This document shows, one piece after another, positions 1 through 48,173 of a stretch of 48,173 nucleotides of DNA. This DNA is from a virus. Below the pieces are notes generated by a model. It had not been told where the DNA came from and made no database searches. It worked only from the letters and a program-made list of their open reading frames with translations. The number at the start of each line of letters is the position of its first letter. Position 1 is the stretch's first letter. The translations under genes and the position numbers were made by a program. The DNA is taken from IMG/VR virus record IMGVR_UViG_3300022307_000001, positions 1 through 48,173 of that record. One strand, written 5' to 3'.

Positions 1-127
1 TGCCGCTACATTGCTAGGTTCTCTTTCGGGAGGTAAGTCTTTTTGGAATGAAGCTGCTATTTTTGTGGGGTCACTTGGGTCTACTACACCTATTCTGTCA
101 CCAAGGTCTACAACCTTACCAGCTCTT
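1..127. repeat. 127-nt terminal direct repeat identical to 48047..48173 (circular-assembly overlap or short terminal redundancy)
   Basis: tgccgctacattgctagg...caaccttaccagctctt occurs exactly at both window ends. A minus-strand ORF is continuous across the join. Confidence 0.95.
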
Positions 128-837
128 TGCAGGTTTAGAAATTGAGTCTGGTCTTCTCCTGACAGTTTCTTAAAGAACTTAAACTCCATAACACTAGCCG
201 GGTCTTTTATTTGCTCTGCACCTTCTGGGTCGTATCTGCCAAGACCTCTTTTCTTTAGCTCTTCTTCTTTGCGTATCTCTTGAGCAAAATCGACTTCGCT
301 TTTTATGGTTTTCCCTACTTCTTCTATTGCGCCTGAGTATGTTTTAATCTTTTTTTCATCGGCAAGTCTTTCTGCTCTTTTCTTTATTTGCATGATATGT
401 TCTTGCCCCTGTACTGGGTTCATTTGGCCAGTTGCGACAAGAGTGTTCACTTGTGAAATATCATTTAATACACCGTCTAAAATCTTTTTACCTTCCTGGT
501 CTATTGCCTGGAAATCAAGCGTAGGCATAGCCGCTGCGCCAAGATACGGGTTCATTATTTTGCCATATCCATCATAGGCTTGCTGTCTTACTTCAACTGG
601 AAGGGACTTATCTGAAAACGTAGTCGATAATGTATCTCCTATTTTAACGGCACGGTTGAATTTATCTTTCTCTAATGCCGCTTGTTGTGCTGCTATTGCC
701 GCCTTATTCTTTTCTTTTTCCATCTGGAAAAGCTCAAGTTTCATTTTCCGGTCTTCGTCACTTCGCCTTGACTCTTTAGCAGTAGAAAACCCTTGGAGAA
801 ATCCTTGTGTTAATGCGGTATATGGATCGGTAGCCAT
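1..837 (-). CDS. N-terminal 279 codons of a 478-aa virion protein (putative internal/ejection protein) that wraps around the window ends
   Basis: ATG at 837-835 is preceded by AGGTG. I checked every in-phase triplet from 837 to 1 and found no tta/cta/tca. The frame continues at 48046 into ORF 47447..47833 once the 127-nt overlap is removed. Confidence 0.8.
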   Translation of the reverse strand, partial: MATDPYTALTQGFLQGFSTAKESRRSDEDRKMKLELFQMEKEKNKAAIAAQQAALEKDKFNRAVKIGDTLSTTFSDKSLPVEVRQQAYDGYGKIMNPYLGAAAMPTLDFQAIDQEGKKILDGVLNDISQVNTLVATGQMNPVQGQEHIMQIKKRAERLADEKKIKTYSGAIEEVGKTIKSEVDFAQEIRKEEELKKRGLGRYDPEGAEQIKDPASVMEFKFFKKLSGEDQTQFLNLQRAGKVVDLGDRIGVVDPSDPTKIAASFQKDLPPEREPSNVAA

Positions 838-846
838 GTTTTACAC

Positions 847-1524
847 CTATAGTTTTTTTAATAGACTTCCCACAGGGTCTATAATAGCTCCCGCTGTGCT
901 GCCCAAATGTTTTGTGCCAAATTCAGATAGCATACTCTGTCCAGGATATGCCCATTGATGTGACGCGGCTGCAAAGTTTCCGAGGCTTGGGTCTTTGTCG
1001 AACTCTTCGCCAGGGGTTAAACCAAGGCCAAGTTTCTCGCTTACATATCCCTGCCACGGATCATTGGCGAATTTACCCTGTAACACCCCGCCCTCATTCC
1101 TGCCGCTTTTTCTGGTGGACTCAGCCATCATTGCTTGCGCTATTATTGCCGCACCTACTATGCCGCCAGTCTGACCACTCATATGAAAGCCACCACTTGT
1201 AGGGGCAGTGCCACCAGTTTGTCCGGTTTGTGCTGCTTCTCCACCGCCCATCTTCTGCTTCAACATCTCCATGCCTTTATCTTGTAATTTGCTTTTGATC
1301 CTATCCTGCGCAAATTCCTGTAGGCTCCCTTGGTTCTGTTGACGTTGTTGCGGATTGGCCTGCCGGTATGGTTGGTCTGGTAGCGATACCGCCATAGTTT
1401 GCGCTGTGTTGTCGTCCATAGAGTCTAAACTATCCAGCAACTTAGCCCGTTCTTCTGGCGGCAGGTTCGCAAACATTTGTGAGTTCATTAAATGACTCAA
1501 TATATTCATTTTTGCTAGTGCCAT
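847..1524 (-). CDS. hypothetical virion protein, Gln/Gly-rich (internal-protein position)
   Basis: 225-aa ORF tightly packed in the late operon. It has QQRQQNQ and GGGEAAQTGQTGG tracts. No catalytic motif recognised. Confidence 0.6.
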   Translation of the reverse strand: MALAKMNILSHLMNSQMFANLPPEERAKLLDSLDSMDDNTAQTMAVSLPDQPYRQANPQQRQQNQGSLQEFAQDRIKSKLQDKGMEMLKQKMGGGEAAQTGQTGGTAPTSGGFHMSGQTGGIVGAAIIAQAMMAESTRKSGRNEGGVLQGKFANDPWQGYVSEKLGLGLTPGEEFDKDPSLGNFAAASHQWAYPGQSMLSEFGTKHLGSTAGAIIDPVGSLLKKL

Positions 1525-1526
1525 AT

Positions 1527-2228
1527 TTAGCTACCCATCCCGAACTTTCCGCCAGCTCCCATATATGATCCGACACCTGTGCCAACCATGCCCATCAAGC
1601 CGCTTAACAAGCCGCTTTGGTTTTGGGCGTTTATCTGTTCTGCGCCGAATTGCATCTGCCTCTGCATCTGGTATGGTTGCAGCGCACTTTGATATGCACC
1701 CGAACTTGTTGGAGAGGCAAACGCTCCAAGATTACTTAGCCCTTGTTGCTGGGTACCCTGCAAGAATCCTAGCCTGCTTTCAAGCAAACCTTCTCCAGTA
1801 GTTATTTGACCCCTTCGGGCTTCTTCTCTTAGCAACTCTGCTCTTTTCTGAAACTCGCTCATTGACTGCTGCCCTGCGGTTGTCTGCGACCAATCAGGGC
1901 CAAGTCGTGTTGCAAGGTTTTCCTGTAAGGCTGATTGCTGGCCAGCTAATTCTTTTTCCATCGCTGGGCTTATCGGCAACTCACCCTTAAGGGCTTGCAA
2001 TTGCCTCTGTTCATATAGTTGTGCTAATTCATCTGGTTCTTTTTCCAGCTTTGTAACCGTCCCATCGTCTTCTATCTGGAATCCTAACGATTCAAGAATA
2101 AAGGGCTGGAACTGTTCTGAAAGAGCGTTTTGTTTCTTTAGCTGCTCCACCTGCATTTTTTGCAGTTCTATCTCTTCTGCCGTTGGGCCAGGAACATTTA
2201 CATCTCCACCACCGCCAAAGCATCCCAT
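1527..2228 (-). CDS. hypothetical virion protein with a glycine-zipper-like C-terminus
   Basis: 233-aa ORF with N-terminal MGCFGGGG, a coiled-coil-like middle and C-terminal GLLSGLMGMVGTGVGSYMGAGG. Spacing to its neighbours is 1-3 nt. Confidence 0.6.
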   Translation of the reverse strand: MGCFGGGGDVNVPGPTAEEIELQKMQVEQLKKQNALSEQFQPFILESLGFQIEDDGTVTKLEKEPDELAQLYEQRQLQALKGELPISPAMEKELAGQQSALQENLATRLGPDWSQTTAGQQSMSEFQKRAELLREEARRGQITTGEGLLESRLGFLQGTQQQGLSNLGAFASPTSSGAYQSALQPYQMQRQMQFGAEQINAQNQSGLLSGLMGMVGTGVGSYMGAGGKFGMGS

Positions 2229-2229
2229 A

Positions 2230-2676
2230 TCATACCTCCATTACAAAATTATAACCTTGCATCCTGAACCCTTTTCTTTCGTAAAAGCTGGCAAGTTTTT
2301 CTGTTTTATGCCCTGAATTAGCACTCAGGTATATCTTTTTAACATTGTGGCGTTTTGCCCATTCTGTGTAATATTTAATCAGCCTAGCCGCTGATGAACC
2401 GCCTCTATGTGCTTTAGATACGATAAACACATATTCTTCTGCTATAATATCTGTTGACCATTGTGGGCTTGTAATGTCGGCGAACAACATCCCGGTCAAT
2501 ATCCCGTTTTCTTCGTTAACGATACCAAGTTTGTAAGGGCTTCCCATTATTTGCCAACACAAGTTTATAAACTTATCAGCCGACAGCGTTAAATCGTTTG
2601 AATCTGACTCCTGGTGTTTTTCAAGACCTAATTCAAATAAAGATGCTATGTCAGTTTCAATTATCGGTCTTATCAT
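2230..2676 (-). CDS. GNAT-family N-acetyltransferase
   Basis: 148 aa. Acetyl-CoA motif-A-like segment VSKAHRGGSSAARLIKYYTEWAK, followed by FYERKGF near the C-terminus. Confidence 0.7.
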   Translation of the reverse strand: MIRPIIETDIASLFELGLEKHQESDSNDLTLSADKFINLCWQIMGSPYKLGIVNEENGILTGMLFADITSPQWSTDIIAEEYVFIVSKAHRGGSSAARLIKYYTEWAKRHNVKKIYLSANSGHKTEKLASFYERKGFRMQGYNFVMEV

Positions 2677-2858
2677 TTTCTCATTAGGTTTATTAATGAT
2701 TTTGCTATAATCCCGTCTTGATCTTTCTTGTCAAGATTTGCGAAATATACAACTGCGTCATCAACTGGTAGCGACATGAAGGTCTGGTAAAATGTATCAC
2801 CTTCAAGCGATTTTTTATCTTTTGTTTTTTCAGGAGCGACAACCGATATTACCGTCAT
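2673..2858 (-). CDS. hypothetical protein
   Basis: 61-aa ORF with 4-nt overlaps to both neighbours in the late operon. Confidence 0.5.
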   Translation of the reverse strand: MTVISVVAPEKTKDKKSLEGDTFYQTFMSLPVDDAVVYFANLDKKDQDGIIAKSLINLMRK

Positions 2859-3229
2859 ATAATAACCTCCAACACTTTGTCAAAATGCGGCACTGATTTT
2901 ACCGTGAATAAATATGTACCTGGCGTGTCAGTATTTATTGTGGCGGTTCCATCTGTTATTTCTTCTAAAATATTTAATTCATCGCAAACTATAGTTGCCG
3001 GAATGTGCAAGTTGCTTATTGTGTTGCCGCTTGAGGTCGCAGGGCTTTCGCTTTTCATGTTGGGCGAATGAATAGCAAGCTCTGTGTTGATATAATATGT
3101 CTTGCCGGAGTACCTGCCTTCGACTTTTCCGTACCATGGGTCGATAGGATATTGGTCTAAACTACCTGTATCTGAAACGGTAGAATGAATCTCACCTGTA
3201 ATTGAATTGTAAATTGTAATGTCGCTCAT
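2855..3229 (-). CDS. hypothetical protein (possible fibre-associated)
   Basis: 124-aa ORF directly downstream of the fibre gene with a 4-nt overlap. Confidence 0.55.
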   Translation of the reverse strand: MSDITIYNSITGEIHSTVSDTGSLDQYPIDPWYGKVEGRYSGKTYYINTELAIHSPNMKSESPATSSGNTISNLHIPATIVCDELNILEEITDGTATINTDTPGTYLFTVKSVPHFDKVLEVII

Positions 3230-5082
3230 CGCTTTGTCTGCATGGCTATAATTATTCTGTCGTCAACGGTTATTGTACCGCTATCCCATGTGCCAGATGC
3301 CCTTATATGATAACTTGGCGTGGCGCTTCCAGCTGATGTGTCCCACCACATCCCAGTCACCCTTATTATCGGAGCCAGCCCAGCCCAACCAGGGCCAGAG
3401 GCGTATGTAAGGCTTCCAAGCAGTAGCTCGTCGGTGGTGTTTTTGCGTATATATATGTTTAGGCTTAACGCTGTGCTTGGGGTTGTCCTAGCCGTAAAAT
3501 AAAAACTGGCCAGCACTAAAACCGGGGATGATGTGTCTAGCCCCGACGTAGTGACTGATTGAAAATTGGTATCAGTTGATAATTGGGAAGCAGTATCAGT
3601 TTGGCTTGCTGATGTTTTGGTAATGCCGTTCGCATTAACATTGCCGGTTGCGATTAAATCACCAAACACTGTTGTAGTAGAGCCGACAACAGATAGACCA
3701 GTAGTCATTGTGCCAGCTGCCCCGGTTCCTAAATATGCTCGTGCTGTGCCGCCACTATTGTCGATCCAATAGCCAGACCCTGTGGCCGCAGCCGTCATGC
3801 CAGATTTGAAAACACCACCGGAGGCTACAGTAAGAGTCTCATCAACGCTTAAGGTGCCCATATTAGATGCTAAAACGTCAAGTTGTGTCCCAGATATCTG
3901 AGTAGCAGTTATTGTGTCTGTGGTTATTTTAGAGGCATCCAGGGAGCCAGCTGCTATTCTTGCCGCTGATAAGGTGCCAGCGTTTATTTTATTGGCACTT
4001 AGGTCTGCTATTTTTGCGTCGTTTACGGCTAAATTATCTATAAGTGCATTGGTGATCTGGGCGTTGCCTATATGCACTGTGGCGATAGCTCCTGCTGCTA
4101 TTGCGGCTGTGCCTACTGCTATCATCCCAGCGCCCACGAAATCGGCGGTTACTACGCTCTCAGATGCAAGCGCCCCAAACGCTGAACCGTTCAATGTGCC
4201 GGTTATATCTCCAGCAAAGGTAGCGTTAGAGGCCGGTCTATATGGGTCTTCTGCGGCTAAAGAACATTGGATAAGTGATGATTTAATTATTTCTGCTGCG
4301 TTTATATCTGGGTCTACGTGTCGGTATGCTTGGACACCAAAGGTATAGTATTTATTTATTGCCATACCATAGAAGATAAACGCTCTTTTCACTGCCGGAA
4401 TTGACCAAGCTTGTTCTTCTGCTACAGTTGTTCCAAAGTTGTAGGATGCACTTGAAGTAGAGTTTCTTAAAAATACTATGAACCCATCAATATCCTCGTT
4501 GGCCCCGGCCCACGTCCATTCAAAACTTATATCACACGAACCATCTGTATTGGCTACATGGTCTATTGCGGTTCCGTCAGCCGCTATGACAGGGCTTGTT
4601 ATTGCAGTTGCATCTCTATCGTTTCTATTGTTAAAGTTTGTCGCTGCGGTGTCTATGGAGGAAAGAGCCGTCCCTGTCCCGTCTAATTGCACTGTAGATG
4701 GAATTGAGGTTCTATTATCGCTTGCGTAGTCTTCCGGCTGGCTTGCCGCCCCGGACATATGGGTAGACCAGTCTATTTGACCGGCTGCTATTTTGCCAGC
4801 AGTTATAAGTAGGTCTTTTAACTTGTCGGTACTTATGGCCAGGTCTGCTATTTTTGCTGTGGTAATAAGCTCGTCTGCTATTCCTTCGTTTACTACAATT
4901 TGGTCTATAAACTTATACCCTGTGTAACTTGCGCCATCAACCGTGCCTGTATAAGACTCCACAACTCCTGCTTCTATTAATGCAGCAAGATTGGTTAATG
5001 TAGAATCGGTTCCGTCAGCCAAATACAATGTTATTGTATCAGTTGACGAATCCATCTTATATTTTGCGGTTATTTTAGCCAT
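3226..5082 (-). CDS. tail fibre protein
   Basis: 618 aa. Repetitive shaft-like strings: ITTAKIADLAISTDKLKDLLITAGKIAAGQI and NAQITNALIDNLAVNDAKIADLSANKINAGTLSAARIAAGSLDASKITTDTITATQISG. Confidence 0.6.
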   Translation of the reverse strand: MAKITAKYKMDSSTDTITLYLADGTDSTLTNLAALIEAGVVESYTGTVDGASYTGYKFIDQIVVNEGIADELITTAKIADLAISTDKLKDLLITAGKIAAGQIDWSTHMSGAASQPEDYASDNRTSIPSTVQLDGTGTALSSIDTAATNFNNRNDRDATAITSPVIAADGTAIDHVANTDGSCDISFEWTWAGANEDIDGFIVFLRNSTSSASYNFGTTVAEEQAWSIPAVKRAFIFYGMAINKYYTFGVQAYRHVDPDINAAEIIKSSLIQCSLAAEDPYRPASNATFAGDITGTLNGSAFGALASESVVTADFVGAGMIAVGTAAIAAGAIATVHIGNAQITNALIDNLAVNDAKIADLSANKINAGTLSAARIAAGSLDASKITTDTITATQISGTQLDVLASNMGTLSVDETLTVASGGVFKSGMTAAATGSGYWIDNSGGTARAYLGTGAAGTMTTGLSVVGSTTTVFGDLIATGNVNANGITKTSASQTDTASQLSTDTNFQSVTTSGLDTSSPVLVLASFYFTARTTPSTALSLNIYIRKNTTDELLLGSLTYASGPGWAGLAPIIRVTGMWWDTSAGSATPSYHIRASGTWDSGTITVDDRIIIAMQTKR

Positions 5083-7220
5083 TACTCAGGTTCATTGCCT
5101 AGAGGTTTTAAGTCAGTAAGTATTTGTGATATAAAAAAATCTTCCCCGGCTGTAGCGTTGTATATTTCGTACTGTATTCTCTTGCCGTTATTGCCTAGTT
5201 TAAACTCGTAATTTTTCACGCCAGTTTGTGCGGTTATGCTACGCTTAGACATTGTGTTGCTGTCTATTGTAGGGATTATTGTTATTTTCTCTGTGCCTTG
5301 AGGATCTATTACCAGGAATCCTCTTTTAAAGTTCTTCTGGCTTCTATTATCAGTAAGCCCGTTTAGAGGTGTTTTAAACCCGGAATAATATGCAAGTGCG
5401 TTATCTGACTTAGCGGTATTTTCAAGGCTCCACACGGTGCCGGTAAAATCTCCAGTGTAGACTTGATATTGGCCTGCCCCAACCCTTATTAAGGCAGAGC
5501 TACAGGCTTTATACCCAGATGGGTTTGTGTAATTTCCGGCTTGATCTGTTTGGTTATCGTGGATCATCCAACCGTCTTTTGCTCCACGGTCTAAGAAGTA
5601 AACTAAAGCCGTGTCTACCTTTGTTTGTCCTGTTCTGACTATAAAGTATTTTACTGCCCTTAAAACAGGATCATAGATGCCGTGAAACCTGTTTATATAC
5701 GAAAGTCTTACATTGTCTTGTATCCATTTATGGATGTATGACGGCCTTACTACCGAGGCTTGTTTGTAGTCTCCATATTGCTGGGCTGCGTTAACTGAGT
5801 AAATATCGCCTTCATCAGTCATGCAAAGGACATCGTTAGGAGTTTTTACAATTAACCTGAAATGTGCAACCCCGCCTTCCCAAGGTGCTTGCACATATCC
5901 CCAATTAGATGTGTTGGTGTCTGCATCGTCTATGACGTAGGCTCTTCTTTTACCAAAGCAAAAGAGTTTATCGTTCATCTCAACCGCCCCGGTTAGCCCG
6001 AATCCATCGCCAGTATCTATCTTAAACGTTGCTACAGAGGCATCATCTAAATCTTCCGGCAAGTTATTAGGGCTTACATATACCGTATATGGAGTTGAAG
6101 GGCATCCTATGTACCACATTCTTTGTGAGTTGCCACGACCGTGCTTTATGCATTGTTGTGGGTAATTAGTCCCAGACCAATCGGTAGGCAGTGACGAGGC
6201 ATCGCTGGTTGACGGTGCTGTTGCTCCTAAAGAGCCGTCAGCTACATTATCTGTGAATGTGGTGGTCGTATTGTCAGACAGAGTTGTTAAAAGCTTGTAG
6301 GTCGCCCCTCCGCCTTCTGTTCTATATATTTTTCTAGCAGTAACACCACTTCCGCCTACTGGTATTTCTGTGAGGTCAACTTGATCGTCGGTTGATATGG
6401 TTGCCAAAACTGCTGATGCAGTACCAGCCGCTGTTTCGCCATGTGCGTTAACAAATGTTACTTTGTAATAATAATTAGCTGGAGCGTCTAGTAGGATGCC
6501 AGAACCTGTGCCGGATGTGGCCGCTGTTAGAGCTGTTGGTGCTGTTATCCCGGCAACCCCTATGTCTGAGGTCGAAGAGGCAGAACCATCCCAAGTTTGC
6601 GGAATATCTTTGCCATTACAAACATAAAGAGTATCGTTAAATTGTTCAAACGATGTGTATCTGTCTACTGAAAAGTCGGCATGAATTATAGAGCTTGCAC
6701 CGTCCCATAAATGCCCAAGGTCATCAGATGAGACTATATGTGCAGCGGCACCAGCTGGCATAAAGTCATATAGTCCGTTTATCTCTGGAGGTGTGTTATA
6801 TTGTATGGCCGTGCCGTCGCCGGTAGAATCGGTCAAGGCTTCATCAAGAACTAGAATTGTATTCGTACCGTTAAAAGACGACGATCCTACAGTATATTGA
6901 CCATCATTCGCGGTGCTTCCTGCAATTGTTATAACTGTTGTCGCTGTGAAAAATGCAGTTCTATCGCCATATGATGAATTTAATGTTATTGTATCTGGAT
7001 TGGCTGTGTGGTCAGCCGCCGATATAGAGAGGGCTGTTTGTCCAAACGGGTCAGAGTTAATCTTTATTGTTCCGCCACGTTTTTGCCTTCCGCCGTTTGT
7101 AAGGTTTATGTTCTTAGAGCCATCCACCATTGCTGAGGCATCCATCAACTCCTGGTTAGGTGTGTCGTTTAAACCACCAGCGTTACATGGTATTTGGTGT
7201 GTCTGTCCTGTATAGCTCAT
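5082..7220 (-). CDS. tail tubular protein B / nozzle-like structural protein
   Basis: 712 aa. The N-terminus NAGGLNDTPNQ..VDGSKNINLTNGGRQKRGG resembles the T7 gp12 N-terminal signature GGISQQP..VNG..GLQKRP. The gene-order position fits. Confidence 0.45.
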   Translation of the reverse strand: MSYTGQTHQIPCNAGGLNDTPNQELMDASAMVDGSKNINLTNGGRQKRGGTIKINSDPFGQTALSISAADHTANPDTITLNSSYGDRTAFFTATTVITIAGSTANDGQYTVGSSSFNGTNTILVLDEALTDSTGDGTAIQYNTPPEINGLYDFMPAGAAAHIVSSDDLGHLWDGASSIIHADFSVDRYTSFEQFNDTLYVCNGKDIPQTWDGSASSTSDIGVAGITAPTALTAATSGTGSGILLDAPANYYYKVTFVNAHGETAAGTASAVLATISTDDQVDLTEIPVGGSGVTARKIYRTEGGGATYKLLTTLSDNTTTTFTDNVADGSLGATAPSTSDASSLPTDWSGTNYPQQCIKHGRGNSQRMWYIGCPSTPYTVYVSPNNLPEDLDDASVATFKIDTGDGFGLTGAVEMNDKLFCFGKRRAYVIDDADTNTSNWGYVQAPWEGGVAHFRLIVKTPNDVLCMTDEGDIYSVNAAQQYGDYKQASVVRPSYIHKWIQDNVRLSYINRFHGIYDPVLRAVKYFIVRTGQTKVDTALVYFLDRGAKDGWMIHDNQTDQAGNYTNPSGYKACSSALIRVGAGQYQVYTGDFTGTVWSLENTAKSDNALAYYSGFKTPLNGLTDNRSQKNFKRGFLVIDPQGTEKITIIPTIDSNTMSKRSITAQTGVKNYEFKLGNNGKRIQYEIYNATAGEDFFISQILTDLKPLGNEPE

Positions 7221-8107
7221 ACGGTGAACCCGTCAAATTCAACCCCGTAAGGAGTCTCTTTGGCCAAAAGGTTTACTTTCAGCCGTTCGTATTCAGATTT
7301 ATAAACTTGGTACTTACTATCATCCTCGTCTTCCGCTACCTTTGCTGCAACTCCGTTGACTAGCACGTTATACCAAAGTCTGTTTATCCTGGCCATTGTG
7401 TCGGAGTCTTCGTCAACTTTGGTTATTTCAGCGTAATATCTCGTCATTATCCCGTAAGTTGCTTTATCGGTGGGCTTGTCCAGGATAAAATACTCTGCCC
7501 CTGCTTCTGAAACTTTGTTGTAGCTTGACGGTAGACCTTTTGAAAAATCGGTGCCAATGCCAGAAAATCCAATAATTGATTCGTCTTCCAGTTCGTGTGC
7601 TTCATCAACTATTAAATACACACTTGTTGCGTCAGGAGTTGTTGTCCATGCTGTATCTACCGTTACAACAAGGGTTGTTGTGTTGTAATCTGTGATTTGT
7701 CTTAACTGCGCAGAACCGGTTCCAGACGTTATGAGTATATAATTCCCCTCCGCCTCTTCTTCTGTGGCATCTTCTGCGGCGGCAAGGGTGATTGTTGATG
7801 CACCACCGGCTGTTGCTGTACCTGTGTGGGTGCCGTCGAGGATTGTTATAGATATTTCTTCGTCAAAATCTGTTGGGACTGAATATTTACTTAACCCTAC
7901 AGTGGAGATTTGTGTCGAAACTGATTGCAGCGACTTTAACCTGTTATTAAACGACCTTCCAGGAGAGGTGCATATATCCCCTAGTATTTCCCTTAAAAAG
8001 ACTTCCTCCGCTCTTGTTTGTTGTTCTGCTGTAGGTGAGGATATCCCTACCTTTTTAAGTCCCTCTAGTGCTATTTTTGCTGATGTTTGAGCTATTGGTA
8101 TTGCCAT
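7217..8107 (-). CDS. virion structural protein (adaptor / tubular-protein-A position)
   Basis: 296-aa ORF overlapping the nozzle gene start by 4 nt. No motif recognised. Confidence 0.5.
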   Translation of the reverse strand: MAIPIAQTSAKIALEGLKKVGISSPTAEQQTRAEEVFLREILGDICTSPGRSFNNRLKSLQSVSTQISTVGLSKYSVPTDFDEEISITILDGTHTGTATAGGASTITLAAAEDATEEEAEGNYILITSGTGSAQLRQITDYNTTTLVVTVDTAWTTTPDATSVYLIVDEAHELEDESIIGFSGIGTDFSKGLPSSYNKVSEAGAEYFILDKPTDKATYGIMTRYYAEITKVDEDSDTMARINRLWYNVLVNGVAAKVAEDEDDSKYQVYKSEYERLKVNLLAKETPYGVEFDGFTV

Positions 8108-8116
8108 TGTATCCCT

Positions 8117-9652
8117 CTAGTTAGTCTGATACCACCCGCCGAAACCGCTATCTACCTGCCCTGCTGCTTGGCCGCTTAAAACCCTAACCTCAATATCTGT
8201 TCTCGCACGAAATGTCTTTGGTTGTTGGTATGGCTTTGTGACTGATGTGCCTAATAGGTGCATTATATCTTTTGTCTGGAATGTTTCGCCAAATGGTCGG
8301 GCCAGGAGGACGAACTGGCTCCCTTTATTTGATGATTCGCCGTTAGACCAGTAGTTCATGTAAAATGTATAGTTGTCTGGGACTGTCCATTGTGCGGTAA
8401 GCGTCTGGTTCCTAGTCGCTGTTATTTGTAATAGCGCTGTAGCGCTGTCGTTTTTCTCTACCAAAATGTTTCCTTCGTTCCATTTTGATGATCCGGCTAG
8501 ATGCACCTGTGCTCTCCATATTCTTAAAAAACTTGTGGTTGTCGTCACATCTGTAGTCCCGTTGAGGATTATGTGTTCAGTCGTTTGTGTCCACACCCCA
8601 CCGGGAGTAGCTATGCCGGTTATAGACACAACGGCTGCGCCGGTATCGTTAGCATTAGCCACCCTATATGTGTCACCTGATGCATTTGAATACGCCACTC
8701 CAGAACCATCGCTCTCTCTTGCCATAACGTCGTGCATTTTTTCAACAGTTATAGTAGTTGCGTCAACTGCCGTTATAACCCCATGTATAGATTGAGTATC
8801 ATTTATAAGAAAATCTCCGACTGCCACACCGTCATTGACAAAATCCCCTGCTGTATCAACTAGAGTGGTGGTACTCCCGCCAGTTGCCGTGCCTGAGTCC
8901 TGCAATAGCCCTTGATCGTCAACATCCAAGCTAGATACCTTTAGCGCTTCTGCTGTCGTTAGATATGGATAGCCTGTAGGGACTGCGGTTCCAAGATCGC
9001 TGACTATTTCAAATGTGGTGTTGGTGTCTTGATTAGACCCGAATTTATCCAACGCAAAATGATTTAATACACTCCCTTGCGCATATCCGTATGTCGATGG
9101 TTCTGAATTTACTAAAAGCCTTTTGTCTGTGTCGATAGGGACAAGGGCATATGTGCCGTCTTCTTTTGCCCCTGAAATGTTTGATATGGTATTCATGGCC
9201 ATAGTGTCGTCGTTTTGTACCATTTTTAGCTGCTGGTATGAAGCACCTGTTGGTACAGGGCTAAGAATTAGCCTGAGTCGCATAACAGTTTGGGCATCGC
9301 TACCGTTTACATACTTTAACCGTAGATATTTTGCGCTTGGAGAATCGCTAAACCTTTGGCCGACATTAAGTTCAACAACATCTGTGACCAATACAGACTT
9401 ACCGACATTTACTCCGTCTGCTGATCTTTCTACGTAAAGGTCTCCCTGCACATCCGATTTAAACGTCACTATAAACGAACTAAAGATTTCAGTGTTTACC
9501 CACTCACCGGTATATGTCTCCCCTGCGCCTAACGCAGTTGTGGTAGAGTTGTGTGGGTCTATAAATTTTGTAGCTGCGACAATATTTGTGGTATCGGCAA
9601 TCGCATTGATAGGCCACAATAGTAACAGCAATAACAACAACATTTTTTTCAT
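8117..9652 (-). CDS. structural-module protein with an N-terminal signal peptide
   Basis: 511 aa. MKKMLLLLLLLLWPINAIA/DTT has the n-h-c architecture and an AxA cleavage site. The rest is beta-rich and T/S/G-rich. Confidence 0.6.
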   Translation of the reverse strand: MKKMLLLLLLLLWPINAIADTTNIVAATKFIDPHNSTTTALGAGETYTGEWVNTEIFSSFIVTFKSDVQGDLYVERSADGVNVGKSVLVTDVVELNVGQRFSDSPSAKYLRLKYVNGSDAQTVMRLRLILSPVPTGASYQQLKMVQNDDTMAMNTISNISGAKEDGTYALVPIDTDKRLLVNSEPSTYGYAQGSVLNHFALDKFGSNQDTNTTFEIVSDLGTAVPTGYPYLTTAEALKVSSLDVDDQGLLQDSGTATGGSTTTLVDTAGDFVNDGVAVGDFLINDTQSIHGVITAVDATTITVEKMHDVMARESDGSGVAYSNASGDTYRVANANDTGAAVVSITGIATPGGVWTQTTEHIILNGTTDVTTTTSFLRIWRAQVHLAGSSKWNEGNILVEKNDSATALLQITATRNQTLTAQWTVPDNYTFYMNYWSNGESSNKGSQFVLLARPFGETFQTKDIMHLLGTSVTKPYQQPKTFRARTDIEVRVLSGQAAGQVDSGFGGWYQTN

Positions 9653-9861
9653 TACTCGACCTCTGGTAGTTTGCTTTTACTTCTTAACTCTGGCTTTGTG
9701 TCGAGAGGATGAGGGTCATCAAAACAGTCTGGGCATACTTTAAAACCTTTTTGCCCTTTAGCCTTGCCTTTCCTCATTTGTGTAAAACGATAGTCAAACC
9801 CGCAAATGTCACATTCAACCAACCTATCCCCTGGTATATATCGCTTGGAATAAGTTACCAT
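9652..9861 (-). CDS. small zinc-ribbon protein
   Basis: 69 aa with paired Cys motifs CDICG ... CPDC. Confidence 0.55.
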   Translation of the reverse strand: MVTYSKRYIPGDRLVECDICGFDYRFTQMRKGKAKGQKGFKVCPDCFDDPHPLDTKPELRSKSKLPEVE

Positions 9862-9864
9862 TGG

Positions 9865-10506
9865 TTAGCATCCACTTGATTGATTGACGTTCATCTGCAA
9901 TTCAGCGCTATTGGTGTAGCTATTTACCACCATTCTCACAGCTGTCACCCCAAGGTCGCATACAGATTGTAAATCTGTTGTTTTAGCTGACAATGCTGTT
10001 ACAGCAATCCAGTTTGGAGTTGTCCCGGCTGCCAAGACATTGTTTGTCGCCTGCTGAACTGTGTAATTTACCGTTCCTGTGACATTAACTCCTATCATGG
10101 CACCATTAGAGCTGTATGCGTCTATTGGTATTGTCTTGCTTGCAACTTCATCGGTCGTGCCGATAGTGACATTGCCTGCCGCCGCTCCTGATGCTGTTAT
10201 ACTGGTTATTGTTTTAAAATACCCTGTGGTGGTCTCAGTGCTTGGCGTTCCTGCGCCACCGGCAAGAACCTCAGTTAATGCCTCGCCGTTTGCGTCTGTG
10301 CCTACGTATGTGAACGTAATTCCGGCATCGTTACCTGCTGTTATTTGGTCTATTCTATGTGCCAGACCATCGGCAGATGTATATGTCCCGCCAGATATCA
10401 AGGCTCCGTCTAAGGTTAGCGCCCCCGCACCAGCGACCGCTTGAACAGTAAACAGTCCGTTATCGTCGGCATCATCTATATCAAAATCAAATTCTTTAAT
10501 TCTCAT
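9865..10506 (-). CDS. hypothetical structural protein (Ala/Gly/Thr-rich)
   Basis: 213-aa ORF between the beta-helix gene and the Zn-ribbon gene in the late operon. Confidence 0.55.
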   Translation of the reverse strand: MRIKEFDFDIDDADDNGLFTVQAVAGAGALTLDGALISGGTYTSADGLAHRIDQITAGNDAGITFTYVGTDANGEALTEVLAGGAGTPSTETTTGYFKTITSITASGAAAGNVTIGTTDEVASKTIPIDAYSSNGAMIGVNVTGTVNYTVQQATNNVLAAGTTPNWIAVTALSAKTTDLQSVCDLGVTAVRMVVNSYTNSAELQMNVNQSSGC

Positions 10507-10587
10507 ATGCTTCTCCTTATAGCAAAAAGCCCTCCGGAGAGGGCAGTCTGCATCTCTTACTTATCCCGAACTGTTCTTTTAGTCACT

Positions 10588-11505
10588 TTATACAGCCGCT
10601 GTTCCTAAGACGATACCATGAACATCTACACCAGCATCATCGACGATGTAGCTTTCCATAGACGACATATTGCCGATATCGTAATTAGCCGCAGTAGTCG
10701 CCAGCCCACCAGAAAGCATATTCCTTGAAAACCATCCGGTCGCAGCCGCATCCAACTCAACCGCCAGATCACCTGCTGTGGTGCTGTTGTTCATAAACAT
10801 ACTGTCGTGGATATTGGCTCTAAGAATCTCGTCGCAAGAAGCGGGAGTGGTGTTGTCGAGAGCGTGTTCTCCGAAATGGCCCATAACATCACACCAGCCG
10901 ATTTCCAAGTCGTCGCAACCGTCAACAACAATACCGGATGTGCTTGAAGCAGTATGAAGTGAATGAAATTTACACCCCAGAATCTTGACAAACTGGGCAT
11001 CAGTCGCAGTTAGATGGTTAGTGAATTGACTTGTAGCGTGAACAACAGTTTCACAGCCAATAATCTCGGCACTGTCAGCAGTTATGTTAATAGCATTTGT
11101 GACCGTTGTGGCTACTGCGCCAAGGTCGAATCTTATGTTCATCACTTTTACTGAGGCAGCAGAAATCGCCAACGTAGCTGCCAAGGCACCAAAAGTAATT
11201 GTTGGGCGGTCAGAACCATTACCAAGACCGATTATTGAGATACCTGCTACATCGGCAGTAATACTCACTAGCGGGTCTTCGCTATGGCCTGCCATTACAT
11301 AGATAATATCGCCTTTGTTGGCGGTACATTTGCCTATGGCATAGTCTATGGTTGCAAAAGGATGATTAGTGTCTTTACCTGAGTTGCCATCTGAACCAGT
11401 GCCAGAATGAACGAAGAAAACCGAGCCGGTTGTTACCGAGCCAACGGTTGGAAGAACGGGAATCCCAAAGCTGGAGATTCCATTAGAATAATTAGTTAAA
11501 CCCAT
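10588..11505 (-). CDS. right-handed beta-helix (pectate-lyase-fold) protein
   Basis: 305 aa. The N-terminal signature VFFVHSGTGSDGNSGKDTNHPFATIDYAIGKCTANKGDIIYVMAGHSE is typical of DUF1565/pectate-lyase-like proteins. It is followed by repetitive I/V-x-G/N coils. Confidence 0.55.
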   Translation of the reverse strand: MGLTNYSNGISSFGIPVLPTVGSVTTGSVFFVHSGTGSDGNSGKDTNHPFATIDYAIGKCTANKGDIIYVMAGHSEDPLVSITADVAGISIIGLGNGSDRPTITFGALAATLAISAASVKVMNIRFDLGAVATTVTNAINITADSAEIIGCETVVHATSQFTNHLTATDAQFVKILGCKFHSLHTASSTSGIVVDGCDDLEIGWCDVMGHFGEHALDNTTPASCDEILRANIHDSMFMNNSTTAGDLAVELDAAATGWFSRNMLSGGLATTAANYDIGNMSSMESYIVDDAGVDVHGIVLGTAAV

Positions 11506-11606
11506 TTTGCCACTCCTTCAAGAAGCAGTAGTAAGGGCTGGTTAGACCCTTACTACCAGCAGTTGTTTAAAAAGCTATCTCTGCACTATACAAAGATAGG
11601 TATTCA

Positions 11607-12503
11607 TCAAGCACCTGGGCTACCAAAAGCACCCCAAGGCATTGACCAGCCACGGCTCCACCTTGCTCTGACTTTATATTTTGCATCGTCAGTGTCAAAG
11701 TCGTTGCCCTGATAATGGTCAGGTGTTACACGCCAGAACCAATTCAGTTCATGCTCATCACAAAGGATGAACCAGGCGTCGGAATCTGTTAAATAGTCAT
11801 TTACAACGATTTCAAGGCCGAGACTATTGGCAGGGTTTATTGCGTTGTTGCCGGTTGACGGCTCTTGGGTTGAGTTAAGAATCTTTTTAGCGTTCCATTC
11901 ATTGCTTGGGGCGATAACAAGTTTCTTCGGCATCAGATTAAGCAAAATACCTCTATCGTCTGTGGTAGCACGTAGGTCGATCATTGCTTGTTCAAGAGAT
12001 GTTTCACTCAAGTCTGCGGCTGTTGAAAGCTCGTTTTTCTGTGTTCCGCCACCAACAAGTGGATGGTCTGTTGCAAAAAGCTCTTTTGCATCGCCACCAG
12101 TGTCATAGGTGGTTACAAAACCATTGTTGAACATATTCGCTGCATCGGTTTCGATAGTCGCTCTGGTTGACCTGGCAAGTGCGGCAGGTAGCTTTTGAAT
12201 CGCACGGTAAAGATCATCTTCGATCATTTCCTTGGTAATGCGATACGCCAAAGAGCGGGTTGTATGGGTGTATCTTTTGTCATACCCCTGGATTGGGTCG
12301 TCGTAGGTAGAAGAAGCGCCTTCGCTTTTATCAACCAACAATCCGAATCCGGCAACGTAAGAATCATCTTCATACTGCCTCTGTGAAGTGTTCATATTAT
12401 ACAATCTGGTGTACTGAGGCGGTTTTTCACCAAACTTATTCATAAATAAGGCTCGCAAACCAGGAGCCATCAAATCACCGAAACTTCCTCGTAACATAGT
12501 CAT
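11607..12503 (-). CDS. major capsid protein (HK97 fold, Mu gpT-like)
   Basis: 298 aa. LRALFMNKF...PQYTRLY...ITKEMIEDDLY parallels the Mu gpT pattern (L..LF..F...PqY....diEDD..g.Y). It follows scaffold and decoration-like genes. Confidence 0.75.
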   Translation of the reverse strand: MTMLRGSFGDLMAPGLRALFMNKFGEKPPQYTRLYNMNTSQRQYEDDSYVAGFGLLVDKSEGASSTYDDPIQGYDKRYTHTTRSLAYRITKEMIEDDLYRAIQKLPAALARSTRATIETDAANMFNNGFVTTYDTGGDAKELFATDHPLVGGGTQKNELSTAADLSETSLEQAMIDLRATTDDRGILLNLMPKKLVIAPSNEWNAKKILNSTQEPSTGNNAINPANSLGLEIVVNDYLTDSDAWFILCDEHELNWFWRVTPDHYQGNDFDTDDAKYKVRARWSRGWSMPWGAFGSPGA

Positions 12504-12514
12504 TTGTTAGTCTC

Positions 12515-12985
12515 CTATAACGCGGCTACGTAGCCATTAAATGCTGATTTTTCAATAACGAAACGAACTCTGCCATTTGCGCCTACTGCATCACTAGGAT
12601 GTAGCTCAATAATGCGGCAGATAACTTCTGTGGTTGCGTCTTCGTTTACTTCCATGATCCCGGTTGTACCTTCAATATCAACTGCTGTTCCGATAAGGGC
12701 TACGGCAGAGGAACCAGAACACTGGCCTTCAAATACTGTGTCTGAGTTTGCTACATAAACTGGTACAAGAGTGTTGGCAGTTGCCGAAACACTTGGTGCT
12801 GCCATAACCCCGTCGATTGTGCCGGATGTTGACGTTGATATTGCTACCTGCCCGGACGAAAGAGTAATTGCATCGCCTTTGGCAAGTGTTTGTGTGGTCG
12901 CAACAGGCATCCACACAACAGCTGGTGGGCCTCCTGAGAGGGTGTAAGCTGGTTTAAACCCATTAGGGTTATCGGTATTAGCCAT
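12515..12985 (-). CDS. putative head decoration protein
   Basis: 156-aa beta-rich ORF immediately upstream of the MCP. Its layout (GDAITLSSGQV...GVMAAP...VYVANSDTVFEG) recalls gpD/DUF2190-type decoration proteins. Confidence 0.45.
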   Translation of the reverse strand: MANTDNPNGFKPAYTLSGGPPAVVWMPVATTQTLAKGDAITLSSGQVAISTSTSGTIDGVMAAPSVSATANTLVPVYVANSDTVFEGQCSGSSAVALIGTAVDIEGTTGIMEVNEDATTEVICRIIELHPSDAVGANGRVRFVIEKSAFNGYVAAL

Positions 12986-13118
12986 TTTTGGCCTCCTTGA
13001 ATTAAATTATACGTTAAAGTTAAATTACTACAGGTGCATACTTTAAGTATGGAGGCATCTTCGGTCTGGACGACCTGGCTTTTTGATGAAGGGTAGGCGA
13101 TGAACCTACCCTGTGAGC

Positions 13119-13589
13119 CTATCGAGCGCGGTTGTGTTCTGTATCTTCTAGCCGCACTTGATTCTTTAGATTTTGTGCTGCCATAATCTCTCTTGCGCCA
13201 CGGCTCCTCTCTTTTGTTACCTTTTGGAAATGCGCTTCCCGTTGTTTGGCGAGACCTTCGGGTATTTCCATTAAAATCATTTCATTTCTTTTTACTACAG
13301 AACCATCTGAGGTTGGTTCGTTGTAATGCTTGCCATCGGCTACGATCCAGCCTTCGGTTTTTTTGTTGTTAACCTTATGTGGCGGTACAAATCTGGGCCT
13401 GAACCCTTCATGCTTACCTGCCAGTTTCATTTTATCTGCTGCCCAAGGATTCTCACCTGCTTCCCAAGGGGCGGTTTCTTTATCTCTAACCCTTAGATGA
13501 ATCTCACACAACCCGTCTTCTTTGGCTGGCCGTGTGCATCTTGTCCCTTTTCCAGTTTCTGCTTTGCAAATCTCTTTATCTGGTTCCAT
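13119..13589 (-). CDS. hypothetical head-module protein with an N-terminal Cys/His cluster
   Basis: 156 aa. CKAETGKGTRCTRPAKEDGLCEIH looks like a CCCH metal site. The rest is basic. Confidence 0.5.
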   Translation of the reverse strand: MEPDKEICKAETGKGTRCTRPAKEDGLCEIHLRVRDKETAPWEAGENPWAADKMKLAGKHEGFRPRFVPPHKVNNKKTEGWIVADGKHYNEPTSDGSVVKRNEMILMEIPEGLAKQREAHFQKVTKERSRGAREIMAAQNLKNQVRLEDTEHNRAR

Positions 13590-13633
13590 TTATACCCTCG
13601 TAACATATTTTGATTAAAATAGCAATAGTAAAG

Positions 13634-14380
13634 TTATCGCCTAGTTATGGCAAGTTGTTGTGCGTACTGCTTCTCTGATACGCCAAGGAAGTTTGCCATT
13701 TGCTTCTGCTCTGGTGAAAGTTCAACTTTACCTTTTGATGGTTCATACCCTCCGCCTGTATCTACAGAACCACGGTTCATATCGTCGTCTGATTTGCCTT
13801 TCAGACGTAGATGGTGGTTGTAAAGTGCTTTCGCGGGGTTGGGAGAACTCATTATTTCGTCACGAAGTACGGAATCTGTTTTCATTTTATTGGCAATTGT
13901 TTCTGCAACTTGATAGTAGTCATCATAAACAGCTGCCATTGCCGCCTCTTGCGCAAGTAATGTTTGGTTAATCTCTTGCACTGGTTTCTTTGATTCAGGC
14001 ACCTTGTACGGTTCTGGTTTGGGTGCCATTTCACGCTTAATCTTGTCCATCATCCACTGGTCATAACCAACAGGGTCTTCTGCTGGGTCAGGTCTGGCAG
14101 GTTCCGGTATTTTCTTTTCAACTGTGCTTATTGATTCAGCCAGTTTACGGTTGTGTTCGGCTAACTCTGCAAGCATTTTCTCTGTTTCAGAGAGTTTGGT
14201 TTTATGCTCTTCAATGCTGCGCTCTGCTGTCTTCCACTTACCGTAGATATCCTTAAATCTTGGATGGTCTGCCGGTGGTTCGTTTTCCTGCTCAGCTGGC
14301 TCTTTTGGTGGTTCTTCTTTTGCTAACATTCCTGCCATTGCTGGATCGTCTTTGCCTGGTAATTCTTTGGTCTCTTCCAT
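13634..14380 (-). CDS. putative scaffolding protein
   Basis: 248 aa, acidic, Pro/Glu-rich N-terminus, long coiled-coil-like helices (TKLSETEKMLAELAEHNRKLAESISTVEKK). It lies between portal and MCP. Confidence 0.55.
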   Translation of the reverse strand: MEETKELPGKDDPAMAGMLAKEEPPKEPAEQENEPPADHPRFKDIYGKWKTAERSIEEHKTKLSETEKMLAELAEHNRKLAESISTVEKKIPEPARPDPAEDPVGYDQWMMDKIKREMAPKPEPYKVPESKKPVQEINQTLLAQEAAMAAVYDDYYQVAETIANKMKTDSVLRDEIMSSPNPAKALYNHHLRLKGKSDDDMNRGSVDTGGGYEPSKGKVELSPEQKQMANFLGVSEKQYAQQLAITRR

Positions 14381-14691
14381 TATTGTTCCTCGTTTGAATT
14401 TGCGTCTGTGCAGAGTATATCACTCTCGTTGACGATTATGCAGTCGTTATAAGCCCTATCCATTACAGGCACGTTATAACCACTGTACCTTCCTATTAAA
14501 ACCCTCTCGCCTACTTTGTAGTCGGCTTCTGTAGTACCTGATGCAACTACTTCACATACCATTGATGCGTCCTTGCTTTGCGGTGCTACGATTATCATGC
14601 CTTGATATTCCTGTATCTTCCTCAGAATAAGCCTTGCGCCAAATGGCCGCCATTCTACTTTAAGTGTTTCCATCCTCATCCTCAATTTCAA
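14380..14691 (-). CDS. GroES/Cpn10-like co-chaperonin
   Basis: WRPFGARLILRK...GMIIVAPQSKDASMVCEVVASG...YKVGERVLIGRYSGYNV...IIVNESDILCT aligns by eye with E. coli GroES IRPLHDRVIVKR...GEVLAVG...VKVGDIVIF...LIMSESDILAI. The true start is probably an internal Met. Confidence 0.6.
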   Translation of the reverse strand: MKLRMRMETLKVEWRPFGARLILRKIQEYQGMIIVAPQSKDASMVCEVVASGTTEADYKVGERVLIGRYSGYNVPVMDRAYNDCIIVNESDILCTDANSNEEQ

Positions 14692-14890
14692 GTTTAATCT
14701 GTTCCGGCAGGTCGATAACCTCTTTTAACTGATCGGCCCCGGCGTTCCAATTTGCTGCTTCCTCAAGTTTTCCTGCTGATAATGCACCGTGTACTTTTTC
14801 GTCACTGTGTCTCAGTAAAGCCCGTACCCGTTCAAAATAGTCCTGTGTGACTTCATCCTCAAGCCATCTTGTCACATCCCCTTTTTTCAT
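14660..14890 (-). CDS. hypothetical protein
   Basis: 76-aa acidic ORF overlapping the portal stop by 4 nt. Confidence 0.5.
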   Translation of the reverse strand: MKKGDVTRWLEDEVTQDYFERVRALLRHSDEKVHGALSAGKLEEAANWNAGADQLKEVIDLPEQIKLEIEDEDGNT

Positions 14891-16941
14891 AAATTACCCC
14901 CTGGTAGTTGAATTTGCGCTGTGGCAGGTTGCCCAGATGATGGCGGTTTTTCGGCTTGAGGAGGAGCCGGTTGCGGCATACCAGGAGAGGGAGTACCCAT
15001 TAACTGGGCCTGCTCTGCTTCAACTGCCGCCATCATCTGAGTTTCCTGAATGTGTTTTGTAAATGCGAGTTTATATTCTTTTGGTAGTCCCTTATACAAA
15101 TCTGTTTGAGAGAAGTTTAAATGCACCAGCATATGATCTTTATGATTTTCGCCTGGTTTTGGTTTTATATCCAAATCGCCTTGCGCAACTTTAGCATTTT
15201 CTACCATTGGGCTTGTTGGCATTTCAGGCATATCGGGCAGGATCAAGGAACGGTTTCTTTTCTCGTATGTGTCTAGTAAATCAGATGTAAGTGCGTGAAG
15301 TGCTACTGGATTTTGCCCAACCAATGGATTTGTTATCAGAACTTGGTATAACTCCATAGCCTCTTGTCGTTGCATATGCCTTGAAGCAAATGTTGGGTCT
15401 CCTTGTGGGATTACATCGTGAACACCTGAAAAGTCCTCTTTTTTGGTCTCTTTAAACGCTATTTTATCTGGCGACTCCATTACCCGATATTGTTTTGCAT
15501 CGGTTAAATAAAGCTGGTTTAAGGTCATTATAAGCCTTAGTTCTTTACGCACAGACCGTAGAATCCTCTTTGTAAGCACGGCAAATGTAATCAAACCCTG
15601 TTCAATTACTGCCATTGTGCCGGATGCGGTGGGTGTTTTAACCCCTTTTTGCTGTCTACCGGATAAAAGCTCTGTGGCCGATGTGAATTGCTCTGAATAT
15701 TGCTGGATAAGGCCAAGCGCCATGAAAAGAATCTGGTCTACACGCTGCACGTTGGGGAAGTTAATAGCGCTTGCGTCTTCAACTTCGTACATTCCGCCTG
15801 GTTTTATCTTTATTTTCCTGCTTTTGAATCCGGCACGTCTTGAATAGAAGCCAAAAGGCTGATTTGACAGCCTGCCAGAATCAAAAATCTGGTTAAAAGC
15901 TGTATTAGCCATTTCATTTAACGGTTCTAGGAAATGCCCGAAACCAAAAGAGTACCAACCCTCTGGATTTGGTATAAAATGGTAGTCGATGAAGTAATTC
16001 AAGGTAACTTTTTTGTTTCCAACCTCGTATTCACGCACAACCGCACGTAAAAGATAGCCGGTGTCTTTATGCACCCAAAAGATAACAGGTTTTTTGACTC
16101 CATCGACTTTCCAAACACGGTGTTGCTCCAGTACAAGCCCTGGTTCGTCTGTTGACCGTTCTGGTGATTCGCCTGCCACTATATCGGCTGTTTGTTTTAG
16201 TGCCGGATCATCTGTGTCACTCTTAGAAGGTGTATCAGGCGGGTCTTCTTTTAAAGGGAAATCCCTATAAAACTCAGAGTCTATTCTGTCTTCTACCTCG
16301 TCTGGATGAAACCAGAGGCGATGTGTCATTCTTCTGGCTGTTTTTAGGCTCTTTGTCTTATACGGTACTACAAAGTCAAGGGCGCTTATGAAGTGGCTTT
16401 CTGGTCTGTCATTGTCTTTGTCCCATGTCAATTTTCTGACGGCAATACCATTTATGGGCAATAGTTGGAGGGTTCTGTCGAATGTATCTTCATACTCTTC
16501 CATATCAAACAGAAGCTGCCAGTTTAGAAAAGCCTCCACGTTTTTACTTCGTTTAATATCGTTCTCACCTACCGGGATTGTTTTAACAACACCAGGAGCA
16601 GCAAAAATAGACTGATAAGACCTTGCATGCATCTGGTTTGAAGCGCCGGCAAGCATTGGGATGCAAACATTACTAGCCCCAGGCCACGGATCTGTTTTAG
16701 GCTCTCTGTAGCACGTCCATAGTTTATAGTATCTGTTTCTTTTTTCTTCCCATTCTGACCTTGACCGGATATCAGCATCGTAGTCTTCAATGACAGTTTG
16801 AGCGATTAGTTTCTGTTCTTCTTCGCTAAAATTACCGGCTATGTTAACCGTTGCTTTCTCGCCTGCTGTTTTCATTTCAATATCCTGTCCATTGGTTTGC
16901 TGTTGACTTATGGTTGTCTTCTTCGTCGTCTTCGTCTTCAT
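14887..16941 (-). CDS. portal protein
   Basis: 662-684 aa, directly downstream of TerL. The maximal ORF overlaps TerL by 65 nt. The ATG at 16875 (MKTAGEK..), just after the TerL stop at 16877-16879, is the more likely start. Confidence 0.7.
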   Translation of the reverse strand: MKTKTTKKTTISQQQTNGQDIEMKTAGEKATVNIAGNFSEEEQKLIAQTVIEDYDADIRSRSEWEEKRNRYYKLWTCYREPKTDPWPGASNVCIPMLAGASNQMHARSYQSIFAAPGVVKTIPVGENDIKRSKNVEAFLNWQLLFDMEEYEDTFDRTLQLLPINGIAVRKLTWDKDNDRPESHFISALDFVVPYKTKSLKTARRMTHRLWFHPDEVEDRIDSEFYRDFPLKEDPPDTPSKSDTDDPALKQTADIVAGESPERSTDEPGLVLEQHRVWKVDGVKKPVIFWVHKDTGYLLRAVVREYEVGNKKVTLNYFIDYHFIPNPEGWYSFGFGHFLEPLNEMANTAFNQIFDSGRLSNQPFGFYSRRAGFKSRKIKIKPGGMYEVEDASAINFPNVQRVDQILFMALGLIQQYSEQFTSATELLSGRQQKGVKTPTASGTMAVIEQGLITFAVLTKRILRSVRKELRLIMTLNQLYLTDAKQYRVMESPDKIAFKETKKEDFSGVHDVIPQGDPTFASRHMQRQEAMELYQVLITNPLVGQNPVALHALTSDLLDTYEKRNRSLILPDMPEMPTSPMVENAKVAQGDLDIKPKPGENHKDHMLVHLNFSQTDLYKGLPKEYKLAFTKHIQETQMMAAVEAEQAQLMGTPSPGMPQPAPPQAEKPPSSGQPATAQIQLPGGNL

Positions 16942-19225
16942 ATGGATACCAAACAGTCCCTAAAAGCAGAGTCCTGTAAAGGTTCTCCATCATATCGTCA
17001 CGTTCTTTCTGTGGCTTCTGAGTTTCCTTGTCGTACATCCACCCTTCTATTTCGTCGATTGTCCGTACCATATCATCGAAAATAAAAAGGCTAGGTTCGC
17101 CATTTGGCCCTTCTAAATGCTGGTTTATTTCTATTACGCCGCTTTGTTTATCTTTTGAACCTGTCTGCAATGGTGGAAGTCCGTTATTGGCCAGCACCAT
17201 GTCTATTTTATCGAATGTGGTGTTATCGTTGTTTGAATCGCCTTTTGCAAATGGATCGCAAAAAATAGTGCCAACACGTAAATTAAATTGCCGTACCATT
17301 CTTACGATCTGTTCACCAACCCACACACCATCGCCGTGTTCCCAAACTTCAAAGCATAAATACCGTTCCTGTTTAGGGCTTGTCGCTGTGAATAGAATCG
17401 CCTGCTGTTTTCTCGGATGGATGTCAATACCAATATCAACAATCCAATCAAGCGGGATTTTAAATCTTTTCTTTAGATGCTTCTTCCGGCTAAAGTTCTT
17501 AGCCACCAGCCCGCTCATATAGCTTGGCTTGCCGTTTATACGTGCGTCGATTTCCTCTTCGGTTAATCCTTTTTTAAAATGCTCCAGCCCTTCCGCTGTT
17601 ATACCAAACCCTACATTACTATAGCTGCTGCCGGTTACATTAAAAACAGTCCTGTCAGGTGTGCCGTCTTCGTTCTTTGCTCTTATAACCTCACGGTCAA
17701 CCCACGCCTCTCCTAGAAGAGTCATACAGAACAGCTCACGGCCATTTCTATCAACCAAGCCCCTTGAATTTGCTACTCTAATCTCTCTTTTAGGTGGTTC
17801 GTCGTAAATAATTAAATCACCCCACCATCCTTCATGGAGCTTACTTTCCTGGTTGTTACTCATTATTTCAAGTGTAGAACCTGTCTGCACATCTGTCCAC
17901 ATCGCCTCTACGCCCAAACTATTCTTTTTAACCGCTACTTCCCTGTTCTTAGGCCATAACTCATACATAGCAGGGATAATAACGGTTTTAATATGTTTTT
18001 CCCAATCCTGCCCTACCCACCGTATCTTTCTAGGCTTTGAATGAGTAAAAGGCAATCGCTTGTTATTCCACGGCCATTTGCCAATCATCGTAGAAATACC
18101 TACAACGCCCCCGGTGAATGTATTGTGGTGAACCATCCCAGCTGCACAATAGTTATGATATTTTTCTACTTCAAAGTCGTAAACATCCTTGACTCCTATT
18201 GGTTTTATTGATATAACTTTATTACCATTAGTAGTTAAAATCTTACCAAAAGGAGAAAAGGATGACGAAGAAGACAGAGTTTGTTCTCGATGACATGAAG
18301 TTTTTGATTGAGGAGCGTGAGCTACAACAGTGGCTTGTGGCGAAAATGATGGGGGTGCACACGTCAACTGTGGAAAAGTATTGCAAGACGCATCAGCTAA
18401 AAACCCAGAGAACTGGCCCGAAAGGTGGCGCATTGCATCCAAAATGGAATGGAGGAAAGAAGATACTCGGCGGGTATATGTATATTTATTCCCCCAACCA
18501 TCCGAACAGGACAGGGCAAAAATACGTCGCAGAGCATCGGCTAGTGATGGAAAAAAAGATAGGGAGGCTGCTGACAACAGAAGAGGTTGTCCACCACATA
18601 GATGGCGACACAATGAATAACCACCCGGGGAATCTTGAGTTGTTTGATCGTAATTCTTCGCATATAAGGCATGAGCTTTCAGGTCGTCCACCTCATCCGA
18701 ACCAGCGTCTTGGCAGAGGGCATAAACTGGGCGGTACTCGCCATCGGTGCATAGAATTAAGTGCCCATCAGCCGCCTGAATTGTGGTTCCATCATCCATT
18801 GTGATCTCGTAACATTTGTGAGAGCCTTCTTTCTTAAACGGGACGGAGGCTCTTGCCACCACCTTCCTATTTTTCTGTTCATCCCAAGCTATTACGTCAA
18901 ACTGTTCACCAGCATCATATAACTCCCCCAGCTTAATACTCCTTGTAGGAGTGTCAATCATCGCCTCTCTAGTCAGACATTTACCACCCCTGTTGCCAGA
19001 GGTAAAAGTAACTATCTTGTAATATGGATCTTCCCAAGCAGAAAGAACTTCCGCCTGTAATGGATTTGCTGGCATTAACGGTGTGTTGAAGTGATATATC
19101 TTCTCACTCTCAAATATAGACGCCTTAGCCGATTCAAGCTGCTTTAACTTGTCATCCTCTTTAAGCAACTCACGGCGTATCCTGTCTATCTCCGCTAATT
19201 CTTCCTTTGTTAACTCTTTCCCCAT
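16877..19225 (-). CDS. terL: terminase large subunit, interrupted by a 286-aa intein in the Walker A loop
   Basis: The exteins join to give GNRGGK|TFTGG (Walker A GxxxxGKT). Walker B is DLIIYDEPP. Nuclease-domain acidic motifs are IGIDIHP and DDMMENLYR. GGGGAGAG sits before the ATG. Confidence 0.9.
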   Translation of the reverse strand: MGKELTKEELAEIDRIRRELLKEDDKLKQLESAKASIFESEKIYHFNTPLMPANPLQAEVLSAWEDPYYKIVTFTSGNRGGKCLTREAMIDTPTRSIKLGELYDAGEQFDVIAWDEQKNRKVVARASVPFKKEGSHKCYEITMDDGTTIQAADGHLILCTDGEYRPVYALCQDAGSDEVDDLKAHALYAKNYDQTTQDSPGGYSLCRHLCGGQPLLLSAASLSFFPSLADALRRIFALSCSDGWGNKYTYTRRVSSFLHSILDAMRHLSGQFSGFLADASCNTFPQLTCAPPSFSPQATVVAHAPQSKTSCHREQTLSSSSSFSPFGKILTTNGNKVISIKPIGVKDVYDFEVEKYHNYCAAGMVHHNTFTGGVVGISTMIGKWPWNNKRLPFTHSKPRKIRWVGQDWEKHIKTVIIPAMYELWPKNREVAVKKNSLGVEAMWTDVQTGSTLEIMSNNQESKLHEGWWGDLIIYDEPPKREIRVANSRGLVDRNGRELFCMTLLGEAWVDREVIRAKNEDGTPDRTVFNVTGSSYSNVGFGITAEGLEHFKKGLTEEEIDARINGKPSYMSGLVAKNFSRKKHLKKRFKIPLDWIVDIGIDIHPRKQQAILFTATSPKQERYLCFEVWEHGDGVWVGEQIVRMVRQFNLRVGTIFCDPFAKGDSNNDNTTFDKIDMVLANNGLPPLQTGSKDKQSGVIEINQHLEGPNGEPSLFIFDDMVRTIDEIEGWMYDKETQKPQKERDDMMENLYRTLLLGTVWYPYEDEDDEEDNHKSTANQWTGY
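18189..18217 (+). promoter_or_regulatory. sigma70-like promoter for the antisense HNH gene
   Basis: TTGACT (18189-18194), 17-nt spacer, TATAAC (18212-18217), about 45 nt upstream of the ATG at 18262. AAGGAG RBS at 18249-18254. Confidence 0.55.
18262..18804 (+). CDS. HNH homing endonuclease, encoded antisense within the TerL intein
   Basis: Core is GYMYIYSPNHPNRTGQKYVAEHRLVMEKKIGRLLTTEEVVHHIDGDTMNNHPGNLELF, preceded by an HTH-like N-terminus (QQWLVAKMMGVHTSTVEKYCK). It has its own RBS and promoter. The last roughly 35 codons look like run-on antisense of the intein block B region. Confidence 0.8.
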   Translation: MTKKTEFVLDDMKFLIEERELQQWLVAKMMGVHTSTVEKYCKTHQLKTQRTGPKGGALHPKWNGGKKILGGYMYIYSPNHPNRTGQKYVAEHRLVMEKKIGRLLTTEEVVHHIDGDTMNNHPGNLELFDRNSSHIRHELSGRPPHPNQRLGRGHKLGGTRHRCIELSAHQPPELWFHHPL

Positions 19226-19477
19226 CTCTCCCCTTTTTCATCAACTCTTCGTAAGGATCGCTCTTAAAAGGCCAGTCCCTTACTTTACCGTTGTGAACCT
19301 CGTAATTCCCTTTGCGATTATTTAATTTCATTCCCACATATACCTGTAGTCTCTGTACCTCTTTGCGCTCTGCTTATATTTTTGCAGGCTTACTATCACA
19401 AAGACCCCTTTTAGTGATTTTTAACCCCAGAGAGGCTTTATCCCCATACTAGGCCCCGGTGGGGGGGGGTGTAGGGG

Positions 19478-19936
19478 TCATTCATCCACACTACCCGTTA
19501 GCTCGTCCAACCGTGCAGCAAGCTCCATCCTGCGCTGTCGTGCCTGGTCGATTGCGTCTGACACGTCTGCAAGCTGGATGTTCTCCGTTGCTTGGCCTGA
19601 TTCAAGTAGCCGCATCTTGTTTACTTGGGCTAGTGCGTAGGCTGTATTGTTGAGGCTTGCCTTTTCTCTTTTCTCTTGATTCGCTAGGTCACAGACAAGA
19701 GCAAATTCTACATTGTTCAGAATCTCAGCTCTATTATCGGCATACGCCAGCGATAACTGGTCATTCTCTACTAAGTTGAGAAGTGGCTTAAGTGCTTCAT
19801 ATAGTGTGGTTTTTGGTACATTGAGAGAATCGGCAATTTGTTTATATGAGAGTTTATTCTTTATCCTCATATTAAACGCCTTGGCTAGCGGTATGTCAGT
19901 ATTAGTAAGGCTAATATCGTTCGGCGCTGTGTTCAT
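19478..19936 (-). CDS. terS: terminase small subunit
   Basis: 152 aa upstream of terL. HTH is LSYKQIADSLNVPKTTLYEAL. C-terminal coiled coil. Confidence 0.7.
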   Translation of the reverse strand: MNTAPNDISLTNTDIPLAKAFNMRIKNKLSYKQIADSLNVPKTTLYEALKPLLNLVENDQLSLAYADNRAEILNNVEFALVCDLANQEKREKASLNNTAYALAQVNKMRLLESGQATENIQLADVSDAIDQARQRRMELAARLDELTGSVDE

Positions 19937-20409
19937 CTTATATATCTCTTTCTGACTATTTCTTTACGCTCCCACAACATTTGCAGTATTTCCATATAGT
20001 CATTTGTTTTAAGTCTTGTTACAGCGATGCCTTTTCTCCCTAGCCATCTGATCATTTTATCATCTGGTATCTTCTTGTGTATATTGAGGACCATTTGATG
20101 ATCCGGCAAGTAGAAGTCTGCCACCATACTATGTGAGTAATAAACGAACAATCTATCTCTCTTGTTGTTTATTTTGGCCCTTGCTAGTAGCTCGCTTATC
20201 CTGCGTGCTTTATTCCCAGGCTTTTTAAACTTGGTAGGCATATTGAATTGGGTTTGAGCCTTGGGGCGCATAACTGGTATTGTCCTAGCTTTATTGTATA
20301 TTCCACTATGTAAACTGGTGTTAGGCTCTTTTAAACTGATGTCTCTCCTGTTGCTTGAGACTTCGTTTTTGTTGCCGGTCAATGTGGTTTGACCTTCCCT
20401 GCGACCCAA
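19933..20409 (-). CDS. hypothetical basic protein (first ORF of the late operon)
   Basis: The maximal ORF starts with TTG, so an internal ATG (MRPKAQ or MPTKFKK) is more likely. ADFYLPDHQMVLNIH...WLGRKGIAVTRL faintly resembles DUF559/Vsr-like endonuclease folds. ATGA overlap with terS. Confidence 0.5.
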   Translation of the reverse strand: MGRREGQTTLTGNKNEVSSNRRDISLKEPNTSLHSGIYNKARTIPVMRPKAQTQFNMPTKFKKPGNKARRISELLARAKINNKRDRLFVYYSHSMVADFYLPDHQMVLNIHKKIPDDKMIRWLGRKGIAVTRLKTNDYMEILQMLWERKEIVRKRYIR

Positions 20410-20426
20410 GGATAAATGCCGCCCTT

Positions 20427-20454
20427 CCCTAACATATTATTCCCCTAACATATT
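20427..20454. promoter_or_regulatory. two direct copies of CCCTAACATATT, 16 bp apart, upstream of the late operon
   Basis: Exact 12-mers at 20427-20438 and 20443-20454 in the divergent intergenic region. No good sigma70 promoter faces the late genes. Confidence 0.4.
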
Positions 20455-20548
20455 TAACACAAAAAGTCAATTACTATCATTATCTGGTTATAATTGCGTC
20501 ATTATTAACACCACATCATTATTTGTATAAAAGTATTGCATTTTATTG

Positions 20549-20577
20549 TTGACATTGCTTTGGTGCGGTGATATTGT
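20549..20577 (+). promoter_or_regulatory. sigma70-like early promoter (rightward)
   Basis: TTGACA, 17-nt spacer, TATTGT. AGGAGG RBS before the ATG at 20625. Confidence 0.65.
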
Positions 20578-20624
20578 GTATCTAAAGAGCAACACATTTA
20601 TTAATTAAACAGGAGGGTATAACA

Positions 20625-20933
20625 ATGAAACCAAGAACAATAAAATTCATCTGCACCGCTGTAAAATGGTTTGATAGAGTAAACGGTAACACCTACCACT
20701 CAGTAAGGATTGAACGTGTCAGAGACGGCAAGGTAATTGCCCAGGGCATGACATACGGTTACGGTGAGCATTACAGGCAAACAGCACTCAAGCTAATGTC
20801 AGAAAACAAATGGCTGCCGGTTAAATATCGTGGCAAAGAAAGAATAAACTATTGCCGTGAGAATAACTATCCTATTCACTGGGAAGTTACAACCGGACTT
20901 AAAAGAGATATGGTTAATAACGCAATTATTTAA
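20625..20933 (+). CDS. hypothetical early protein
   Basis: 102 aa with a strong RBS. The KWFDRVNGNTYHSVRI motif recurs in phage proteins of unknown function (from memory only). Confidence 0.65.
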   Translation: MKPRTIKFICTAVKWFDRVNGNTYHSVRIERVRDGKVIAQGMTYGYGEHYRQTALKLMSENKWLPVKYRGKERINYCRENNYPIHWEVTTGLKRDMVNNAII

Positions 20934-20945
20934 AGGAGACAAACT

Positions 20946-21209
20946 ATGAGCGCTTTCGAAATAGGTGACAAAGTAATTGTCAAGACTTGCGGTGGGGAAT
21001 TTAGAGGAATCTTGCGCAACAAGGTCTATGATTTATGGTCTGATGATTTTATTTATCAAGTTTCCGGTGACGATATAATAACTAACACCCGTGAAGTGTT
21101 CCCGGACATCGGGCAAAGGTTATCAAAGGGGCCGACTTGCGACACCTGCAAGACCTCTAAAGATTGCGCTTTCTCTTCTGCAAAAAAGGAGTTTACCGAT
21201 GACCATTAA
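20946..21209 (+). CDS. hypothetical early protein
   Basis: 87-aa ORF with AGGAGACAAACT before the ATG. Confidence 0.6.
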   Translation: MSAFEIGDKVIVKTCGGEFRGILRNKVYDLWSDDFIYQVSGDDIITNTREVFPDIGQRLSKGPTCDTCKTSKDCAFSSAKKEFTDDH

Positions 21210-21393
21210 CGGAAAGACAGTAACACGCCAGGACAAACCACCGCTTCTTTTCTCCCTCTGCTGCACCTGTGGGAAGATCAAAAGTATTCCCATATCAGAT
21301 AAATATATGCTCTCACATGGTTATTGTTTGCCATGCTTTGATAAAATAGAATACCCAAGGAGGTCGCACAGTGAAAATACTATTAACCAATAA
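21199..21393 (+). CDS. small zinc-ribbon protein
   Basis: ATG at 21199 after AAAAAGGAG. CCTCG...CLPC Cys pairs. The longer track ORF 21091.. overlaps the previous gene out of frame. Confidence 0.55.
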   Translation: MTINGKTVTRQDKPPLLFSLCCTCGKIKSIPISDKYMLSHGYCLPCFDKIEYPRRSHSENTINQ

Positions 21394-21613
21394 GTTTCAC
21401 AACACGACAATGTGGACTAGAGTAGAACCTCACCTTGAAGGAGCAGCCGAGCGTGGGGAGTATCTTGACGAACTAGCTTATTATTTTAACAATCCTGGAT
21501 GCGATGAAACAAAAAAAGAAAGGCGCATCTTTAGGAATTTATGCCCACACAAGCTACGGAGTTGTGATTGTTCTTCTATGGTAACTTATGGAATAATGGA
21601 GGAAGTAAAATGA
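21371..21613 (+). CDS. hypothetical early protein
   Basis: 80 aa, GTG start after AGGAGG. Confidence 0.5.
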   Translation: MKILLTNKFHNTTMWTRVEPHLEGAAERGEYLDELAYYFNNPGCDETKKERRIFRNLCPHKLRSCDCSSMVTYGIMEEVK

Positions 21614-21762
21614 ATAAATTTAAGTTTGTTTGTACTGCTTGCCAGGAAACCGGCGAAGACTCAGGGCCATGTATACTTGAAGTACGGATAAAGGAGAAGA
21701 GTTGCCGCCCGCCTATGGGATGTCCTTATGGGCCACGTGTGTGTGATTGGAGGCCGGAATAA
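21610..21762 (+). CDS. small Cys-rich protein
   Basis: ATGA overlap with the previous stop. GGAGGAAG RBS. CTAC...C...C...C pattern. Confidence 0.5.
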   Translation: MNKFKFVCTACQETGEDSGPCILEVRIKEKSCRPPMGCPYGPRVCDWRPE

Positions 21763-21820
21763 ACGTCTCTCTTTGGCAACTGTACGATTAATTTTTCAGA
21801 CATATAGCGAGGTAGACAAA

Positions 21821-21970
21821 ATGGGAAGGACAGCATATAAACCAGGCAAGAAAAAGGAGACAACATCTATACGGCTGTCTCCAATACTAATACGGATCAT
21901 GGAAGAAGAAAAGGTTAACCGGAGCCAGCTTATAGAAAAGCTGTTAAGGATTCACTACGGTATTATTTAG
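21821..21970 (+). CDS. ribbon-helix-helix (CopG/Arc-like) DNA-binding protein
   Basis: 49 aa. TSIRLSPILIRIMEEEKVNRSQLIEKLL fits the RHH beta-alpha-alpha pattern. Last gene before the terminator. Confidence 0.55.
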   Translation: MGRTAYKPGKKKETTSIRLSPILIRIMEEEKVNRSQLIEKLLRIHYGII

Positions 21971-22007
21971 CCTTCTTTGTCTTCTTGGCGTAGGTCTTAG
22001 ATTTAAT

Positions 22008-22047
22008 CGGCACTCCCTTGATTACCTTGGGAGTTGCCGGTTTTTTT
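22008..22047 (+). terminator. rho-independent terminator of the short early operon
   Basis: CGGCACTCCC / GGGAGTTGCCG stem (one bulge) followed by TTTTTTT at 22041-22047. Confidence 0.65.
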
Positions 22048-22189
22048 ATTGATTTCTTTGTATGTTTCATAATAGTTGGGCCTCACCTTTTGCCGTTCTC
22101 TGTGAAGTTATTTCAGTTAGTTTTAGCGGACTTGGATTATTGGCCCATTGCACTTCCATACTATATTCTGCTTACTTTGTCAACTAATA

Positions 22190-22480
22190 TTATACAGCAG
22201 ACACCCTCTTGAACCTATCCAGCAGCAAATTTAAAACTCTTGCAAATCCCTTGCGCCACTCAATTACTTGTCCATTTTCAACGACGGTGTATGAATCTAT
22301 TCTCCCGGAATCATATAATTCAAGCACCACCTTTCTATAGCCATAATCGAAGTCCTCCACGACTATCCTTCGTCTATACTCTGGCACTTTAATCGGGTAG
22401 TCGGGCTCAGGGTGTTCAAGCCGTATTCTTTCCTTTGCCGCAAGCATCCTTTCAGATATTTGTTTTGTGAAATGGGTCAT
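22190..22480 (-). CDS. hypothetical protein (last gene of the leftward early operon)
   Basis: 96-aa ORF. Confidence 0.6.
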   Translation of the reverse strand: MTHFTKQISERMLAAKERIRLEHPEPDYPIKVPEYRRRIVVEDFDYGYRKVVLELYDSGRIDSYTVVENGQVIEWRKGFARVLNLLLDRFKRVSAV

Positions 22481-22509
22481 AAAGCGTCTACGCTCCGTAT
22501 ATTCCTATG

Positions 22510-22716
22510 TTATGCTGCGTCCCATGCGGCAACAGCAAGGTCTTTCTCTTTGCCTTCATAAAGTATTTTATCGCCGTGAATCACCCTAAATACTCCGACA
22601 GGGTTAAGCCATAAGCGTAGTAGCCTCCCCCGAAAATTTTGGGATGCGAAAAGGTTCCATTGCTCCGCCATCCATGTGTCCAACACTTCTATATCTATTT
22701 CTAATTTATTACGCAT
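22510..22716 (-). CDS. hypothetical protein
   Basis: The ATG at 22716 lies inside the conserved GGATGATTGGTTATG element end. Confidence 0.55.
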   Translation of the reverse strand: MRNKLEIDIEVLDTWMAEQWNLFASQNFRGRLLRLWLNPVGVFRVIHGDKILYEGKEKDLAVAAWDAA

Positions 22717-22795
22717 AACCAATCATCCAGCGGACCCGGTAATCTTATGCGGCATTCGGCTGGTCCAGTAGCCGGGGCCGCTGATTAGGGTGTTA
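22717..22795 (-). repeat. stop-to-start intergenic palindromic element, copy d
   Basis: Minus strand reads TAACACCCTAATCA-GCGGCCCCGG...CCGGGTCCGC-TGGATGATTGGTTATG. The closing stem is CAGCGG/CCGCTG. Confidence 0.7.
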
Positions 22796-23125
22796 TGTAT
22801 TAAATATTTTATCCTCTTCGGCACACGCCAAGCTTGACACTTCACATAGTAGTTGCTGGGCAAATTCACACTTTTTATTCATCTCAATGGTCATACCGGG
22901 ATGTTCAATCAGAAAATCATCTATCATGCTGCATATTATATGGCTACGATCAATAATTTCATGAAAGTGACCACTGTTAAGATTTTCTCCATCGTCAAGT
23001 ACATAACCAGGCAATTCACGCTGAACACAAGGGCCTGTGCTTTTAAGACAGTTTGGTTCAGGGTTTACAACTTTATCGTTTTCAATTTTTACCATACTAG
23101 TTCTCCTTGTGTCAGGTGATCGCAA
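22793..23125 (-). CDS. hypothetical protein
   Basis: 110-aa ORF. Confidence 0.55.
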   Translation of the reverse strand: MRSPDTRRTSMVKIENDKVVNPEPNCLKSTGPCVQRELPGYVLDDGENLNSGHFHEIIDRSHIICSMIDDFLIEHPGMTIEMNKKCEFAQQLLCEVSSLACAEEDKIFNT

Positions 23126-23134
23126 CGTTATATT

Positions 23135-23320
23135 TCAAAGTAAGTTGAACAGCTCAACCATAATTGGGTATTTCTTTTTCAATACTGTTGGTGAGTACAT
23201 TCCTTTACTTGTTTCCATATCAAGTTCTATAAATGCTCTTTCAAGCTCATATTTTAATTGCTCGGCATTTGTGCCGGTTAATAGAATCTGTCTTGTTTTC
23301 TTCGGGCTTATTTCTATCAT
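23135..23320 (-). CDS. hypothetical protein
   Basis: 61-aa ORF. Confidence 0.5.
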   Translation of the reverse strand: MIEISPKKTRQILLTGTNAEQLKYELERAFIELDMETSKGMYSPTVLKKKYPIMVELFNLL

Positions 23321-23404
23321 GTATTATAACCATTTATCCACTTGACCGCATGGAGTTTGCCGCTTCCCCCGGTCTTAGGTGGGCGGCAAGTGATTTCGGT
23401 GTTA
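23321..23404 (-). repeat. stop-to-start intergenic palindromic element, copy a
   Basis: 23338-23395 matches 30652-30709 at 55 of 58 positions. Closing stem is CACTTG/CAAGTG. Ends are TTATAAC / GTTATAA. Confidence 0.75.
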
Positions 23405-23641
23405 TAATTCTTCGCTAGTGAGGTACGTTAAAGCTACTCTTTGTATTGGATTTTTCGGCATTAATTTAACTGTATAGCCACATTCACAGTTTTCCGCGTC
23501 TGCATTTATGTCTCTCGCTATCTCTGGCGGCACACTATCCATGTCATAGTCTATAAGTTCACACTTTCCAGCCTTTGATTGAAATTCTACCTTGGCCCCA
23601 CATTTAGGGCAATCTGCCCACACTCTATCAAACATTCCCAT
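23402..23641 (-). CDS. zinc-ribbon protein
   Basis: Start at 23641 (MGMFDRVW) after GGGAGGAAG. CPKCG...CECG. The upstream part of the track ORF is actually a repeat element. Confidence 0.55.
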   Translation of the reverse strand: MGMFDRVWADCPKCGAKVEFQSKAGKCELIDYDMDSVPPEIARDINADAENCECGYTVKLMPKNPIQRVALTYLTSEEL

Positions 23642-23747
23642 AACTTCCTCCCGTATGGAATTATAACCAAAAAAATTCACCAGACAGCGAGGACGCTTCC
23701 GGCATTTCCTGCACCAGCATAGGCGCTGCTGGTGATTGTCGGTGTTA
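23642..23747 (-). repeat. stop-to-start intergenic palindromic element, copy j
   Basis: GCATAACACCGACAATCACCAGCA...TGCTGGTG...CGCTGTCTGGTGAATTTTTTTGGTTATAA. Its 3' 26 nt are shared with copy i. Confidence 0.7.
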
Positions 23748-23969
23748 TGCTTCACCTGGTAATTTTGTTCTGTGGTATAAATTAGACATCCCTTCGGCCT
23801 GGCGTTTCGCTATTTCTTCGTTGCTCATCGCCCTCATTCCTGGTAAAGATTTACGTTGCATTTCTGCAATTTCTTCATCCGACATTGCTCTCATTGATTC
23901 ATTTTGAATTCTTATTATTTCCATTCTTCTTTCTTCATCCATAATTAGCCTCCAAAGCATAACAATCAA
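23745..23969 (-). CDS. hypothetical protein with an internal duplication
   Basis: 74 aa. MRAMSDEEIAEMQRK / MRAMSNEEIAKRQAE repeat. Confidence 0.5.
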   Translation of the reverse strand: MIVMLWRLIMDEERRMEIIRIQNESMRAMSDEEIAEMQRKSLPGMRAMSNEEIAKRQAEGMSNLYHRTKLPGEA

Positions 23970-24053
23970 ATTCAGTGGATGCCGAGAACGGTGGCGGCGC
24001 TACGCGGGTAATTCGGTAGCGGCACCACTGATTATCGGCGTTAGGTGGTGCTA
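23970..24053 (-). repeat. stop-to-start intergenic palindromic element, copy e
   Basis: TAGCACCACCTAACGCCGATAATCAGTGG...CCACTGAATTTGATTGTTATG. Closing stem is CAGTGG/CCACTG. Confidence 0.65.
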
Positions 24054-24209
24054 ATCTTCTTCAACGATTCTGGTATAATATTCTTCATGGTTAAGATTCA
24101 TGTTAGCCCCATCGTCGACTCTCCCGGCTTGCCTTTCCGGCATTGGCCCCATTCTTTTAACCACTTCCTCAGGTTCACCATATTTGACTATTTCGACGTA
24201 ATATTTCAT
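24051..24209 (-). CDS. hypothetical 52-aa protein (below the ORF-track cutoff)
   Basis: Hand translation gives MKYYVEIVKYGEPEEVVKRMGPMPERQAGRVDDGANMNLNHEEYYTRIVEED*. It fills the gap between two repeat elements. The antisense 60-aa track ORF looks spurious. Confidence 0.45.
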   Translation of the reverse strand: MKYYVEIVKYGEPEEVVKRMGPMPERQAGRVDDGANMNLNHEEYYTRIVEED

Positions 24210-24290
24210 AACAATCACTCAAACTGACCGCAAGATCGTCTCCGGCCCTACGGGGTCAGGTTCATAGGGCGGCAACTTAGTTTAGCGTTA
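24210..24290 (-). repeat. stop-to-start intergenic palindromic element, copy f
   Basis: GCATAACGCTAAACTAAGTTGCCGCCC...GCGGTCAGTTTGAGTGATTGTTATG. Confidence 0.6.
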
Positions 24291-24560
24291 TGCGTACGCC
24301 TCAATTTCCTCGGCGGTCACATAGGCCGCTTGTTTAGTCTTCGGCACCATCACAGACAATCTACCCTTGAAAGGCCCCGATTTTGCCTTGCGGAATTGCG
24401 CTCCGGTAACTCTCATTACCTGCCTACTGTCTCCTAGCCATCCGGCCTCGTATAGCCTAAAGTTTTCGGGTATTCCTCCCGGCAATTTAGCTATCTTGTT
24501 AAGGGCGATCTTTCCATATGTATATGTCGCGAAAATATCAGTAGTCATATCTGCTGCCAT
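24288..24560 (-). CDS. hypothetical protein
   Basis: 90-aa ORF. Confidence 0.55.
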   Translation of the reverse strand: MAADMTTDIFATYTYGKIALNKIAKLPGGIPENFRLYEAGWLGDSRQVMRVTGAQFRKAKSGPFKGRLSVMVPKTKQAAYVTAEEIEAYA

Positions 24561-24656
24561 AATTAAACCTCATAACCAAAAATTAAGCTGACTCGTTTTA
24601 CTCTGCGCTCCGTGTCAGCATTACGGCTCGCAGCTTATTCCGTTGTTATGCTACTA
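24561..24656 (-). repeat. stop-to-start intergenic palindromic element, copy g
   Basis: TAGTAGCATAACAACGGAATAAGCTG...CAGCTTAATTTTTGGTTATG. Closing stem is AAGCTG/CAGCTT. Here the GTTATG is not the start codon. Confidence 0.65.
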
Positions 24657-24920
24657 AGCTGGCTTAAAACCTATAGCCCTAGCCGCGTCCCTAACTTCTT
24701 TAAAGGTAAGTGTGGGGTGAACGTGATAATCTTCATTATACGAAAACCCTTCCTCTATCTCTAAAACGTCCATTAATTCCTTATCTAACACTTCCTCGTA
24801 ACAGGCTTGAACCAAGTTCCATATAGCCCTACTTTGTTCTTTGTCCAGGTTAAGTGGCATAACCAAATCATTCACGCAGACCGTTGCCTCATCCTTTGTC
24901 TGGTTCTCTTTATCAGTCAT
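24654..24920 (-). CDS. hypothetical protein sharing its N-terminal leader with 31131..31409
   Basis: 88 aa. MTDKENQTKDEATVCVNDLV compared with MTEKKQQTKDEATVCVNGLV. Confidence 0.55.
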   Translation of the reverse strand: MTDKENQTKDEATVCVNDLVMPLNLDKEQSRAIWNLVQACYEEVLDKELMDVLEIEEGFSYNEDYHVHPTLTFKEVRDAARAIGFKPA

Positions 24921-24977
24921 AATCTAGCTCCTTATTAGTTTCTGTTTGGTAGTTGCGGCTGGTGATGCAGGTTGTTA
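24858..24977 (-). repeat. 120-nt leader cassette (element variant with RBS and first 20 codons), copy 1
   Basis: Ungapped hand alignment to 31347-31466 gives 93 of 120 identities. It runs from the upstream stop codon through AAGGAGC-ATG to ..GTGAATGATTTGGTTATG. Confidence 0.75.
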
Positions 24978-25475
24978 CACATTCCTCAAAGCCCTACCCC
25001 TAATCTGCTCCATACTTTCTTCCTTGACCGGCCTGAAACAATCTTTTGTAGGCTTAAACCTAGCTTTTAACATACTGACATCTATACCGGGACAATCATC
25101 GTGCATATATCTTGCACAGTTATTGTTGCAGTTTACCGGCCTTGTTTCCTTTGTCACGCCCTCTTGTGGCTTTACTTTCTTGGCGACTACCTGCTTCTCA
25201 ACGACTGGCTCCCGTTTTTTTTGCCCCTTGTCGATCCTGTATCGGTGTTGGCGGCAATCTGCTGAGCAGTATTTAAATTTGGCCTTTTTACCGCAAACTG
25301 GGCACTTGGTATTCCTTCTTTTTATATACTCGTTGCCCCAAGCAACTATTTTGTCATTGTCGTTATCGAGCTTGTTTGCCATATGTCGCATTGTTGTTAT
25401 CTCACAACCGAAATAGGCTGCGGCTTGTGCCATTGTTTTCTTTTTGCCTTCTATTGTGATTTGTTTTCCTAACAT
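24975..25475 (-). CDS. putative DNA-binding protein (HTH plus Cys-rich zinc-finger region)
   Basis: 166 aa. KKTMAQAAAYFGCEITTMRHMANKL is HTH-like. CPVCG..CSADC and later Cys pairs. Confidence 0.5.
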   Translation of the reverse strand: MLGKQITIEGKKKTMAQAAAYFGCEITTMRHMANKLDNDNDKIVAWGNEYIKRRNTKCPVCGKKAKFKYCSADCRQHRYRIDKGQKKREPVVEKQVVAKKVKPQEGVTKETRPVNCNNNCARYMHDDCPGIDVSMLKARFKPTKDCFRPVKEESMEQIRGRALRNV

Positions 25476-25490
25476 TTTATCACCTCGTTA

Positions 25491-25787
25491 TTACAATTCA
25501 AATTCCATGTCGGTGTCTATGTTGGCTGTTATTCTGGCCCCATGAAGCGTTTCAAAATAACCAATCCAGAATGGAGATATCGTGCGCTCTCCTTCATCGG
25601 TCAATAGTGTCAATTCGTATCGCTTATCAAAGTCTGGGTGGTCTTTGCACTCTATGTAATGTTTTTTTATTCTCTTAAGATTTTCTTTAGCTTTTTCTAA
25701 GCTGGTAACAGGATTACATAAAGGCTCTGTTGATCTTTCTGAACCAAAGCTACTTCCAGTAGTATAGTCTATGTCAATGTCATACAT
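25491..25787 (-). CDS. hypothetical protein
   Basis: Start at 25787 (MYDIDIDY) after GAGGGGAG. The upstream track codons belong to a repeat element. Confidence 0.55.
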   Translation of the reverse strand: MYDIDIDYTTGSSFGSERSTEPLCNPVTSLEKAKENLKRIKKHYIECKDHPDFDKRYELTLLTDEGERTISPFWIGYFETLHGARITANIDTDMEFEL

Positions 25788-25918
25788 GGTATTTTCTCCC
25801 CTCGTTAAACAAAGCGGCAGACACACAGCGGCACATCAATACTCTGCGTATTGTCCACACCCGTAGGTGGATGCCCTGATTTGATATACTTGTCATGTCT
25901 GCCGCTTATCTCGTTTTA
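25788..25918 (-). repeat. stop-to-start intergenic palindromic element, copy h (large)
   Basis: Perfect 12-bp closing stem AAGCGGCAGACA/TGTCTGCCGCTT. GATAAGCGG...CCGCTTTGTTTAAC parallels copy k. Confidence 0.6.
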
Positions 25919-26308
25919 TACCTTGCTGGCAGAAAAAGGAATATCCTCGCCCATTGAGTCGCTTGCCTGGTGGCCGCCTTGCCTTTCCCCGGTGCTTTCC
26001 TTGGGAGAAAGAATTTTCATGGTGTTGACAATAATCTCTGTGGTGTATCGCTTGTTTCCGTCTTTATCTTCCCACTGGTTTGTTTTCATTTCGCCCTGGA
26101 CAAAAACCTTCTTGCCTTTACTCAAGTATTCCCCAATCACTTCCGCAAGCTTGCCGAATGACACACATCTGACAAATTCAGTTCCTTTGTTGTCGCCAAA
26201 GCCTACATCGACGCAAACGGTATATTTAGCTACTGCGTTTCCAGCCGCAGAATATCTAATTTCTGGATCAGCTGAAAGATTCCCTATTCCTGTAAATTGA
26301 TTAAACAT
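25916..26308 (-). CDS. ssb: single-stranded DNA-binding protein
   Basis: OB-fold N-terminus is NQFTGIGNLSADPEIRYSAAGNAVAKYTV...FVRCVSFGKLAE. Acidic C-terminal tip is DIPF. Confidence 0.85.
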   Translation of the reverse strand: MFNQFTGIGNLSADPEIRYSAAGNAVAKYTVCVDVGFGDNKGTEFVRCVSFGKLAEVIGEYLSKGKKVFVQGEMKTNQWEDKDGNKRYTTEIIVNTMKILSPKESTGERQGGHQASDSMGEDIPFSASKV

Positions 26309-26320
26309 TGTATTTCTCCT

Positions 26321-26578
26321 TTAGTCTTTTATTGGTGTTATCGCCATACAGACATGGCTTTGCTGTAATCCTCCGAAATCAGAGAGGATATAGTTTATGC
26401 GGTAGTCTGGTATGGTTAAGCGTACTGAAAAGCAATTATAATTATCATCTTCCAGCGGTATAAATTGTATCGTGTCGCCAACCTGAAAATCTCTATCGTT
26501 TTTCCTTACTTCAAAGGTCTTTATACCTTCCAATATGTGGATTAAATAACATTGCTTTATCTTTAAACAGTGTATCAT
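26321..26578 (-). CDS. ASCH / DUF3850-like (PUA-fold) protein
   Basis: HCLKIKQCYLIHILEGIKTFEVRKNDRDFQVGDTIQF matches the DUF3850 pattern H.LKi...yF..i..G.KtfEiRkNDRdf.vGD. Confidence 0.6.
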   Translation of the reverse strand: MIHCLKIKQCYLIHILEGIKTFEVRKNDRDFQVGDTIQFIPLEDDNYNCFSVRLTIPDYRINYILSDFGGLQQSHVCMAITPIKD

Positions 26579-26614
26579 ATCTACCCCCTTTCGTTTAGTT
26601 TTCTTGTTTAAATG

Positions 26615-27958
26615 CTACCTAACTGGTCTGTGCATGGTCATTTTGCTCTCAAACCTTGTAAGACCACCTTTCCATATTAAATCAACTGACCCTGTTGGCC
26701 CGTTTCTGTGTTTCCTTATCAATATTTCAGCTATGCCTTTAAGTGGATTATGCTCCGAATCATTATAAACCTCATCGCGGTAGACGAAAGCTACAACATC
26801 AGCGTCTTGCTCTATTGCTCCTGAGTCTCTTAAATCAGACAACAGTGGCCTTTTGTCGGTTCTGGACTCACAACCCCTGTTTAATTGAGAAAGTGCTATA
26901 ACGGGCACCTTTAGCTCTTTAGCCATAGCTTTAAGCTCTCTTGAGATAATGCTTGTCTCTTCTTCCTTGCTTCTTGCTTTGGTGTGGCTTAGTTGCAGGT
27001 AATCAATCCAGATTGCTTTTATGTCGTACTTTTCCTTTATTCTTCTCGCTCTGCTTCTGATGTCATAAGGGCTTAGCCCTGCCGAATCATCAATAAAAAT
27101 ACCCATATTAGCCAATATTCTACAAGCGGCACGGACTTGTTCAATTTCCTCTTTGTTCAACTTGCCGTTTCTGATCTTAAATGAGTCTATCTTTGAAATG
27201 GAAGAAATAGCTCTGAATACTAAAGACTCGTCGTTCATCTCCAAACTAAAGATTGCTTGGTTATTCCCTGCCTTTGCCGCATTTTCGATTATGTTCATTG
27301 CAAGGGCTGTCTTGCCCATGCTTGGCCTGCCGGCAACAATTATCAGGTCGCTTGGTTTTAGTCCAGTAAGAATAAAGTCTAAATCGTCGTAGCCGGTTTC
27401 CATGCCAAGCGCTTTGATCTCTCCACTTGCCAGCTTTTCTATTTGTGACATAACTGAACCGATAACCTCGCCAATATGCTTAAACCCTTCCGATTTACGC
27501 CTGACGGATGATTCATAAACAATCTTCTCAAGTTCTTCTGTCATCTCGCTTGGAGAGTCGCCGTTATCATTATAACATTTCTCGGTTATCTCTTGCGCCA
27601 TTGAAATAGCGGCTCTTAAATCTGCTTTGTGCTTTATTATCTTTGAGCCAGTTCTAACACCGGAAATTGATGGTATGCAATCAGACAAGAACGAAACATA
27701 TGCAGCCCCACCGCATAGACCAAGATTGCCGTGTGTTTCTAATTTATTGGTTACGCTTACGATGTCTATGTTGTCTCCTTCTTCATGGAGGGCCTTTACC
27801 GCTGCGAATATGCCCTGGTGTGCTGGTTTGTAAAAATCTAATACTTTTAAATGGCTAACAACATGAAAGGCACAGTCGTCATTCATTAAAGCAGATCCCA
27901 ATACCGCCTGCTCGTATTCAATATTTTGCGGCGGTAGCCTATGCGCTAAGTTTTGCAT
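26615..27958 (-). CDS. dnaB: replicative DNA helicase DnaB
   Basis: PPQNIEYEQAVLGSALM N-terminal domain. Walker A is GRPSMGKTALAMN. Walker B region is AIWIDYLQL. The start at 27958 follows AAGAGGAAT. The maximal ORF extends to 28018. Confidence 0.9.
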   Translation of the reverse strand: MQNLAHRLPPQNIEYEQAVLGSALMNDDCAFHVVSHLKVLDFYKPAHQGIFAAVKALHEEGDNIDIVSVTNKLETHGNLGLCGGAAYVSFLSDCIPSISGVRTGSKIIKHKADLRAAISMAQEITEKCYNDNGDSPSEMTEELEKIVYESSVRRKSEGFKHIGEVIGSVMSQIEKLASGEIKALGMETGYDDLDFILTGLKPSDLIIVAGRPSMGKTALAMNIIENAAKAGNNQAIFSLEMNDESLVFRAISSISKIDSFKIRNGKLNKEEIEQVRAACRILANMGIFIDDSAGLSPYDIRSRARRIKEKYDIKAIWIDYLQLSHTKARSKEEETSIISRELKAMAKELKVPVIALSQLNRGCESRTDKRPLLSDLRDSGAIEQDADVVAFVYRDEVYNDSEHNPLKGIAEILIRKHRNGPTGSVDLIWKGGLTRFESKMTMHRPVR

Positions 27959-28754
27959 ATAATTCCTCTTTTGTTTTATCGGCCCCGGATCTGCCGGATA
28001 TGTGAATAGTTTTTGCACCGTTCCCTTTCATCTTCATAAACAGCTGGTCATATTTTTCTCTTAGCTTTGAAGTTGATAAAATGTTTTGCATCCAAAAGGA
28101 ATCAGTTTGTGCAAACTTAATAACATTCTTAATCTCTTCTGGGTTTCTCCCGTCTAGCCTGATCATGTAGTCGATGATTTTTGCCCATCCTTGAACGTTA
28201 CAAACTTTGGCTTTTGAAGATGAATTGTTTTTAATAATCCAGTTTTTTAAATACTCTGCTAATCTGATTTCGATAGAATCAGATGAAAATGTTTTGACGT
28301 TGTTATCTTTTAATTCTTTTAACTTCTTTTGTAATTCTTTAATTGTTTCCAGTAATCGTTTCTCCTGCGTTTCTTCCGCGTTACTTTCCGCTGTGTCGAT
28401 AGATTGGTATGTGTCCCATTTTATTACATAAATAAATGTTCCATTGGCGTTACTTTCTGAACCTATCATTCCTTGCGACTCAAGCCAGTCAATTACGACC
28501 TTAATGGTCTTTTTGTTAGGTATCCTGTCTTTCCCCCACTCAAGCCACATGACTCCTTTTGCAATCAAATCATAACTGGTTATTAGCTGACCTGGATTAA
28601 TATGTATCCCAAACTTTCTAGGTGTGGGAAATACTTCCTTTTTCCATTTAGCTTTCAACAGAATCCATTTCCATACTCTCCCATAAACCGGTGGCATAAC
28701 CCATATATCGCTATCTAGTTCTCGCCTATATTGTTTTATGTAACCACGATCCAT
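27939..28754 (-). CDS. replication initiator / replisome organiser (DnaD-like winged helix)
   Basis: 271 aa directly upstream of dnaB. IPNKKTIKVVIDWLESQGMI looks like a wHTH, and the C-terminal domain is helical. Confidence 0.55.
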   Translation of the reverse strand: MDRGYIKQYRRELDSDIWVMPPVYGRVWKWILLKAKWKKEVFPTPRKFGIHINPGQLITSYDLIAKGVMWLEWGKDRIPNKKTIKVVIDWLESQGMIGSESNANGTFIYVIKWDTYQSIDTAESNAEETQEKRLLETIKELQKKLKELKDNNVKTFSSDSIEIRLAEYLKNWIIKNNSSSKAKVCNVQGWAKIIDYMIRLDGRNPEEIKNVIKFAQTDSFWMQNILSTSKLREKYDQLFMKMKGNGAKTIHISGRSGADKTKEELYAKLSA

Positions 28755-29323
28755 TATAGGCCTCTAGTATATCTTATCCACTTTTTAAGTTTTTGTACTC
28801 CTTCTTGGTAGGCGATAGAAAGCGTATCTCTTATTGATTCTAGGTCCTCTGCAGTCCTATACCACCCACTTTGCTCTGTGAAGGTGATACCAGTAGACAA
28901 ATCTATATCGTAAGTATATACAGAAATATCCTTGTTAAGATCCAATATCCAACAGACATCATTACTGTCGATTTCATTCCCAATTAATACCATTGACACT
29001 TTTAGTTTTACTCTGGACAACAACTTAGGTACTCCGTAAGCGTCTATAGACCTATTTATCGCTGCATTATATCTAGCAATTTGGCCTAATGCTGCATAGT
29101 TAATATTGTCTTTCTTTAGTTCAACAATAGTAATTTCGACCATATGACCAGACGGATCACTATCAGCATCACACACAAGAAGGTCTACTACCCCGTACCC
29201 TGGTAAAGCAACTTGGCGCATAGGCTTACCTGATATAAAAAGATCACCATTTTCGACATACCCACCTGTTTCAAGCTCATTAAATAAATAGTCTTCCAGC
29301 TCCACTTCTAGTATTTCAGCCAT
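28754..29323 (-). CDS. PD-(D/E)XK nuclease (NucS/DUF91/DUF4263-like)
   Basis: GYGVVDLLVCDADSDPSGHMVEITIVELKKDNINYAALGQIARY fits G.vDLl..d..g...v.vElK.....a.gQ..rY. Confidence 0.6.
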   Translation of the reverse strand: MAEILEVELEDYLFNELETGGYVENGDLFISGKPMRQVALPGYGVVDLLVCDADSDPSGHMVEITIVELKKDNINYAALGQIARYNAAINRSIDAYGVPKLLSRVKLKVSMVLIGNEIDSNDVCWILDLNKDISVYTYDIDLSTGITFTEQSGWYRTAEDLESIRDTLSIAYQEGVQKLKKWIRYTRGL

Positions 29324-29341
29324 TTACCTTCCTCCAAAACG

Positions 29342-29432
29342 CAAAAAGCAACTCGAAAGGTTCGCTTGACTGTGGACTAAGAACCACAACCGGACTAAAT
29401 TAACCGGCTTCAAACCCTTCGAGCTGCTTTTT
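29342..29432 (-). ncRNA. Y-shaped structured RNA / atypical terminator in the 5' region of the nuclease gene
   Basis: On the minus strand a 20-bp closing helix, AAAAAGCAGCTCGAAGGGTT / AACCTTTCGAGTTGCTTTTT, has two G-U pairs that would be A-C mismatches on the other strand. It encloses two hairpins (AGCCGG..CCGGTT and TGTGG..CCACA) and is followed by GCGTTTTGG. Confidence 0.5.
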
Positions 29433-29528
29433 ATTTTCTGAATCATATTTTGCCTTAGTTTTTTTAGAATTACATCGGGTGTGTCAAGTCCGATAAACTA
29501 CATTATCATATCAATTTTGTTTGTGCAA

Positions 29529-29717
29529 CTATTTCATATCCTGGTTGACAGTTTTTGCATTGTCCATAATGAGCCACCTTACAAGGTTTACCAAATCCCT
29601 TTTGTCGTGCCTCTCGCCAACAAGTTTTAACGCCATTACATCGGCTGCATACCTGTCCGGGTCTTCGCATCTCATCGGGTGGCTTGCCTTAATTTCTTCT
29701 TCATAGGTAAATTGCAT
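29529..29717 (-). CDS. hypothetical protein
   Basis: 62-aa ORF with AGGAGAAG RBS. Confidence 0.55.
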   Translation of the reverse strand: MQFTYEEEIKASHPMRCEDPDRYAADVMALKLVGERHDKRDLVNLVRWLIMDNAKTVNQDMK

Positions 29718-29726
29718 AATCTTCTC

Positions 29727-30035
29727 CTATTTATCATATTTTATACCGTGCTTTTCCTCAAGTATTTCAAGGAACCTTTGCTCAGTGTAAAAGTTCTTTT
29801 CCCACTCTTCCTGGCCGTCATGTATAGCTACACCAAAGCCGCCATCTTTGTGATGACCAGGGCATATCGGCAATACTATTTTGTGGTTTCTCTGCCCTAT
29901 CCCTAGCCCATCTCTGACGTGATGGATAATAGCTGGCGTTTCAACTCCGAGAAATTCATGGCATACGATACAGCCTATGGCAGCTACTTTGTTCATGTGC
30001 CTTTTTTCTGCGGAGGTTGCTTTAGCCATGTTCAA
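29727..30035 (-). CDS. Ref-like HNH nuclease (recombination enhancement function family)
   Basis: AEKRHMNKVAAIGCIVCH...IIHHVRDGLGIGQRNHKIVLPICPGHHKDGGFGVAIHDG matches the Ref/HNHc_6 pattern. The ATG at 30029 is the likely start. Confidence 0.6.
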   Translation of the reverse strand: MNMAKATSAEKRHMNKVAAIGCIVCHEFLGVETPAIIHHVRDGLGIGQRNHKIVLPICPGHHKDGGFGVAIHDGQEEWEKNFYTEQRFLEILEEKHGIKYDK

Positions 30036-30181
30036 GTAATTTCTTACCTTTTAGGCGTATTGGTGTGGTTTTGCGGTATTCTTTAGCCATAGGTGCTATG
30101 TTTGTGCTAATATCAGGGCGAATGTGCCTGTTTTTGTCTTTAATATCTAATATCAGGTCGTTTAGCCTTGCTAATCAATGG

Positions 30182-30403
30182 TTATACGGCTGCCAATTTC
30201 CTTATAGCCGGCGTAACTCCTATTGAATTACTAAATCCCTGCATAACGGGGACACCAAACTGGTGCGCATGTTCCACAGCTTCGATACGGGTTTTAAAAG
30301 TATCTATGTGGTCGTTATTAAATTCTTTTACATGCCCGTAAACTTCCCATATTGGATTTTCTTCTGACCCTCTGTTGACAAAAGTCATTAAACAATATTT
30401 CAT
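30182..30403 (-). CDS. hypothetical protein
   Basis: Start at 30403 (MKYCLMTF) after AAGAGGAAA. The upstream stop and this ATG are embedded in GCGTAAC...TTGTTATG. Confidence 0.5.
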   Translation of the reverse strand: MKYCLMTFVNRGSEENPIWEVYGHVKEFNNDHIDTFKTRIEAVEHAHQFGVPVMQGFSNSIGVTPAIRKLAAV

Positions 30404-30422
30404 AACAATTTCCTCTTGGTGG

Positions 30423-30641
30423 TTACGCACCCTTAATCTCGACACCGAGGCACAAATCTTTGTCACTGTACCCGATGTCATCAAATTCAAGGTGTGTGTA
30501 TTCAGTCTGATAAGGGTATGGGTAAGCTAATTCTTTCAGTCTTTCTGGAGGCAACGCCGTTCTTATCCGCAATTCGATGTTAAAATCGTCATCAAGACCT
30601 TTGGTCAATCTTCTAAAATCACCGAGCGTTTTAATTTGCAT
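30423..30641 (-). CDS. hypothetical protein
   Basis: The ATG at 30641 lies within GGATGATTGGTTATG. Confidence 0.5.
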   Translation of the reverse strand: MQIKTLGDFRRLTKGLDDDFNIELRIRTALPPERLKELAYPYPYQTEYTHLEFDDIGYSDKDLCLGVEIKGA

Positions 30642-30718
30642 AACCAATCATCCACTTGACCGCATGAAGTCAGCCGCTTCCCCCGGTCTTAGGTGGGCGG
30701 CAAGTGATTAGGGTGTTA
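30642..30718 (-). repeat. stop-to-start intergenic palindromic element, copy b
   Basis: TAACACCCTAATCACTTGCCGC...GCGGTCAAGTGGATGATTGGTTATG. Near-identical to copy a. Confidence 0.75.
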
Positions 30719-31030
30719 TCTTCCCAACAATTGGCATATCTCAAACTCGATTTGGTCTAGCTTTGTTTTGGCAAGTTCCAGCAATAAGTTAGGCACTGCG
30801 ACACATCCGGCCAGCCCGTTGATGTAGATTTCCTTCAAGTTCGTGCTGTCGTCAATTTTACCTGATTGGCCGGTAAATATCATGCGGCCAGCGTTGCGCT
30901 TTAGAAACAATATATCTTCTATAGCATTTGTAACTTCGGCCCTAGCTTTGATAAGGGAATTAATTTTATTTGCTTTAGTGATATGTTCATCAGCCTTCAC
31001 CTTTAATAATTTTATGTTCGTATCGTCCAT
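30716..31030 (-). CDS. hypothetical coiled-coil protein
   Basis: Start at 31030 (MDDTNIKLL) after GGAGGTAG. Confidence 0.5.
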   Translation of the reverse strand: MDDTNIKLLKVKADEHITKANKINSLIKARAEVTNAIEDILFLKRNAGRMIFTGQSGKIDDSTNLKEIYINGLAGCVAVPNLLLELAKTKLDQIEFEICQLLGR

Positions 31031-31133
31031 AACTACCTCCGTTAATTTCAAGATAACCAAGTTAATCAAGCGGATGTAATTACCGCCCGTTTGTTTCTGG
31101 CACGCTTTACACGCACCGCTTATTACAGCGTTA
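31031..31133 (-). repeat. stop-to-start intergenic palindromic element, copy k
   Basis: GCTAACGCTGTAATAAGCGG...CCGCTTGATTAACTTGGTTATC. Closing stem is AAGCGG/CCGCTT. Confidence 0.6.
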
Positions 31134-31409
31134 GCTAGGTGGGAGAAAAAGGTTGTAGCCATCGCTAACCAGATGATTAAATCTTTGTTTCTGTATTGAC
31201 CTCACTGTATTTCTGAAAACCAGATCGTTGTTTTTTGCCATGTCATCAAGAGTGTCGATGTCATCGAGATAGCCCCAAAGCCAACCAACCATATTTCTCA
31301 ACTGATCAACGTCTACAATATCTTTGAGTTTTTTGCCAAAATTATCGCTAACCAAGCCATTCACGCAGACCGTGGCCTCGTCTTTTGTCTGTTGTTTCTT
31401 CTCAGTCAT
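31131..31409 (-). CDS. hypothetical protein sharing its N-terminal leader with 24654..24920
   Basis: 92-aa ORF. See the leader cassette features. Confidence 0.55.
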   Translation of the reverse strand: MTEKKQQTKDEATVCVNGLVSDNFGKKLKDIVDVDQLRNMVGWLWGYLDDIDTLDDMAKNNDLVFRNTVRSIQKQRFNHLVSDGYNLFLPPS

Positions 31410-31468
31410 TGTCTTGCTCCTTGTTAATTGTTATTTGGTAGTTGCGGCCGGTGATGCAGGCGTTATGC
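31347..31468 (-). repeat. 120-nt leader cassette, copy 2
   Basis: Pairs with 24858-24977. It begins GGCATAACGCCTGCATCACCGGCCGCAACTACC. Confidence 0.75.
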
Positions 31469-31669
31469 CTCCGGTAATGATAGCATATACATTGAATAAA
31501 TTAGTGGCCCTAGCACAAGATTAGCAAGAGCTACAAATGTCGCTAATGTCTGATATTTTTGCAGGCCAATAAGTTCTGGAAAGAGCCACATAGAAACAGC
31601 GCAAAGAAAGAAGATTCCGCAAACAACTATGTCTGTTAATCTCCTAAAAATATATTTCAAATAAGGCAT
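31463..31669 (-). CDS. small membrane protein (two predicted TM helices)
   Basis: Start at 31669 (MPYLKYIF). Hydrophobic runs are VVCGIFFLCAVSMWLF and LATFVALANLVLGPLIYSMYML. Confidence 0.5.
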   Translation of the reverse strand: MPYLKYIFRRLTDIVVCGIFFLCAVSMWLFPELIGLQKYQTLATFVALANLVLGPLIYSMYMLSLPEA

Positions 31670-31749
31670 AACAATAAATCCACTTGACCAGGTTGTGCCT
31701 TGGGTGCCGGTGCTGGTCATTCACTGGCTGGCAAGTGATTAGGGTGTTA
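31670..31749 (-). repeat. stop-to-start intergenic palindromic element, copy c
   Basis: TAACACCCTAATCACTTGCC...GGTCAAGTGGATTTATTGTTATG. Confidence 0.7.
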
Positions 31750-31932
31750 TATTCTATTAACAAGTATCTCAAATACAGACAGGCTTTGGTCTATTCTGGC
31801 CACCAGCTTTCCTTCTTCTGTGTAGTAATTTGCAAATCTCCCCGCACCCAAATCATCTGTACATTTTGCTTTGTGGTTATTAATTGCTCTGTTAAATTTC
31901 TTTTCACTCGTTTGCTCAAAATGACTATCCAT
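31747..31932 (-). CDS. hypothetical protein
   Basis: 61-aa ORF after GGGAGGTAG. Confidence 0.5.
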   Translation of the reverse strand: MDSHFEQTSEKKFNRAINNHKAKCTDDLGAGRFANYYTEEGKLVARIDQSLSVFEILVNRI

Positions 31933-32035
31933 TATCTACCTCCCGTAAGGTAATATAACCAGGCGTTTCAGCCGAGTCGGCAGGCTTGTTCTGTTTTTCT
32001 TCATGTTAGTAGGCTCCCTGCTGAACTTGTTGTTA
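31933..32035 (-). repeat. stop-to-start intergenic palindromic element, copy l
   Basis: GATAACAACAAGTTCAGC...GCTGAAACGCCTGGTTATATT. Closing stem is TTCAGC/GCTGAA. Confidence 0.55.
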
Positions 32036-32251
32036 TCTGTACAAATCAACATAGTCGCCAAATTCGGCATCGAAAACAGCTATCAGGTTTTCATAGCCTC
32101 CGCTGGTCATTCGCTTGTTTATATCTTCCGTATCTTTGCCAAGTTGACGGCTAAGTTTTGCGGCAATACCAAGCAAGCAAAAAGCATTACCTTGGGGTCC
32201 GTTCAGATCTACTTCCATCTTGCCAGTTCTTTTCTTTGTCTTAATAGCCAT
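32033..32251 (-). CDS. hypothetical protein
   Basis: Start at 32251 (MAIKTKKRTG) after GGAGGAGAGAG. Confidence 0.55.
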   Translation of the reverse strand: MAIKTKKRTGKMEVDLNGPQGNAFCLLGIAAKLSRQLGKDTEDINKRMTSGGYENLIAVFDAEFGDYVDLYR

Positions 32252-32322
32252 TGCTCTCTCCTCCAAATAATAAATCAGATAACCAAAAAATTCACCAGAC
32301 AGCGTGAACATTGGCGGTGTTA
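32252..32322 (-). repeat. stop-to-start intergenic element, copy i (minimal, terminator-like)
   Basis: TAACACCGCCAATGTTCACGCTGTCTGGTGAATTTTTTGGTTATC. TTCAC/GTGAA hairpin plus a T-run. Confidence 0.6.
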
Positions 32323-32445
32323 CTTCCCCACCTGTTCAATAATTAACAAATTAACCAGTCCATTCATGGTTAGGCCCATCTTCTTAGCTTCGTTCCTTAG
32401 CTTATCTTTTCGTTCTTTTGGCATCTTAATTAGTAATTCTTCCAA
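32320..32445 (-). CDS. 41-aa ribbon-helix-helix regulator candidate (first gene of the leftward early operon)
   Basis: Hand translation gives (TTG)LEELLIKMPKERKDKLRNEAKKMGLTMNGLVNLLIIEQVGK*. GGAGG lies 6 nt before the TTG. The RHH-like pattern is R..L..eA...G.s.n.Lv..li. Confidence 0.45.
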   Translation of the reverse strand: MEELLIKMPKERKDKLRNEAKKMGLTMNGLVNLLIIEQVGK

Positions 32446-32471
32446 GCTACACCTCCTCTGTATTTTGGGTT

Positions 32472-32499
32472 ATTTTACCACCTGTGTTTATAAAGTCAA
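32472..32499 (-). promoter_or_regulatory. sigma70-like promoter, leftward early operon
   Basis: Minus strand has TTGACT (32499-32494), 16-nt spacer, TAAAAT (32477-32472). Confidence 0.6.
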
Positions 32500-32547
32500 C
32501 ATATTTATTGGGGTAAAAATAAATTTACTTTTTGCGGTATTTTATTC

Positions 32548-32575
32548 TTGACACGTTATTTCCCTGTGGTAAGAT
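32548..32575 (+). promoter_or_regulatory. sigma70-like promoter, rightward recombination operon
   Basis: TTGACA (32548-32553), 16-nt spacer, TAAGAT (32570-32575). Confidence 0.6.
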
Positions 32576-32598
32576 AACAGAAAATAAAGGAGCAAAAC

Positions 32599-32772
32599 AT
32601 GGACAAAGCAATCAACAAGTTAGAAAAAGAGTTTGCAGTACTTCTCAACATCACTACTCTTACCGATCTTGAAAAGGGAGTGCTTGCAGATAAATTCACC
32701 GGGAGTCTCCGGGTGGTAGAAGAGAAGGCATATCTCAAAGGTTATGTGGAGGGGAAACGATGCAGAAGATAA
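32599..32772 (+). CDS. hypothetical 57-aa protein (below the track cutoff)
   Basis: AAGGAGCAAAAC before the ATG. Hand translation gives MDKAINKLEKEFAVLLNITTLTDLEKGVLADKF...GKRCRR*. The antisense 60-aa track ORF is rejected. Confidence 0.5.
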   Translation: MDKAINKLEKEFAVLLNITTLTDLEKGVLADKFTGSLRVVEEKAYLKGYVEGKRCRR

Positions 32773-32852
32773 TTAAAGGCATGTTGATCGGTGCAATCTT
32801 GTTGGTAGTTCTTTATCCATCGGTGTTAATGTTCTTGGAAGGTGCAAAATGA
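32760..32852 (+). CDS. 30-aa single-TM peptide
   Basis: GGAGGGG RBS. MQKIIKGMLIGAILLVVLYPSVLMFLEGAK*. ATGA overlap with the next gene. Confidence 0.35.
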   Translation: MQKIIKGMLIGAILLVVLYPSVLMFLEGAK

Positions 32853-33145
32853 GCAAGTACCGCAGAGCCGCCAAGACTGACACAAACCAAAACAAGATAG
32901 TAACCGAATTACGCTCTATTCCGGGCGTGACGGTGCAAGTTGGTCACGATGACATCTTGGTAGGGTACAGAGGTAAAACCTTCTGGTATGAGCTAAAATC
33001 GCCTGAAAAGGTAGGAAAGCGAACCGGCAAGATATTAGAATCAGCTAAACAACCATCTCAAGTGCTGCTAGAAAAGAATTGGGCTGGTCATTACAAGATA
33101 ATTTCATCCGTTGACGAAATACTAACCGAAATAGAAGGGTGGTAA
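32849..33145 (+). CDS. VRR-NUC / Holliday-junction-resolvase-like PD-(D/E)XK nuclease
   Basis: DTNQNKIVTELRSIPGVTVQVGHDDILVGYRGKTFWYELKSP fits D.NQ..Iv..Lr..G..V...g.pDllvg..g....lEvK. Confidence 0.5.
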   Translation: MSKYRRAAKTDTNQNKIVTELRSIPGVTVQVGHDDILVGYRGKTFWYELKSPEKVGKRTGKILESAKQPSQVLLEKNWAGHYKIISSVDEILTEIEGW

Positions 33146-33146
33146 C

Positions 33147-33383
33147 ATGATAATAGAAGACACCGTATCTCTTGAACTTCACCCCGGATTATGCTGTGAA
33201 GAAAAGGTACAGCTTGAGATTTCCGCCAGCAGGGACGAAATAACGGCGGAAATATATCCACTAGAAAATGGCGTTGTTTGGTCTTCGGTGGTGCGTAAGA
33301 TGATTGAAGATTATTACGACGAGAACAGATTAAGGATCATAGTATTATCTTATAATGAAGCACTTAAATTCGGAGATGAATAA
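33147..33383 (+). CDS. hypothetical protein
   Basis: 78-aa acidic ORF. Confidence 0.55.
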   Translation: MIIEDTVSLELHPGLCCEEKVQLEISASRDEITAEIYPLENGVVWSSVVRKMIEDYYDENRLRIIVLSYNEALKFGDE

Positions 33384-33407
33384 AATTCAACGTTAAAGGA
33401 GAACAAA

Positions 33408-33611
33408 ATGTCCGACAATAAAACCGATAAACTTTTTATTACTGAGATATTGAATGACCTACACCGTAACGGATTCCAGCGAGGGGGAAAGGCAGAAACA
33501 ATGCTACATGATTGGTCGAGAGAGTTAAAAGATAAATCGAGAGTCTTTTTCCCGGCATCTAAATTGCACAAAACCTTTAACAAAGAGGTCGGCCCTAGCC
33601 TTTGGAGATGA
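33408..33611 (+). CDS. hypothetical protein
   Basis: 67-aa ORF after AAGGAGAAC. Confidence 0.55.
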   Translation: MSDNKTDKLFITEILNDLHRNGFQRGGKAETMLHDWSRELKDKSRVFFPASKLHKTFNKEVGPSLWR

Positions 33612-33614
33612 ATA

Positions 33615-33782
33615 ATGTGGAGCTGTATAAAATGCGGCACGACACGCGACTTTCTTCTCTATGATAAAACCCCTTATGACCTATGCCCAGCGTGCAGGAC
33701 AAAGCTAGGGATCAAAAAGGAAGAAGAGTTTAAGGAGTACATTGAGAAGATGGAAGCGCAAAACGACGGCAACGGATTTTAA
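33615..33782 (+). CDS. 55-aa zinc-ribbon protein (below the track cutoff)
   Basis: MWSCIKCGTTRDF...YDLCPACRTK, i.e. CxxC...CxxC. Confidence 0.45.
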   Translation: MWSCIKCGTTRDFLLYDKTPYDLCPACRTKLGIKKEEEFKEYIEKMEAQNDGNGF

Positions 33783-33803
33783 ATTTAACTTGGAGAGAGA
33801 ACA

Positions 33804-34937
33804 ATGAGCAAAGAATTGGTAACAATAGAAAGAATCAATGAACTTGATGTGGCGGTAGTTTATAAGCCGGAAAACATATCGGCTTTAATTGAAGAGATCC
33901 GCCAACAAGCAATGGCCCATGTCCCAGATATAAGCACCGCCACCGGGAGAAAGGCAATAGCCTCTAACGCCCACAATGTTGCAAGATCTAAAACCTTAAT
34001 TGACGGCATGGGAAAGGACTTGGGCGCTGATTATAAAGCCAAACTTGACAGCATCAACAAGGAAAGAAAAAGAGTCCGTGACGAGTGCGACCTGATAAAA
34101 GATGAAGTAAGAAAGCCTTTGACAGAGTGGGAAGAGGCCGAAAAGAGAAAGGGTGAGGTCGCCGGAGTAATTATAAACACAATCATGGTAATGAGAGAAT
34201 CAGCTGGTGAATTGCCTTCACAGGATATTTCTAACCTTGTTGCCCAACTTGATACCCTTGTTGGCGCTAACGATCTTGGCGAACATCTTGAAAGAGTTAC
34301 GTTAGAAATAGACAAGGCCAGGGAAGTTCTGACGACAAAAGCAGAAGCAGCCTTGCAATATGAGAAAGACCAGGCCGAGCTTGCCAAGTTGAAAAAGGAG
34401 GCAGAGGAACGAGCCGCCAAAGAAGCCGCAGAGAAAGCAGACCGTGAACGCAAGGAAGCGGAAGAGCAAGCCAAGAAAGAACAGGCTGACCGTGAAGAGC
34501 GGATCAGGAAAGAAGCAGAAGAAAAGGCGCAGCGTGAAGCGGCAGAAAAGGCCGAGGCAGAGAAATTAAAAGCAGAACAAGAAAAGCAAGAGGCTATTAG
34601 GAAACAGAAAGAAGCCGAGGAAGCAGTAAAACGAGCCGAAGAAGAAAGAAAAGTTGCCGCCATAAAAGCTGAGCAAGAAAAAGCCGCCGCCGTTGCTTTA
34701 GCAGAGAAACAAGAACGTGAACGACAAGAGAAAACAAGGCGTGAAGAAGACGAGGCAAAACGTATTGCCGCTGAGAAAGAAGCGAAAGAGAAGGCCAAGA
34801 AAAGCCATATCGACAAGATAAAAAAAGAGGCATATGTTTCTTTGGTAAAGGCTACCGGGATATCAGAGGCTGACGCTAAAACGGTTCTCACAGCGATAAA
34901 CAATGGTGAAGTTAAGCACGTTACTATTAACTATTGA
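33804..34937 (+). CDS. DUF1351-like protein with a long E/K/A-rich low-complexity region
   Basis: 377 aa. The N-terminal third resembles DUF1351 proteins found beside Erf/RecT recombinases. Residues of roughly 190-340 are KEAEE-type repeats. Confidence 0.5.
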   Translation: MSKELVTIERINELDVAVVYKPENISALIEEIRQQAMAHVPDISTATGRKAIASNAHNVARSKTLIDGMGKDLGADYKAKLDSINKERKRVRDECDLIKDEVRKPLTEWEEAEKRKGEVAGVIINTIMVMRESAGELPSQDISNLVAQLDTLVGANDLGEHLERVTLEIDKAREVLTTKAEAALQYEKDQAELAKLKKEAEERAAKEAAEKADRERKEAEEQAKKEQADREERIRKEAEEKAQREAAEKAEAEKLKAEQEKQEAIRKQKEAEEAVKRAEEERKVAAIKAEQEKAAAVALAEKQERERQEKTRREEDEAKRIAAEKEAKEKAKKSHIDKIKKEAYVSLVKATGISEADAKTVLTAINNGEVKHVTINY

Positions 34938-34961
34938 CATTTTAACCAAATTATGTATATT
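34934..34961 (+). promoter_or_regulatory. strong sigma70-like internal promoter
   Basis: TTGACA (34934-34939), 16-nt spacer, TATATT (34956-34961). It overlaps the stop of the previous gene. Confidence 0.6.
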
Positions 34962-34972
34962 GGAGGGGTAGC

Positions 34973-35614
34973 ATGAAAAAAGCAACTGATGGCCGGGAAG
35001 CCAGAAGCAAGTCAAACACACACAAAAAATCACAATTTCCAAAGCACTTGAGTTTTTTCTCTCTTCCCGGTCGAAAATACGCTTTCTCTCGTGCTTTGGG
35101 ATTCTTTACTCAGAGTTTCATCCCAATTGTTCCTTTTGTCCTGGCACCAAGGAGTTGTGAGAGGGTACTTCTCCGCTGTAGTCCCGAATGGATTGCTTTC
35201 TACGGCACTAGTCCTTGCAAGGCTATCTTCTCTCAGCACGGCCAATCTTTGGTGTTAGGGACAAAGGGAACAATAAACGAGACAACCTGCACAGATTTAC
35301 CAAGTTTCAGAAGCAAAGAAGATCAGAGAAAGGCGTTTGACCCGAACGGCCCGATTGAGAATCAAGCCATTTTAAATGGTGGGCATATACAGGATTTTCT
35401 ATCTCGCAAGAATAGATTTTGCACATTATCACATGCGACCACGGCAACCAATCGGTGGGGCAACGAGAAGGTAACTCGTAAAAATTGTCATCCTGGTAAA
35501 TCTTTCTCTGGCACCATTTATGGTTTAGCCTACCCCGTTTGGCTAATTGTACCTCAGCTAACTACAGGTGCAAAAACACGGGTTAGTCGAACTATGCCTA
35601 TCACTCAACCGTAA
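34973..35614 (+). other. 213-codon open frame of atypical composition: either a very basic orphan protein or a large structured ncRNA
   Basis: The frame is open and GGAGGGG precedes the ATG. By hand count only about 48 of 213 codons start with G, D/E/L/A are depleted, and S/T/K/R/F/P/C/H/W are enriched. No motif recognised. Confidence 0.4.
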
Positions 35615-35628
35615 CCAACGAGGATAAT

Positions 35629-36042
35629 ATGAATAAGACAGATTACATGAACAGCTTACTGGCCCTCTGCACAGATAGGCAAAAAGATATATTTAACCGA
35701 ATGTACCCAGCCGGGCCAAGCATTAAGCAGATAAACTGGGCAATAAAACAACTCGAAAATACCTTGAGTAACCTGAACTCAAAAGAGGAAGAGTTCAAAG
35801 AACTACAAAGGGTTTTAACCGACCATACCACAAAGTCTGCTGAGATAATAAAGGAGTTGACTAGTAAGTTGGCGATTTCAGAACATGAAAACAAGGTTTA
35901 TGAGAAAAGAATAGAGCGCCTAACAAGCCAAATAAATATTGACAACGCTAATGTCCAAGAGAGATTGGCACTGCTAGACGCTTTAGAAGCTGGCGGGGTA
36001 GATAATTGGGATGGATATGACTTGGCTATAGACGCAATATAA
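35629..36042 (+). CDS. hypothetical coiled-coil protein
   Basis: 137-aa ORF after CGAGGATAAT. Confidence 0.6.
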   Translation: MNKTDYMNSLLALCTDRQKDIFNRMYPAGPSIKQINWAIKQLENTLSNLNSKEEEFKELQRVLTDHTTKSAEIIKELTSKLAISEHENKVYEKRIERLTSQINIDNANVQERLALLDALEAGGVDNWDGYDLAIDAI

Positions 36043-36056
36043 AGGGTGAACTAACA

Positions 36057-36212
36057 ATGAAAATACACAACCCAGACGATTGCCAACTCACAGTACCATA
36101 TGGCAAGTCAGAAATAAGAATACCACCACACACAACCGCCACAGTTATTGAAGTACCATTGGGCAAGCTGATGGGGATTTGTGTTAAATTCGAACAGGAG
36201 ATAAAGAAATGA
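36057..36212 (+). CDS. hypothetical 51-aa protein (below the track cutoff)
   Basis: MKIHNPDDCQLTVPYGKSEIRIPPHTTATVIEVPLGKLMGICVKFEQEIKK*. ATGA overlap with erf. Confidence 0.4.
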   Translation: MKIHNPDDCQLTVPYGKSEIRIPPHTTATVIEVPLGKLMGICVKFEQEIKK

Positions 36213-36865
36213 GCGAATCAGGATTAGGTGTATACAAAGCAATCTCAACCGTCCAAGGAGAACTTGCCAAACGAGGCATAAGCAAGGACCAGCAGAACAA
36301 AATGCAGGGCTTCAAATACAGAGGCATTGACGATGTTTATGCAGCTCTGTGCCCGTTGCTGGCGTCTAATGGCCTTTGCATACTGCCAAAAATGGTATCT
36401 AAAACAGTTGTTGAGAGAACAAACGCCAAAGGAACAGCGTTGTTTTATACAACGGTTGAAGTAGATTTTGACATAGTTAGCTCAGAAGATGGTAGCCGTC
36501 ACACCGTGAGCAGTTATGGGGAGGCAATGGACAGCGGAGATAAGAGTGCTGGTAAGGCGATGAGCTATGCTTATAAAGCAATGGCCTTTATGGTTTTTGC
36601 AATCCCCACCGAGGGAGACAACGACCCAGATGCCAATGTTCATACCGTTATGTCAAATAAAGAACCTTCCAAACCGGCACCATTATCCCCAGCCGTAAGG
36701 GAAAGCGTCGATAAATACGTTGCCCAGATTGCCAAACTTGAGACCCTGGCGGAAGTTGAGGCATGGTTAAAGAAAAACGAGCCAAACTTTTCTGCCGCCC
36801 CGGTCGCTGCAATCAATGAGATTATGACAGAATACGAGAACGCAAAGAAAGCTTACTCAAAATAA
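36209..36865 (+). CDS. erf: ERF-family single-strand annealing protein
   Basis: VYKAISTVQGELAKRGISKDQQNKMQGFKYRGIDDVYAALCPLLASNGL...DSGDKSAGKAMSYAYKAMAFMVFAIPTEGDNDPD matches the P22 Erf family pattern. Confidence 0.8.
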   Translation: MSESGLGVYKAISTVQGELAKRGISKDQQNKMQGFKYRGIDDVYAALCPLLASNGLCILPKMVSKTVVERTNAKGTALFYTTVEVDFDIVSSEDGSRHTVSSYGEAMDSGDKSAGKAMSYAYKAMAFMVFAIPTEGDNDPDANVHTVMSNKEPSKPAPLSPAVRESVDKYVAQIAKLETLAEVEAWLKKNEPNFSAAPVAAINEIMTEYENAKKAYSK

Positions 36866-36877
36866 AAGGAGACGACA

Positions 36878-37240
36878 ATGGACAGACACGACTTTGTAGA
36901 GAAACTACTTGCAGAAAAGGCAGAACTTGAGGCTAAAAGGTCTTCTTTATTCAGGGATAAGGACTTAGCACATCGCAGAAGTTATGGGAGATTTAAAGAT
37001 ATATTTAACCCACCTAAAAAAGACGACACTTTGTATTTTGCCAATGCAAACTTTGATGGGCGAATAGGAGTAGGGCATCCAATACCGGCTGAGCACAAAG
37101 TATCAACCGAAGAAATAAAGGAACTCTGCGCCGAGGTCAAAGCACTTGAGAAAGAAAACGCCAAGCTGGAAGAGGAAATTGAACAACTAAAGAAGCAAGA
37201 CTTCATCGCTGAAATATTGAAACTTGCCGATTTAAAATGA
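36878..37240 (+). CDS. hypothetical coiled-coil protein
   Basis: 120-aa ORF after AAGGAGACGAC. Confidence 0.6.
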   Translation: MDRHDFVEKLLAEKAELEAKRSSLFRDKDLAHRRSYGRFKDIFNPPKKDDTLYFANANFDGRIGVGHPIPAEHKVSTEEIKELCAEVKALEKENAKLEEEIEQLKKQDFIAEILKLADLK

Positions 37241-37329
37241 ATATTAGACCGGAGCAATGCCGGTGTCCACGAAGGACGCTTGTGGAGCCGCCCCTGCCGG
37301 TGAACATTGCAGCAGGGAAGGAGAGGAAT

Positions 37330-37506
37330 ATGGAAACTAGTTTTATAATAGAAAAGGTTGCCGGTAAGAAAAAAGTGAGGATAACCAATAATAAATACGG
37401 CCTAGAGCTTTACACCATGATGAACGGATTCCAGTGGTCTGGACAACCTGTCGATGATGGTATGCTCAGTTTGATAAAAGAAGCAATTGAAGAATACCTA
37501 AAATGA
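37330..37506 (+). CDS. hypothetical 58-aa protein
   Basis: The ATG at 37330 follows GGAAGGAGAGG. The longer track ORF begins inside the previous gene. Confidence 0.5.
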   Translation: METSFIIEKVAGKKKVRITNNKYGLELYTMMNGFQWSGQPVDDGMLSLIKEAIEEYLK

Positions 37507-37553
37507 GACTCACAATAAACGGCCAAGCATCATTATCAAATAGGTAAACCGAC

Positions 37554-37970
37554 ATGGACAAGGAAGCAATTCACATAACAACTGAAAGGGCAAAGGCAGA
37601 GGCTATCAACAAGATAGCAAATCTGCCCACTGATGGACGATATGAAGTTGTAATATCTGAGACATCTAAAACGAGAACAAACCAGCAGAACCGCTCTTTG
37701 CATCTTTATTTGAACATGATGTCATTGCTATTCAGTGATGCAGGAATTGACCAGGCTATGACGTTTGAGAAGTTTAAAAGAGGGTTTCATGTACCGGTAA
37801 CTTCTGAGTTTTTAAAGACTGTTTTCCAAACAATATCATCAGATATGTATGGTACTGACCGGACATCAAAGCTGACTACAAAACAGATTAAAGATGTTTA
37901 CGAGGTCTTCAACGCTGGAATGGGGCAGAAGTTTGGTATCTCTGCTCCTTGGCCTAGTAAGGAGGAATAG
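37554..37970 (+). CDS. ninB: NinB/Orf-family recombination mediator
   Basis: VVISETSKTRTNQQNRSLHLYLNMMS...DRTSKLTTKQIKDVYEVFNAGMGQKFGI parallels lambda NinB VVTIQERNRSLDQNRKLWACLGDVS...STSRMRVGEFAELLELIQAFG. Confidence 0.65.
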   Translation: MDKEAIHITTERAKAEAINKIANLPTDGRYEVVISETSKTRTNQQNRSLHLYLNMMSLLFSDAGIDQAMTFEKFKRGFHVPVTSEFLKTVFQTISSDMYGTDRTSKLTTKQIKDVYEVFNAGMGQKFGISAPWPSKEE

Positions 37971-37973
37971 AAT

Positions 37974-38603
37974 ATGAACAATGATAAAATAATCCTACAC
38001 CTATGTGCCGATATAGGGTCTGATTCATACCCATTCTATAGAGCTGGTTATGATGTTCGTTTAATAGGTAAGGAAATAGGGGTAGAAGGATTTGTTCCTC
38101 CGGCAAATGTATATGGTGTTTTTGCTAATCCAGTATGCACAGAATTTTCATTTGCCAAATGGAAACATAACGAAGGGAAAGGAAACCATGAAGAAGGTAT
38201 GTTTTTGGTAAACCATTGCCTACGAATTATAGAACAATGCAATCCGGACTTTTGGGTAATCGAAAACCCTGCCAATGGAAGGTTAAAGGATTTTCTTGGC
38301 AAACCTAAAATGACCTATGAACCTTGGCATTTTGGTGATCCGTGGACAAAAAGGACTGCTTTATGGGGTAAATTTAATATACCTGTAAGAATATATAATA
38401 TATATGATGATGTGCCAAAAAATAAAAAACTATATATGCGCCCAGGAAGAAGTAAGCCAGGTTTTGCTTTTTTACACAAGAGTGCAATAGACAATATTGA
38501 CAGCTTGAAACAATTCAAGCATAAAGTTAATGACGATATGTCTTTTAGGTCGCTATGCCCTCAAGGTTTTGCTAATGCTTTCTACCAAGCAAATAAGTTA
38601 TAA
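37974..38603 (+). CDS. compact DNA (cytosine-5) methyltransferase-like protein
   Basis: Motif I-like HLCADIGSDS, motif IV-like NPVCTEFSFA (catalytic Cys), motif VI-like WVIENPANG, then TKRTALWG. At 209 aa it has little room for a target-recognition domain. Confidence 0.55.
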   Translation: MNNDKIILHLCADIGSDSYPFYRAGYDVRLIGKEIGVEGFVPPANVYGVFANPVCTEFSFAKWKHNEGKGNHEEGMFLVNHCLRIIEQCNPDFWVIENPANGRLKDFLGKPKMTYEPWHFGDPWTKRTALWGKFNIPVRIYNIYDDVPKNKKLYMRPGRSKPGFAFLHKSAIDNIDSLKQFKHKVNDDMSFRSLCPQGFANAFYQANKL

Positions 38604-38691
38604 TTATTATGACCAGCTACGAAATAGACGAGCTAATCGTCACCATGACAATCAGAGCATGGCTAAAAAAGAAAGCAAGGGAGGCTATAAA

Positions 38692-38880
38692 ATGAAGACA
38701 GAAGATAATATAAAGTTACTCTTTGGGGAAGTAGGCCCGTTGGCTAAAATATCAATAGAAACGCTAATAGCCCGCCCTAGTGATGTCCAATGGATAGCGG
38801 CACAAATAGAGACAATGCTACAAGGTATGGGCAAGACTGTCTACTTTGAGATAAATAACAATACAATCTATGTGAGATAA
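38692..38880 (+). CDS. hypothetical protein
   Basis: The ATG at 38692 follows AAGGGAGG. The maximal track ORF starts inside the methyltransferase gene. Confidence 0.5.
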   Translation: MKTEDNIKLLFGEVGPLAKISIETLIARPSDVQWIAAQIETMLQGMGKTVYFEINNNTIYVR

Positions 38881-38885
38881 GAGAT

Positions 38886-38971
38886 TCCCCGCCACCTAAA
38901 CCAGTTATATTTTATCAGTAAAAAGAGCAATGTTCATGTGGTGTGTCATTGTTTATGGATGGTGGCGGGGA
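38886..38971. repeat. 11-bp perfect inverted repeat with a 64-nt spacer
   Basis: TCCCCGCCACC (38886-38896) and GGTGGCGGGGA (38961-38971), between two + strand genes. Confidence 0.6.
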
Positions 38972-39036
38972 GTTTATAACGCTTTTAATAAGCGGCCACA
39001 ACGGCCAAATAACACTAACCAAAGGAGTAAATTAGA

Positions 39037-39270
39037 ATGAAGAACGTGACTAAACTCGGATACTTGGCAATGGTCGGCTTGATTTTATTGTTATCTGCCT
39101 GCTCTCAGGATATTGGCGAAAAAGATCCTTGCTCGTATTGCGGTGGTGGGATATTTGCCCACAGAACTAACCACGGAGGGATGCTGGCACACTACACAAC
39201 AGACTTCCAAACTAGAGATGGTAAAAAATATCATCCTTGGTGTGTAAAATTATTTGACTCTGAGAATTAA
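39037..39270 (+). CDS. lipoprotein (possible superinfection-exclusion or moron function)
   Basis: Signal peptide plus lipobox LLLSAC at residues 18-22. Cys/His-rich mature part is CSYCGGG..H..H..WC. Confidence 0.65.
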   Translation: MKNVTKLGYLAMVGLILLLSACSQDIGEKDPCSYCGGGIFAHRTNHGGMLAHYTTDFQTRDGKKYHPWCVKLFDSEN

Positions 39271-39329
39271 CTTTTGCAGATAACAATATGCTATCAAGAT
39301 CCAGTAATATTCTATTTTATGCGACATTC

Positions 39330-39410
39330 GGCTATCGGTGGGACTCAAACCCACATTTCACAGCGAGGTTTTGTCCCCACCGTGTGTCCTGCCAGTTAGA
39401 CGAAGATAGC
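39330..39410 (-). ncRNA. tRNA-like element with a non-canonical anticodon arm
   Basis: On the minus strand the acceptor is GCTATCT/CGATAGC (6 bp plus one mismatch). The D-arm is GTCT-AACTGGCA-GGAC with GG. The T-arm is GTGGG-TTTGAGT-CCCAC. The anticodon position holds a 10-bp helix with the 6-nt loop ACAAAA, no U33 and no encoded CCA. Confidence 0.45.
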
Positions 39411-39522
39411 CTAAGTTGCCGGTTCTCCGGATAACCAACAACTCATTTTGGTGAATTATGAGAGATATATTAGAGATAATATTAATTGTTACGGCTATTC
39501 TTTATGTTGTTTTGAGGTTTAA

Positions 39523-39900
39523 TTAGTAGCTCCATACGCTAGGCCGTGGCCTTTCTGCTGAGTCTTTACAATCGTCTAAATGGATGAATCTATGCTCCCC
39601 TTTTTGACTTACTCCTATCCCTGAAAACCCTAGCAAGATAGCGTTCTTTAAAACAAAGTAGGCTCTCATATGGCTAACGCTTATATCAAAGGCTCCTTCT
39701 GAATGTGGGCCTTGTGGATTCTGTGGATGCAATGGACACCGATAACCGCTAGACATCATCAAAGGGAAACCGCACATCTCTCTTAATAGGTCGGCTTTTA
39801 TCAGCGATTCTTCTGGCATCCCTTGAAGATTATCACATTTACCACATCTGCACCCGGTTTCTTCCGGGCTAAAATAGACTGACTTATAACCTGTTTTCAT
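39523..39900 (-). CDS. peptidase M15 (M15A/M15_3) endolysin
   Basis: FSPEETGCRC...MSSGYRCPLHPQNPQGPHSEGAFDI...GIGVSQKGEHRFIHLDD matches the zinc D-Ala-D-Ala/L-Ala-D-Glu peptidase pattern SGYR...H..G.A.D...H.D. Confidence 0.75.
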   Translation of the reverse strand: MKTGYKSVYFSPEETGCRCGKCDNLQGMPEESLIKADLLREMCGFPLMMSSGYRCPLHPQNPQGPHSEGAFDISVSHMRAYFVLKNAILLGFSGIGVSQKGEHRFIHLDDCKDSAERPRPSVWSY

Positions 39901-39902
39901 GG

Positions 39903-40439
39903 TTATCCTTTGTTCTTTTCAAGGTAACTTATTATTTCTTTATAGAATAATTTGGTTTCATTGTATTGCTCTTTTTGGTTTTTCTTTACATCGTCGATTG
40001 TTTCTTTAATGTGGATTATGTCAGGTTTCATTAGCTGAGCATCGTTGTACGCCCTGTCAGCTTGGGCGTGTGCGCTTGCGGCTATTTTGCGAACCTCTTC
40101 TATTTTCTGCTTTGTATTGGCGGCAGCATCTTTAACTATGTAAAGCGCCATTGAGCAGAGGAAACCGGAGACAAAGGTTAACACGATTAACCCGCCTACG
40201 GCTCTATTTATTTTAGTGGCCATTGGGCTGATAACGTTTTTATTTGTCTCCTTCTGTTCCCTTTTCATTTCGGTTATATCCTTTTCATGTGCTGATATTT
40301 GCTGGTCACACGCCTCGTTTCTTCCAAGTTGGTCTTCCATGAAATCAAACAGCTTGGCCATTTTAGAATTGGCGTCTTCGCGCATCATGTCGCACCTGTC
40401 GCATGGCGCTCTTCTGTCTGGGCCTGGGTATTCTGCCAT
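39903..40439 (-). CDS. membrane protein of the lysis cassette (holin or spanin-like)
   Basis: 178 aa. Single central TM helix AVGGLIVLTFVSGFLCSMALYIV flanked by charged coiled-coil segments. It lies immediately upstream of the endolysin. Confidence 0.4.
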   Translation of the reverse strand: MAEYPGPDRRAPCDRCDMMREDANSKMAKLFDFMEDQLGRNEACDQQISAHEKDITEMKREQKETNKNVISPMATKINRAVGGLIVLTFVSGFLCSMALYIVKDAAANTKQKIEEVRKIAASAHAQADRAYNDAQLMKPDIIHIKETIDDVKKNQKEQYNETKLFYKEIISYLEKNKG

Positions 40440-40454
40440 TTAGTGTTCCTTGTT

Positions 40455-43400
40455 TTATGTTCTCGCAATAACGTACCATGCTCCGGTTAAACACACCATC
40501 ACAACCGACTCGTACCGTTTCGTGCCACCAGTGTTTAGTTCTATGCTTGCCGAACTTGTGTTTTGGTAATATATAGAATCGCTACCGTTTGCTGCTATCG
40601 TCGTTTGATTGGTCGCATTGAACCCGGAGAATATATACAGTGTTCCTTCCTTTATCGTTGCGATTGATGGCAGGTTTAAGGTAATATCTCCTAAGTTTGC
40701 ATTACAGAAAAACCAAGTGAACGACGGCTCTGTGATTGTATACGGTGAACTCCCTGAGTTTACAGATACCCACGGCAATCTTCCACCGCTTACCAACTCC
40801 TTAAACACTACATTACCCACTGCACTTATATCGGCAACAGGGCTACCATCACTTGATAAAATTGATGATGTGTTATCGGTTATTTTTACACTTCCCGCCT
40901 CAACGTCTGCAAAAACGGGGGCACCTGTGGTTGTGACATCTTGGCTCGTTCCTGAGCCATGTTTATGATAGGTTGAAGCATCTGAACCGTTAAGTACTGT
41001 ATTGACAGTATATCCGGCGACTGATAACACATTAGTAGAGGGGTTAAACCGGAAATTAGCGTCAGTCTGTATTAGTGCGTTGCCTGTTGCGCTGTTCCCA
41101 AACGTGACATACCTCTCAGCGTCAGACGATCCGCCGGTTAGATTAACATTTGTGGCGTTAGTCGCGGTTGCGGCGGTTCCTCCAATGTTTAAAGCTGTGG
41201 CTGTACCTGTTAATCCTGTCCCGGCACCAGAGAAAGAAGAGGCAGTAACACTATTTGTTACAGATAAAGAATCGTGGACAGTCACAAGATTCTCAGCAAT
41301 TGTTAGTTCCTTATTGCTGTCAGATGCTAATCCGTTGACGTGAAATGTAATAGGGTTGTTCGTAAACTCATTAAATAAAATGCCATTTTCTGAATTGCTA
41401 AAAAGAGCGGTTTTAGATGCAAAATAAGCCGCAGAATAATTTAAACCATACGTCGAAAACGTAAATGTTGCTTGGTTTGTCCCGTCAGCGTCCGCCGCTT
41501 TCATTCGTATTGAACTTTCTACGGTGGCATTATCGCCGTATGACTCAAGATTGATCCGTGTTGATCCGCCATCAGTCTTGTAACCACTAAAAACAGGTAT
41601 GGAGTCTTTCCCGACGACTCCTGGATCGGCATCACCATATAACTTGCCAACTTTGTCTAAGTGATCCCATGTCTCATAGTAAAGATCGGTTGACGCTAAA
41701 TAGATATAACGCAACACTATTCTCTCGTTGGCAGCAAGAGCATTAATTGCTGTTTCTGGCGAAGGTTGTAAATTTCTTACTATTTTGGCCTCTGTAGCCG
41801 CATCAAAAAACGGGGAAGCTATATTGCCATCACCAGTAGCGTTTTGTTTAATTATTATACTAAATTCTGTCGAGTCAGATGGGTCAACGAATTTCAAAGA
41901 GTTTGGCGACCACGCATTGTCAAGATTATACACACCTTGTTTATATCCATCTGCGATAAATTGAGGGTGTACTGTTAACGATGTTGCAGTATCGGTATAG
42001 GTATTAGCGTCCATCGTGCCGGTCATATAAAGCATGTTACCTCTTGCCCACACATCATCATCTTGCACAGCGAATGTATCATTGTGTGTTGCGTCATTAC
42101 AGCCAGCGAGTGTTAATTCTTGCCCTTTGATAAAAGGGAAAGCGTCCCATGCAGTTGACCCGATACTTAAAGCAAACGTATCTTGAGAATATGCGTAAGT
42201 TGGCAGTGAACTATTTTGGCTAGTTCCGGTAGCATCATCAGCAACCCATGTGTCGGTAAAATAATAGTTTGTCGCATCAATAACAGTTATCTCAAAATCA
42301 CCGTTGTAATTAGTGGTGCCGGCGTGAGTGGTCACACTTCCGGTTGAAAAACCATGCGCCGTTGCGGTAGTTGCTTTTACTGTACCGGCTACTGTGCCTG
42401 AATAATCCGCAAACGCCGTAATATTAGCGGTGTCATACATGCCGTTGGTTAAGCCGTAGCTGCCACCCGTTACTTGATAGGCGATTTTCTGTTCCCTACC
42501 AACTATCCCGGCATTATGTAATTTGACAACACCGTTAAACTCTGGGTCTAAATGCAGATCTCCTCTCGCATCATTCTGTGTACCTAAAGTTGTAGCTGTA
42601 AAACTTGCCCCCGTACCCGCCTCTATGTTGTTCTGAGCATTCTGGTAGTCAAGCAAATCAAAGTGATTTCCCTTGCTCCCCTTCACATAGCTAATAGCTG
42701 TCCCTGGGATTACATCGTCGGTGCCGTAAAGATATATGTTTTTTAGAGATGTGTTTTCAAAAACTGATGTCCAGAAAAGCTCATATTCCCAATAATCCTT
42801 GTCTGCATTTGAAATCGAACTTGTATCAGCTCGACCAAGGCCATGTTGAACCATCCCCCACGAACCAAGAGACTTGCCGCCAACCTGCCGAAAATAATTA
42901 TTATCACCAGCTATACCTTCTATCGCCGGGGAATAGGCAGCTTCTGCTTCACCATTCTCAAATACGTTATAAAATCCGCTAATCCGTAGGCACCCGCCTA
43001 ACGGCCAGTTGTTCTTGGATAATGAGGTACTGTAACTTCTATTCATCAGATAGAAATTTTTAATATTATTTTCCTGGGACGCCCTTGGTAAACTCCCGAC
43101 TTTATCCCAAGTCACACCGGCATCTGAGGTAGACCATTGATAAAAACCAATTCCAAGATACATCACCACATCACTTGCGTAATAGGCCCCGACATTAATA
43201 AAATCTGAGTCTGCCAAACTCCTTGCTGATATGCAGATAGTGGCCATTGCGCTGCCGGTTGGATATGTGTACCAATCCCAACCGACAAAATCCATGTTAA
43301 TAATACCTGACGTTTGGTTTCTAAAATCGGAATAATTAACAGAAGGAGCGCCAACAGGGTTGGCAGTTGTAGTTGGCTCTATTTTGATCATTTCCTCATT

Positions 43401-44897
43401 GCCGCCGCCCCACCATATAGTAGCTTTGGGAAAGGTTGTGCCAGTTGTATCAGGAGCGTTGTAGTAAGTATTGTTATCCGTGTCCATCCACCGTTGATGT
43501 CTGCCTTCACCAACCCAAGGCACCCCGTTTGCGTCCCTGGTTATGGTACCTGTGATGAGATAGGTTTTGGTATTGTCTTTGTGGGGAAAGAATAGATGTT
43601 TGCCAATAGAATCGGCATAGTCTGATGCCGCTTGAATCTCAGTAGTCCAGTCAGTACCCACTCCGGTTGATGGCACATAGTCAGCGGTTACGCCAAATTC
43701 ACTGACCGACACAAACCCCTCTTTTAGCAACGTGGCCACGTTTATTGCCGCTGAACCTGTTACGCTCCGGTCATATTGTAGGTCGGCGTTGCTAAGACTT
43801 TGCCCAACCGCCACAGCCTCACCGTCTGCCGTACCGTCTGCAAGTTCGACAATCTTATTTCCCTCCATCACAAGCTGATTGCTTGCGTTTACAGAAAGTA
43901 TTGCTGTGTCTGGGAAGCCATCAGAGTTATACAGAGTTAGTTCGTCAGCACCTGATTCGTACTGCCAATAGAAATCAGCCCCATTTCCGAACTGAGCCGC
44001 CACACCGTCACGGAAAAGTATCGGCGTATACCGTGACAAGGCAACACCGTTTTCTTGCGACACCTGCGTTATTCCGGCGTAATTTAAGACAGTGCCGCTT
44101 TGTTCGTAAACATTGGCTCCGGCTGAGTTTGTCCACCATTTCTGGTAAACGGCTGAGTTGGTGTCGAACCCGTTTATTTGCGCCCCAGCGACATGATCTT
44201 GTTGGGTGATGTAAGTGGCACCAATATTGGTAAGGTCGCCGCCAACTAAATCCACATTGCCAGAATCATCTATAATAACACTAGAGTCTTGTACCCCGTT
44301 AGCCCCGCCGTCACCTCTGACAATGGCATTGTCGGTTATGGTGCTTGCCGCTGTTACATCGCCATATCCGGTAAGATGAGAATGGAGATTTGTAACAGAC
44401 CCATCCGTTAGCTCTTCTAACTCTGCCCCGGTAGCGGTTGTATCTGAATGGCTTGCGATTGTATGAGATTCTGCGTGTCTTGCAGCTGTGTTGGCAGCTA
44501 CATCTGAATGACTTGAACCGTCACTGGTTATATGCGCTGTGTTTGTGACTACATTTGCATGATCGCTGCCGTCGCCTGCCCTGTGGGTATCGTTTAGGAC
44601 TACGTTAGAATGGTCTGTGCCATCTGACGCAATATGATTTGTGCTTGCGGTTATTGCCGTATCTATCTGGTCGTGGGTATTAGTTCCTATTCCCGTTAAT
44701 TGGCTGTGGGCTGTTATTCCGCCAACTCCACCGCCGGTTATGTCTATTGTGATATCGTTATCACCAATATCTACCGACACAGCACTTGTAGTTATGTCAA
44801 CCTCTACAGAATTACCGTCTATTTCTACACTTACAGAAGCGTCTGCTAATTCAACGGTAACTTCTTGTGAGACAAGCTCTATTGTTATATCAGACAT
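40455..44897 (-). CDS. giant tailspike/fibre with a pectate-lyase-type beta-helix domain
   Basis: 1480 aa. The N-terminus has short V-x-V-[ED]-I repeats. Residues 63-174 form a His-rich repeat block. SVSEFGVTADYVPSTGVGTDWTTEIQAASDYADSIGKHLFFP matches the Pectate_lyase_3 / tailspike signature. Confidence 0.75.
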   Translation of the reverse strand: MSDITIELVSQEVTVELADASVSVEIDGNSVEVDITTSAVSVDIGDNDITIDITGGGVGGITAHSQLTGIGTNTHDQIDTAITASTNHIASDGTDHSNVVLNDTHRAGDGSDHANVVTNTAHITSDGSSHSDVAANTAARHAESHTIASHSDTTATGAELEELTDGSVTNLHSHLTGYGDVTAASTITDNAIVRGDGGANGVQDSSVIIDDSGNVDLVGGDLTNIGATYITQQDHVAGAQINGFDTNSAVYQKWWTNSAGANVYEQSGTVLNYAGITQVSQENGVALSRYTPILFRDGVAAQFGNGADFYWQYESGADELTLYNSDGFPDTAILSVNASNQLVMEGNKIVELADGTADGEAVAVGQSLSNADLQYDRSVTGSAAINVATLLKEGFVSVSEFGVTADYVPSTGVGTDWTTEIQAASDYADSIGKHLFFPHKDNTKTYLITGTITRDANGVPWVGEGRHQRWMDTDNNTYYNAPDTTGTTFPKATIWWGGGNEEMIKIEPTTTANPVGAPSVNYSDFRNQTSGIINMDFVGWDWYTYPTGSAMATICISARSLADSDFINVGAYYASDVVMYLGIGFYQWSTSDAGVTWDKVGSLPRASQENNIKNFYLMNRSYSTSLSKNNWPLGGCLRISGFYNVFENGEAEAAYSPAIEGIAGDNNYFRQVGGKSLGSWGMVQHGLGRADTSSISNADKDYWEYELFWTSVFENTSLKNIYLYGTDDVIPGTAISYVKGSKGNHFDLLDYQNAQNNIEAGTGASFTATTLGTQNDARGDLHLDPEFNGVVKLHNAGIVGREQKIAYQVTGGSYGLTNGMYDTANITAFADYSGTVAGTVKATTATAHGFSTGSVTTHAGTTNYNGDFEITVIDATNYYFTDTWVADDATGTSQNSSLPTYAYSQDTFALSIGSTAWDAFPFIKGQELTLAGCNDATHNDTFAVQDDDVWARGNMLYMTGTMDANTYTDTATSLTVHPQFIADGYKQGVYNLDNAWSPNSLKFVDPSDSTEFSIIIKQNATGDGNIASPFFDAATEAKIVRNLQPSPETAINALAANERIVLRYIYLASTDLYYETWDHLDKVGKLYGDADPGVVGKDSIPVFSGYKTDGGSTRINLESYGDNATVESSIRMKAADADGTNQATFTFSTYGLNYSAAYFASKTALFSNSENGILFNEFTNNPITFHVNGLASDSNKELTIAENLVTVHDSLSVTNSVTASSFSGAGTGLTGTATALNIGGTAATATNATNVNLTGGSSDAERYVTFGNSATGNALIQTDANFRFNPSTNVLSVAGYTVNTVLNGSDASTYHKHGSGTSQDVTTTGAPVFADVEAGSVKITDNTSSILSSDGSPVADISAVGNVVFKELVSGGRLPWVSVNSGSSPYTITEPSFTWFFCNANLGDITLNLPSIATIKEGTLYIFSGFNATNQTTIAANGSDSIYYQNTSSASIELNTGGTKRYESVVMVCLTGAWYVIART

Positions 44898-45253
44898 TAG
44901 GCAACAGCTTGGGTTATAGGTTCTTTAACGGTGAATGTCCCGCCTGGTATTGTGGTTACTGTCCCGCCACTTTCTACCAGCCTGAAATCATAGTAATATG
45001 TCTTTTCAACCGCTAGGGTGTTGGTTTGCGTTGAGGATATAACTATCGTAGTTATTCCAGATGCAGGAGTAGTATGCTCTCCGACTGAATTGGATATTTG
45101 CAATACGGCGTTGGCATCTGTATCTGATTTTTTATTCTTTATGGTTAGATAAACGGTGTCATTGGTGATGTTTATTGCCGTACCGTTACGCTTTAGCGTC
45201 AACGGGTATGATTTTGTTTCACCTTTATAAAAGTCCTGGATTATATCGCTCAT
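44897..45253 (-). CDS. Ig-like/E-set fold virion protein
   Basis: 118 aa. FYKGETKSYPLTL...VYLTIK...TYYYDFRLVESGGTVTTIPGGTFTVKEPIT is the common phage beta-sandwich pattern (Y.yDi.l....g...t...G.f.v). Confidence 0.5.
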   Translation of the reverse strand: MSDIIQDFYKGETKSYPLTLKRNGTAINITNDTVYLTIKNKKSDTDANAVLQISNSVGEHTTPASGITTIVISSTQTNTLAVEKTYYYDFRLVESGGTVTTIPGGTFTVKEPITQAVA

Positions 45254-45257
45254 TTTT

Positions 45258-47447
45258 TTATTTCCTCATTCTGCTAAAAGGAACTTCTTTTAATGGATTA
45301 CCCTCGCCAGCTATTTCAAGCTTTCTTAACCTTTGCAATTCTGACTCAGACACACTGCCTTTTGTCGGTGATGCTATATTTTTAGTTCCCAACTTACTTG
45401 CTATATCCGACAGAGATTGATTGGACGCTTGCGGAGTGTCTACCAGAACAAAATCTTTGGTCGCCCCTGGCAATTGTGGCAAAGGAGGGCTACCAGGAGG
45501 TAGAGATGTATAGTCGGCCCCTAGTTTTCGTCTTATCATTTCTCTGCCTTCTGGTGTTTTAGCTGTTTCTACCAACCAATCTATAACATCGTCTGGCTTA
45601 ATTTTAGCCGGGAATCTTGTAGCTTCGTGCGTGATCTGCCTGGGGACGATGTTCATTATGTCCCCAATATCTTCCGCAAATTCATTTACAGCTTTTGTGT
45701 ATTCTGCTTGTGTCTTTGCGGAGGTTAAAATATTTTTCAACCCATTATCTATATATTCAGACCCTATACCAGCAAGCTTCCCCACATAACTCCTTGGCTT
45801 CATCTTGTTTGGGAGGTTCTTTCTCATATCTACTGCTTCATCAACCTGCTTAAACGACTTAGCCATTATATTGTTAGGGTTCTTCATCTTTTGAACAAAT
45901 GCTTTTTCAGCCCTTGGTATAGCTCCCATTAGGAATTGGGAAGGGTTTTGAGTCGCCAGACCTAACGCTATATGGGTATCAGCAAAGGCATCAAACATGG
46001 TGTTTAGGTCGCCTTTTGTTTGCTTTGCGATAGATGAGAACTTGTTTGCTATATCGTCCCTAACAACGATTAGAGAGCCATAATTGCGCCTAGCTTTTTT
46101 CCATCCTTCGCCATCTCCGCCTGTTCTTTTTATTACATCGTCTATTTCGCCTCTTAGATAGTCTGCCTCGATAGCGTTAAGAGCGTTTTCACCAGATGAC
46201 ATTGACCTAATCTTATTGGAGGCAGCCGTTGATACTTGGCTGTTCATTTCAGCTAGTCTTCCTTGCGCCCTCACTAAATCTAGTCTTCCGACATCAACAA
46301 GATATTCTATCCTATCGTCTATCGCATCCAGGTCTTTAGGTGCCCAGACTCCAATCTTTTCTTCTTTTAATTTTCTCAGTTTATTAACAAGGTTTACATA
46401 ATCAGCTTTGCCGCCCTTGGCCCCACTCGCCTTCACCATGTCGTCAAATTGTTTGAAGAATATCCCTTCCAGTTGCTCTTCTGCTTGAAACGCTGATTTA
46501 AGGTCGGTTGGAATAGTCACTTTAGCACCGTTAAAATCAGTGAGGTCTAAGAGGTCTTTATTGCTGACAACTTCGTCCATATAGGTTGCCATATGCTCTT
46601 TATACGCTTCCGGGCCTTTTATCGTTTTTATCTCGCCTGTAGGCAACTCCTTCTGAAACTCTGTGGCGTTTATATTTCTTATCTTCGCCGTTCTGAGGTT
46701 TTTATTCCCAGGCTTTACAGCCCTCAAAGCATCGTCAGCAGCGCCTGAAATAGACTTGCCTATACGCTCTGGTTGCCTTCTAGTTATTATTTCAGAGGCA
46801 TCTTTAAGAATATCTAAAGGTTCTTTGGCGGCTATTTGAGTGCCTTTTGCAACAGGGATAAATTCCGCCAGTGCCAATATGCCAGCGACCCTAGCGGCAT
46901 CTTTTGGGTGGGCTTTAGCGTATTTTTTTACTGCCTCGGCCCCTTCGCCTATAGCCTCAAACACTCCTTGGTATTGTGGGTATTCTGCAATATTATTGAT
47001 AATACTTTTTGCTTGCGCCTTTACCGGGTCGGGTATCTGCTCTGATACTAATTCAGCTGCCGGCGCTAGTGCTTTATCAAAAACAAAGTTTTCCAGGGTG
47101 TCTACAACTGGTTTGACTAATACATGAGCAGCGAACATAGCCGGTGCTGACACAATATCTTCTGCTACGCCAAAGACTTTGCCGGTTTGCTCCCCAAAGA
47201 CAGACTCAGTTAGCCGCTGGGTAATACCTTTATCTTTGCCCACCGCTTGAGAAAACCGTTGAATACCTGTGGTGCCGATTGGTTCCCTGTCCGCCCTATC
47301 TATGGTCGGGATTACTTCATCTTCTGCAAATGGGTCAAAATCTACAGGCTCAATATCCGGTTCAGCAGATAATGCCTCTTCAAATGTAGGAGGGGCTTGT
47401 TGCTCTTCCGCAAATGGGTCGAAGTCTATTTTTTCTAGTGTAGCCAT
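45258..47447 (-). CDS. large virion protein (putative internal/ejection protein)
   Basis: 729 aa. The N-terminus has duplicated DFDPFAE motifs. It lies between the wrapped 478-aa gene and the Ig-like gene. No catalytic motif recognised. Confidence 0.6.
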   Translation of the reverse strand: MATLEKIDFDPFAEEQQAPPTFEEALSAEPDIEPVDFDPFAEDEVIPTIDRADREPIGTTGIQRFSQAVGKDKGITQRLTESVFGEQTGKVFGVAEDIVSAPAMFAAHVLVKPVVDTLENFVFDKALAPAAELVSEQIPDPVKAQAKSIINNIAEYPQYQGVFEAIGEGAEAVKKYAKAHPKDAARVAGILALAEFIPVAKGTQIAAKEPLDILKDASEIITRRQPERIGKSISGAADDALRAVKPGNKNLRTAKIRNINATEFQKELPTGEIKTIKGPEAYKEHMATYMDEVVSNKDLLDLTDFNGAKVTIPTDLKSAFQAEEQLEGIFFKQFDDMVKASGAKGGKADYVNLVNKLRKLKEEKIGVWAPKDLDAIDDRIEYLVDVGRLDLVRAQGRLAEMNSQVSTAASNKIRSMSSGENALNAIEADYLRGEIDDVIKRTGGDGEGWKKARRNYGSLIVVRDDIANKFSSIAKQTKGDLNTMFDAFADTHIALGLATQNPSQFLMGAIPRAEKAFVQKMKNPNNIMAKSFKQVDEAVDMRKNLPNKMKPRSYVGKLAGIGSEYIDNGLKNILTSAKTQAEYTKAVNEFAEDIGDIMNIVPRQITHEATRFPAKIKPDDVIDWLVETAKTPEGREMIRRKLGADYTSLPPGSPPLPQLPGATKDFVLVDTPQASNQSLSDIASKLGTKNIASPTKGSVSESELQRLRKLEIAGEGNPLKEVPFSRMRK

Positions 47448-48173
47448 TATTGTTTCACCCTAGCCCATCCGTCACCAGTTTTTACGAAATATGCGCTGTG
47501 TTTAGACGACCATCTAGCATCTGGGTAGTCTTCCGGTGGTGGCGGTTGGCCGATTGTTTCCTTCGTTATGTCGGACGCCTCGTAGAATTTATCCAATTCG
47601 CCCTTATCGGTTCGTGTATTCCACCTATCTATAGCCCTTTGTGCTATGCTTTTTCTTATCTGGGCCATCTTCAACAGGGTTCCTTTGTTGAGAGAAATAG
47701 AACCAGTCAGTACCTGCCTCATAAATTCTCTTTCAGCCGGTGTGTCCATTCCCCTTGCGCCAACTCCTAGTTCTTTTATGAGTGGGAACACTTCTGAACC
47801 CATCATAACGTCTAGTATCTCGGTGTCTTGCACTTTGCCAGTGGCTACATCGCTACCTATTTTCGCTTTTACCCGCTCTATATTCTTAAGAACTTCTGCG
47901 CCGAATCCGGTTATCGCTTCTGATGATTCTATTTCTGTGATTAAATCGTCTATTTTGGCTATGTTGCTAACAGCCGCTGTTGCTGCGTTGTACTGCTCGT
48001 AATTACCCGCACCGACAGCCGTGCCTGTCGCCTTGGCTTGTGCCTCTGCCGCTACATTGCTAGGTTCTCTTTCGGGAGGTAAGTCTTTTTGGAATGAAGC
48101 TGCTATTTTTGTGGGGTCACTTGGGTCTACTACACCTATTCTGTCACCAAGGTCTACAACCTTACCAGCTCTT
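47447..48173 (-). CDS. C-terminal part of the wrapped 478-aa virion protein (continues from 837..1)
   Basis: The frame is open from the right window edge to the TAA at 47447-47449. The track ORF 47447..47833 is only the part after an internal GTG. Phase matches position 1 after removing the 127-nt overlap. Confidence 0.8.
   Translation of the reverse strand, partial: RAGKVVDLGDRIGVVDPSDPTKIAASFQKDLPPEREPSNVAAEAQAKATGTAVGAGNYEQYNAATAAVSNIAKIDDLITEIESSEAITGFGAEVLKNIERVKAKIGSDVATGKVQDTEILDVMMGSEVFPLIKELGVGARGMDTPAEREFMRQVLTGSISLNKGTLLKMAQIRKSIAQRAIDRWNTRTDKGELDKFYEASDITKETIGQPPPPEDYPDARWSSKHSAYFVKTGDGWARVKQ
48047..48173. repeat. second copy of the 127-nt terminal repeat
   Basis: Identical to 1-127. 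Confidence 0.95.

Follow-up and report, generated by a model that had tools for sequence, protein, structure and literature searches.

An HNH endonuclease gene antisense to an intein at the Walker A site of a putative phage large terminase

How can the middle of an intein hold no endonuclease in its own frame when the opposite strand of the same codons reads as an HNH nuclease gene, and what keeps both strands open? The question is raised by the window (the whole 48,173-nt stretch of DNA analyzed here, an uncultured metagenomic viral contig), in which the intein interrupts a putative gene for the large terminase subunit (TerL). Based on sequence comparison and structure models, we consider it highly probable that a homing endonuclease gene of the free-standing type lives antisense inside a cis-splicing intein at the TerL Walker A motif. 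About 440 nt are read in both directions, because the HNH gene sits antisense within a contiguous intein frame.

The host gene is a 782-aa ORF on the minus strand (16877..19225). Its assignment as a putative TerL rests on homologues and gene order: the spliced protein had no direct match in Pfam, PHROG, or PDB. Among 35 close intein-free homologues (52 to 66% identity), 7 matched Terminase_6N (best E=1.2e-6) and one matched Terminase_6C. The neighboring ORF, directly downstream and overlapping TerL by 65 nt, encodes an SU10-type portal. TerL motifs are present in the window as a Walker A (GNRGGKT) and a Walker B-like sequence (DLIIYDEP). The N-extein (aa 1 to 82; 18980..19225, minus strand) ends in SGNRGGK with the Walker A lysine, and the C-extein (aa 369 to 782 plus the stop; 16877..18121, minus strand) opens with the Walker A threonine as the +1 residue. 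Intein-free TerL relatives have an uninterrupted GxNRxGK-T at this point, and alignment places an intein at the same position in at least 16 TerL relatives. Subtracting the 286-aa intein leaves a predicted spliced product of 496 aa; this length and that of the precursor, both given by the first-pass annotation, agree with the ORF list and the intein boundaries. The database record of Pectobacterium phage Koroua labels TerL "hypothetical protein."

The intein (18122..18979, minus strand) is of class 1, starting with Cys1 and ending in His-His-Asn before Thr; in TerL numbering it runs from Cys83 (18979-18977) to Asn368 (18124-18122). The TerL frame matched Pfam Intein_splicing (PF14890) at E=4.2e-11 and 43.3 bits (cut-off, 35.8). 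In an alignment of 17 inteins, the N-terminal nucleophile Cys (CLTREAM...), His73 in block B (DGHLILC), and H285 and N286 at the C terminus (...MVHHN, then T) are invariant. AlphaFold modeled residues 1 to 93 and 242 to 286 at pLDDT ~90 and residues 94 to 241 below 50. The N-terminal splicing domain (residues 1 to 93; 18701..18979, minus strand; pLDDT 89 to 98) holds blocks A and B, and the C-terminal domain (residues 242 to 286; 18122..18256, minus strand; pLDDT 87 to 96), also delimited by alignment, holds blocks F and G with the sequence KVISIKPIGVKDVYDFEVEKYHNYCAAGMVHHN. As modeled, the 93-aa N-part and 45-aa C-part make a complete mini-intein HINT fold, and Foldseek matched the model to the NpuDnaE and Ssp DnaB mini-inteins (probability 1.0; target-normalized TM 0.75 to 0.77). 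Between them, residues 94 to 241 (18257..18700, minus strand; pLDDT ~30) are the antisense translation of the HNH gene. This 148-residue insert is predicted to be disordered, and it coincides with the folded part of the HNH protein. No endonuclease profile matched the TerL-frame translation in the Pfam search. Thus, both splicing blocks recognized in the first-pass annotation have profile and HINT-fold support, and the middle lacks an endonuclease motif as it had stated. We infer that the intein splices to give ligated TerL.

The HNH ORF encodes 180 aa on the plus strand (18262..18804, stop included), nested in the intein as originally proposed. It matched HNH_3 (PF13392) over aa 92 to 130 at E=1.2e-8 and 34.9 bits (cut-off, 24.8) and PHROG HNH endonuclease families with E values down to 1.7e-22, so that each of the two translations is matched above cut-off in its own profile search. 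H111, H112, N120, and N124 are invariant among 61 sequences, and the window protein carries every family-invariant residue. The structural model (overall pLDDT 85) is confident over aa 9 to 140. At the N terminus, aa 9 to 43 (18286..18390, plus strand) form a three-helix HTH-like DNA-binding domain, based on AlphaFold (helices 9-18, 23-30, and 34-43; pLDDT >90) and a weak Pfam HTH_17 match. A predicted beta-beta-alpha-metal core follows at aa 88 to 140 (18523..18681, plus strand; pLDDT 93 to 98), reading YVAEHRLVMEKK...VVHHIDGDTMNNHPGNLELF...HIRHE, with strands 109-112 and 125-128 and helix 131-140 (pLDDT >93). The top PDB match of the model is I-HmuI (1u3e), a weak one (E=0.36; probability 0.92), with 26% sequence identity over 81 columns. 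The C-terminal tail (18697..18804, plus strand; pLDDT 55 to 63) overlaps the structured intein N-domain, and its final ~35 codons are, on the model, unstructured read-through across that domain. When C termini were compared, the conserved P-N-W-T-P-E-G motif of the family was not recognizable in the window protein. Site-specific cleavage and homing are the activities that we infer for this nuclease.

On sequence grounds, the HNH gene appears to have its own start codon, ribosome-binding site, and sigma-70-like promoter, and is thus a candidate for separate expression. A Shine-Dalgarno AAGGAG lies 6 nt before the ATG (18250-18255, plus strand); AAAGGAG is kept in relatives, and the site reads as an S-P-F motif in the TerL frame. 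Upstream is a promoter-like site, TTGACT, 17 nt, TGaTATAAC (18189-18217, plus strand), with the -35 hexamer at 18189-18194, the -10 hexamer at 18212-18217, and a transcript start predicted near 18224. The -35 hexamer falls in G-V-K codons and the -10 in K-V-I-S codons, both in intein block F. The promoter sequence is therefore as first described and, as claimed, lies in codons of the C-terminal splicing domain, but AAGGAG lies instead in the last insert codons, just 5' of that domain. Our promoter scanner did not list the window site, because it requires T at the last -10 position, where the window has C. Relatives carry consensus TTGACA-17-TATAAT promoters at the same C-domain codons, of which the window TATAAC is a weakened copy. 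The window copy may be partly decayed, given the uncalled -10 hexamer and the missing PNWTPEG motif.

The hexamers occupy homologous codons across different loci. Most copies have a GGAG-type Shine-Dalgarno before the ATG (88/124 under a strict search range). Promoter scores of at least 10, with the -10 ending 29 to 39 nt before the ATG, occur in 38% of loci versus 3.5% of shuffles. The promoter beats synonymous resampling of the intein codons (p<=0.05) in 32% of loci, but the median locus does not (median p 0.215). About one-third of loci have no good sigma-70-like promoter; their hosts may use other promoter types.

The first-pass annotation treated the layout as a single case, but relatives show a large family. 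We found it in 120 distinct metagenomic and viral loci, 8 GTDB assembly loci, and 8 database phages, always in the identical relative codon phase. Seven of the eight database phages are Pectobacterium isolates, including Koroua and Ymer, and these cultured phages form plaques. In annotation, gene callers overlook the nuclease gene or truncate TerL.

The family's distribution bears on what the nuclease does. It could be a packaging accessory nuclease of the HK97 gp74 type, an HNH protein encoded beside terminase genes, with nesting serving to keep HNH and TerL together and no homing involved. Nearly all copies do reside in terminase genes, and phages are reported often to carry HNH genes beside terminase and cos sites (PMC3592412). 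However, the distribution is patchy, and both intein and HNH gene are missing from most close TerL relatives. One copy lies in the P-loop of an SMC/Rad50-like ATPase. The nearest HNH relatives move between unrelated TerL families, lying in TerLs that are <30% identical, or undetectably similar, to that of the window. Mini-intein alleles with the HNH deleted are present at the same TerL site, and TerL stays intact in them; as the first-pass annotation had suggested might be found, both intein-free and HNH-less alleles thus exist among relatives. One mini-intein (L262) retains the Shine-Dalgarno, the ATG, and five codons; a stop comes next, followed by what is left of the HNH C terminus (ELKGKCPNWTPEG...), all within an intact intein frame. 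The protein also belongs to an HNH_3 plus HTH family whose closest structure, by the weak match above, is the intron-encoded I-HmuI. A dedicated packaging role is improbable on these grounds, and a homing endonuclease gene remains our preferred reading.

Alternatively, TerL might be made as two pieces joined by trans-splicing, with the open frame across the nuclease irrelevant. In such fractured genes, the two halves of a split intein do flank a free-standing endonuclease gene, and a terminase is one example (PMC2677866). In the family studied here, no stop follows the N-intein and no conserved start or Shine-Dalgarno precedes the C-intein. TerL is instead one continuous ORF, in the window and in 119/120 distinct loci, so the host gene is not broken. 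Continuity is under very strong selection (see below), which argues against a split gene, where such selection would be pointless. We regard trans-splicing as very unlikely here and retain a cis-splicing intein.

Both strands being open, the intein-frame middle might be the true functional domain and the opposite-strand HNH an unexpressed relic or artifact. Gene callers usually report just the long TerL ORF, and the exact window HNH ORF was absent from the protein collection searched. Conservation points the other way. Entropy at HNH codon positions 1, 2, and 3 is 1.09, 0.89, and 1.67 bits, so that the most variable nucleotide is HNH position 3, which is position 2 of the TerL frame. At 55% nucleotide identity, amino acid identity is 52% in the HNH frame, with all catalytic residues, versus 23% in the intein frame. 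About 120/122 loci retain an intact HNH ORF, most with an ATG and a Shine-Dalgarno-like motif and with a fixed promoter position, and the HNH protein is predicted to fold (pLDDT >90) where the insert is predicted to be disordered. Neither codon-position statistics favoring the intein frame nor a folded conserved domain in that frame was seen. These data show purifying selection at the protein level on the HNH frame only and stop avoidance only on the intein frame. The expectation that both frames would be conserved in relatives therefore holds for openness but, as protein conservation, for the HNH alone, and a functional domain in the intein frame has scarcely any likelihood left.

The relative phase accounts for how stops can be avoided. 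HNH codon position 1 lies opposite TerL-frame position 1 and the HNH wobble position opposite TerL position 2; therefore, nearly every potential antisense stop is removable by a synonymous change in HNH. Only Phe before an A-initial codon is forbidden outright, and that combination is absent. An earlier hand count had put the risky codons, those giving an antisense stop when an A-initial codon is next, at about 17, none so followed; we count 16 and likewise none, with 49/138 codons A-initial. Shuffles predict 3.7 to 6.7 antisense stops in the window HNH and there are none, as the synonymous-codon shuffle proposed in the first-pass annotation was meant to gauge; the probability of zero is 0.002 to 0.006 under synonymous shuffles and 2e-4 under codon-order shuffles. 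Other window genes read in the same phase have stops at 5.6% per codon and a longest open run of 137 codons, versus >180 here.

Across the family the signal is much larger. In 115 HNH ORFs there are 0 antisense stops, where synonymous shuffles predict ~754 and codon-order shuffles 1029; risky codons precede an A-initial codon in 0/3932 cases (1066 expected); and the dipeptide Phe-[IMTNK] does not occur (70.5 +/- 7.5 expected). The minus-strand frame is open over the full HNH match, in the same phase, in all but one of the 120 distinct loci, and the single exception is cut by a contig end. In 75 free-standing HNH_3 relatives, which serve as a natural control, antisense open stretches are short and their phases random. 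Selection for read-through of the TerL frame, beyond chance, is thus supported, as had been proposed from the window alone.

The same counts dispose of coincidence, in which a free-standing HNH gene landed antisense, the terminase died, and the open frame is peculiar to this contig. A single 180-codon antisense open frame is possible at the probabilities given above for this protein sequence, and the TerL, from an uncultured contig, forms a singleton cluster, but the open independent loci in one phase, the missing stops and Phe-[IMTNK] dipeptides, the free-standing control, and the plaque-forming carriers refute chance and decay, to which we assign a negligible probability. An in-frame intein nuclease inverted by a recombinase switch or an assembly error is just as implausible: this TerL family does include in-frame HNH_3 inteins at a different site (P0035), but no inverted repeats flank the segment, the HNH gene has its own ATG, Shine-Dalgarno, and promoter, and ~135 loci from many independent assemblies and cultured genomes are all antisense, none flipped.

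The antisense homing endonuclease gene would then work as follows. A composite mobile element occupies the Walker A (P-loop) codons of a phage large terminase gene. The TerL frame across the HNH gene would be translated into a ~148-residue disordered loop, which protein splicing would remove along with the intein, while the HNH protein would be produced independently of the late TerL message. In co-infection, HNH may nick or cut intein-less terminase alleles near the P-loop codons, and repair would copy intein and nuclease gene into the cut allele (homing). A decayed nuclease gene could later be deleted in frame, leaving a mini-intein.

Whether the layout is itself an adaptive design is a separate matter, and we think it rather unlikely. 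A promoter facing the late terminase transcript could supply nuclease early, while target genomes replicate, and convergent transcription or antisense RNA could delay or tune TerL synthesis. If so, the element would both time packaging and promote homing. For inteins, it would further be the equivalent of endonuclease genes that settle in intron loops, with inteins and nucleases as separable, independently evolving partners.

The antisense nuclease and its intein matter in several ways. They support an origin of mobile inteins in the invasion of mini-inteins by free-standing nuclease genes, and one family displays the complete cycle of nuclease gain and loss. The antisense dual coding is unusually clean: the copies number in the hundreds and are diverged, the reason for the constraint is known, and a forbidden dipeptide is part of its measurable footprint. 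It thus offers a test case for theories of overlapping genes and a means to calibrate gene finders. On the models, inteins of this family seem able to accommodate ~150 residues of arbitrary disordered sequence where the insert lies, a property of interest for intein engineering. Since cultured carriers exist, these proposals are all open to testing.

We found no description of an intein with an antisense-nested endonuclease gene in the searchable literature, in line with the first-pass annotation, which knew of no precedent. Among the closest familiar elements are bifunctional (large) inteins, in which a mobility nuclease interrupts the HINT domain at the same structural position; sporadic distribution, a P-loop site, and decay to mini-inteins are shared features. 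In bifunctional inteins the LAGLIDADG or HNH nuclease is in frame, and such HNH_3 and LAGLIDADG inteins occur at other sites in the same TerL family (P0035, P0007, and P0103). Here the nuclease has instead a gene to itself on the other strand, with a promoter, Shine-Dalgarno, and ATG, and all that the intein polypeptide contains of it is a meaningless antisense translation.

Group I introns offer a second comparison. Homing endonuclease ORFs lie in their loops, some on the complementary strand, and introns can home in collaboration with free-standing endonuclease genes. In these introns a selfish nuclease gene colonizes a self-splicing element and is expressed separately from the host gene, as we suppose here; insertion into such an element is therefore phenotypically silent in both cases. 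An ORF inserted in an intron is spliced out of the RNA, so nothing requires the host frame to stay open across it; here ribosomes must read through the nuclease region, hence the dual-coding constraint. I-HmuI, also phage-borne, likewise combines an HNH_3 catalytic core with a helix-turn-helix DNA-binding module. Its domain order is the reverse of that in the window protein, where the HTH is N-terminal, and its gene is sense-oriented in a group I intron.

As in long antisense dual-coding gene pairs of bacteria and phages, opposite-strand frames are both open over >400 nt. The constraint here is asymmetric, unlike in those pairs, with one frame encoding a folded enzyme and the other merely translatable, and most proposed antisense pairs have far weaker evidence behind them than these hundreds of diverged copies with 0 stops versus 754 expected.

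In mycobacteriophage TerL, P-loop inteins likewise separate the Walker A Lys from the Thr, and another intein site lies nearby in the P-loop (Kelley et al. 2016, PMC5050341). The words "antisense," "opposite," and "reverse" are absent from that paper, which thus describes no antisense endonuclease gene. Fractured genes, reported in 2009 from phage-like DNA, with a terminase as one example, carry, at the intein's endonuclease insertion point, an endonuclease gene of the free-standing type under control elements of its own (PMC2677866). Their host gene is two ORFs with a split, trans-splicing intein, and their nucleases are GIY-YIG or Vsr-like. Here the nuclease is a free-standing-type homing endonuclease gene at the canonical insertion point but on the opposite strand, and the intein stays contiguous because that gene runs antisense and leaves the host frame free of stops. 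In-frame fusion and split-intein separation are the intein-nuclease associations previously known to us; antisense nesting is a third, in which the cis-splicing intein stays intact and an autonomous nuclease gene occupies its other strand.

The ORF list of the window contains a single 782-codon ORF on the minus strand (16877-19225), with an SU10-type portal gene directly downstream. Residues 83-368 of its product (18979-18122, minus strand) form an intein that starts with Cys, ends with His-His-Asn, and is followed by Thr; these residues match the Pfam Intein_splicing profile above the curated threshold (E=4.2e-11). At the sequence level, removing the intein leaves 496 residues, as the first-pass annotation had predicted, and restores the Walker A motif GNRGGK/T (slashes mark insertion points). 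The spliced host protein matched nothing in Pfam, PHROGs, or the PDB profile search, and it is named as a probable large terminase (TerL) from its homologues and gene order, without a direct profile match. TerL shares 65 nt of same-strand sequence with the portal ORF (16877-16941, with the portal start as called); in two relatives (L010 and L012), TerL and the gene that follows it overlap by about 53 nt.

The plus strand of the intein region carries a 180-aa ORF (18262-18804). Profile searches of the translations of both strands recovered each of the two nested proteins initially proposed, with Intein_splicing on the minus strand and HNH_3 on the plus strand (E=1.2e-8), both above threshold. 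Several PHROG HNH-endonuclease families also match the ORF (E down to 1.7e-22). An exact look-up showed that this ORF is absent from the protein collection because gene callers skip it. When phage records were searched at the DNA level with the window's intein region, nothing matched, which means that no close relative at the nucleotide level has been deposited there. The window's HNH protein keeps all invariant catalytic residues, and at 18680-18720 (HNH aa 140-153) it reads GRPPHPNQRLGRG in place of the GRxPNWTPEG of almost all relatives; the TerL frame across the same stretch gives the protein-like YALCQDAGSDEVDDLKAHA. Judging from this sequence, the window's copy may have lost a DNA-binding tail and, because the conserved C-terminal P-N-W-T-P-E-G motif is missing, it may be in early decay, though its invariant catalytic residues are kept.

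In the AlphaFold model of the HNH protein (61-sequence alignment, mean pLDDT 85), three helices form the N-terminal domain and a beta-beta-alpha core follows, with confident prediction of both across residues 9-140; confidence is low in the tail (residues 145-180). Its top PDB match, with a weak score, is I-HmuI, an HNH homing endonuclease encoded in an intron. For the intein, the model has high confidence at residues 1-93 and 242-286, which superpose on the mini-inteins NpuDnaE and Ssp DnaB, and falls to a pLDDT of about 30 at residues 94-241. This disordered stretch (18257-18700) is almost exactly the folded part of the HNH protein (18262-18696), and in turn, where the models leave the HNH tail unstructured, it lies over the folded N-domain of the intein.

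A word-indexed protein search with the intein alone returned nothing, and intein-bearing relatives were recovered with the full TerL precursor as the query. Most hits were intein-free homologues of about 485 aa, but approximately 16 proteins of 760-843 aa carry an intein at the same place, with a middle that is rich in S, L, Q, F, and C and not conserved. In DNA from three intein-bearing relatives, the antisense strand has an ORF of 171-212 codons in the same phase as in the window, encoding a well-conserved HTH and HNH protein preceded by AAAGGAG and ATG. Contigs were then scanned with an alignment of the HNH proteins from relatives. These scans found at least 409 HNH relatives in JGI metagenomes, at least 562 in IMG/VR viral contigs, and 132, eight of them full-length, in GTDB genomes, with 80 loci kept from each source. 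The 160 loci kept from JGI and IMG/VR reduce to 120 distinct ones, and the minus-strand frame is open over the whole HNH match in 119 of these, in one phase throughout; in the exception, the frame ends at the contig end. Intein N- and C-domains flank the HNH gene on the other strand in nearly all fetched loci. All eight full-length GTDB relatives are nested as in the window, while 75 relatives whose match is confined to the HNH core are ordinary free-standing genes. The antisense strands of these 75 are open over short stretches and in random phases, and they serve as a natural negative control for antisense openness. A profile search of 1.84 billion representative proteins gave 2,950 clusters at E<=1e-30, counting HNH matches in any gene arrangement.

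The element is also carried by seven Pectobacterium phage isolates (Koroua, Amona, Sabo, Taid, Pappous, Ymer, and Abuela), and an eighth phage record, the unannotated Dickeya phage Setonix, has an HNH match. In Koroua (L175, PQ008972.1, 2451-4715), the intein-bearing TerL is 754 aa long, lies before the portal gene, and has the junctions AGFG/C...HHN/TGKS. Its GenBank record labels this protein "hypothetical protein" and leaves the 232-codon antisense HNH ORF without annotation, and the paper on these Pectobacterium phages mentions neither the intein nor the HNH gene. In two metagenomic loci (L177 and L178), gene callers gave the HNH gene and the C-terminal part of TerL alone; the full TerL ORF is open in L177, and L178 has a frameshift further downstream. 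That TerL is a split gene explains the observations, including the uninterrupted ORF of the window, much less well than a contiguous intein does.

The two frames are in a phase that places HNH codon base 1 opposite TerL codon base 1. For this reason, the rule worked out in the first-pass annotation holds: an antisense stop arises when an HNH codon ending in TT, CT, or TC precedes an A-initial codon. When the window's HNH ORF was resampled or shuffled synonymously, it had a mean of 3.7-4.8 antisense stops, with none in 0.2-0.6% of trials, and codon-order shuffling gave 6.7 stops, with none in 0.02%. A stop-free antisense frame is therefore rare for this ORF (0.2-0.6% of trials) in the synonymous shuffle test that had been proposed. 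Other window genes read in the same phase have stops at 5.6% per codon, and their longest open run is 137 codons. On the window alone, the shuffles are suggestive of a selected open frame; the relatives settle decisively that openness exceeds chance. Across 115 distinct HNH ORFs there are 0 antisense stops, versus 754 expected from synonymous shuffling and 1029 from codon-order shuffling, and an A-initial codon follows a risky codon in 0 of 3,932 cases (1,066 expected). None of 122 HNH proteins has Phe before I, M, T, N, or K (70.5 +/- 7.5 such pairs expected), in keeping with the phase, in which Phe plus an A-initial codon is the sole potential stop that cannot be removed synonymously. The same pairs occur 76 times in 60 more distant homologues, most of which are probably free-standing. 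Chance as the source of the open frame accounts for these counts much less well than selection does.

The constraint is asymmetric. Within HNH codons, nucleotide entropy is 1.09 bits at position 1, 0.89 bits at position 2, and 1.67 bits at position 3. At a nucleotide identity of 55%, pairwise comparison gives 52% amino acid identity for the HNH frame and 23% for the intein frame. Thus, the HNH protein is under normal selection, and the TerL-frame translation stays open but can vary in all other respects. The expectation that both frames would be conserved in relatives therefore held for openness, whereas at the protein level it held for the HNH frame and failed for the intein frame. At two loci the HNH frame contains a stop although TerL remains open, and a stop in the TerL frame with an intact HNH frame was never seen among the examined loci. 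A nonfunctional relic would be a far poorer account of an HNH frame conserved in this way.

The HNH gene has expression signals of its own. Both the AAGGAG box at 18250-18255 and the TTGACT-17-TGaTATAAC motif at 18189-18217 are where they had originally been placed. An automatic promoter scan of the window did not list this motif, because its -10 hexamer ends in C and the scanner requires T at position 6; promoters were consequently scored separately, with shuffle and synonymous-resampling controls. The start codon is ATG in nearly all relatives, and a GGAG-type Shine-Dalgarno motif, which in the intein frame reads as a "conserved" x-P-F/L, is present in 88 of 124 (strict window). Upstream sigma-70-like promoter scores reach >=10/13 in 38% of loci versus 3.5% of shuffles, although the host's promoter type may differ. 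Against a control in which codons were resampled under fixed intein amino acids, promoter scores are higher at p<=0.05 in 32% of loci and at p<=0.01 in 16%. A perfect TTGACA-17-TGnTATAAT is present at several loci, and -10 hexamers tend to end 29-39 nt ahead of the HNH ATG. The hexamers sit at homologous codons, the -10 in the I-I-S/V-I-S codons of block F (a conserved motif of the intein C-terminal splicing domain) and the -35 just before the (E/D)VYDF codons. An Ile-to-Val change at the block F codons weakened the window's -10 from TATAAT to TATAAC.

A 20-nt inverted repeat in the window (18184-18203/18245-18264, 85% complementary) pairs the -35 region with the Shine-Dalgarno motif and ATG. 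Plus-strand RNA begun upstream folds at -27.6 kcal/mol with the Shine-Dalgarno motif hidden, and RNA begun at the predicted start site is unstructured (-2.4 kcal/mol), which resembles the control of some T4 homing endonuclease genes. The hairpin is not enriched across the family (41% versus 38% in controls), and the mechanism proposed here does not include it. Over the window's first ~31 kb, the HNH gene is the sole plus-strand coding sequence seen besides a run of small ORFs (64-102 aa) at 20625-22212, between minus-strand blocks. The window has no tRNA genes, no intein in its DnaB-type helicase (26615-27958), and no Pfam match to the minus-strand ORFs at 40455-44897 (1480 aa) and 45258-47447 (729 aa).

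The element occupies Walker A codons at several registers (GK/T, NR/SGKT, and G/TGKS). Some carrier terminases have no detectable similarity to the window's TerL, and their HNH proteins are 50-57% identical to the window's. One locus (L086:422-3832, minus strand) has the same intein and antisense HNH gene in the P-loop (GILGDNG/C...NHN/SGKS) of a 1137-aa SMC_N/AAA_23 (Rad50/SbcC-like) ATPase, not a terminase. That the HNH protein is an accessory nuclease for packaging fits this distribution much less well than homing does. Close TerL relatives include both allele types that the first-pass annotation had suggested seeking: intein-free alleles, the majority, and mini-inteins of 150-170 aa, alongside HNH-bearing alleles. 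In one mini-intein (L262:501-2504, P0004), the antisense strand retains a Shine-Dalgarno motif, ATG, five codons, a stop, and then the HNH C-terminal remnant ELKGKCPNWTPEGYENIL..., with the intein frame intact, which reads as a clean in-frame deletion scar of the HNH gene. The registers, spread, and allele and decay series are what a homing element inhabiting an essential gene should show.

The same TerL family (relatives P0035, P0007, and P0103) also carries an HNH_3 intein that is in frame and sits elsewhere, toward the C terminus (P0035, NCBI MAG protein GY845_30430), and LAGLIDADG inteins at other sites, making it an intein hot spot with both nuclease arrangements. A 1255-aa terminase-like ORF (L153:341-4105, minus strand) apparently has two inteins: its P-loop contains one of the antisense-HNH type, and a larger insert lies close to the C terminus (NNHAAS/CFDAETEV...). 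A free-standing HNH relative (L259:2501-3022) has 56% identity across the HNH core. It is on the opposite strand, flanked by a portal gene and small unknown genes, has no recognizable terminase adjoining, and could exemplify the free-standing state of the nuclease near packaging genes.

The best explanation is that an HNH homing endonuclease gene of the free-standing type occupies, in antisense orientation, the point where a cis-splicing P-loop intein would normally have its endonuclease. This explanation draws on what the computations establish: the anatomy, an asymmetric dual-coding constraint, the folds as predicted, conservation of signals for both translation and transcription, the series of element presence, absence, and decay, and the occurrence in viable phages. 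The disordered intein loop would be translated and then spliced out, and the HNH protein, expressed from its own promoter, would cleave intein-less alleles and lead to homing. An invertible segment explains the data much less well and was rejected, as flanking inverted repeats are absent and all loci share a single orientation.

Inteins with in-frame HNH and LAGLIDADG endonucleases are known. The claim that no antisense endonuclease gene has been described in an intein agrees with the searchable full-text literature (subscription-only papers lie outside it), where we found none. The P-loop is a classic intein site in mycobacteriophage terminases (PMC5050341), and the window's intein has the same insertion site. 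The nearest published arrangement is the "fractured gene," in which a free-standing GIY-YIG or Vsr-like nuclease gene lies between split-intein halves (PMC2677866). The present layout differs from both the fractured gene and the in-frame inteins in having an unbroken intein with an autonomous, antisense nuclease gene through which the host frame is read.

Follow-up and report, generated by a model that had tools for sequence, protein, structure and literature searches.

Elements resembling integron attC sites, predicted to recombine, separate the small genes of a phage early operon

What fills the joints between the small genes of the leftward early operon in this phage DNA, and could these joints allow the genes to be exchanged? 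The 48,173-nt stretch analyzed here (the window) carries on its minus strand an array of about 19 small open reading frames (ORFs) of 41 to 166 aa (22190..32445), none of which gave a Pfam match reaching the curated cutoff. The best sigma-70-like promoter for the operon (32472..32499, minus strand; TTGACT, 16 nt, TAAAAT, preceded by TG) stands ahead of the first ORF (41 aa) and has 10 of 12 consensus matches plus the TG extension in a consensus scan; its divergent partner on the plus strand is at 32548-32575. The original prediction had put a family of structured elements at the small-ORF boundaries on the minus strand, and this placement was correct. Measured from the R' box to the R'' box, the 13 well-formed elements are 82 to 133 nt long; with one internally deleted remnant and several half-sites, they extend from 22.7 to 32.3 kb. 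They occupy exactly the non-coding joints between genes, with one small ORF between each two consecutive sites, and all elements in the operon are oriented alike on the minus (transcribed, coding) strand. The array is broken at about 25.9-30.0 kb by a site-free block that contains a Ref-like nuclease gene (29727-30035, within the operon) and replication genes (DnaD-like loader, DnaB, and SSB).

The elements share one fold. From the outside in, an R-box helix (yATAAC/GTTAT) is followed by an unpaired central spacer, 3 bp, an extrahelical G or A, 6 bp (or 3+3 bp with a third bulge), an extrahelical T, a GC-rich apical stem, and a variable terminal loop. In an alignment of 10 copies, standard pairs filled 90.6% of helix cells, compared with 27-38% when the partners were slid. 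Nine pairs had changed on both sides in a compensatory manner under the refined two-bulge structure, and the observed covariation score was reached by 0 of 500 shuffles. Column pair 16:76 was U:A in 10/10 copies, and the R-box triplets AAC and GTT were invariant, being kept even where they are not codons (sites e, g, a, j, k, and l). These data confirmed the covariation of the predicted "closing helix," although this helix is better described as 3 bp, a bulged base, 6 bp, and a bulged T. Parsing in the common register placed both bulges of nine two-bulge copies (c, j, e, h, g, and k and likewise a, b, and d) in the 3' arm, separated by 6 bp and at 8-10 and 15-17 nt from the R'' box. The complementary end boxes, with stop and start codons inside them, also proved to be real.

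By published definition, integron attC sites measure 57-142 nt and carry two extrahelical bases, typically G and T, on the R''-L'' arm; these bases are separated by 6 bp and lie some 8-9 and 15-16 nt from the R box. The spacer is unpaired, the apical stem GC-rich, and the terminal structure variable (PMC2727003; PMC7439510). The fold on the coding strand of the window is the published bottom-strand fold of these sites. The bottom strand of attC(ereA2), taken from published oligonucleotides, reads GCATAAC-GCGCT-GAT-CACCGG-CGG...CCG-T-CCGGTG-G-ATT-GGCAG-GTTATGC, and site d has the same layout. The R boxes of site a are the same as those of the Vibrio cholerae repeat VCR2/1 (oligonucleotide sequences). 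The spacers in the window slightly exceed in length those of the mobile-integron sites used for comparison. A covariance model built from window copies only (R1) detected the class 1 integron site attC(ereA2) (36.2 bits, E=3.6e-6), the IntI1-validated phage site TJE1_attC2 (37.2 bits), PH101_attC1, PH101_attC2, and two more PH101 sites, all in the bottom-strand orientation. Reciprocally, a second model (R2), for which only seven published attC bottom strands were used, each of them assayed with IntI1, found ten of the elements as its top 10 matches across the whole window, all on the minus strand (35.7-22.5 bits). R2 also detected 10 sites in a related locus, L132, and in 91 other related loci, totaling 1.29 Mb, it gave only 3 matches with E<5. 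The family is strongly enriched in the window. The parses and this cross-detection back the predicted attC-like layout of R box, spacer, L box, and variable loop with promoterless mini-ORFs.

Judged from sequence, the elements are probably attC-type sites, together forming much of the leftward early operon, and recombination between them is predicted. Because no integrase is encoded, such a cluster would be a CALIN (an attC cluster lacking an integrase), and since the hairpin repeats are built like integron attC sites, the accessory genes between them look like swappable cassettes. Phage attC clusters are a known kind, first reported in 2023 in virulent phages that carry 2-4 sites each and no integrase; of six phage attC sites tested, five recombined with IntI1 (PMC9892861). 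Compared with those clusters, the array in the window is large and has its bottom-strand-like fold on the coding strand.

Individual sites fit the common fold to different degrees (all positions on the minus strand). Upstream of the site-free block, the remnant i2 (32277..32325; R' AAGTAAC, R'' GTTATCT; R1 14.7 bits) has lost its 5' stem arm and loop and matches j exactly over its 3' half, as the original prediction of a common i/j 3' end had indicated. Site l (31953..32038; 86 nt, AGATAAC...GTTATAT; R1 47.7 bits; R2 25.0 bits, E=0.0018) is the weakest of the well-formed copies. Site c (31666..31752; 87 nt, ATATAAC...GTTATGC; R2 29.8 bits) parses with 9/9 pairs and bulged G and T, and k (31051..31136; 86 nt, AGCTAAC...GTTATCT; R2 33.6 bits, E=1.7e-5) also with 9/9. 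Between these two, the long site m (31346..31468; 123 nt; R2 14.7 bits) has a degenerate R'' box (GTTAGCG), three bulges (A, C, and T) spaced 3+3 bp, and a variable loop containing a ribosome-binding site and ATGACTGA. Site b (30638..30721; 84 nt, AGATAAC...GTTATGC; R2 24.1 bits) is followed by half-sites or R-box-only junctions at about 30428-30401 and 30187.

Downstream of the block, the long site f (24857..24980; 124 nt) is of the three-bulge type, and its loop holds a ribosome-binding site and ATGACTGA, in frame with the R'' box GTTATG. Site g (24570..24651; 82 nt, GCATAAC...GTTATGA) scored 29.0 bits with R2. The best R2 match was site h (24206..24293; 88 nt, GCATAAC...GTTATGA; 35.7 bits, E=5.5e-6), which parses with 9/9 pairs, as do e (23957..24046; 90 nt, ACCTAAC...GTTATGC; 31.2 bits), whose R' box matches RYYYAAC exactly, and j (23661..23750; 90 nt, GCATAAC...GTTATAA; 22.5 bits), with bulged A and T. 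The remaining well-formed copies are a (23324..23407; 84 nt, TTATAAC...GTTATAA; R2 26.0 bits), the long three-bulge site o (23001..23133; 133 nt), with a ribosome-binding site and ATG in its loop, and d (22713..22798; 86 nt, ACATAAC...GTTATGC; R2 33.4 bits, E=1.9e-5). A further R-box-only junction is a solitary R' box, GCATAAC, at 22509..22515, without a partner arm, which gives a 68-aa ORF its stop codon.

In a class 1 integron the bottom strand is non-coding, and the same holds for phage TJE1, whereas the bottom-strand-like fold of the window lies on the coding strand, as in phage PH101. Because the polarity is reversed, cassettes exchanged with an ordinary integron would sit antisense to its promoter. 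For the same reason, in 11 of 14 sites the A of the predicted A|C crossover is also the last base of the upstream TAA stop codon, and the predicted crossover comes exactly behind the stop; at site g, the upstream stop is a TAG lying 8 nt ahead of the predicted crossover. TAA ends 16 of 19 array ORFs, and for 14 of these the context is TAAC. Among the 43 genes outside the array, 22 end with TAA and 2 have ATAAC.

Since the folding strand is also the mRNA, the hairpins will fold in the transcript as well. By pairing the next start codon with the stop codon upstream, they may, as a likely side effect, couple the translation of neighboring genes. Could action in the early polycistronic mRNA be their main function and the attC likeness incidental? 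The hairpins would then serve in nuclease processing or stabilization (compare the RNase III sites between the early genes of phage T7), as weak terminators, or as translational couplers, in which a ribosome terminating at the in-box UAA would melt the R-box helix and free the paired start codon (CAUAAC:GUUAUG). Consistent with such roles, it is the transcribed sense strand that folds, every copy in this one operon has the same orientation, the paired boxes contain stop and start codons, and T-runs come after some elements (j, g, and i2). The ORFs after b, c, d, and h begin with the ATG of the R'' box GTTATG and have weak ribosome-binding sites, and the long copies expose a ribosome-binding site and ATG in the loop, from which translation crosses the 3' arm. 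However, the majority of downstream genes carry a strong ribosome-binding site of their own past the element, the site-free replication block indicates that the operon can do without such elements between genes, and the elements gave no Rfam family match and no terminator-like call. Nor does an mRNA role explain the AAC/GTT triplets held invariant in the non-codon cases, the placement of two bulges on a single arm at attC distances and 6 bp from each other, or the reciprocal detection with literature attC sites. We therefore consider it an unlikely primary function; the translational-coupling hairpins of the original prediction are possible as a secondary effect that leaves the bulge geometry unexplained.

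Comparison with related loci pointed to cassette-like behavior. Gene content varies between relatives: the element family is common to the window and L132, and only 2 of the approximately 19 small ORFs are. Elements flank a 65-aa "PGEA" ORF in the window, in L132, and in another locus, L198, and its neighbors differ. Within the window, copies a and b, predicted to be nearly identical, share 91% identity over 80 nt although they lie 7.3 kb apart with unrelated flanks, and m and f share 82% over 112 nt; these related copies adjoin unrelated ORFs. Counting against the attC reading, no significant attC match lies close to homologues of one cassette ORF elsewhere, the only match (15 bits, E=0.58) being beside one homologue.

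Such shuffling might instead use short conserved linker homologies, as in the PeSL cassettes of T4-type phages, with no part for a site-specific recombinase. The phage does encode an Erf annealing protein (36209-36865) as well as the Ref-like RecA-dependent nuclease in the operon, which could shuffle modules homologously. Because the elements lie exactly in the non-coding joints, a crossover inside one would leave both genes intact, and some elements are chimeric or only halves (i2, L132:6080-6150, and the one downstream of PGEA in L198). This process depends on sequence identity and has no need of a fold, whereas compensatory changes in the stems have lowered the identity between copies and kept the structure, and the conserved bulges and R boxes indicate recognition of structure. 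The suggested PeSL likeness also failed in that the consensus scan found no promoter-like site within any element, and promoter-like sites in the region were not above shuffled sequence. We regard linker homology as decidedly improbable. Miniature transposable elements (MITEs, like Correia or ERIC elements) spread through the operon would account for terminal inverted repeats (ATAAC/GTTAT), a length of 80-130 nt, multiple copies, and the 91% identical pair. But no copy shows a visible target-site duplication, a transposase is absent, most copies are highly diverged with covarying stems, and all have a single orientation and a position exactly at ORF ends. In addition, a search of viral contigs found neither the 34-nt a/b core nor the a/b/c/d-subfamily pattern, and the latter was also absent from 185,579 species genomes. 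This origin is extremely improbable.

For attC-type sites, we infer that recombination occurs in vivo and that it is catalyzed by a tyrosine recombinase of the integron-integrase type, which the host would supply, as the phage encodes none. This enzyme would bind the folded strand and cross over directly after the TAA stop codon of the upstream gene. Through recombination of two such sites, units of one attC and one ORF would be excised, inserted, or reordered, so that accessory early genes could be shuffled within the phage and between co-infecting relatives. Besides the reversed polarity and the longer spacers, several observations count against the attC reading. No integrase or other recombinase was detectable in the phage, and neither recombination junctions nor excised circles nor site-precise presence/absence polymorphisms were observed. 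In about half of the copies, the first bulge is A or C instead of G; fold z-scores are modest; and the predicted probability of the R-box-paired single-strand fold is 0.04-0.88, versus 0.92-0.96 for compact mobile-integron sites. Overall, the original interpretation was partly supported.

Two further structures were found outside the runs of sites. Hairpin n (25800..25919, minus strand; ATAAAAC...GTTTAAC; z = -2.8) is a doubtful member of the family: its stem is long, perfect, and bulge-less, and neither R1 nor R2 matched it in the window scans. The other is a candidate long attC-like site outside the operon (38974..39096, plus strand; TTATAAC...GTTATCT; R2 21.6 bits, E=0.012; R1 12.5 bits), so the statement that the other operons hold nothing comparable must be qualified; a scan with the family model found no further copy in the window. 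The original prediction had missed this candidate, along with the two bulged bases, the coding-strand polarity, and the report of attC sites in virulent phages (PMC9892861). In this candidate, too, the coding strand carries the bottom-strand-like fold. Enclosed within the site are the start and the ribosome-binding site of a 77-aa ORF whose N terminus has a signal-peptide-like hydrophobic stretch with a cysteine at its end.

Elements that start with yATAAC and end with GTTAT(G) were present at most small-ORF boundaries of the leftward early operon when the minus strand was read against a listing of start codons, as the original prediction had held. Well-formed sites are 82 to 133 nt long; the minimal copy in the related phage locus L132 measures 58 nt, and remnant i2 measures 49 nt. 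TAAC and GTTAT were invariant in all 10 copies of an alignment of the window elements. The covariation that had been proposed was also borne out: in the first-pass structure of these 10 copies, 91.9% of alignment cells were paired, compared with 26 to 41% in slid controls, and eight pairs carried compensatory changes. Copies a and b are 91% identical despite a separation of 7.3 kb, and i2 and j have 3′ ends in common, both as predicted; copies m and f show 82% identity over 112 nt.

Every copy was re-parsed, and its pairs were re-counted, after the attC literature had been consulted (PMC2727003, PMC7439510). The refined fold of the coding strand consists of an R-box helix, an internal loop, 3 bp, a bulged G or A, 6 bp, a bulged T, a GC-rich apical helix, and a variable loop. 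The internal loop, or central spacer, has 4 to 6 nt per side in every well-formed copy. In the nine two-bulge copies, both bulges are on the 3′ arm, separated by 6 bp, at 8 to 10 and 15 to 17 nt from the R″ box, and the second bulge is T throughout. The first bulge is G in sites a, b, c, d, h, and k and A in sites j, e, g, f, m, and o. A third bulge divides the 6 bp into 3 + 3 in f, m, and o, and site l is without clear bulges. The apical P3 helix (CCGC/GCGG, CAGCG/CGCTG, etc.) covaries, and the loop above it ranges in length from ~4 nt (L132) to ~90 nt (long window sites). Initially, a conserved U·G wobble was taken as evidence for an RNA fold; this argument was withdrawn: in the refined structure, column pair 16:76 is U:A in 10 of 10 copies, and the adjacent pair 15:77 is present in 10 of 10, with two compensatory changes. 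The T thus pairs with the next A, leaving G or A as a single bulged base. Thermodynamic stability was likewise dropped as evidence, since z-scores were only −0.1 to −3.1; the case therefore rests on covariation and architecture, not on energy.

Integron attC sites are 57 to 142 nt long and carry R′ and R″ boxes of consensus RYYYAAC/GTTRRRY, in which AAC is essential (Bouvier et al. 2009, PMC2727003; Nivina et al. 2020, PMC7439510). They have an unpaired central spacer, a GC-rich apical stem, a variable terminal structure, and two or three extrahelical bases, typically G and T, which are located 6 bp apart on the R″-L″ arm at ~8 to 9 and 15 to 16 nt from the R box (PMC2727003, PMC7439510). The window elements agree with attC sites in length, boxes, spacer, extrahelical bases, and apical stem. 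The AAC/GTT box triplets, the spacer, the 3-bp L-box segment, the first extrahelical base, and the extrahelical T are all shared, and both kinds of element lie at the ends of single promoterless ORFs. Most copies fit the 7-nt box consensus at six of seven positions, and copy e fits at all seven. The first bulge is typically G in integron attC sites but is often A in the window. The boxes of attC(ereA2) (GCATAAC/GTTATGC) and of the Vibrio cholerae repeat VCR2/1 (TTATAAC/GTTATAA) occur verbatim in the window, and VCR and oxa2 have a third bulge with a 3 + 3 bp split, as in f, m, and o. Real attC bottom strands were rebuilt from published oligonucleotides and read ATCTAAC-GCTTGA-ATT-AAGCCG-CGCCGC-GAA-GCGGCG-T-CGGCTT-G-AAT-GAATT-GTTAGAC for aadA7 and GCATAAC-GCGCT-GAT-CACCGG-CGG...CCG-T-CCGGTG-G-ATT-GGCAG-GTTATGC for ereA2. 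Window site d reads ACATAAC-ACCCT-AAT-CAGCGG-...-T-CCGCTG-G-ATG-ATTG-GTTATGC, and its layout coincides with those of ereA2 and aadA7 feature by feature.

Two covariance models were used: R1, built from window copies only, and R2, built from seven published bottom strands (aadA7, ereA2, oxa2, two sites of phage TJE1, and two of phage PH101), all assayed with IntI1. R1 found attC(ereA2) in a class 1 integron (36.2 bits, E = 3.6e-6) and TJE1_attC2 in TJE1 (37.2 bits, versus 16 bits on the opposite strand). In a PH101 locus (NC_029094, 71919 to 79976), R1 found at least four attC-like sites on the coding strand (locus positions 1990 to 2046, 2593 to 2669, 3392 to 3448, and 4001 to 4058), among them PH101_attC1, PH101_attC2, and two further sites. 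The matches to attC(ereA2), TJE1, and PH101 were all in the bottom-strand orientation. When R2 was run on the whole window without filters, ten of the elements made up the best 10 hits, each of them a minus-strand match (35.7 to 22.5 bits, E = 5.5e-6 to 7e-3); site m scored 14.7 bits. The background was three hits at E < 5 in 1.29 Mb from 91 other related phage loci, compared with ten hits in the 10 kb of the window operon and ten in L132. Based on the R1 and R2 tests and this background, the window elements were filed as attC-type sites.

The expectation that nothing comparable lies outside the operon held for one model but not for the other. R1 gave no further significant copy on either strand of the window, indicating that the family is confined to the leftward operon in one orientation. 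R2, however, gave a candidate long attC-like site (21.6 bits) on the plus strand at 38974 to 39096, outside the operon. A 77-aa ORF (39037 to 39270) has its ribosome-binding site and start within this candidate, and its product has a signal-peptide-like hydrophobic N terminus ending in cysteine. Just before the candidate, at ~38888 to 38970, is a long GC-rich inverted repeat, CCCCGCCACC...GGTGGCGGGG.

The polarity of the array differs from that of an integron. In the class 1 integron locus and in TJE1, cassette genes lie opposite the attC bottom strand. In the window, L132, PH101, and a second related locus, L122, the bottom-strand-like fold is on the coding strand; the integron-type arrangement, with a noncoding bottom strand and the bulged arm by the upstream stop codon, was not found in the window. 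Predicted A|C cleavage would consequently fall directly after the R′-box TAA. In 11 of 14 sites, the upstream ORF ends in frame at this TAA. Because the R′-box TAA serves as the upstream stop, array ORFs are rich in TAA stop codons (16 of 19, compared with 22 of 43 elsewhere). The predicted mobile unit would be an attC site together with the ORF that follows it, the ATG of which often comes from the R″ box. In sedentary chromosomal arrays, the bottom strand is mostly on the leading-strand template, which limits excision (PMC5371416). The coding strand of the phage operon is G-rich, which suggests that the operon is co-oriented with replication; if so, the phage arrangement would favor folding, unlike that of sedentary arrays.

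Since the strand that folds also serves as mRNA, the elements are likely to have effects at the RNA level, and these may be selected as well. They would comprise stop-start pairing, occlusion of weak ribosome-binding sites, and, in long copies, loop-borne ribosome-binding sites with ATGACTGA. As the sole explanation of the elements, however, such effects would leave the attC-specific geometry unaccounted for. RNase III hairpins between the early genes of phage T7, as well as REP and ERIC hairpins, are similarly imperfect, contain internal loops, and lie between genes in polycistronic transcripts, but they are not known to have AAC/GTT end boxes, a fixed bulge pair, or a link to cassette-like turnover; the window elements have both the boxes and the bulge pair. 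The PeSL elements of T4-type phages, to which the elements had been likened, recur between genes on either side of small, variable early ORFs in a hyperplastic part of the genome, which is a setting much like that of the window. Each PeSL element has an early promoter with a terminator-like stem-loop after it, and the elements act via homologous recombination. The PeSL reading was not supported: a sigma-70 scan gave 28 sites in the region versus 30.2 expected, with none inside an element, and the conserved features of the window elements are structural and attC specific.

Several other candidates were rejected. No direct repeats flank the elements as would be expected of a MITE, only the pairs a/b and m/f are close, and all copies are co-oriented at ORF ends. 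There was no intrinsic terminator call on any element. Programmed translational bypass of the T4 gene 60 type was rejected because matching take-off and landing codons were lacking where examined.

The long sites (window 24920, 31409, and 23095; L198:1402, in a marine contig; and L132:7003) carry AAGGAG-type ribosome-binding sites within the variable loop. The string noted for the long copies is common to four of the five long-site loops, the exception being site o at 23095. In f, m, and o, the reading frame passes through the 3′ arm into the downstream ORF, and in the L198 long site there is a mini-ORF of 26 codons, ending in a TGA that overlaps the next ATG. The long-site loops look like a portable translation-initiation module or leader peptide. 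A separate 28-nt junction on the minus strand (30401 to 30428; GCGTAAC-CACCAAGAGGAAAT-TGTTATG) has R′-like and R″-like boxes with no stem between them and may represent what is left of a collapsed site.

The window is a complete phage genome that assembled as a circle, with bases 1 to 127 recurring at 48047 to 48173; its source contig is ENA ERZ27296442 k141_1341102 (48,187 bp). Megablast of the region against GenBank phages gave no match, and the genome has no close relative among them. The genome encodes an SU10-like portal and adaptor, a capsid protein, Erf, a DnaD-like helicase loader, DnaB, SSB, and a Ref-like nuclease; a 782-aa ORF on the minus strand (16877 to 19225), likely the large terminase, contains a Pfam Intein_splicing domain at residues 97 to 368. 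Two divergent sigma-70-like promoters lie at ~32.5 kb, from which the leftward minus-strand operon runs to ~22.2 kb. Pfam, PHROGs, and NCBIfam scans of all ORFs of at least 150 aa, and of most ORFs of more than 120 aa, revealed no tyrosine recombinase or integrase. Rfam 15 covariance models gave no match in the whole window up to E = 1, and a tRNA/tmRNA scan of the window found none. The intI, attI, and Pc of a complete integron are all absent from the window.

A CALIN is a same-strand group of two or more neighboring attC sites with no integrase in the vicinity. The window has 13 well-formed sites on one strand and no integrase; the sites form two blocks, at 22.7 to 25.0 kb and 30.6 to 32.0 kb, within which neighbors are no more than ~0.4 kb apart. 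Because no integrase is present, this array of attC-type sites is a CALIN. Like sedentary chromosomal arrays such as the Vibrio superintegron, it combines a lineage-specific, fairly homogeneous attC family with many co-oriented cassettes of unrelated ORFs, mostly without known families. It differs from sedentary arrays in lacking an integrase and attI, in being on a virus, in its far smaller size, and in its reversed ORF polarity.

According to Qi et al. 2023 (PMC9892861), CALINs are known in the virulent phages PH101 (H101, Pseudoalteromonas), TJE1 (Tetrasphaera), and P12002L (Polaribacter). That paper gives two to four predicted attC sites per phage cluster and reports recombination of PH101_attC1/2 and TJE1_attC1/2 by IntI1, only two of the PH101 sites having been assayed. 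No later report of phage attC clusters was found in the literature. As in the window, the PH101, TJE1, and P12002L CALINs have no detectable integrase, sites between small hypothetical ORFs, and ATAAC/GTTAT boxes. The PH101 CALIN also shares the reversed polarity, with the bottom strand as the coding strand, on which no remark was found in the parts of PMC9892861 that were consulted. In contrast with the two to four sites of the published phage CALINs, the window has 13 well-formed sites plus remnants, and these form most gene boundaries of the early operon. Unlike the published clusters, the window family is common to at least one distant relative, L132 (10 sites), and a stop codon coincides with the predicted crossover in most sites (11 of 14). 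The window case differs from those of Qi et al. 2023 in scale, in the role of the sites as operon boundaries, in conservation across a clade, and in the reversed polarity with a stop codon at the predicted crossover.

Retrieval of loader-protein relatives yielded 73 loci from viral contigs, 80 from metagenomes, and 7 from genomes. Among these ~160 loci, only L132 (IMGVR_UViG_3300022542_000228) has the same element family, and L122 has a related one. The L132 loader is 36% identical to that of the window, and its R2 hits lie between small ORFs, on the coding strand. The two phages have only 2 of ~19 small ORFs in common. A 65-aa "PGEA" ORF occurs in the window, in L132, and in the marine contigs L198 and L199, flanked by elements or half-elements but with differing neighbors. 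This pattern, together with the L132 comparison, is cassette-like turnover, with breakpoints placed no finer than within or at elements. The related but distinct family of L122 is marked by GCGCAAC and TGGTTGAAT motifs. At L122:12745-13415 (plus strand), between small ORFs 3′ of a primase-helicase gene, GCGCAAC occurs with TGGTTGAATnG and a bulged T; R2 scores for this family were 23.3 and 18.5 bits. An isolated strong R2 hit (36.4 bits) at L131:11100-11150 (plus strand; IMGVR_UViG_3300014656_000178) lies at the very end of the fetched locus, and an attC array may continue beyond it in this loader-related phage.

The seven genome loci with loader homologues were metagenome-assembled bins of assorted phyla, and no host was inferred from them. 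DnaB as a single query gave no relative in viral contigs. A degenerate element pattern gave at least 118 single hits in viral contigs, and the 100 that were re-scored with the model all looked chance-like. An exact 34-mer pattern scan of public collections found nothing, and a 24-base subfamily pattern gave no hits either in viral contigs or among the 185,579 species genomes scanned. Context look-up for homologues of one cassette ORF, in other phages and an Azonexus chromosome, gave no significant attC hit, and these contexts demonstrated no shared mobile cassette.

Our preferred reading is site-specific recombination: a host integron-type integrase would act on the folded coding strand and thereby shuffle single-ORF cassettes. 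This reading draws on the architecture and enrichment of the elements, on the model tests, on gene turnover, and on the reported recombination of PH101 and TJE1 attC sites by IntI1 (PMC9892861). Against it stand the lack of an enzyme in the phage, the reversed polarity, and predicted single-strand folding that is weaker than that of compact mobile-integron sites (P = 0.04 to 0.88 versus 0.92 to 0.96). We also entertain, though with considerable doubt, a wider proposal, in which the accessory early genes of an integrase-less, apparently lytic phage clade form a genuine integron-type cassette array of reversed polarity, and the clade uses the stress-induced integron integrase of its host. The recombinogenic fold would then lie on the coding strand, that is, the mRNA strand and probably also the lagging-strand template. 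Crossover would fall exactly after the TAA of each gene, phages would exchange early genes among themselves, and the hairpins would double as stop-to-start translational couplers in the transcript. Were this true, integron-style recombination would be a general viral route to building and diversifying operons, and phages would be a separate pool, or even the birthplace, of cassettes.

Integrons are the best-known bacterial system for gene capture and reshuffling, and the array bears on where integron cassettes originate and how they pass between lineages. It makes a much stronger case than the few phage attC sites first reported in 2023, in that attC-type sites mark the majority of the boundaries between accessory genes in a viral early operon and L132, which shares the site family, differs almost entirely in gene content. 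If a host integrase recombines the sites, the well-known plasticity of phage early regions would gain a concrete mechanism that can be tested, and genes would have a route from phage to phage and possibly between phages and chromosomal integrons. The bottom strand of ordinary integron arrays is noncoding, whereas the window is a natural array with the bottom strand as the coding strand; if recombined, it would be useful for examining how attC polarity interacts with transcription and replication. Should the sites prove not to be recombined, attC models can catch RNA-level hairpins in phage operons, and phage attC clusters call for caution.

Other features of the genome were noted in passing. 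The phage encodes both a Ref-like RecA-dependent nuclease (29727 to 30035, minus strand) and an Erf annealing protein (36209 to 36865, plus strand), which together could promote recombination between short repeats such as attC-like sites. Ahead of the nuclease gene, a site-less gap on the minus strand (30025 to 30180) contains the direct-repeat pairs CCTGATATTAG (twice) and ATGGCTAAAG (twice), which might serve as operators, as an origin, or as a second promoter region. A terminator-like structured leader, consisting of a long hairpin followed by TTTTTGNGTTTTGGAGG, lies at 29330 to 29500 (minus strand), 5′ of the 189-aa gene that precedes the helicase loader. This leader recurs in relatives (L198:1790-1965 and L132:9830-10000). 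In L198, a perfect TTGACA-17-TATAAT promoter precedes the hairpin leader, which suggests a small RNA or an attenuator.

Follow-up and report, generated by a model that had tools for sequence, protein, structure and literature searches.

A 213-codon open frame in the rightward early operon of a complete metagenomic phage genome from IMG/VR (48,173 bp with direct terminal repeats; this whole stretch of DNA is the window analysed here) is, on balance, probably an orphan accessory gene that was inserted together with a gp5.9-like RecBCD inhibitor gene and that carries a functional RNA hairpin. We refer to this frame as ORF213. The sequence-only reading of the same DNA had proposed a large non-coding RNA at this place, and the region indeed joins an open frame of significant length to codon statistics that resemble non-coding sequence and to a predicted fold that is specific to one strand. 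The features of the region are the following:

33804-34937, plus strand: phrog_1376 gene (377 aa), upstream of ORF213, with its TGA stop at 34935-34937
34934..34961, plus strand: sigma70-type promoter-like site (TTGACA-16-TATATT), 11/12 match
34943..34949, plus strand: TAACCAA box, the left-end box of an attC-like repeat family, in the gap before ORF213
34962..34968, plus strand: Shine-Dalgarno sequence GGAGG(GG), with GGAGG 6 nt ahead of the ATG at 34973; upstream of the predicted transcription start site
34965..35125, plus strand: predicted 5' structured domain (z = -3.3 from shuffles, -4.3 from RNALfold; minus strand -1.3)
34973..35614, plus strand: ORF213, the 213-codon orphan frame, which starts MKK; its product would be basic (pI 10.2)
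35126..35274, plus strand: predicted long imperfect hairpin of ~55 bp (-64.9 kcal/mol as RNA)
35612..35618, plus strand: second TAACCAA box, overlapping the ORF213 stop codon
35629..36042, plus strand: gp5.9-like gene (137 aa; phrog_4790) with a C-terminal T7 gp5.9-like RecBCD-inhibitor motif (PF25708, E = 5.9e-11)
36209-36865, plus strand: Erf annealase gene, downstream of the gp5.9-like gene

Comparison with locus L034 places the frame within an indel. In L034, the homologue of the phrog_1376 gene keeps the same C-terminal motif and is followed, after a gap of 11 nt, by erf; relative to this arrangement, the window holds a 1.27-kb indel that comprises the promoter-like site, ORF213, the gp5.9-like gene and a 51-codon ORF. 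Since erf follows the upstream-gene homologue so closely in L034, ORF213 lies in a variable slot and would be part of a variable module set between two conserved genes, phrog_1376 and erf.

Translation of ORF213 is favoured because the frame is open, is preceded by a strong Shine-Dalgarno sequence and fits tightly between the neighbouring genes. The frame covers 642 of the 691 nt (93%) between its neighbours and stops 14 nt short of the next ATG. Among 5000 dinucleotide shuffles of the region, one contained an open run of 213 codons or more, which bears out the earlier remark that so many stop-free codons are hard to obtain by chance, and the other five frames hold 10-12 stops each. Even codons 1-107 by themselves are free of stops in just 2.4% of the shuffles. 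The Shine-Dalgarno sequence is among the strongest of the ~50 listed genes, and its spacing is typical of other genes of the phage. Transcripts that read through the operon would carry this sequence, and ORF213 could then yield a basic product that contains Cys and is possibly anchored in a membrane. In the predicted product, a single segment (aa 41-59, Kyte-Doolittle 1.56) is borderline hydrophobic, and the N-terminal part ahead of it carries a net charge of +9.

The composition of the frame counts against this gene reading. The frame had been described from its letters as unusual and unlike a protein, and the statistics agree, especially for codons 1-106. The frequency of G at codon position 1 is 0.22 in ORF213 versus 0.27-0.47 in the other genes. 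The codon log-odds score, with stops excluded, is -0.017, compared with 0.29 +/- 0.07 for 29 genes and with -0.05 and -0.12 for the off-frames, so that ORF213 stands 4.4 sd under the phage genes and at the level of an off-frame. Periodicity is random-like, with a position-specific base chi-square per codon of 0.054 versus 0.056 in stop-free random sequence. This value is 0.036 in codons 1-106, which show no coding signal. The second half of the frame, at 0.111 (near the 95th percentile of the null distribution), has a weak coding signal, with codon scores that reach 0.27. The amino-acid log-odds score is -0.064 for ORF213, 0.12 +/- 0.075 for genes and -0.18 +/- 0.13 for spurious ORFs. The periodicity of four accepted genes is just as low, the amino-acid log-odds of two are lower, and frame 0 still tops all six frames in coding score. 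ORF213 therefore has the long frame, ribosome-binding site and start codon of a protein gene, together with a codon periodicity and composition that fall in the low tail of the genome's genes, where a few accepted genes are also found.

Analysis of the predicted RNA structure offers an explanation for much of this pattern. Folding of the 661-nt region yields z-scores of -4.8 (plus strand) and -0.8 (minus strand) over 20 shuffles, and the significant plus-strand-specific structure is confined to 34965-35283, that is, to the 5' half; neither a 300-nt z-score scan nor the RNALfold listing gave significant structure in the 3' half (35290-35628). The region is unremarkable in that coarse scan because windows of this size dilute the hairpin. 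In the 5' domain, the start codon is predicted to pair with 35088-35094, a CCGGGAAG/CTTCCCGG stem closes around a CA-rich loop, and a small hairpin follows. For the hairpin at 35126-35274, 200 shuffles give z = -5.5 (plus) and -2.0 (minus), and its basal stem consists of 28 bp with a single bulged base (35258). In the RNALfold analysis of both genome strands, 35087-35283 (+) is the second most significant structure (z = -6.1), and 34965-35125 (+) is listed too. Local helices had already been drawn by hand in this region. Two of them, proposed as an interleaved pair, do exist and do interleave (34993-35015 with 35048-35070, and 35039-35052 with 35086-35099). A third, GCUGUAG/CUACGGC, is present as well but turns out to be merely the tip of the larger hairpin 35126-35274, which had escaped notice.

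The pairing pattern points to RNA. Of the 69 pairs in the 35087-35283 fold, 12 are G-U, and the mismatches inside it are of the U-U and C-C types, with no A-C. When DNA energy parameters are used, the strand asymmetry shrinks, to z = -3.5 against -2.5. Because G-U pairs occur without A-C mismatches and the asymmetry is smaller under DNA parameters, selection on plus-strand RNA is the simplest reading. We also considered whether the G-U pairs were needed to avoid in-frame stops and rejected this idea, since synonymous changes could restore most of them. Of the first 300 nt of ORF213, ~260 are self-complementary. Within the main stem, first codon positions pair with second positions, and third positions with each other; such pairing is incompatible with normal codon periodicity and largely accounts for the non-coding look of the first ~100 codons. 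Under the accessory-gene reading, the folding of the plus-strand RNA into the 5' domain and the ~55-bp hairpin would thus have erased the codon periodicity of a translated frame.

Two controls moderate this picture. The accepted portal gene of the phage contains a local structure at 14924-15048 with z = -5.9, which indicates that folds of this kind occur inside accepted genes. In a one-strand scan of 228 kb of unrelated phage loci, z was -5 or lower for 51 structures and -6 or lower for 10; in phage DNA, a hairpin of comparable strength is met on each strand every 20-25 kb or so. A general tie between structured RNA and gp5.9-like genes was considered and rejected, as strong structures show no association with other genes of this type (25 upstream, 26 downstream).

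RNase III requires a duplex of ~22 bp (PMC3867540), and the predicted 28-bp stem with its one bulge is longer than this. The hairpin would therefore be long enough to serve as an RNase III substrate, and processing or stabilisation of the mRNA is a reasonable putative role for it; it probably governs how the message of the downstream gp5.9-like and erf genes is processed or how stable that message is. The same duplex also counts against the gene reading, because RNase III would cut it within a translated frame unless ribosomes hold it open.

The promoter-like site adds a further complication. A near-consensus promoter had been placed on the stop codon of the upstream gene, and we confirm its coordinates: TTGACA (34934-34939) overlaps the TGA stop, and TATATT follows at 34956-34961. 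This site is the top sigma70-type match of the whole genome. Dinucleotide-shuffled genomes contain on average 0.95 matches as good, so that the match is notable only by its position in a 35-nt intergenic gap and on the gene strand. Given standard geometry, the putative promoter would place the transcription start at about 34967-34970, past the Shine-Dalgarno core, as the sequence-only reading had also supposed. Transcripts from this internal promoter would lack the Shine-Dalgarno sequence, and in them the ORF213 sequence would form a structured 660-nt leader. That the best promoter match of the genome would start downstream of the ribosome-binding site counts against the gene reading. No terminator was found after the ORF213 region, and any transcript would therefore run on into the gp5.9-like gene; for the same reason, the discrete 640-nt RNA that had been proposed is not defined.

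Searches for relatives returned the frame itself and nothing else that could be related to it. The ORF213 protein has no match in Pfam, PHROG, NCBIfam or PADLOC. A word-indexed search of 5.8 billion clusters and an exhaustive phmmer run against 1.84 billion representatives, whatever their length, each returned only the protein itself. The short off-frame ORFs of the region likewise had no match in the family libraries. At the nucleotide level, blastn and tblastn of the region against phages found nothing, and the same holds for plasmids and E. coli genomes; ORF213 found nothing among IMG/VR viral and JGI metagenome contigs. Nor did blastn, tblastn or nhmmer detect anything similar in the 152 viral and 9 genome loci that we collected through phrog_1376, Erf and gp5.9-like genes. 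A 22-mer of the hairpin stem matched two metagenome contigs, which agree fully with each other across the aligned stretch and bear no other relation to the window; as they share just ~24 nt with it, we discounted them as chance. Structure prediction gave no fold for the product (ESM Atlas pLDDT 0.29; single-sequence AlphaFold2 pLDDT 35), and such floor-level confidence is weak evidence either way because the input is a single orphan sequence. The floor-confidence models and the lack of a relative in any collection searched join the low codon score and random-like periodicity in counting against the gene reading.

Known RNA families were searched with Rfam 15, which yielded no match at gathering scores over the whole window; at E <= 10, the only match within 34800-35750 was to a miRNA and is due to chance (E = 9.6). 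None of ROOL, GOLLD, HEARO, raiA, OLE, 6S, the group I/II introns, riboswitches, tmRNA and RNase P matched, which excludes ROOL, GOLLD, HEARO, raiA and the group I/II introns as families and leaves the suggestion of a ROOL- or GOLLD-like ornate RNA without a family match.

Composition alone cannot tell a non-coding RNA from a gene with large internal hairpins. We consider it unlikely that the first ~310 nt (34965-35283), or all 660 nt, are a non-coding structured RNA or a long 5' leader in which the frame is incidental. Such an RNA, acting in cis or in trans, might bind a host factor, or it might act on the gp5.9-like/erf message by stabilising, processing or regulating it. Consistent with this, the codon, periodicity and amino-acid statistics resemble those of non-coding sequence, and the folds are plus-strand-specific, with 12 G-U pairs and no A-C. 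The asymmetry is weaker under DNA parameters, which speaks for RNA rather than single-stranded DNA. At its predicted 5' end the transcript would be base-paired, the top promoter match is so positioned that its transcript would lack the Shine-Dalgarno sequence, and the frame is a total orphan with floor-level fold confidence. The earlier proposal of a large non-coding RNA is partly supported, by the almost non-coding statistics of the frame, the strand-specific structure of 34965-35283 and the transcription start predicted past the Shine-Dalgarno sequence, but the 3' half of the region is unstructured and carries a weak coding signal. Moreover, a frame of this length arises in only ~2e-4 of shuffles, with even 107 stop-free codons at 2.4%, and a strong, optimally spaced Shine-Dalgarno sequence would serve no purpose in such an RNA. 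The missing terminator leaves no discrete RNA, Rfam gives no match, comparable z-scores turn up roughly every 20-25 kb on each strand of phage DNA, and no homologue was found that could display covariation. Restricted to 34965-35283 (+) and transcribed from the top promoter match of the genome without the Shine-Dalgarno sequence, the RNA might be a new phage regulatory or decoy RNA, made up of the paired 5' end, the CA-rich loop domain and the 55-bp hairpin, that controls or acts alongside the following anti-RecBCD and recombination genes, with the frame kept for ribosome transit or incidental; we hold this narrower proposal to be quite unlikely.

A further alternative takes ORF213 to be translated with a peptide that is irrelevant, so that the passage of ribosomes is selected and the openness of the frame is conserved rather than its codons. 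Ribosomes in transit would keep the structured RNA open, shield what would otherwise be a long untranslated stretch from Rho-dependent termination and couple translation to the gp5.9-like start 14 nt past the stop. This idea reconciles a significantly open frame and a strong Shine-Dalgarno sequence with random-like codon and amino-acid content, and the stop codon (35612-35614) does lie just ahead of the Shine-Dalgarno sequence (GAGGA) and ATG of the next gene. The weak coding signal in the second half of the frame argues against it, we know of no precedent for a transit-only translated frame of such length, and we judge it distinctly improbable. There is only a slim chance that the hairpin is instead an element at the DNA level embedded in a gene, either a palindromic mobile element or a degenerate attC-like site. 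The hairpin spans ~150 nt, TAACCAA occurs in both short gaps that flank ORF213, and GGTGTTA, the other end box of the attC-like family, lies in the 3' arm of the hairpin (35251-35257). Both boxes are over-represented in the genome (24 occurrences versus 9.6 expected for TAACCAA, 18 versus 5.5 expected for GGTGTTA). A covariance model of the attC-like family (R1), built from seven members, recovers the others with E values from 1e-16 to 0.03. The same model found no match in 34900-35700 at E <= 10 with filters off, and we accordingly rejected the hairpin as a member of the family. The genome contains no second copy of the hairpin, nor do the phage, plasmid and E. coli collections, and the stem 22-mer recurs only in the two unrelated contigs. 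The ratio of 12 G-U pairs to no A-C and the greater asymmetry under RNA parameters also argue for RNA over a DNA element.

The hairpin can be compared with several known elements. Palindromic repeats inserted in frame into genes are known as Rickettsia palindromic elements, which resemble ORF213 in that a palindrome of ~150 nt is read through by an open frame, and from which ORF213 differs in that its palindrome is present as a single copy. The attC-like repeats in the leftward operon of the phage share the TAACCAA and GGTGTTA boxes and an imperfect, strand-biased hairpin. In contrast to these repeats, the ORF213 hairpin measures ~150 rather than 80-90 nt, its boxes lie off the hairpin base, and it is placed in frame rather than between genes. 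Hairpins processed by RNase III, such as the T7 R sites and lambda sib, are a feature of phage early transcripts, where they are ~50-60 nt long and lie between genes or 3' of them. The predicted ORF213 duplex is likewise on the plus strand, near-continuous over more than 22 bp, in an early polycistronic transcript and upstream of genes whose expression it might adjust, whereas it extends over ~150 nt and lies inside an open frame.

Large ornate RNAs such as ROOL, GOLLD and OLE offer another point of comparison, and ROOL and GOLLD are found in phages and prophages (PMC12286853). The ORF213 region falls in the same size class (~600 nt) and has no protein-family match. Unlike these RNAs, it is predicted to form one long hairpin and a small domain in its 5' half rather than a multi-junction structure, it contains an open frame with a Shine-Dalgarno sequence, and it has no Rfam match. 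If the RNA reading were true, phage early operons, from which very few structured RNAs are known, would gain a new one that is linked to host-takeover genes.

The accessory-gene reading invites comparison with phage morons. In lambdoid phages, morons and accessory ORFans occupy variable slots of early operons. ORF213 is similar in that it lies in an indel between conserved genes, has its own promoter-like site, adjoins a gp5.9-like anti-defence gene and has no homologues. It is unlike them in that it is not followed by a terminator, its codon statistics are far under those of the other small accessory genes of the phage, and ~260 of 300 nt are self-complementary. As an orphan gene, ORF213 would be one more accessory gene beside an anti-RecBCD gene and a weak candidate for a role in anti-defence or exclusion, and its sole oddity would be a self-complementarity that wipes out the codon signal. 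Relatives of Erf, the annealase encoded downstream of this module, are also present in MAGs of Deltaproteobacteria, Legionella and others.

In the related viral contig L034, the homologue of the phrog_1376 gene is followed after a gap of 11 nt by erf (locus 5028-6615 of that contig), the two genes that in the window flank the module carrying ORF213, the orphan 213-codon frame. The L034 homologue is 320 aa long and has the same C-terminal ...INY as the window's copy. This direct succession of phrog_1376 and erf indicates, from comparative gene order, that their junction is a variable insertion slot.

Sequence boxes typical of the phage's attC-like hairpin repeats are also found in and around ORF213, with a left-end box in each of the short gaps on either side of the frame and a right-end box within the 3' arm of the long imperfect RNA hairpin that lies inside it:

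34943-34949, TAACCAA, left-end box, short gap on one side of ORF213
35251-35257, GGTGTTA, right-end box, 3' arm of the long hairpin
35612-35618, TAACCAA, left-end box, short gap on the other side of ORF213

Both boxes are over-represented genome-wide (24 occurrences against 9.6 expected for TAACCAA and 18 against 5.5 for GGTGTTA), and no full attC-like member was found at the ORF213 region by the family model. The boxes at ORF213 might be a recombination scar or might have arisen by chance. Elsewhere, model R1, the covariance model built from seven members of the repeat family, returned additional candidate members (E 1.5e-7 to 0.04):

23956-24048 (+), candidate attC-like member
24205-24295 (+), candidate attC-like member
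31952-32040 (+), candidate attC-like member
38976-39094 (-), candidate attC-like member

The candidate near 39 kb falls outside the leftward operon.

Strong local RNA structure is found at several other places in the genome. The top-ranking structure by RNALfold (29332-29442 (-), z = -7.4, -50.6 kcal/mol) occupies a gap of the leftward operon. Another (14924-15048) is strong on both strands (z = -5.9 (-) and -5.0 (+); about -57 to -67 kcal/mol) and lies within the last ~55 codons of a 684-aa gene, 14887..16941, which we take to be the portal gene, just before the GroES-like gene. The gp5.9-like gene also contains a palindromic segment (35914-35982) whose minus strand scores z of about -5.5; the 300-nt interval 35701-36000 in this gene gives z of about -3.1 (+) and -3.3 (-).

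Another low-scoring frame, a 182-codon ATG ORF at 32003-32551 (+), has a codon score of -0.16 and a G fraction of 0.16 at codon position 1, and is probably spurious, given its overlap with leftward genes and with the region of the divergent promoters.
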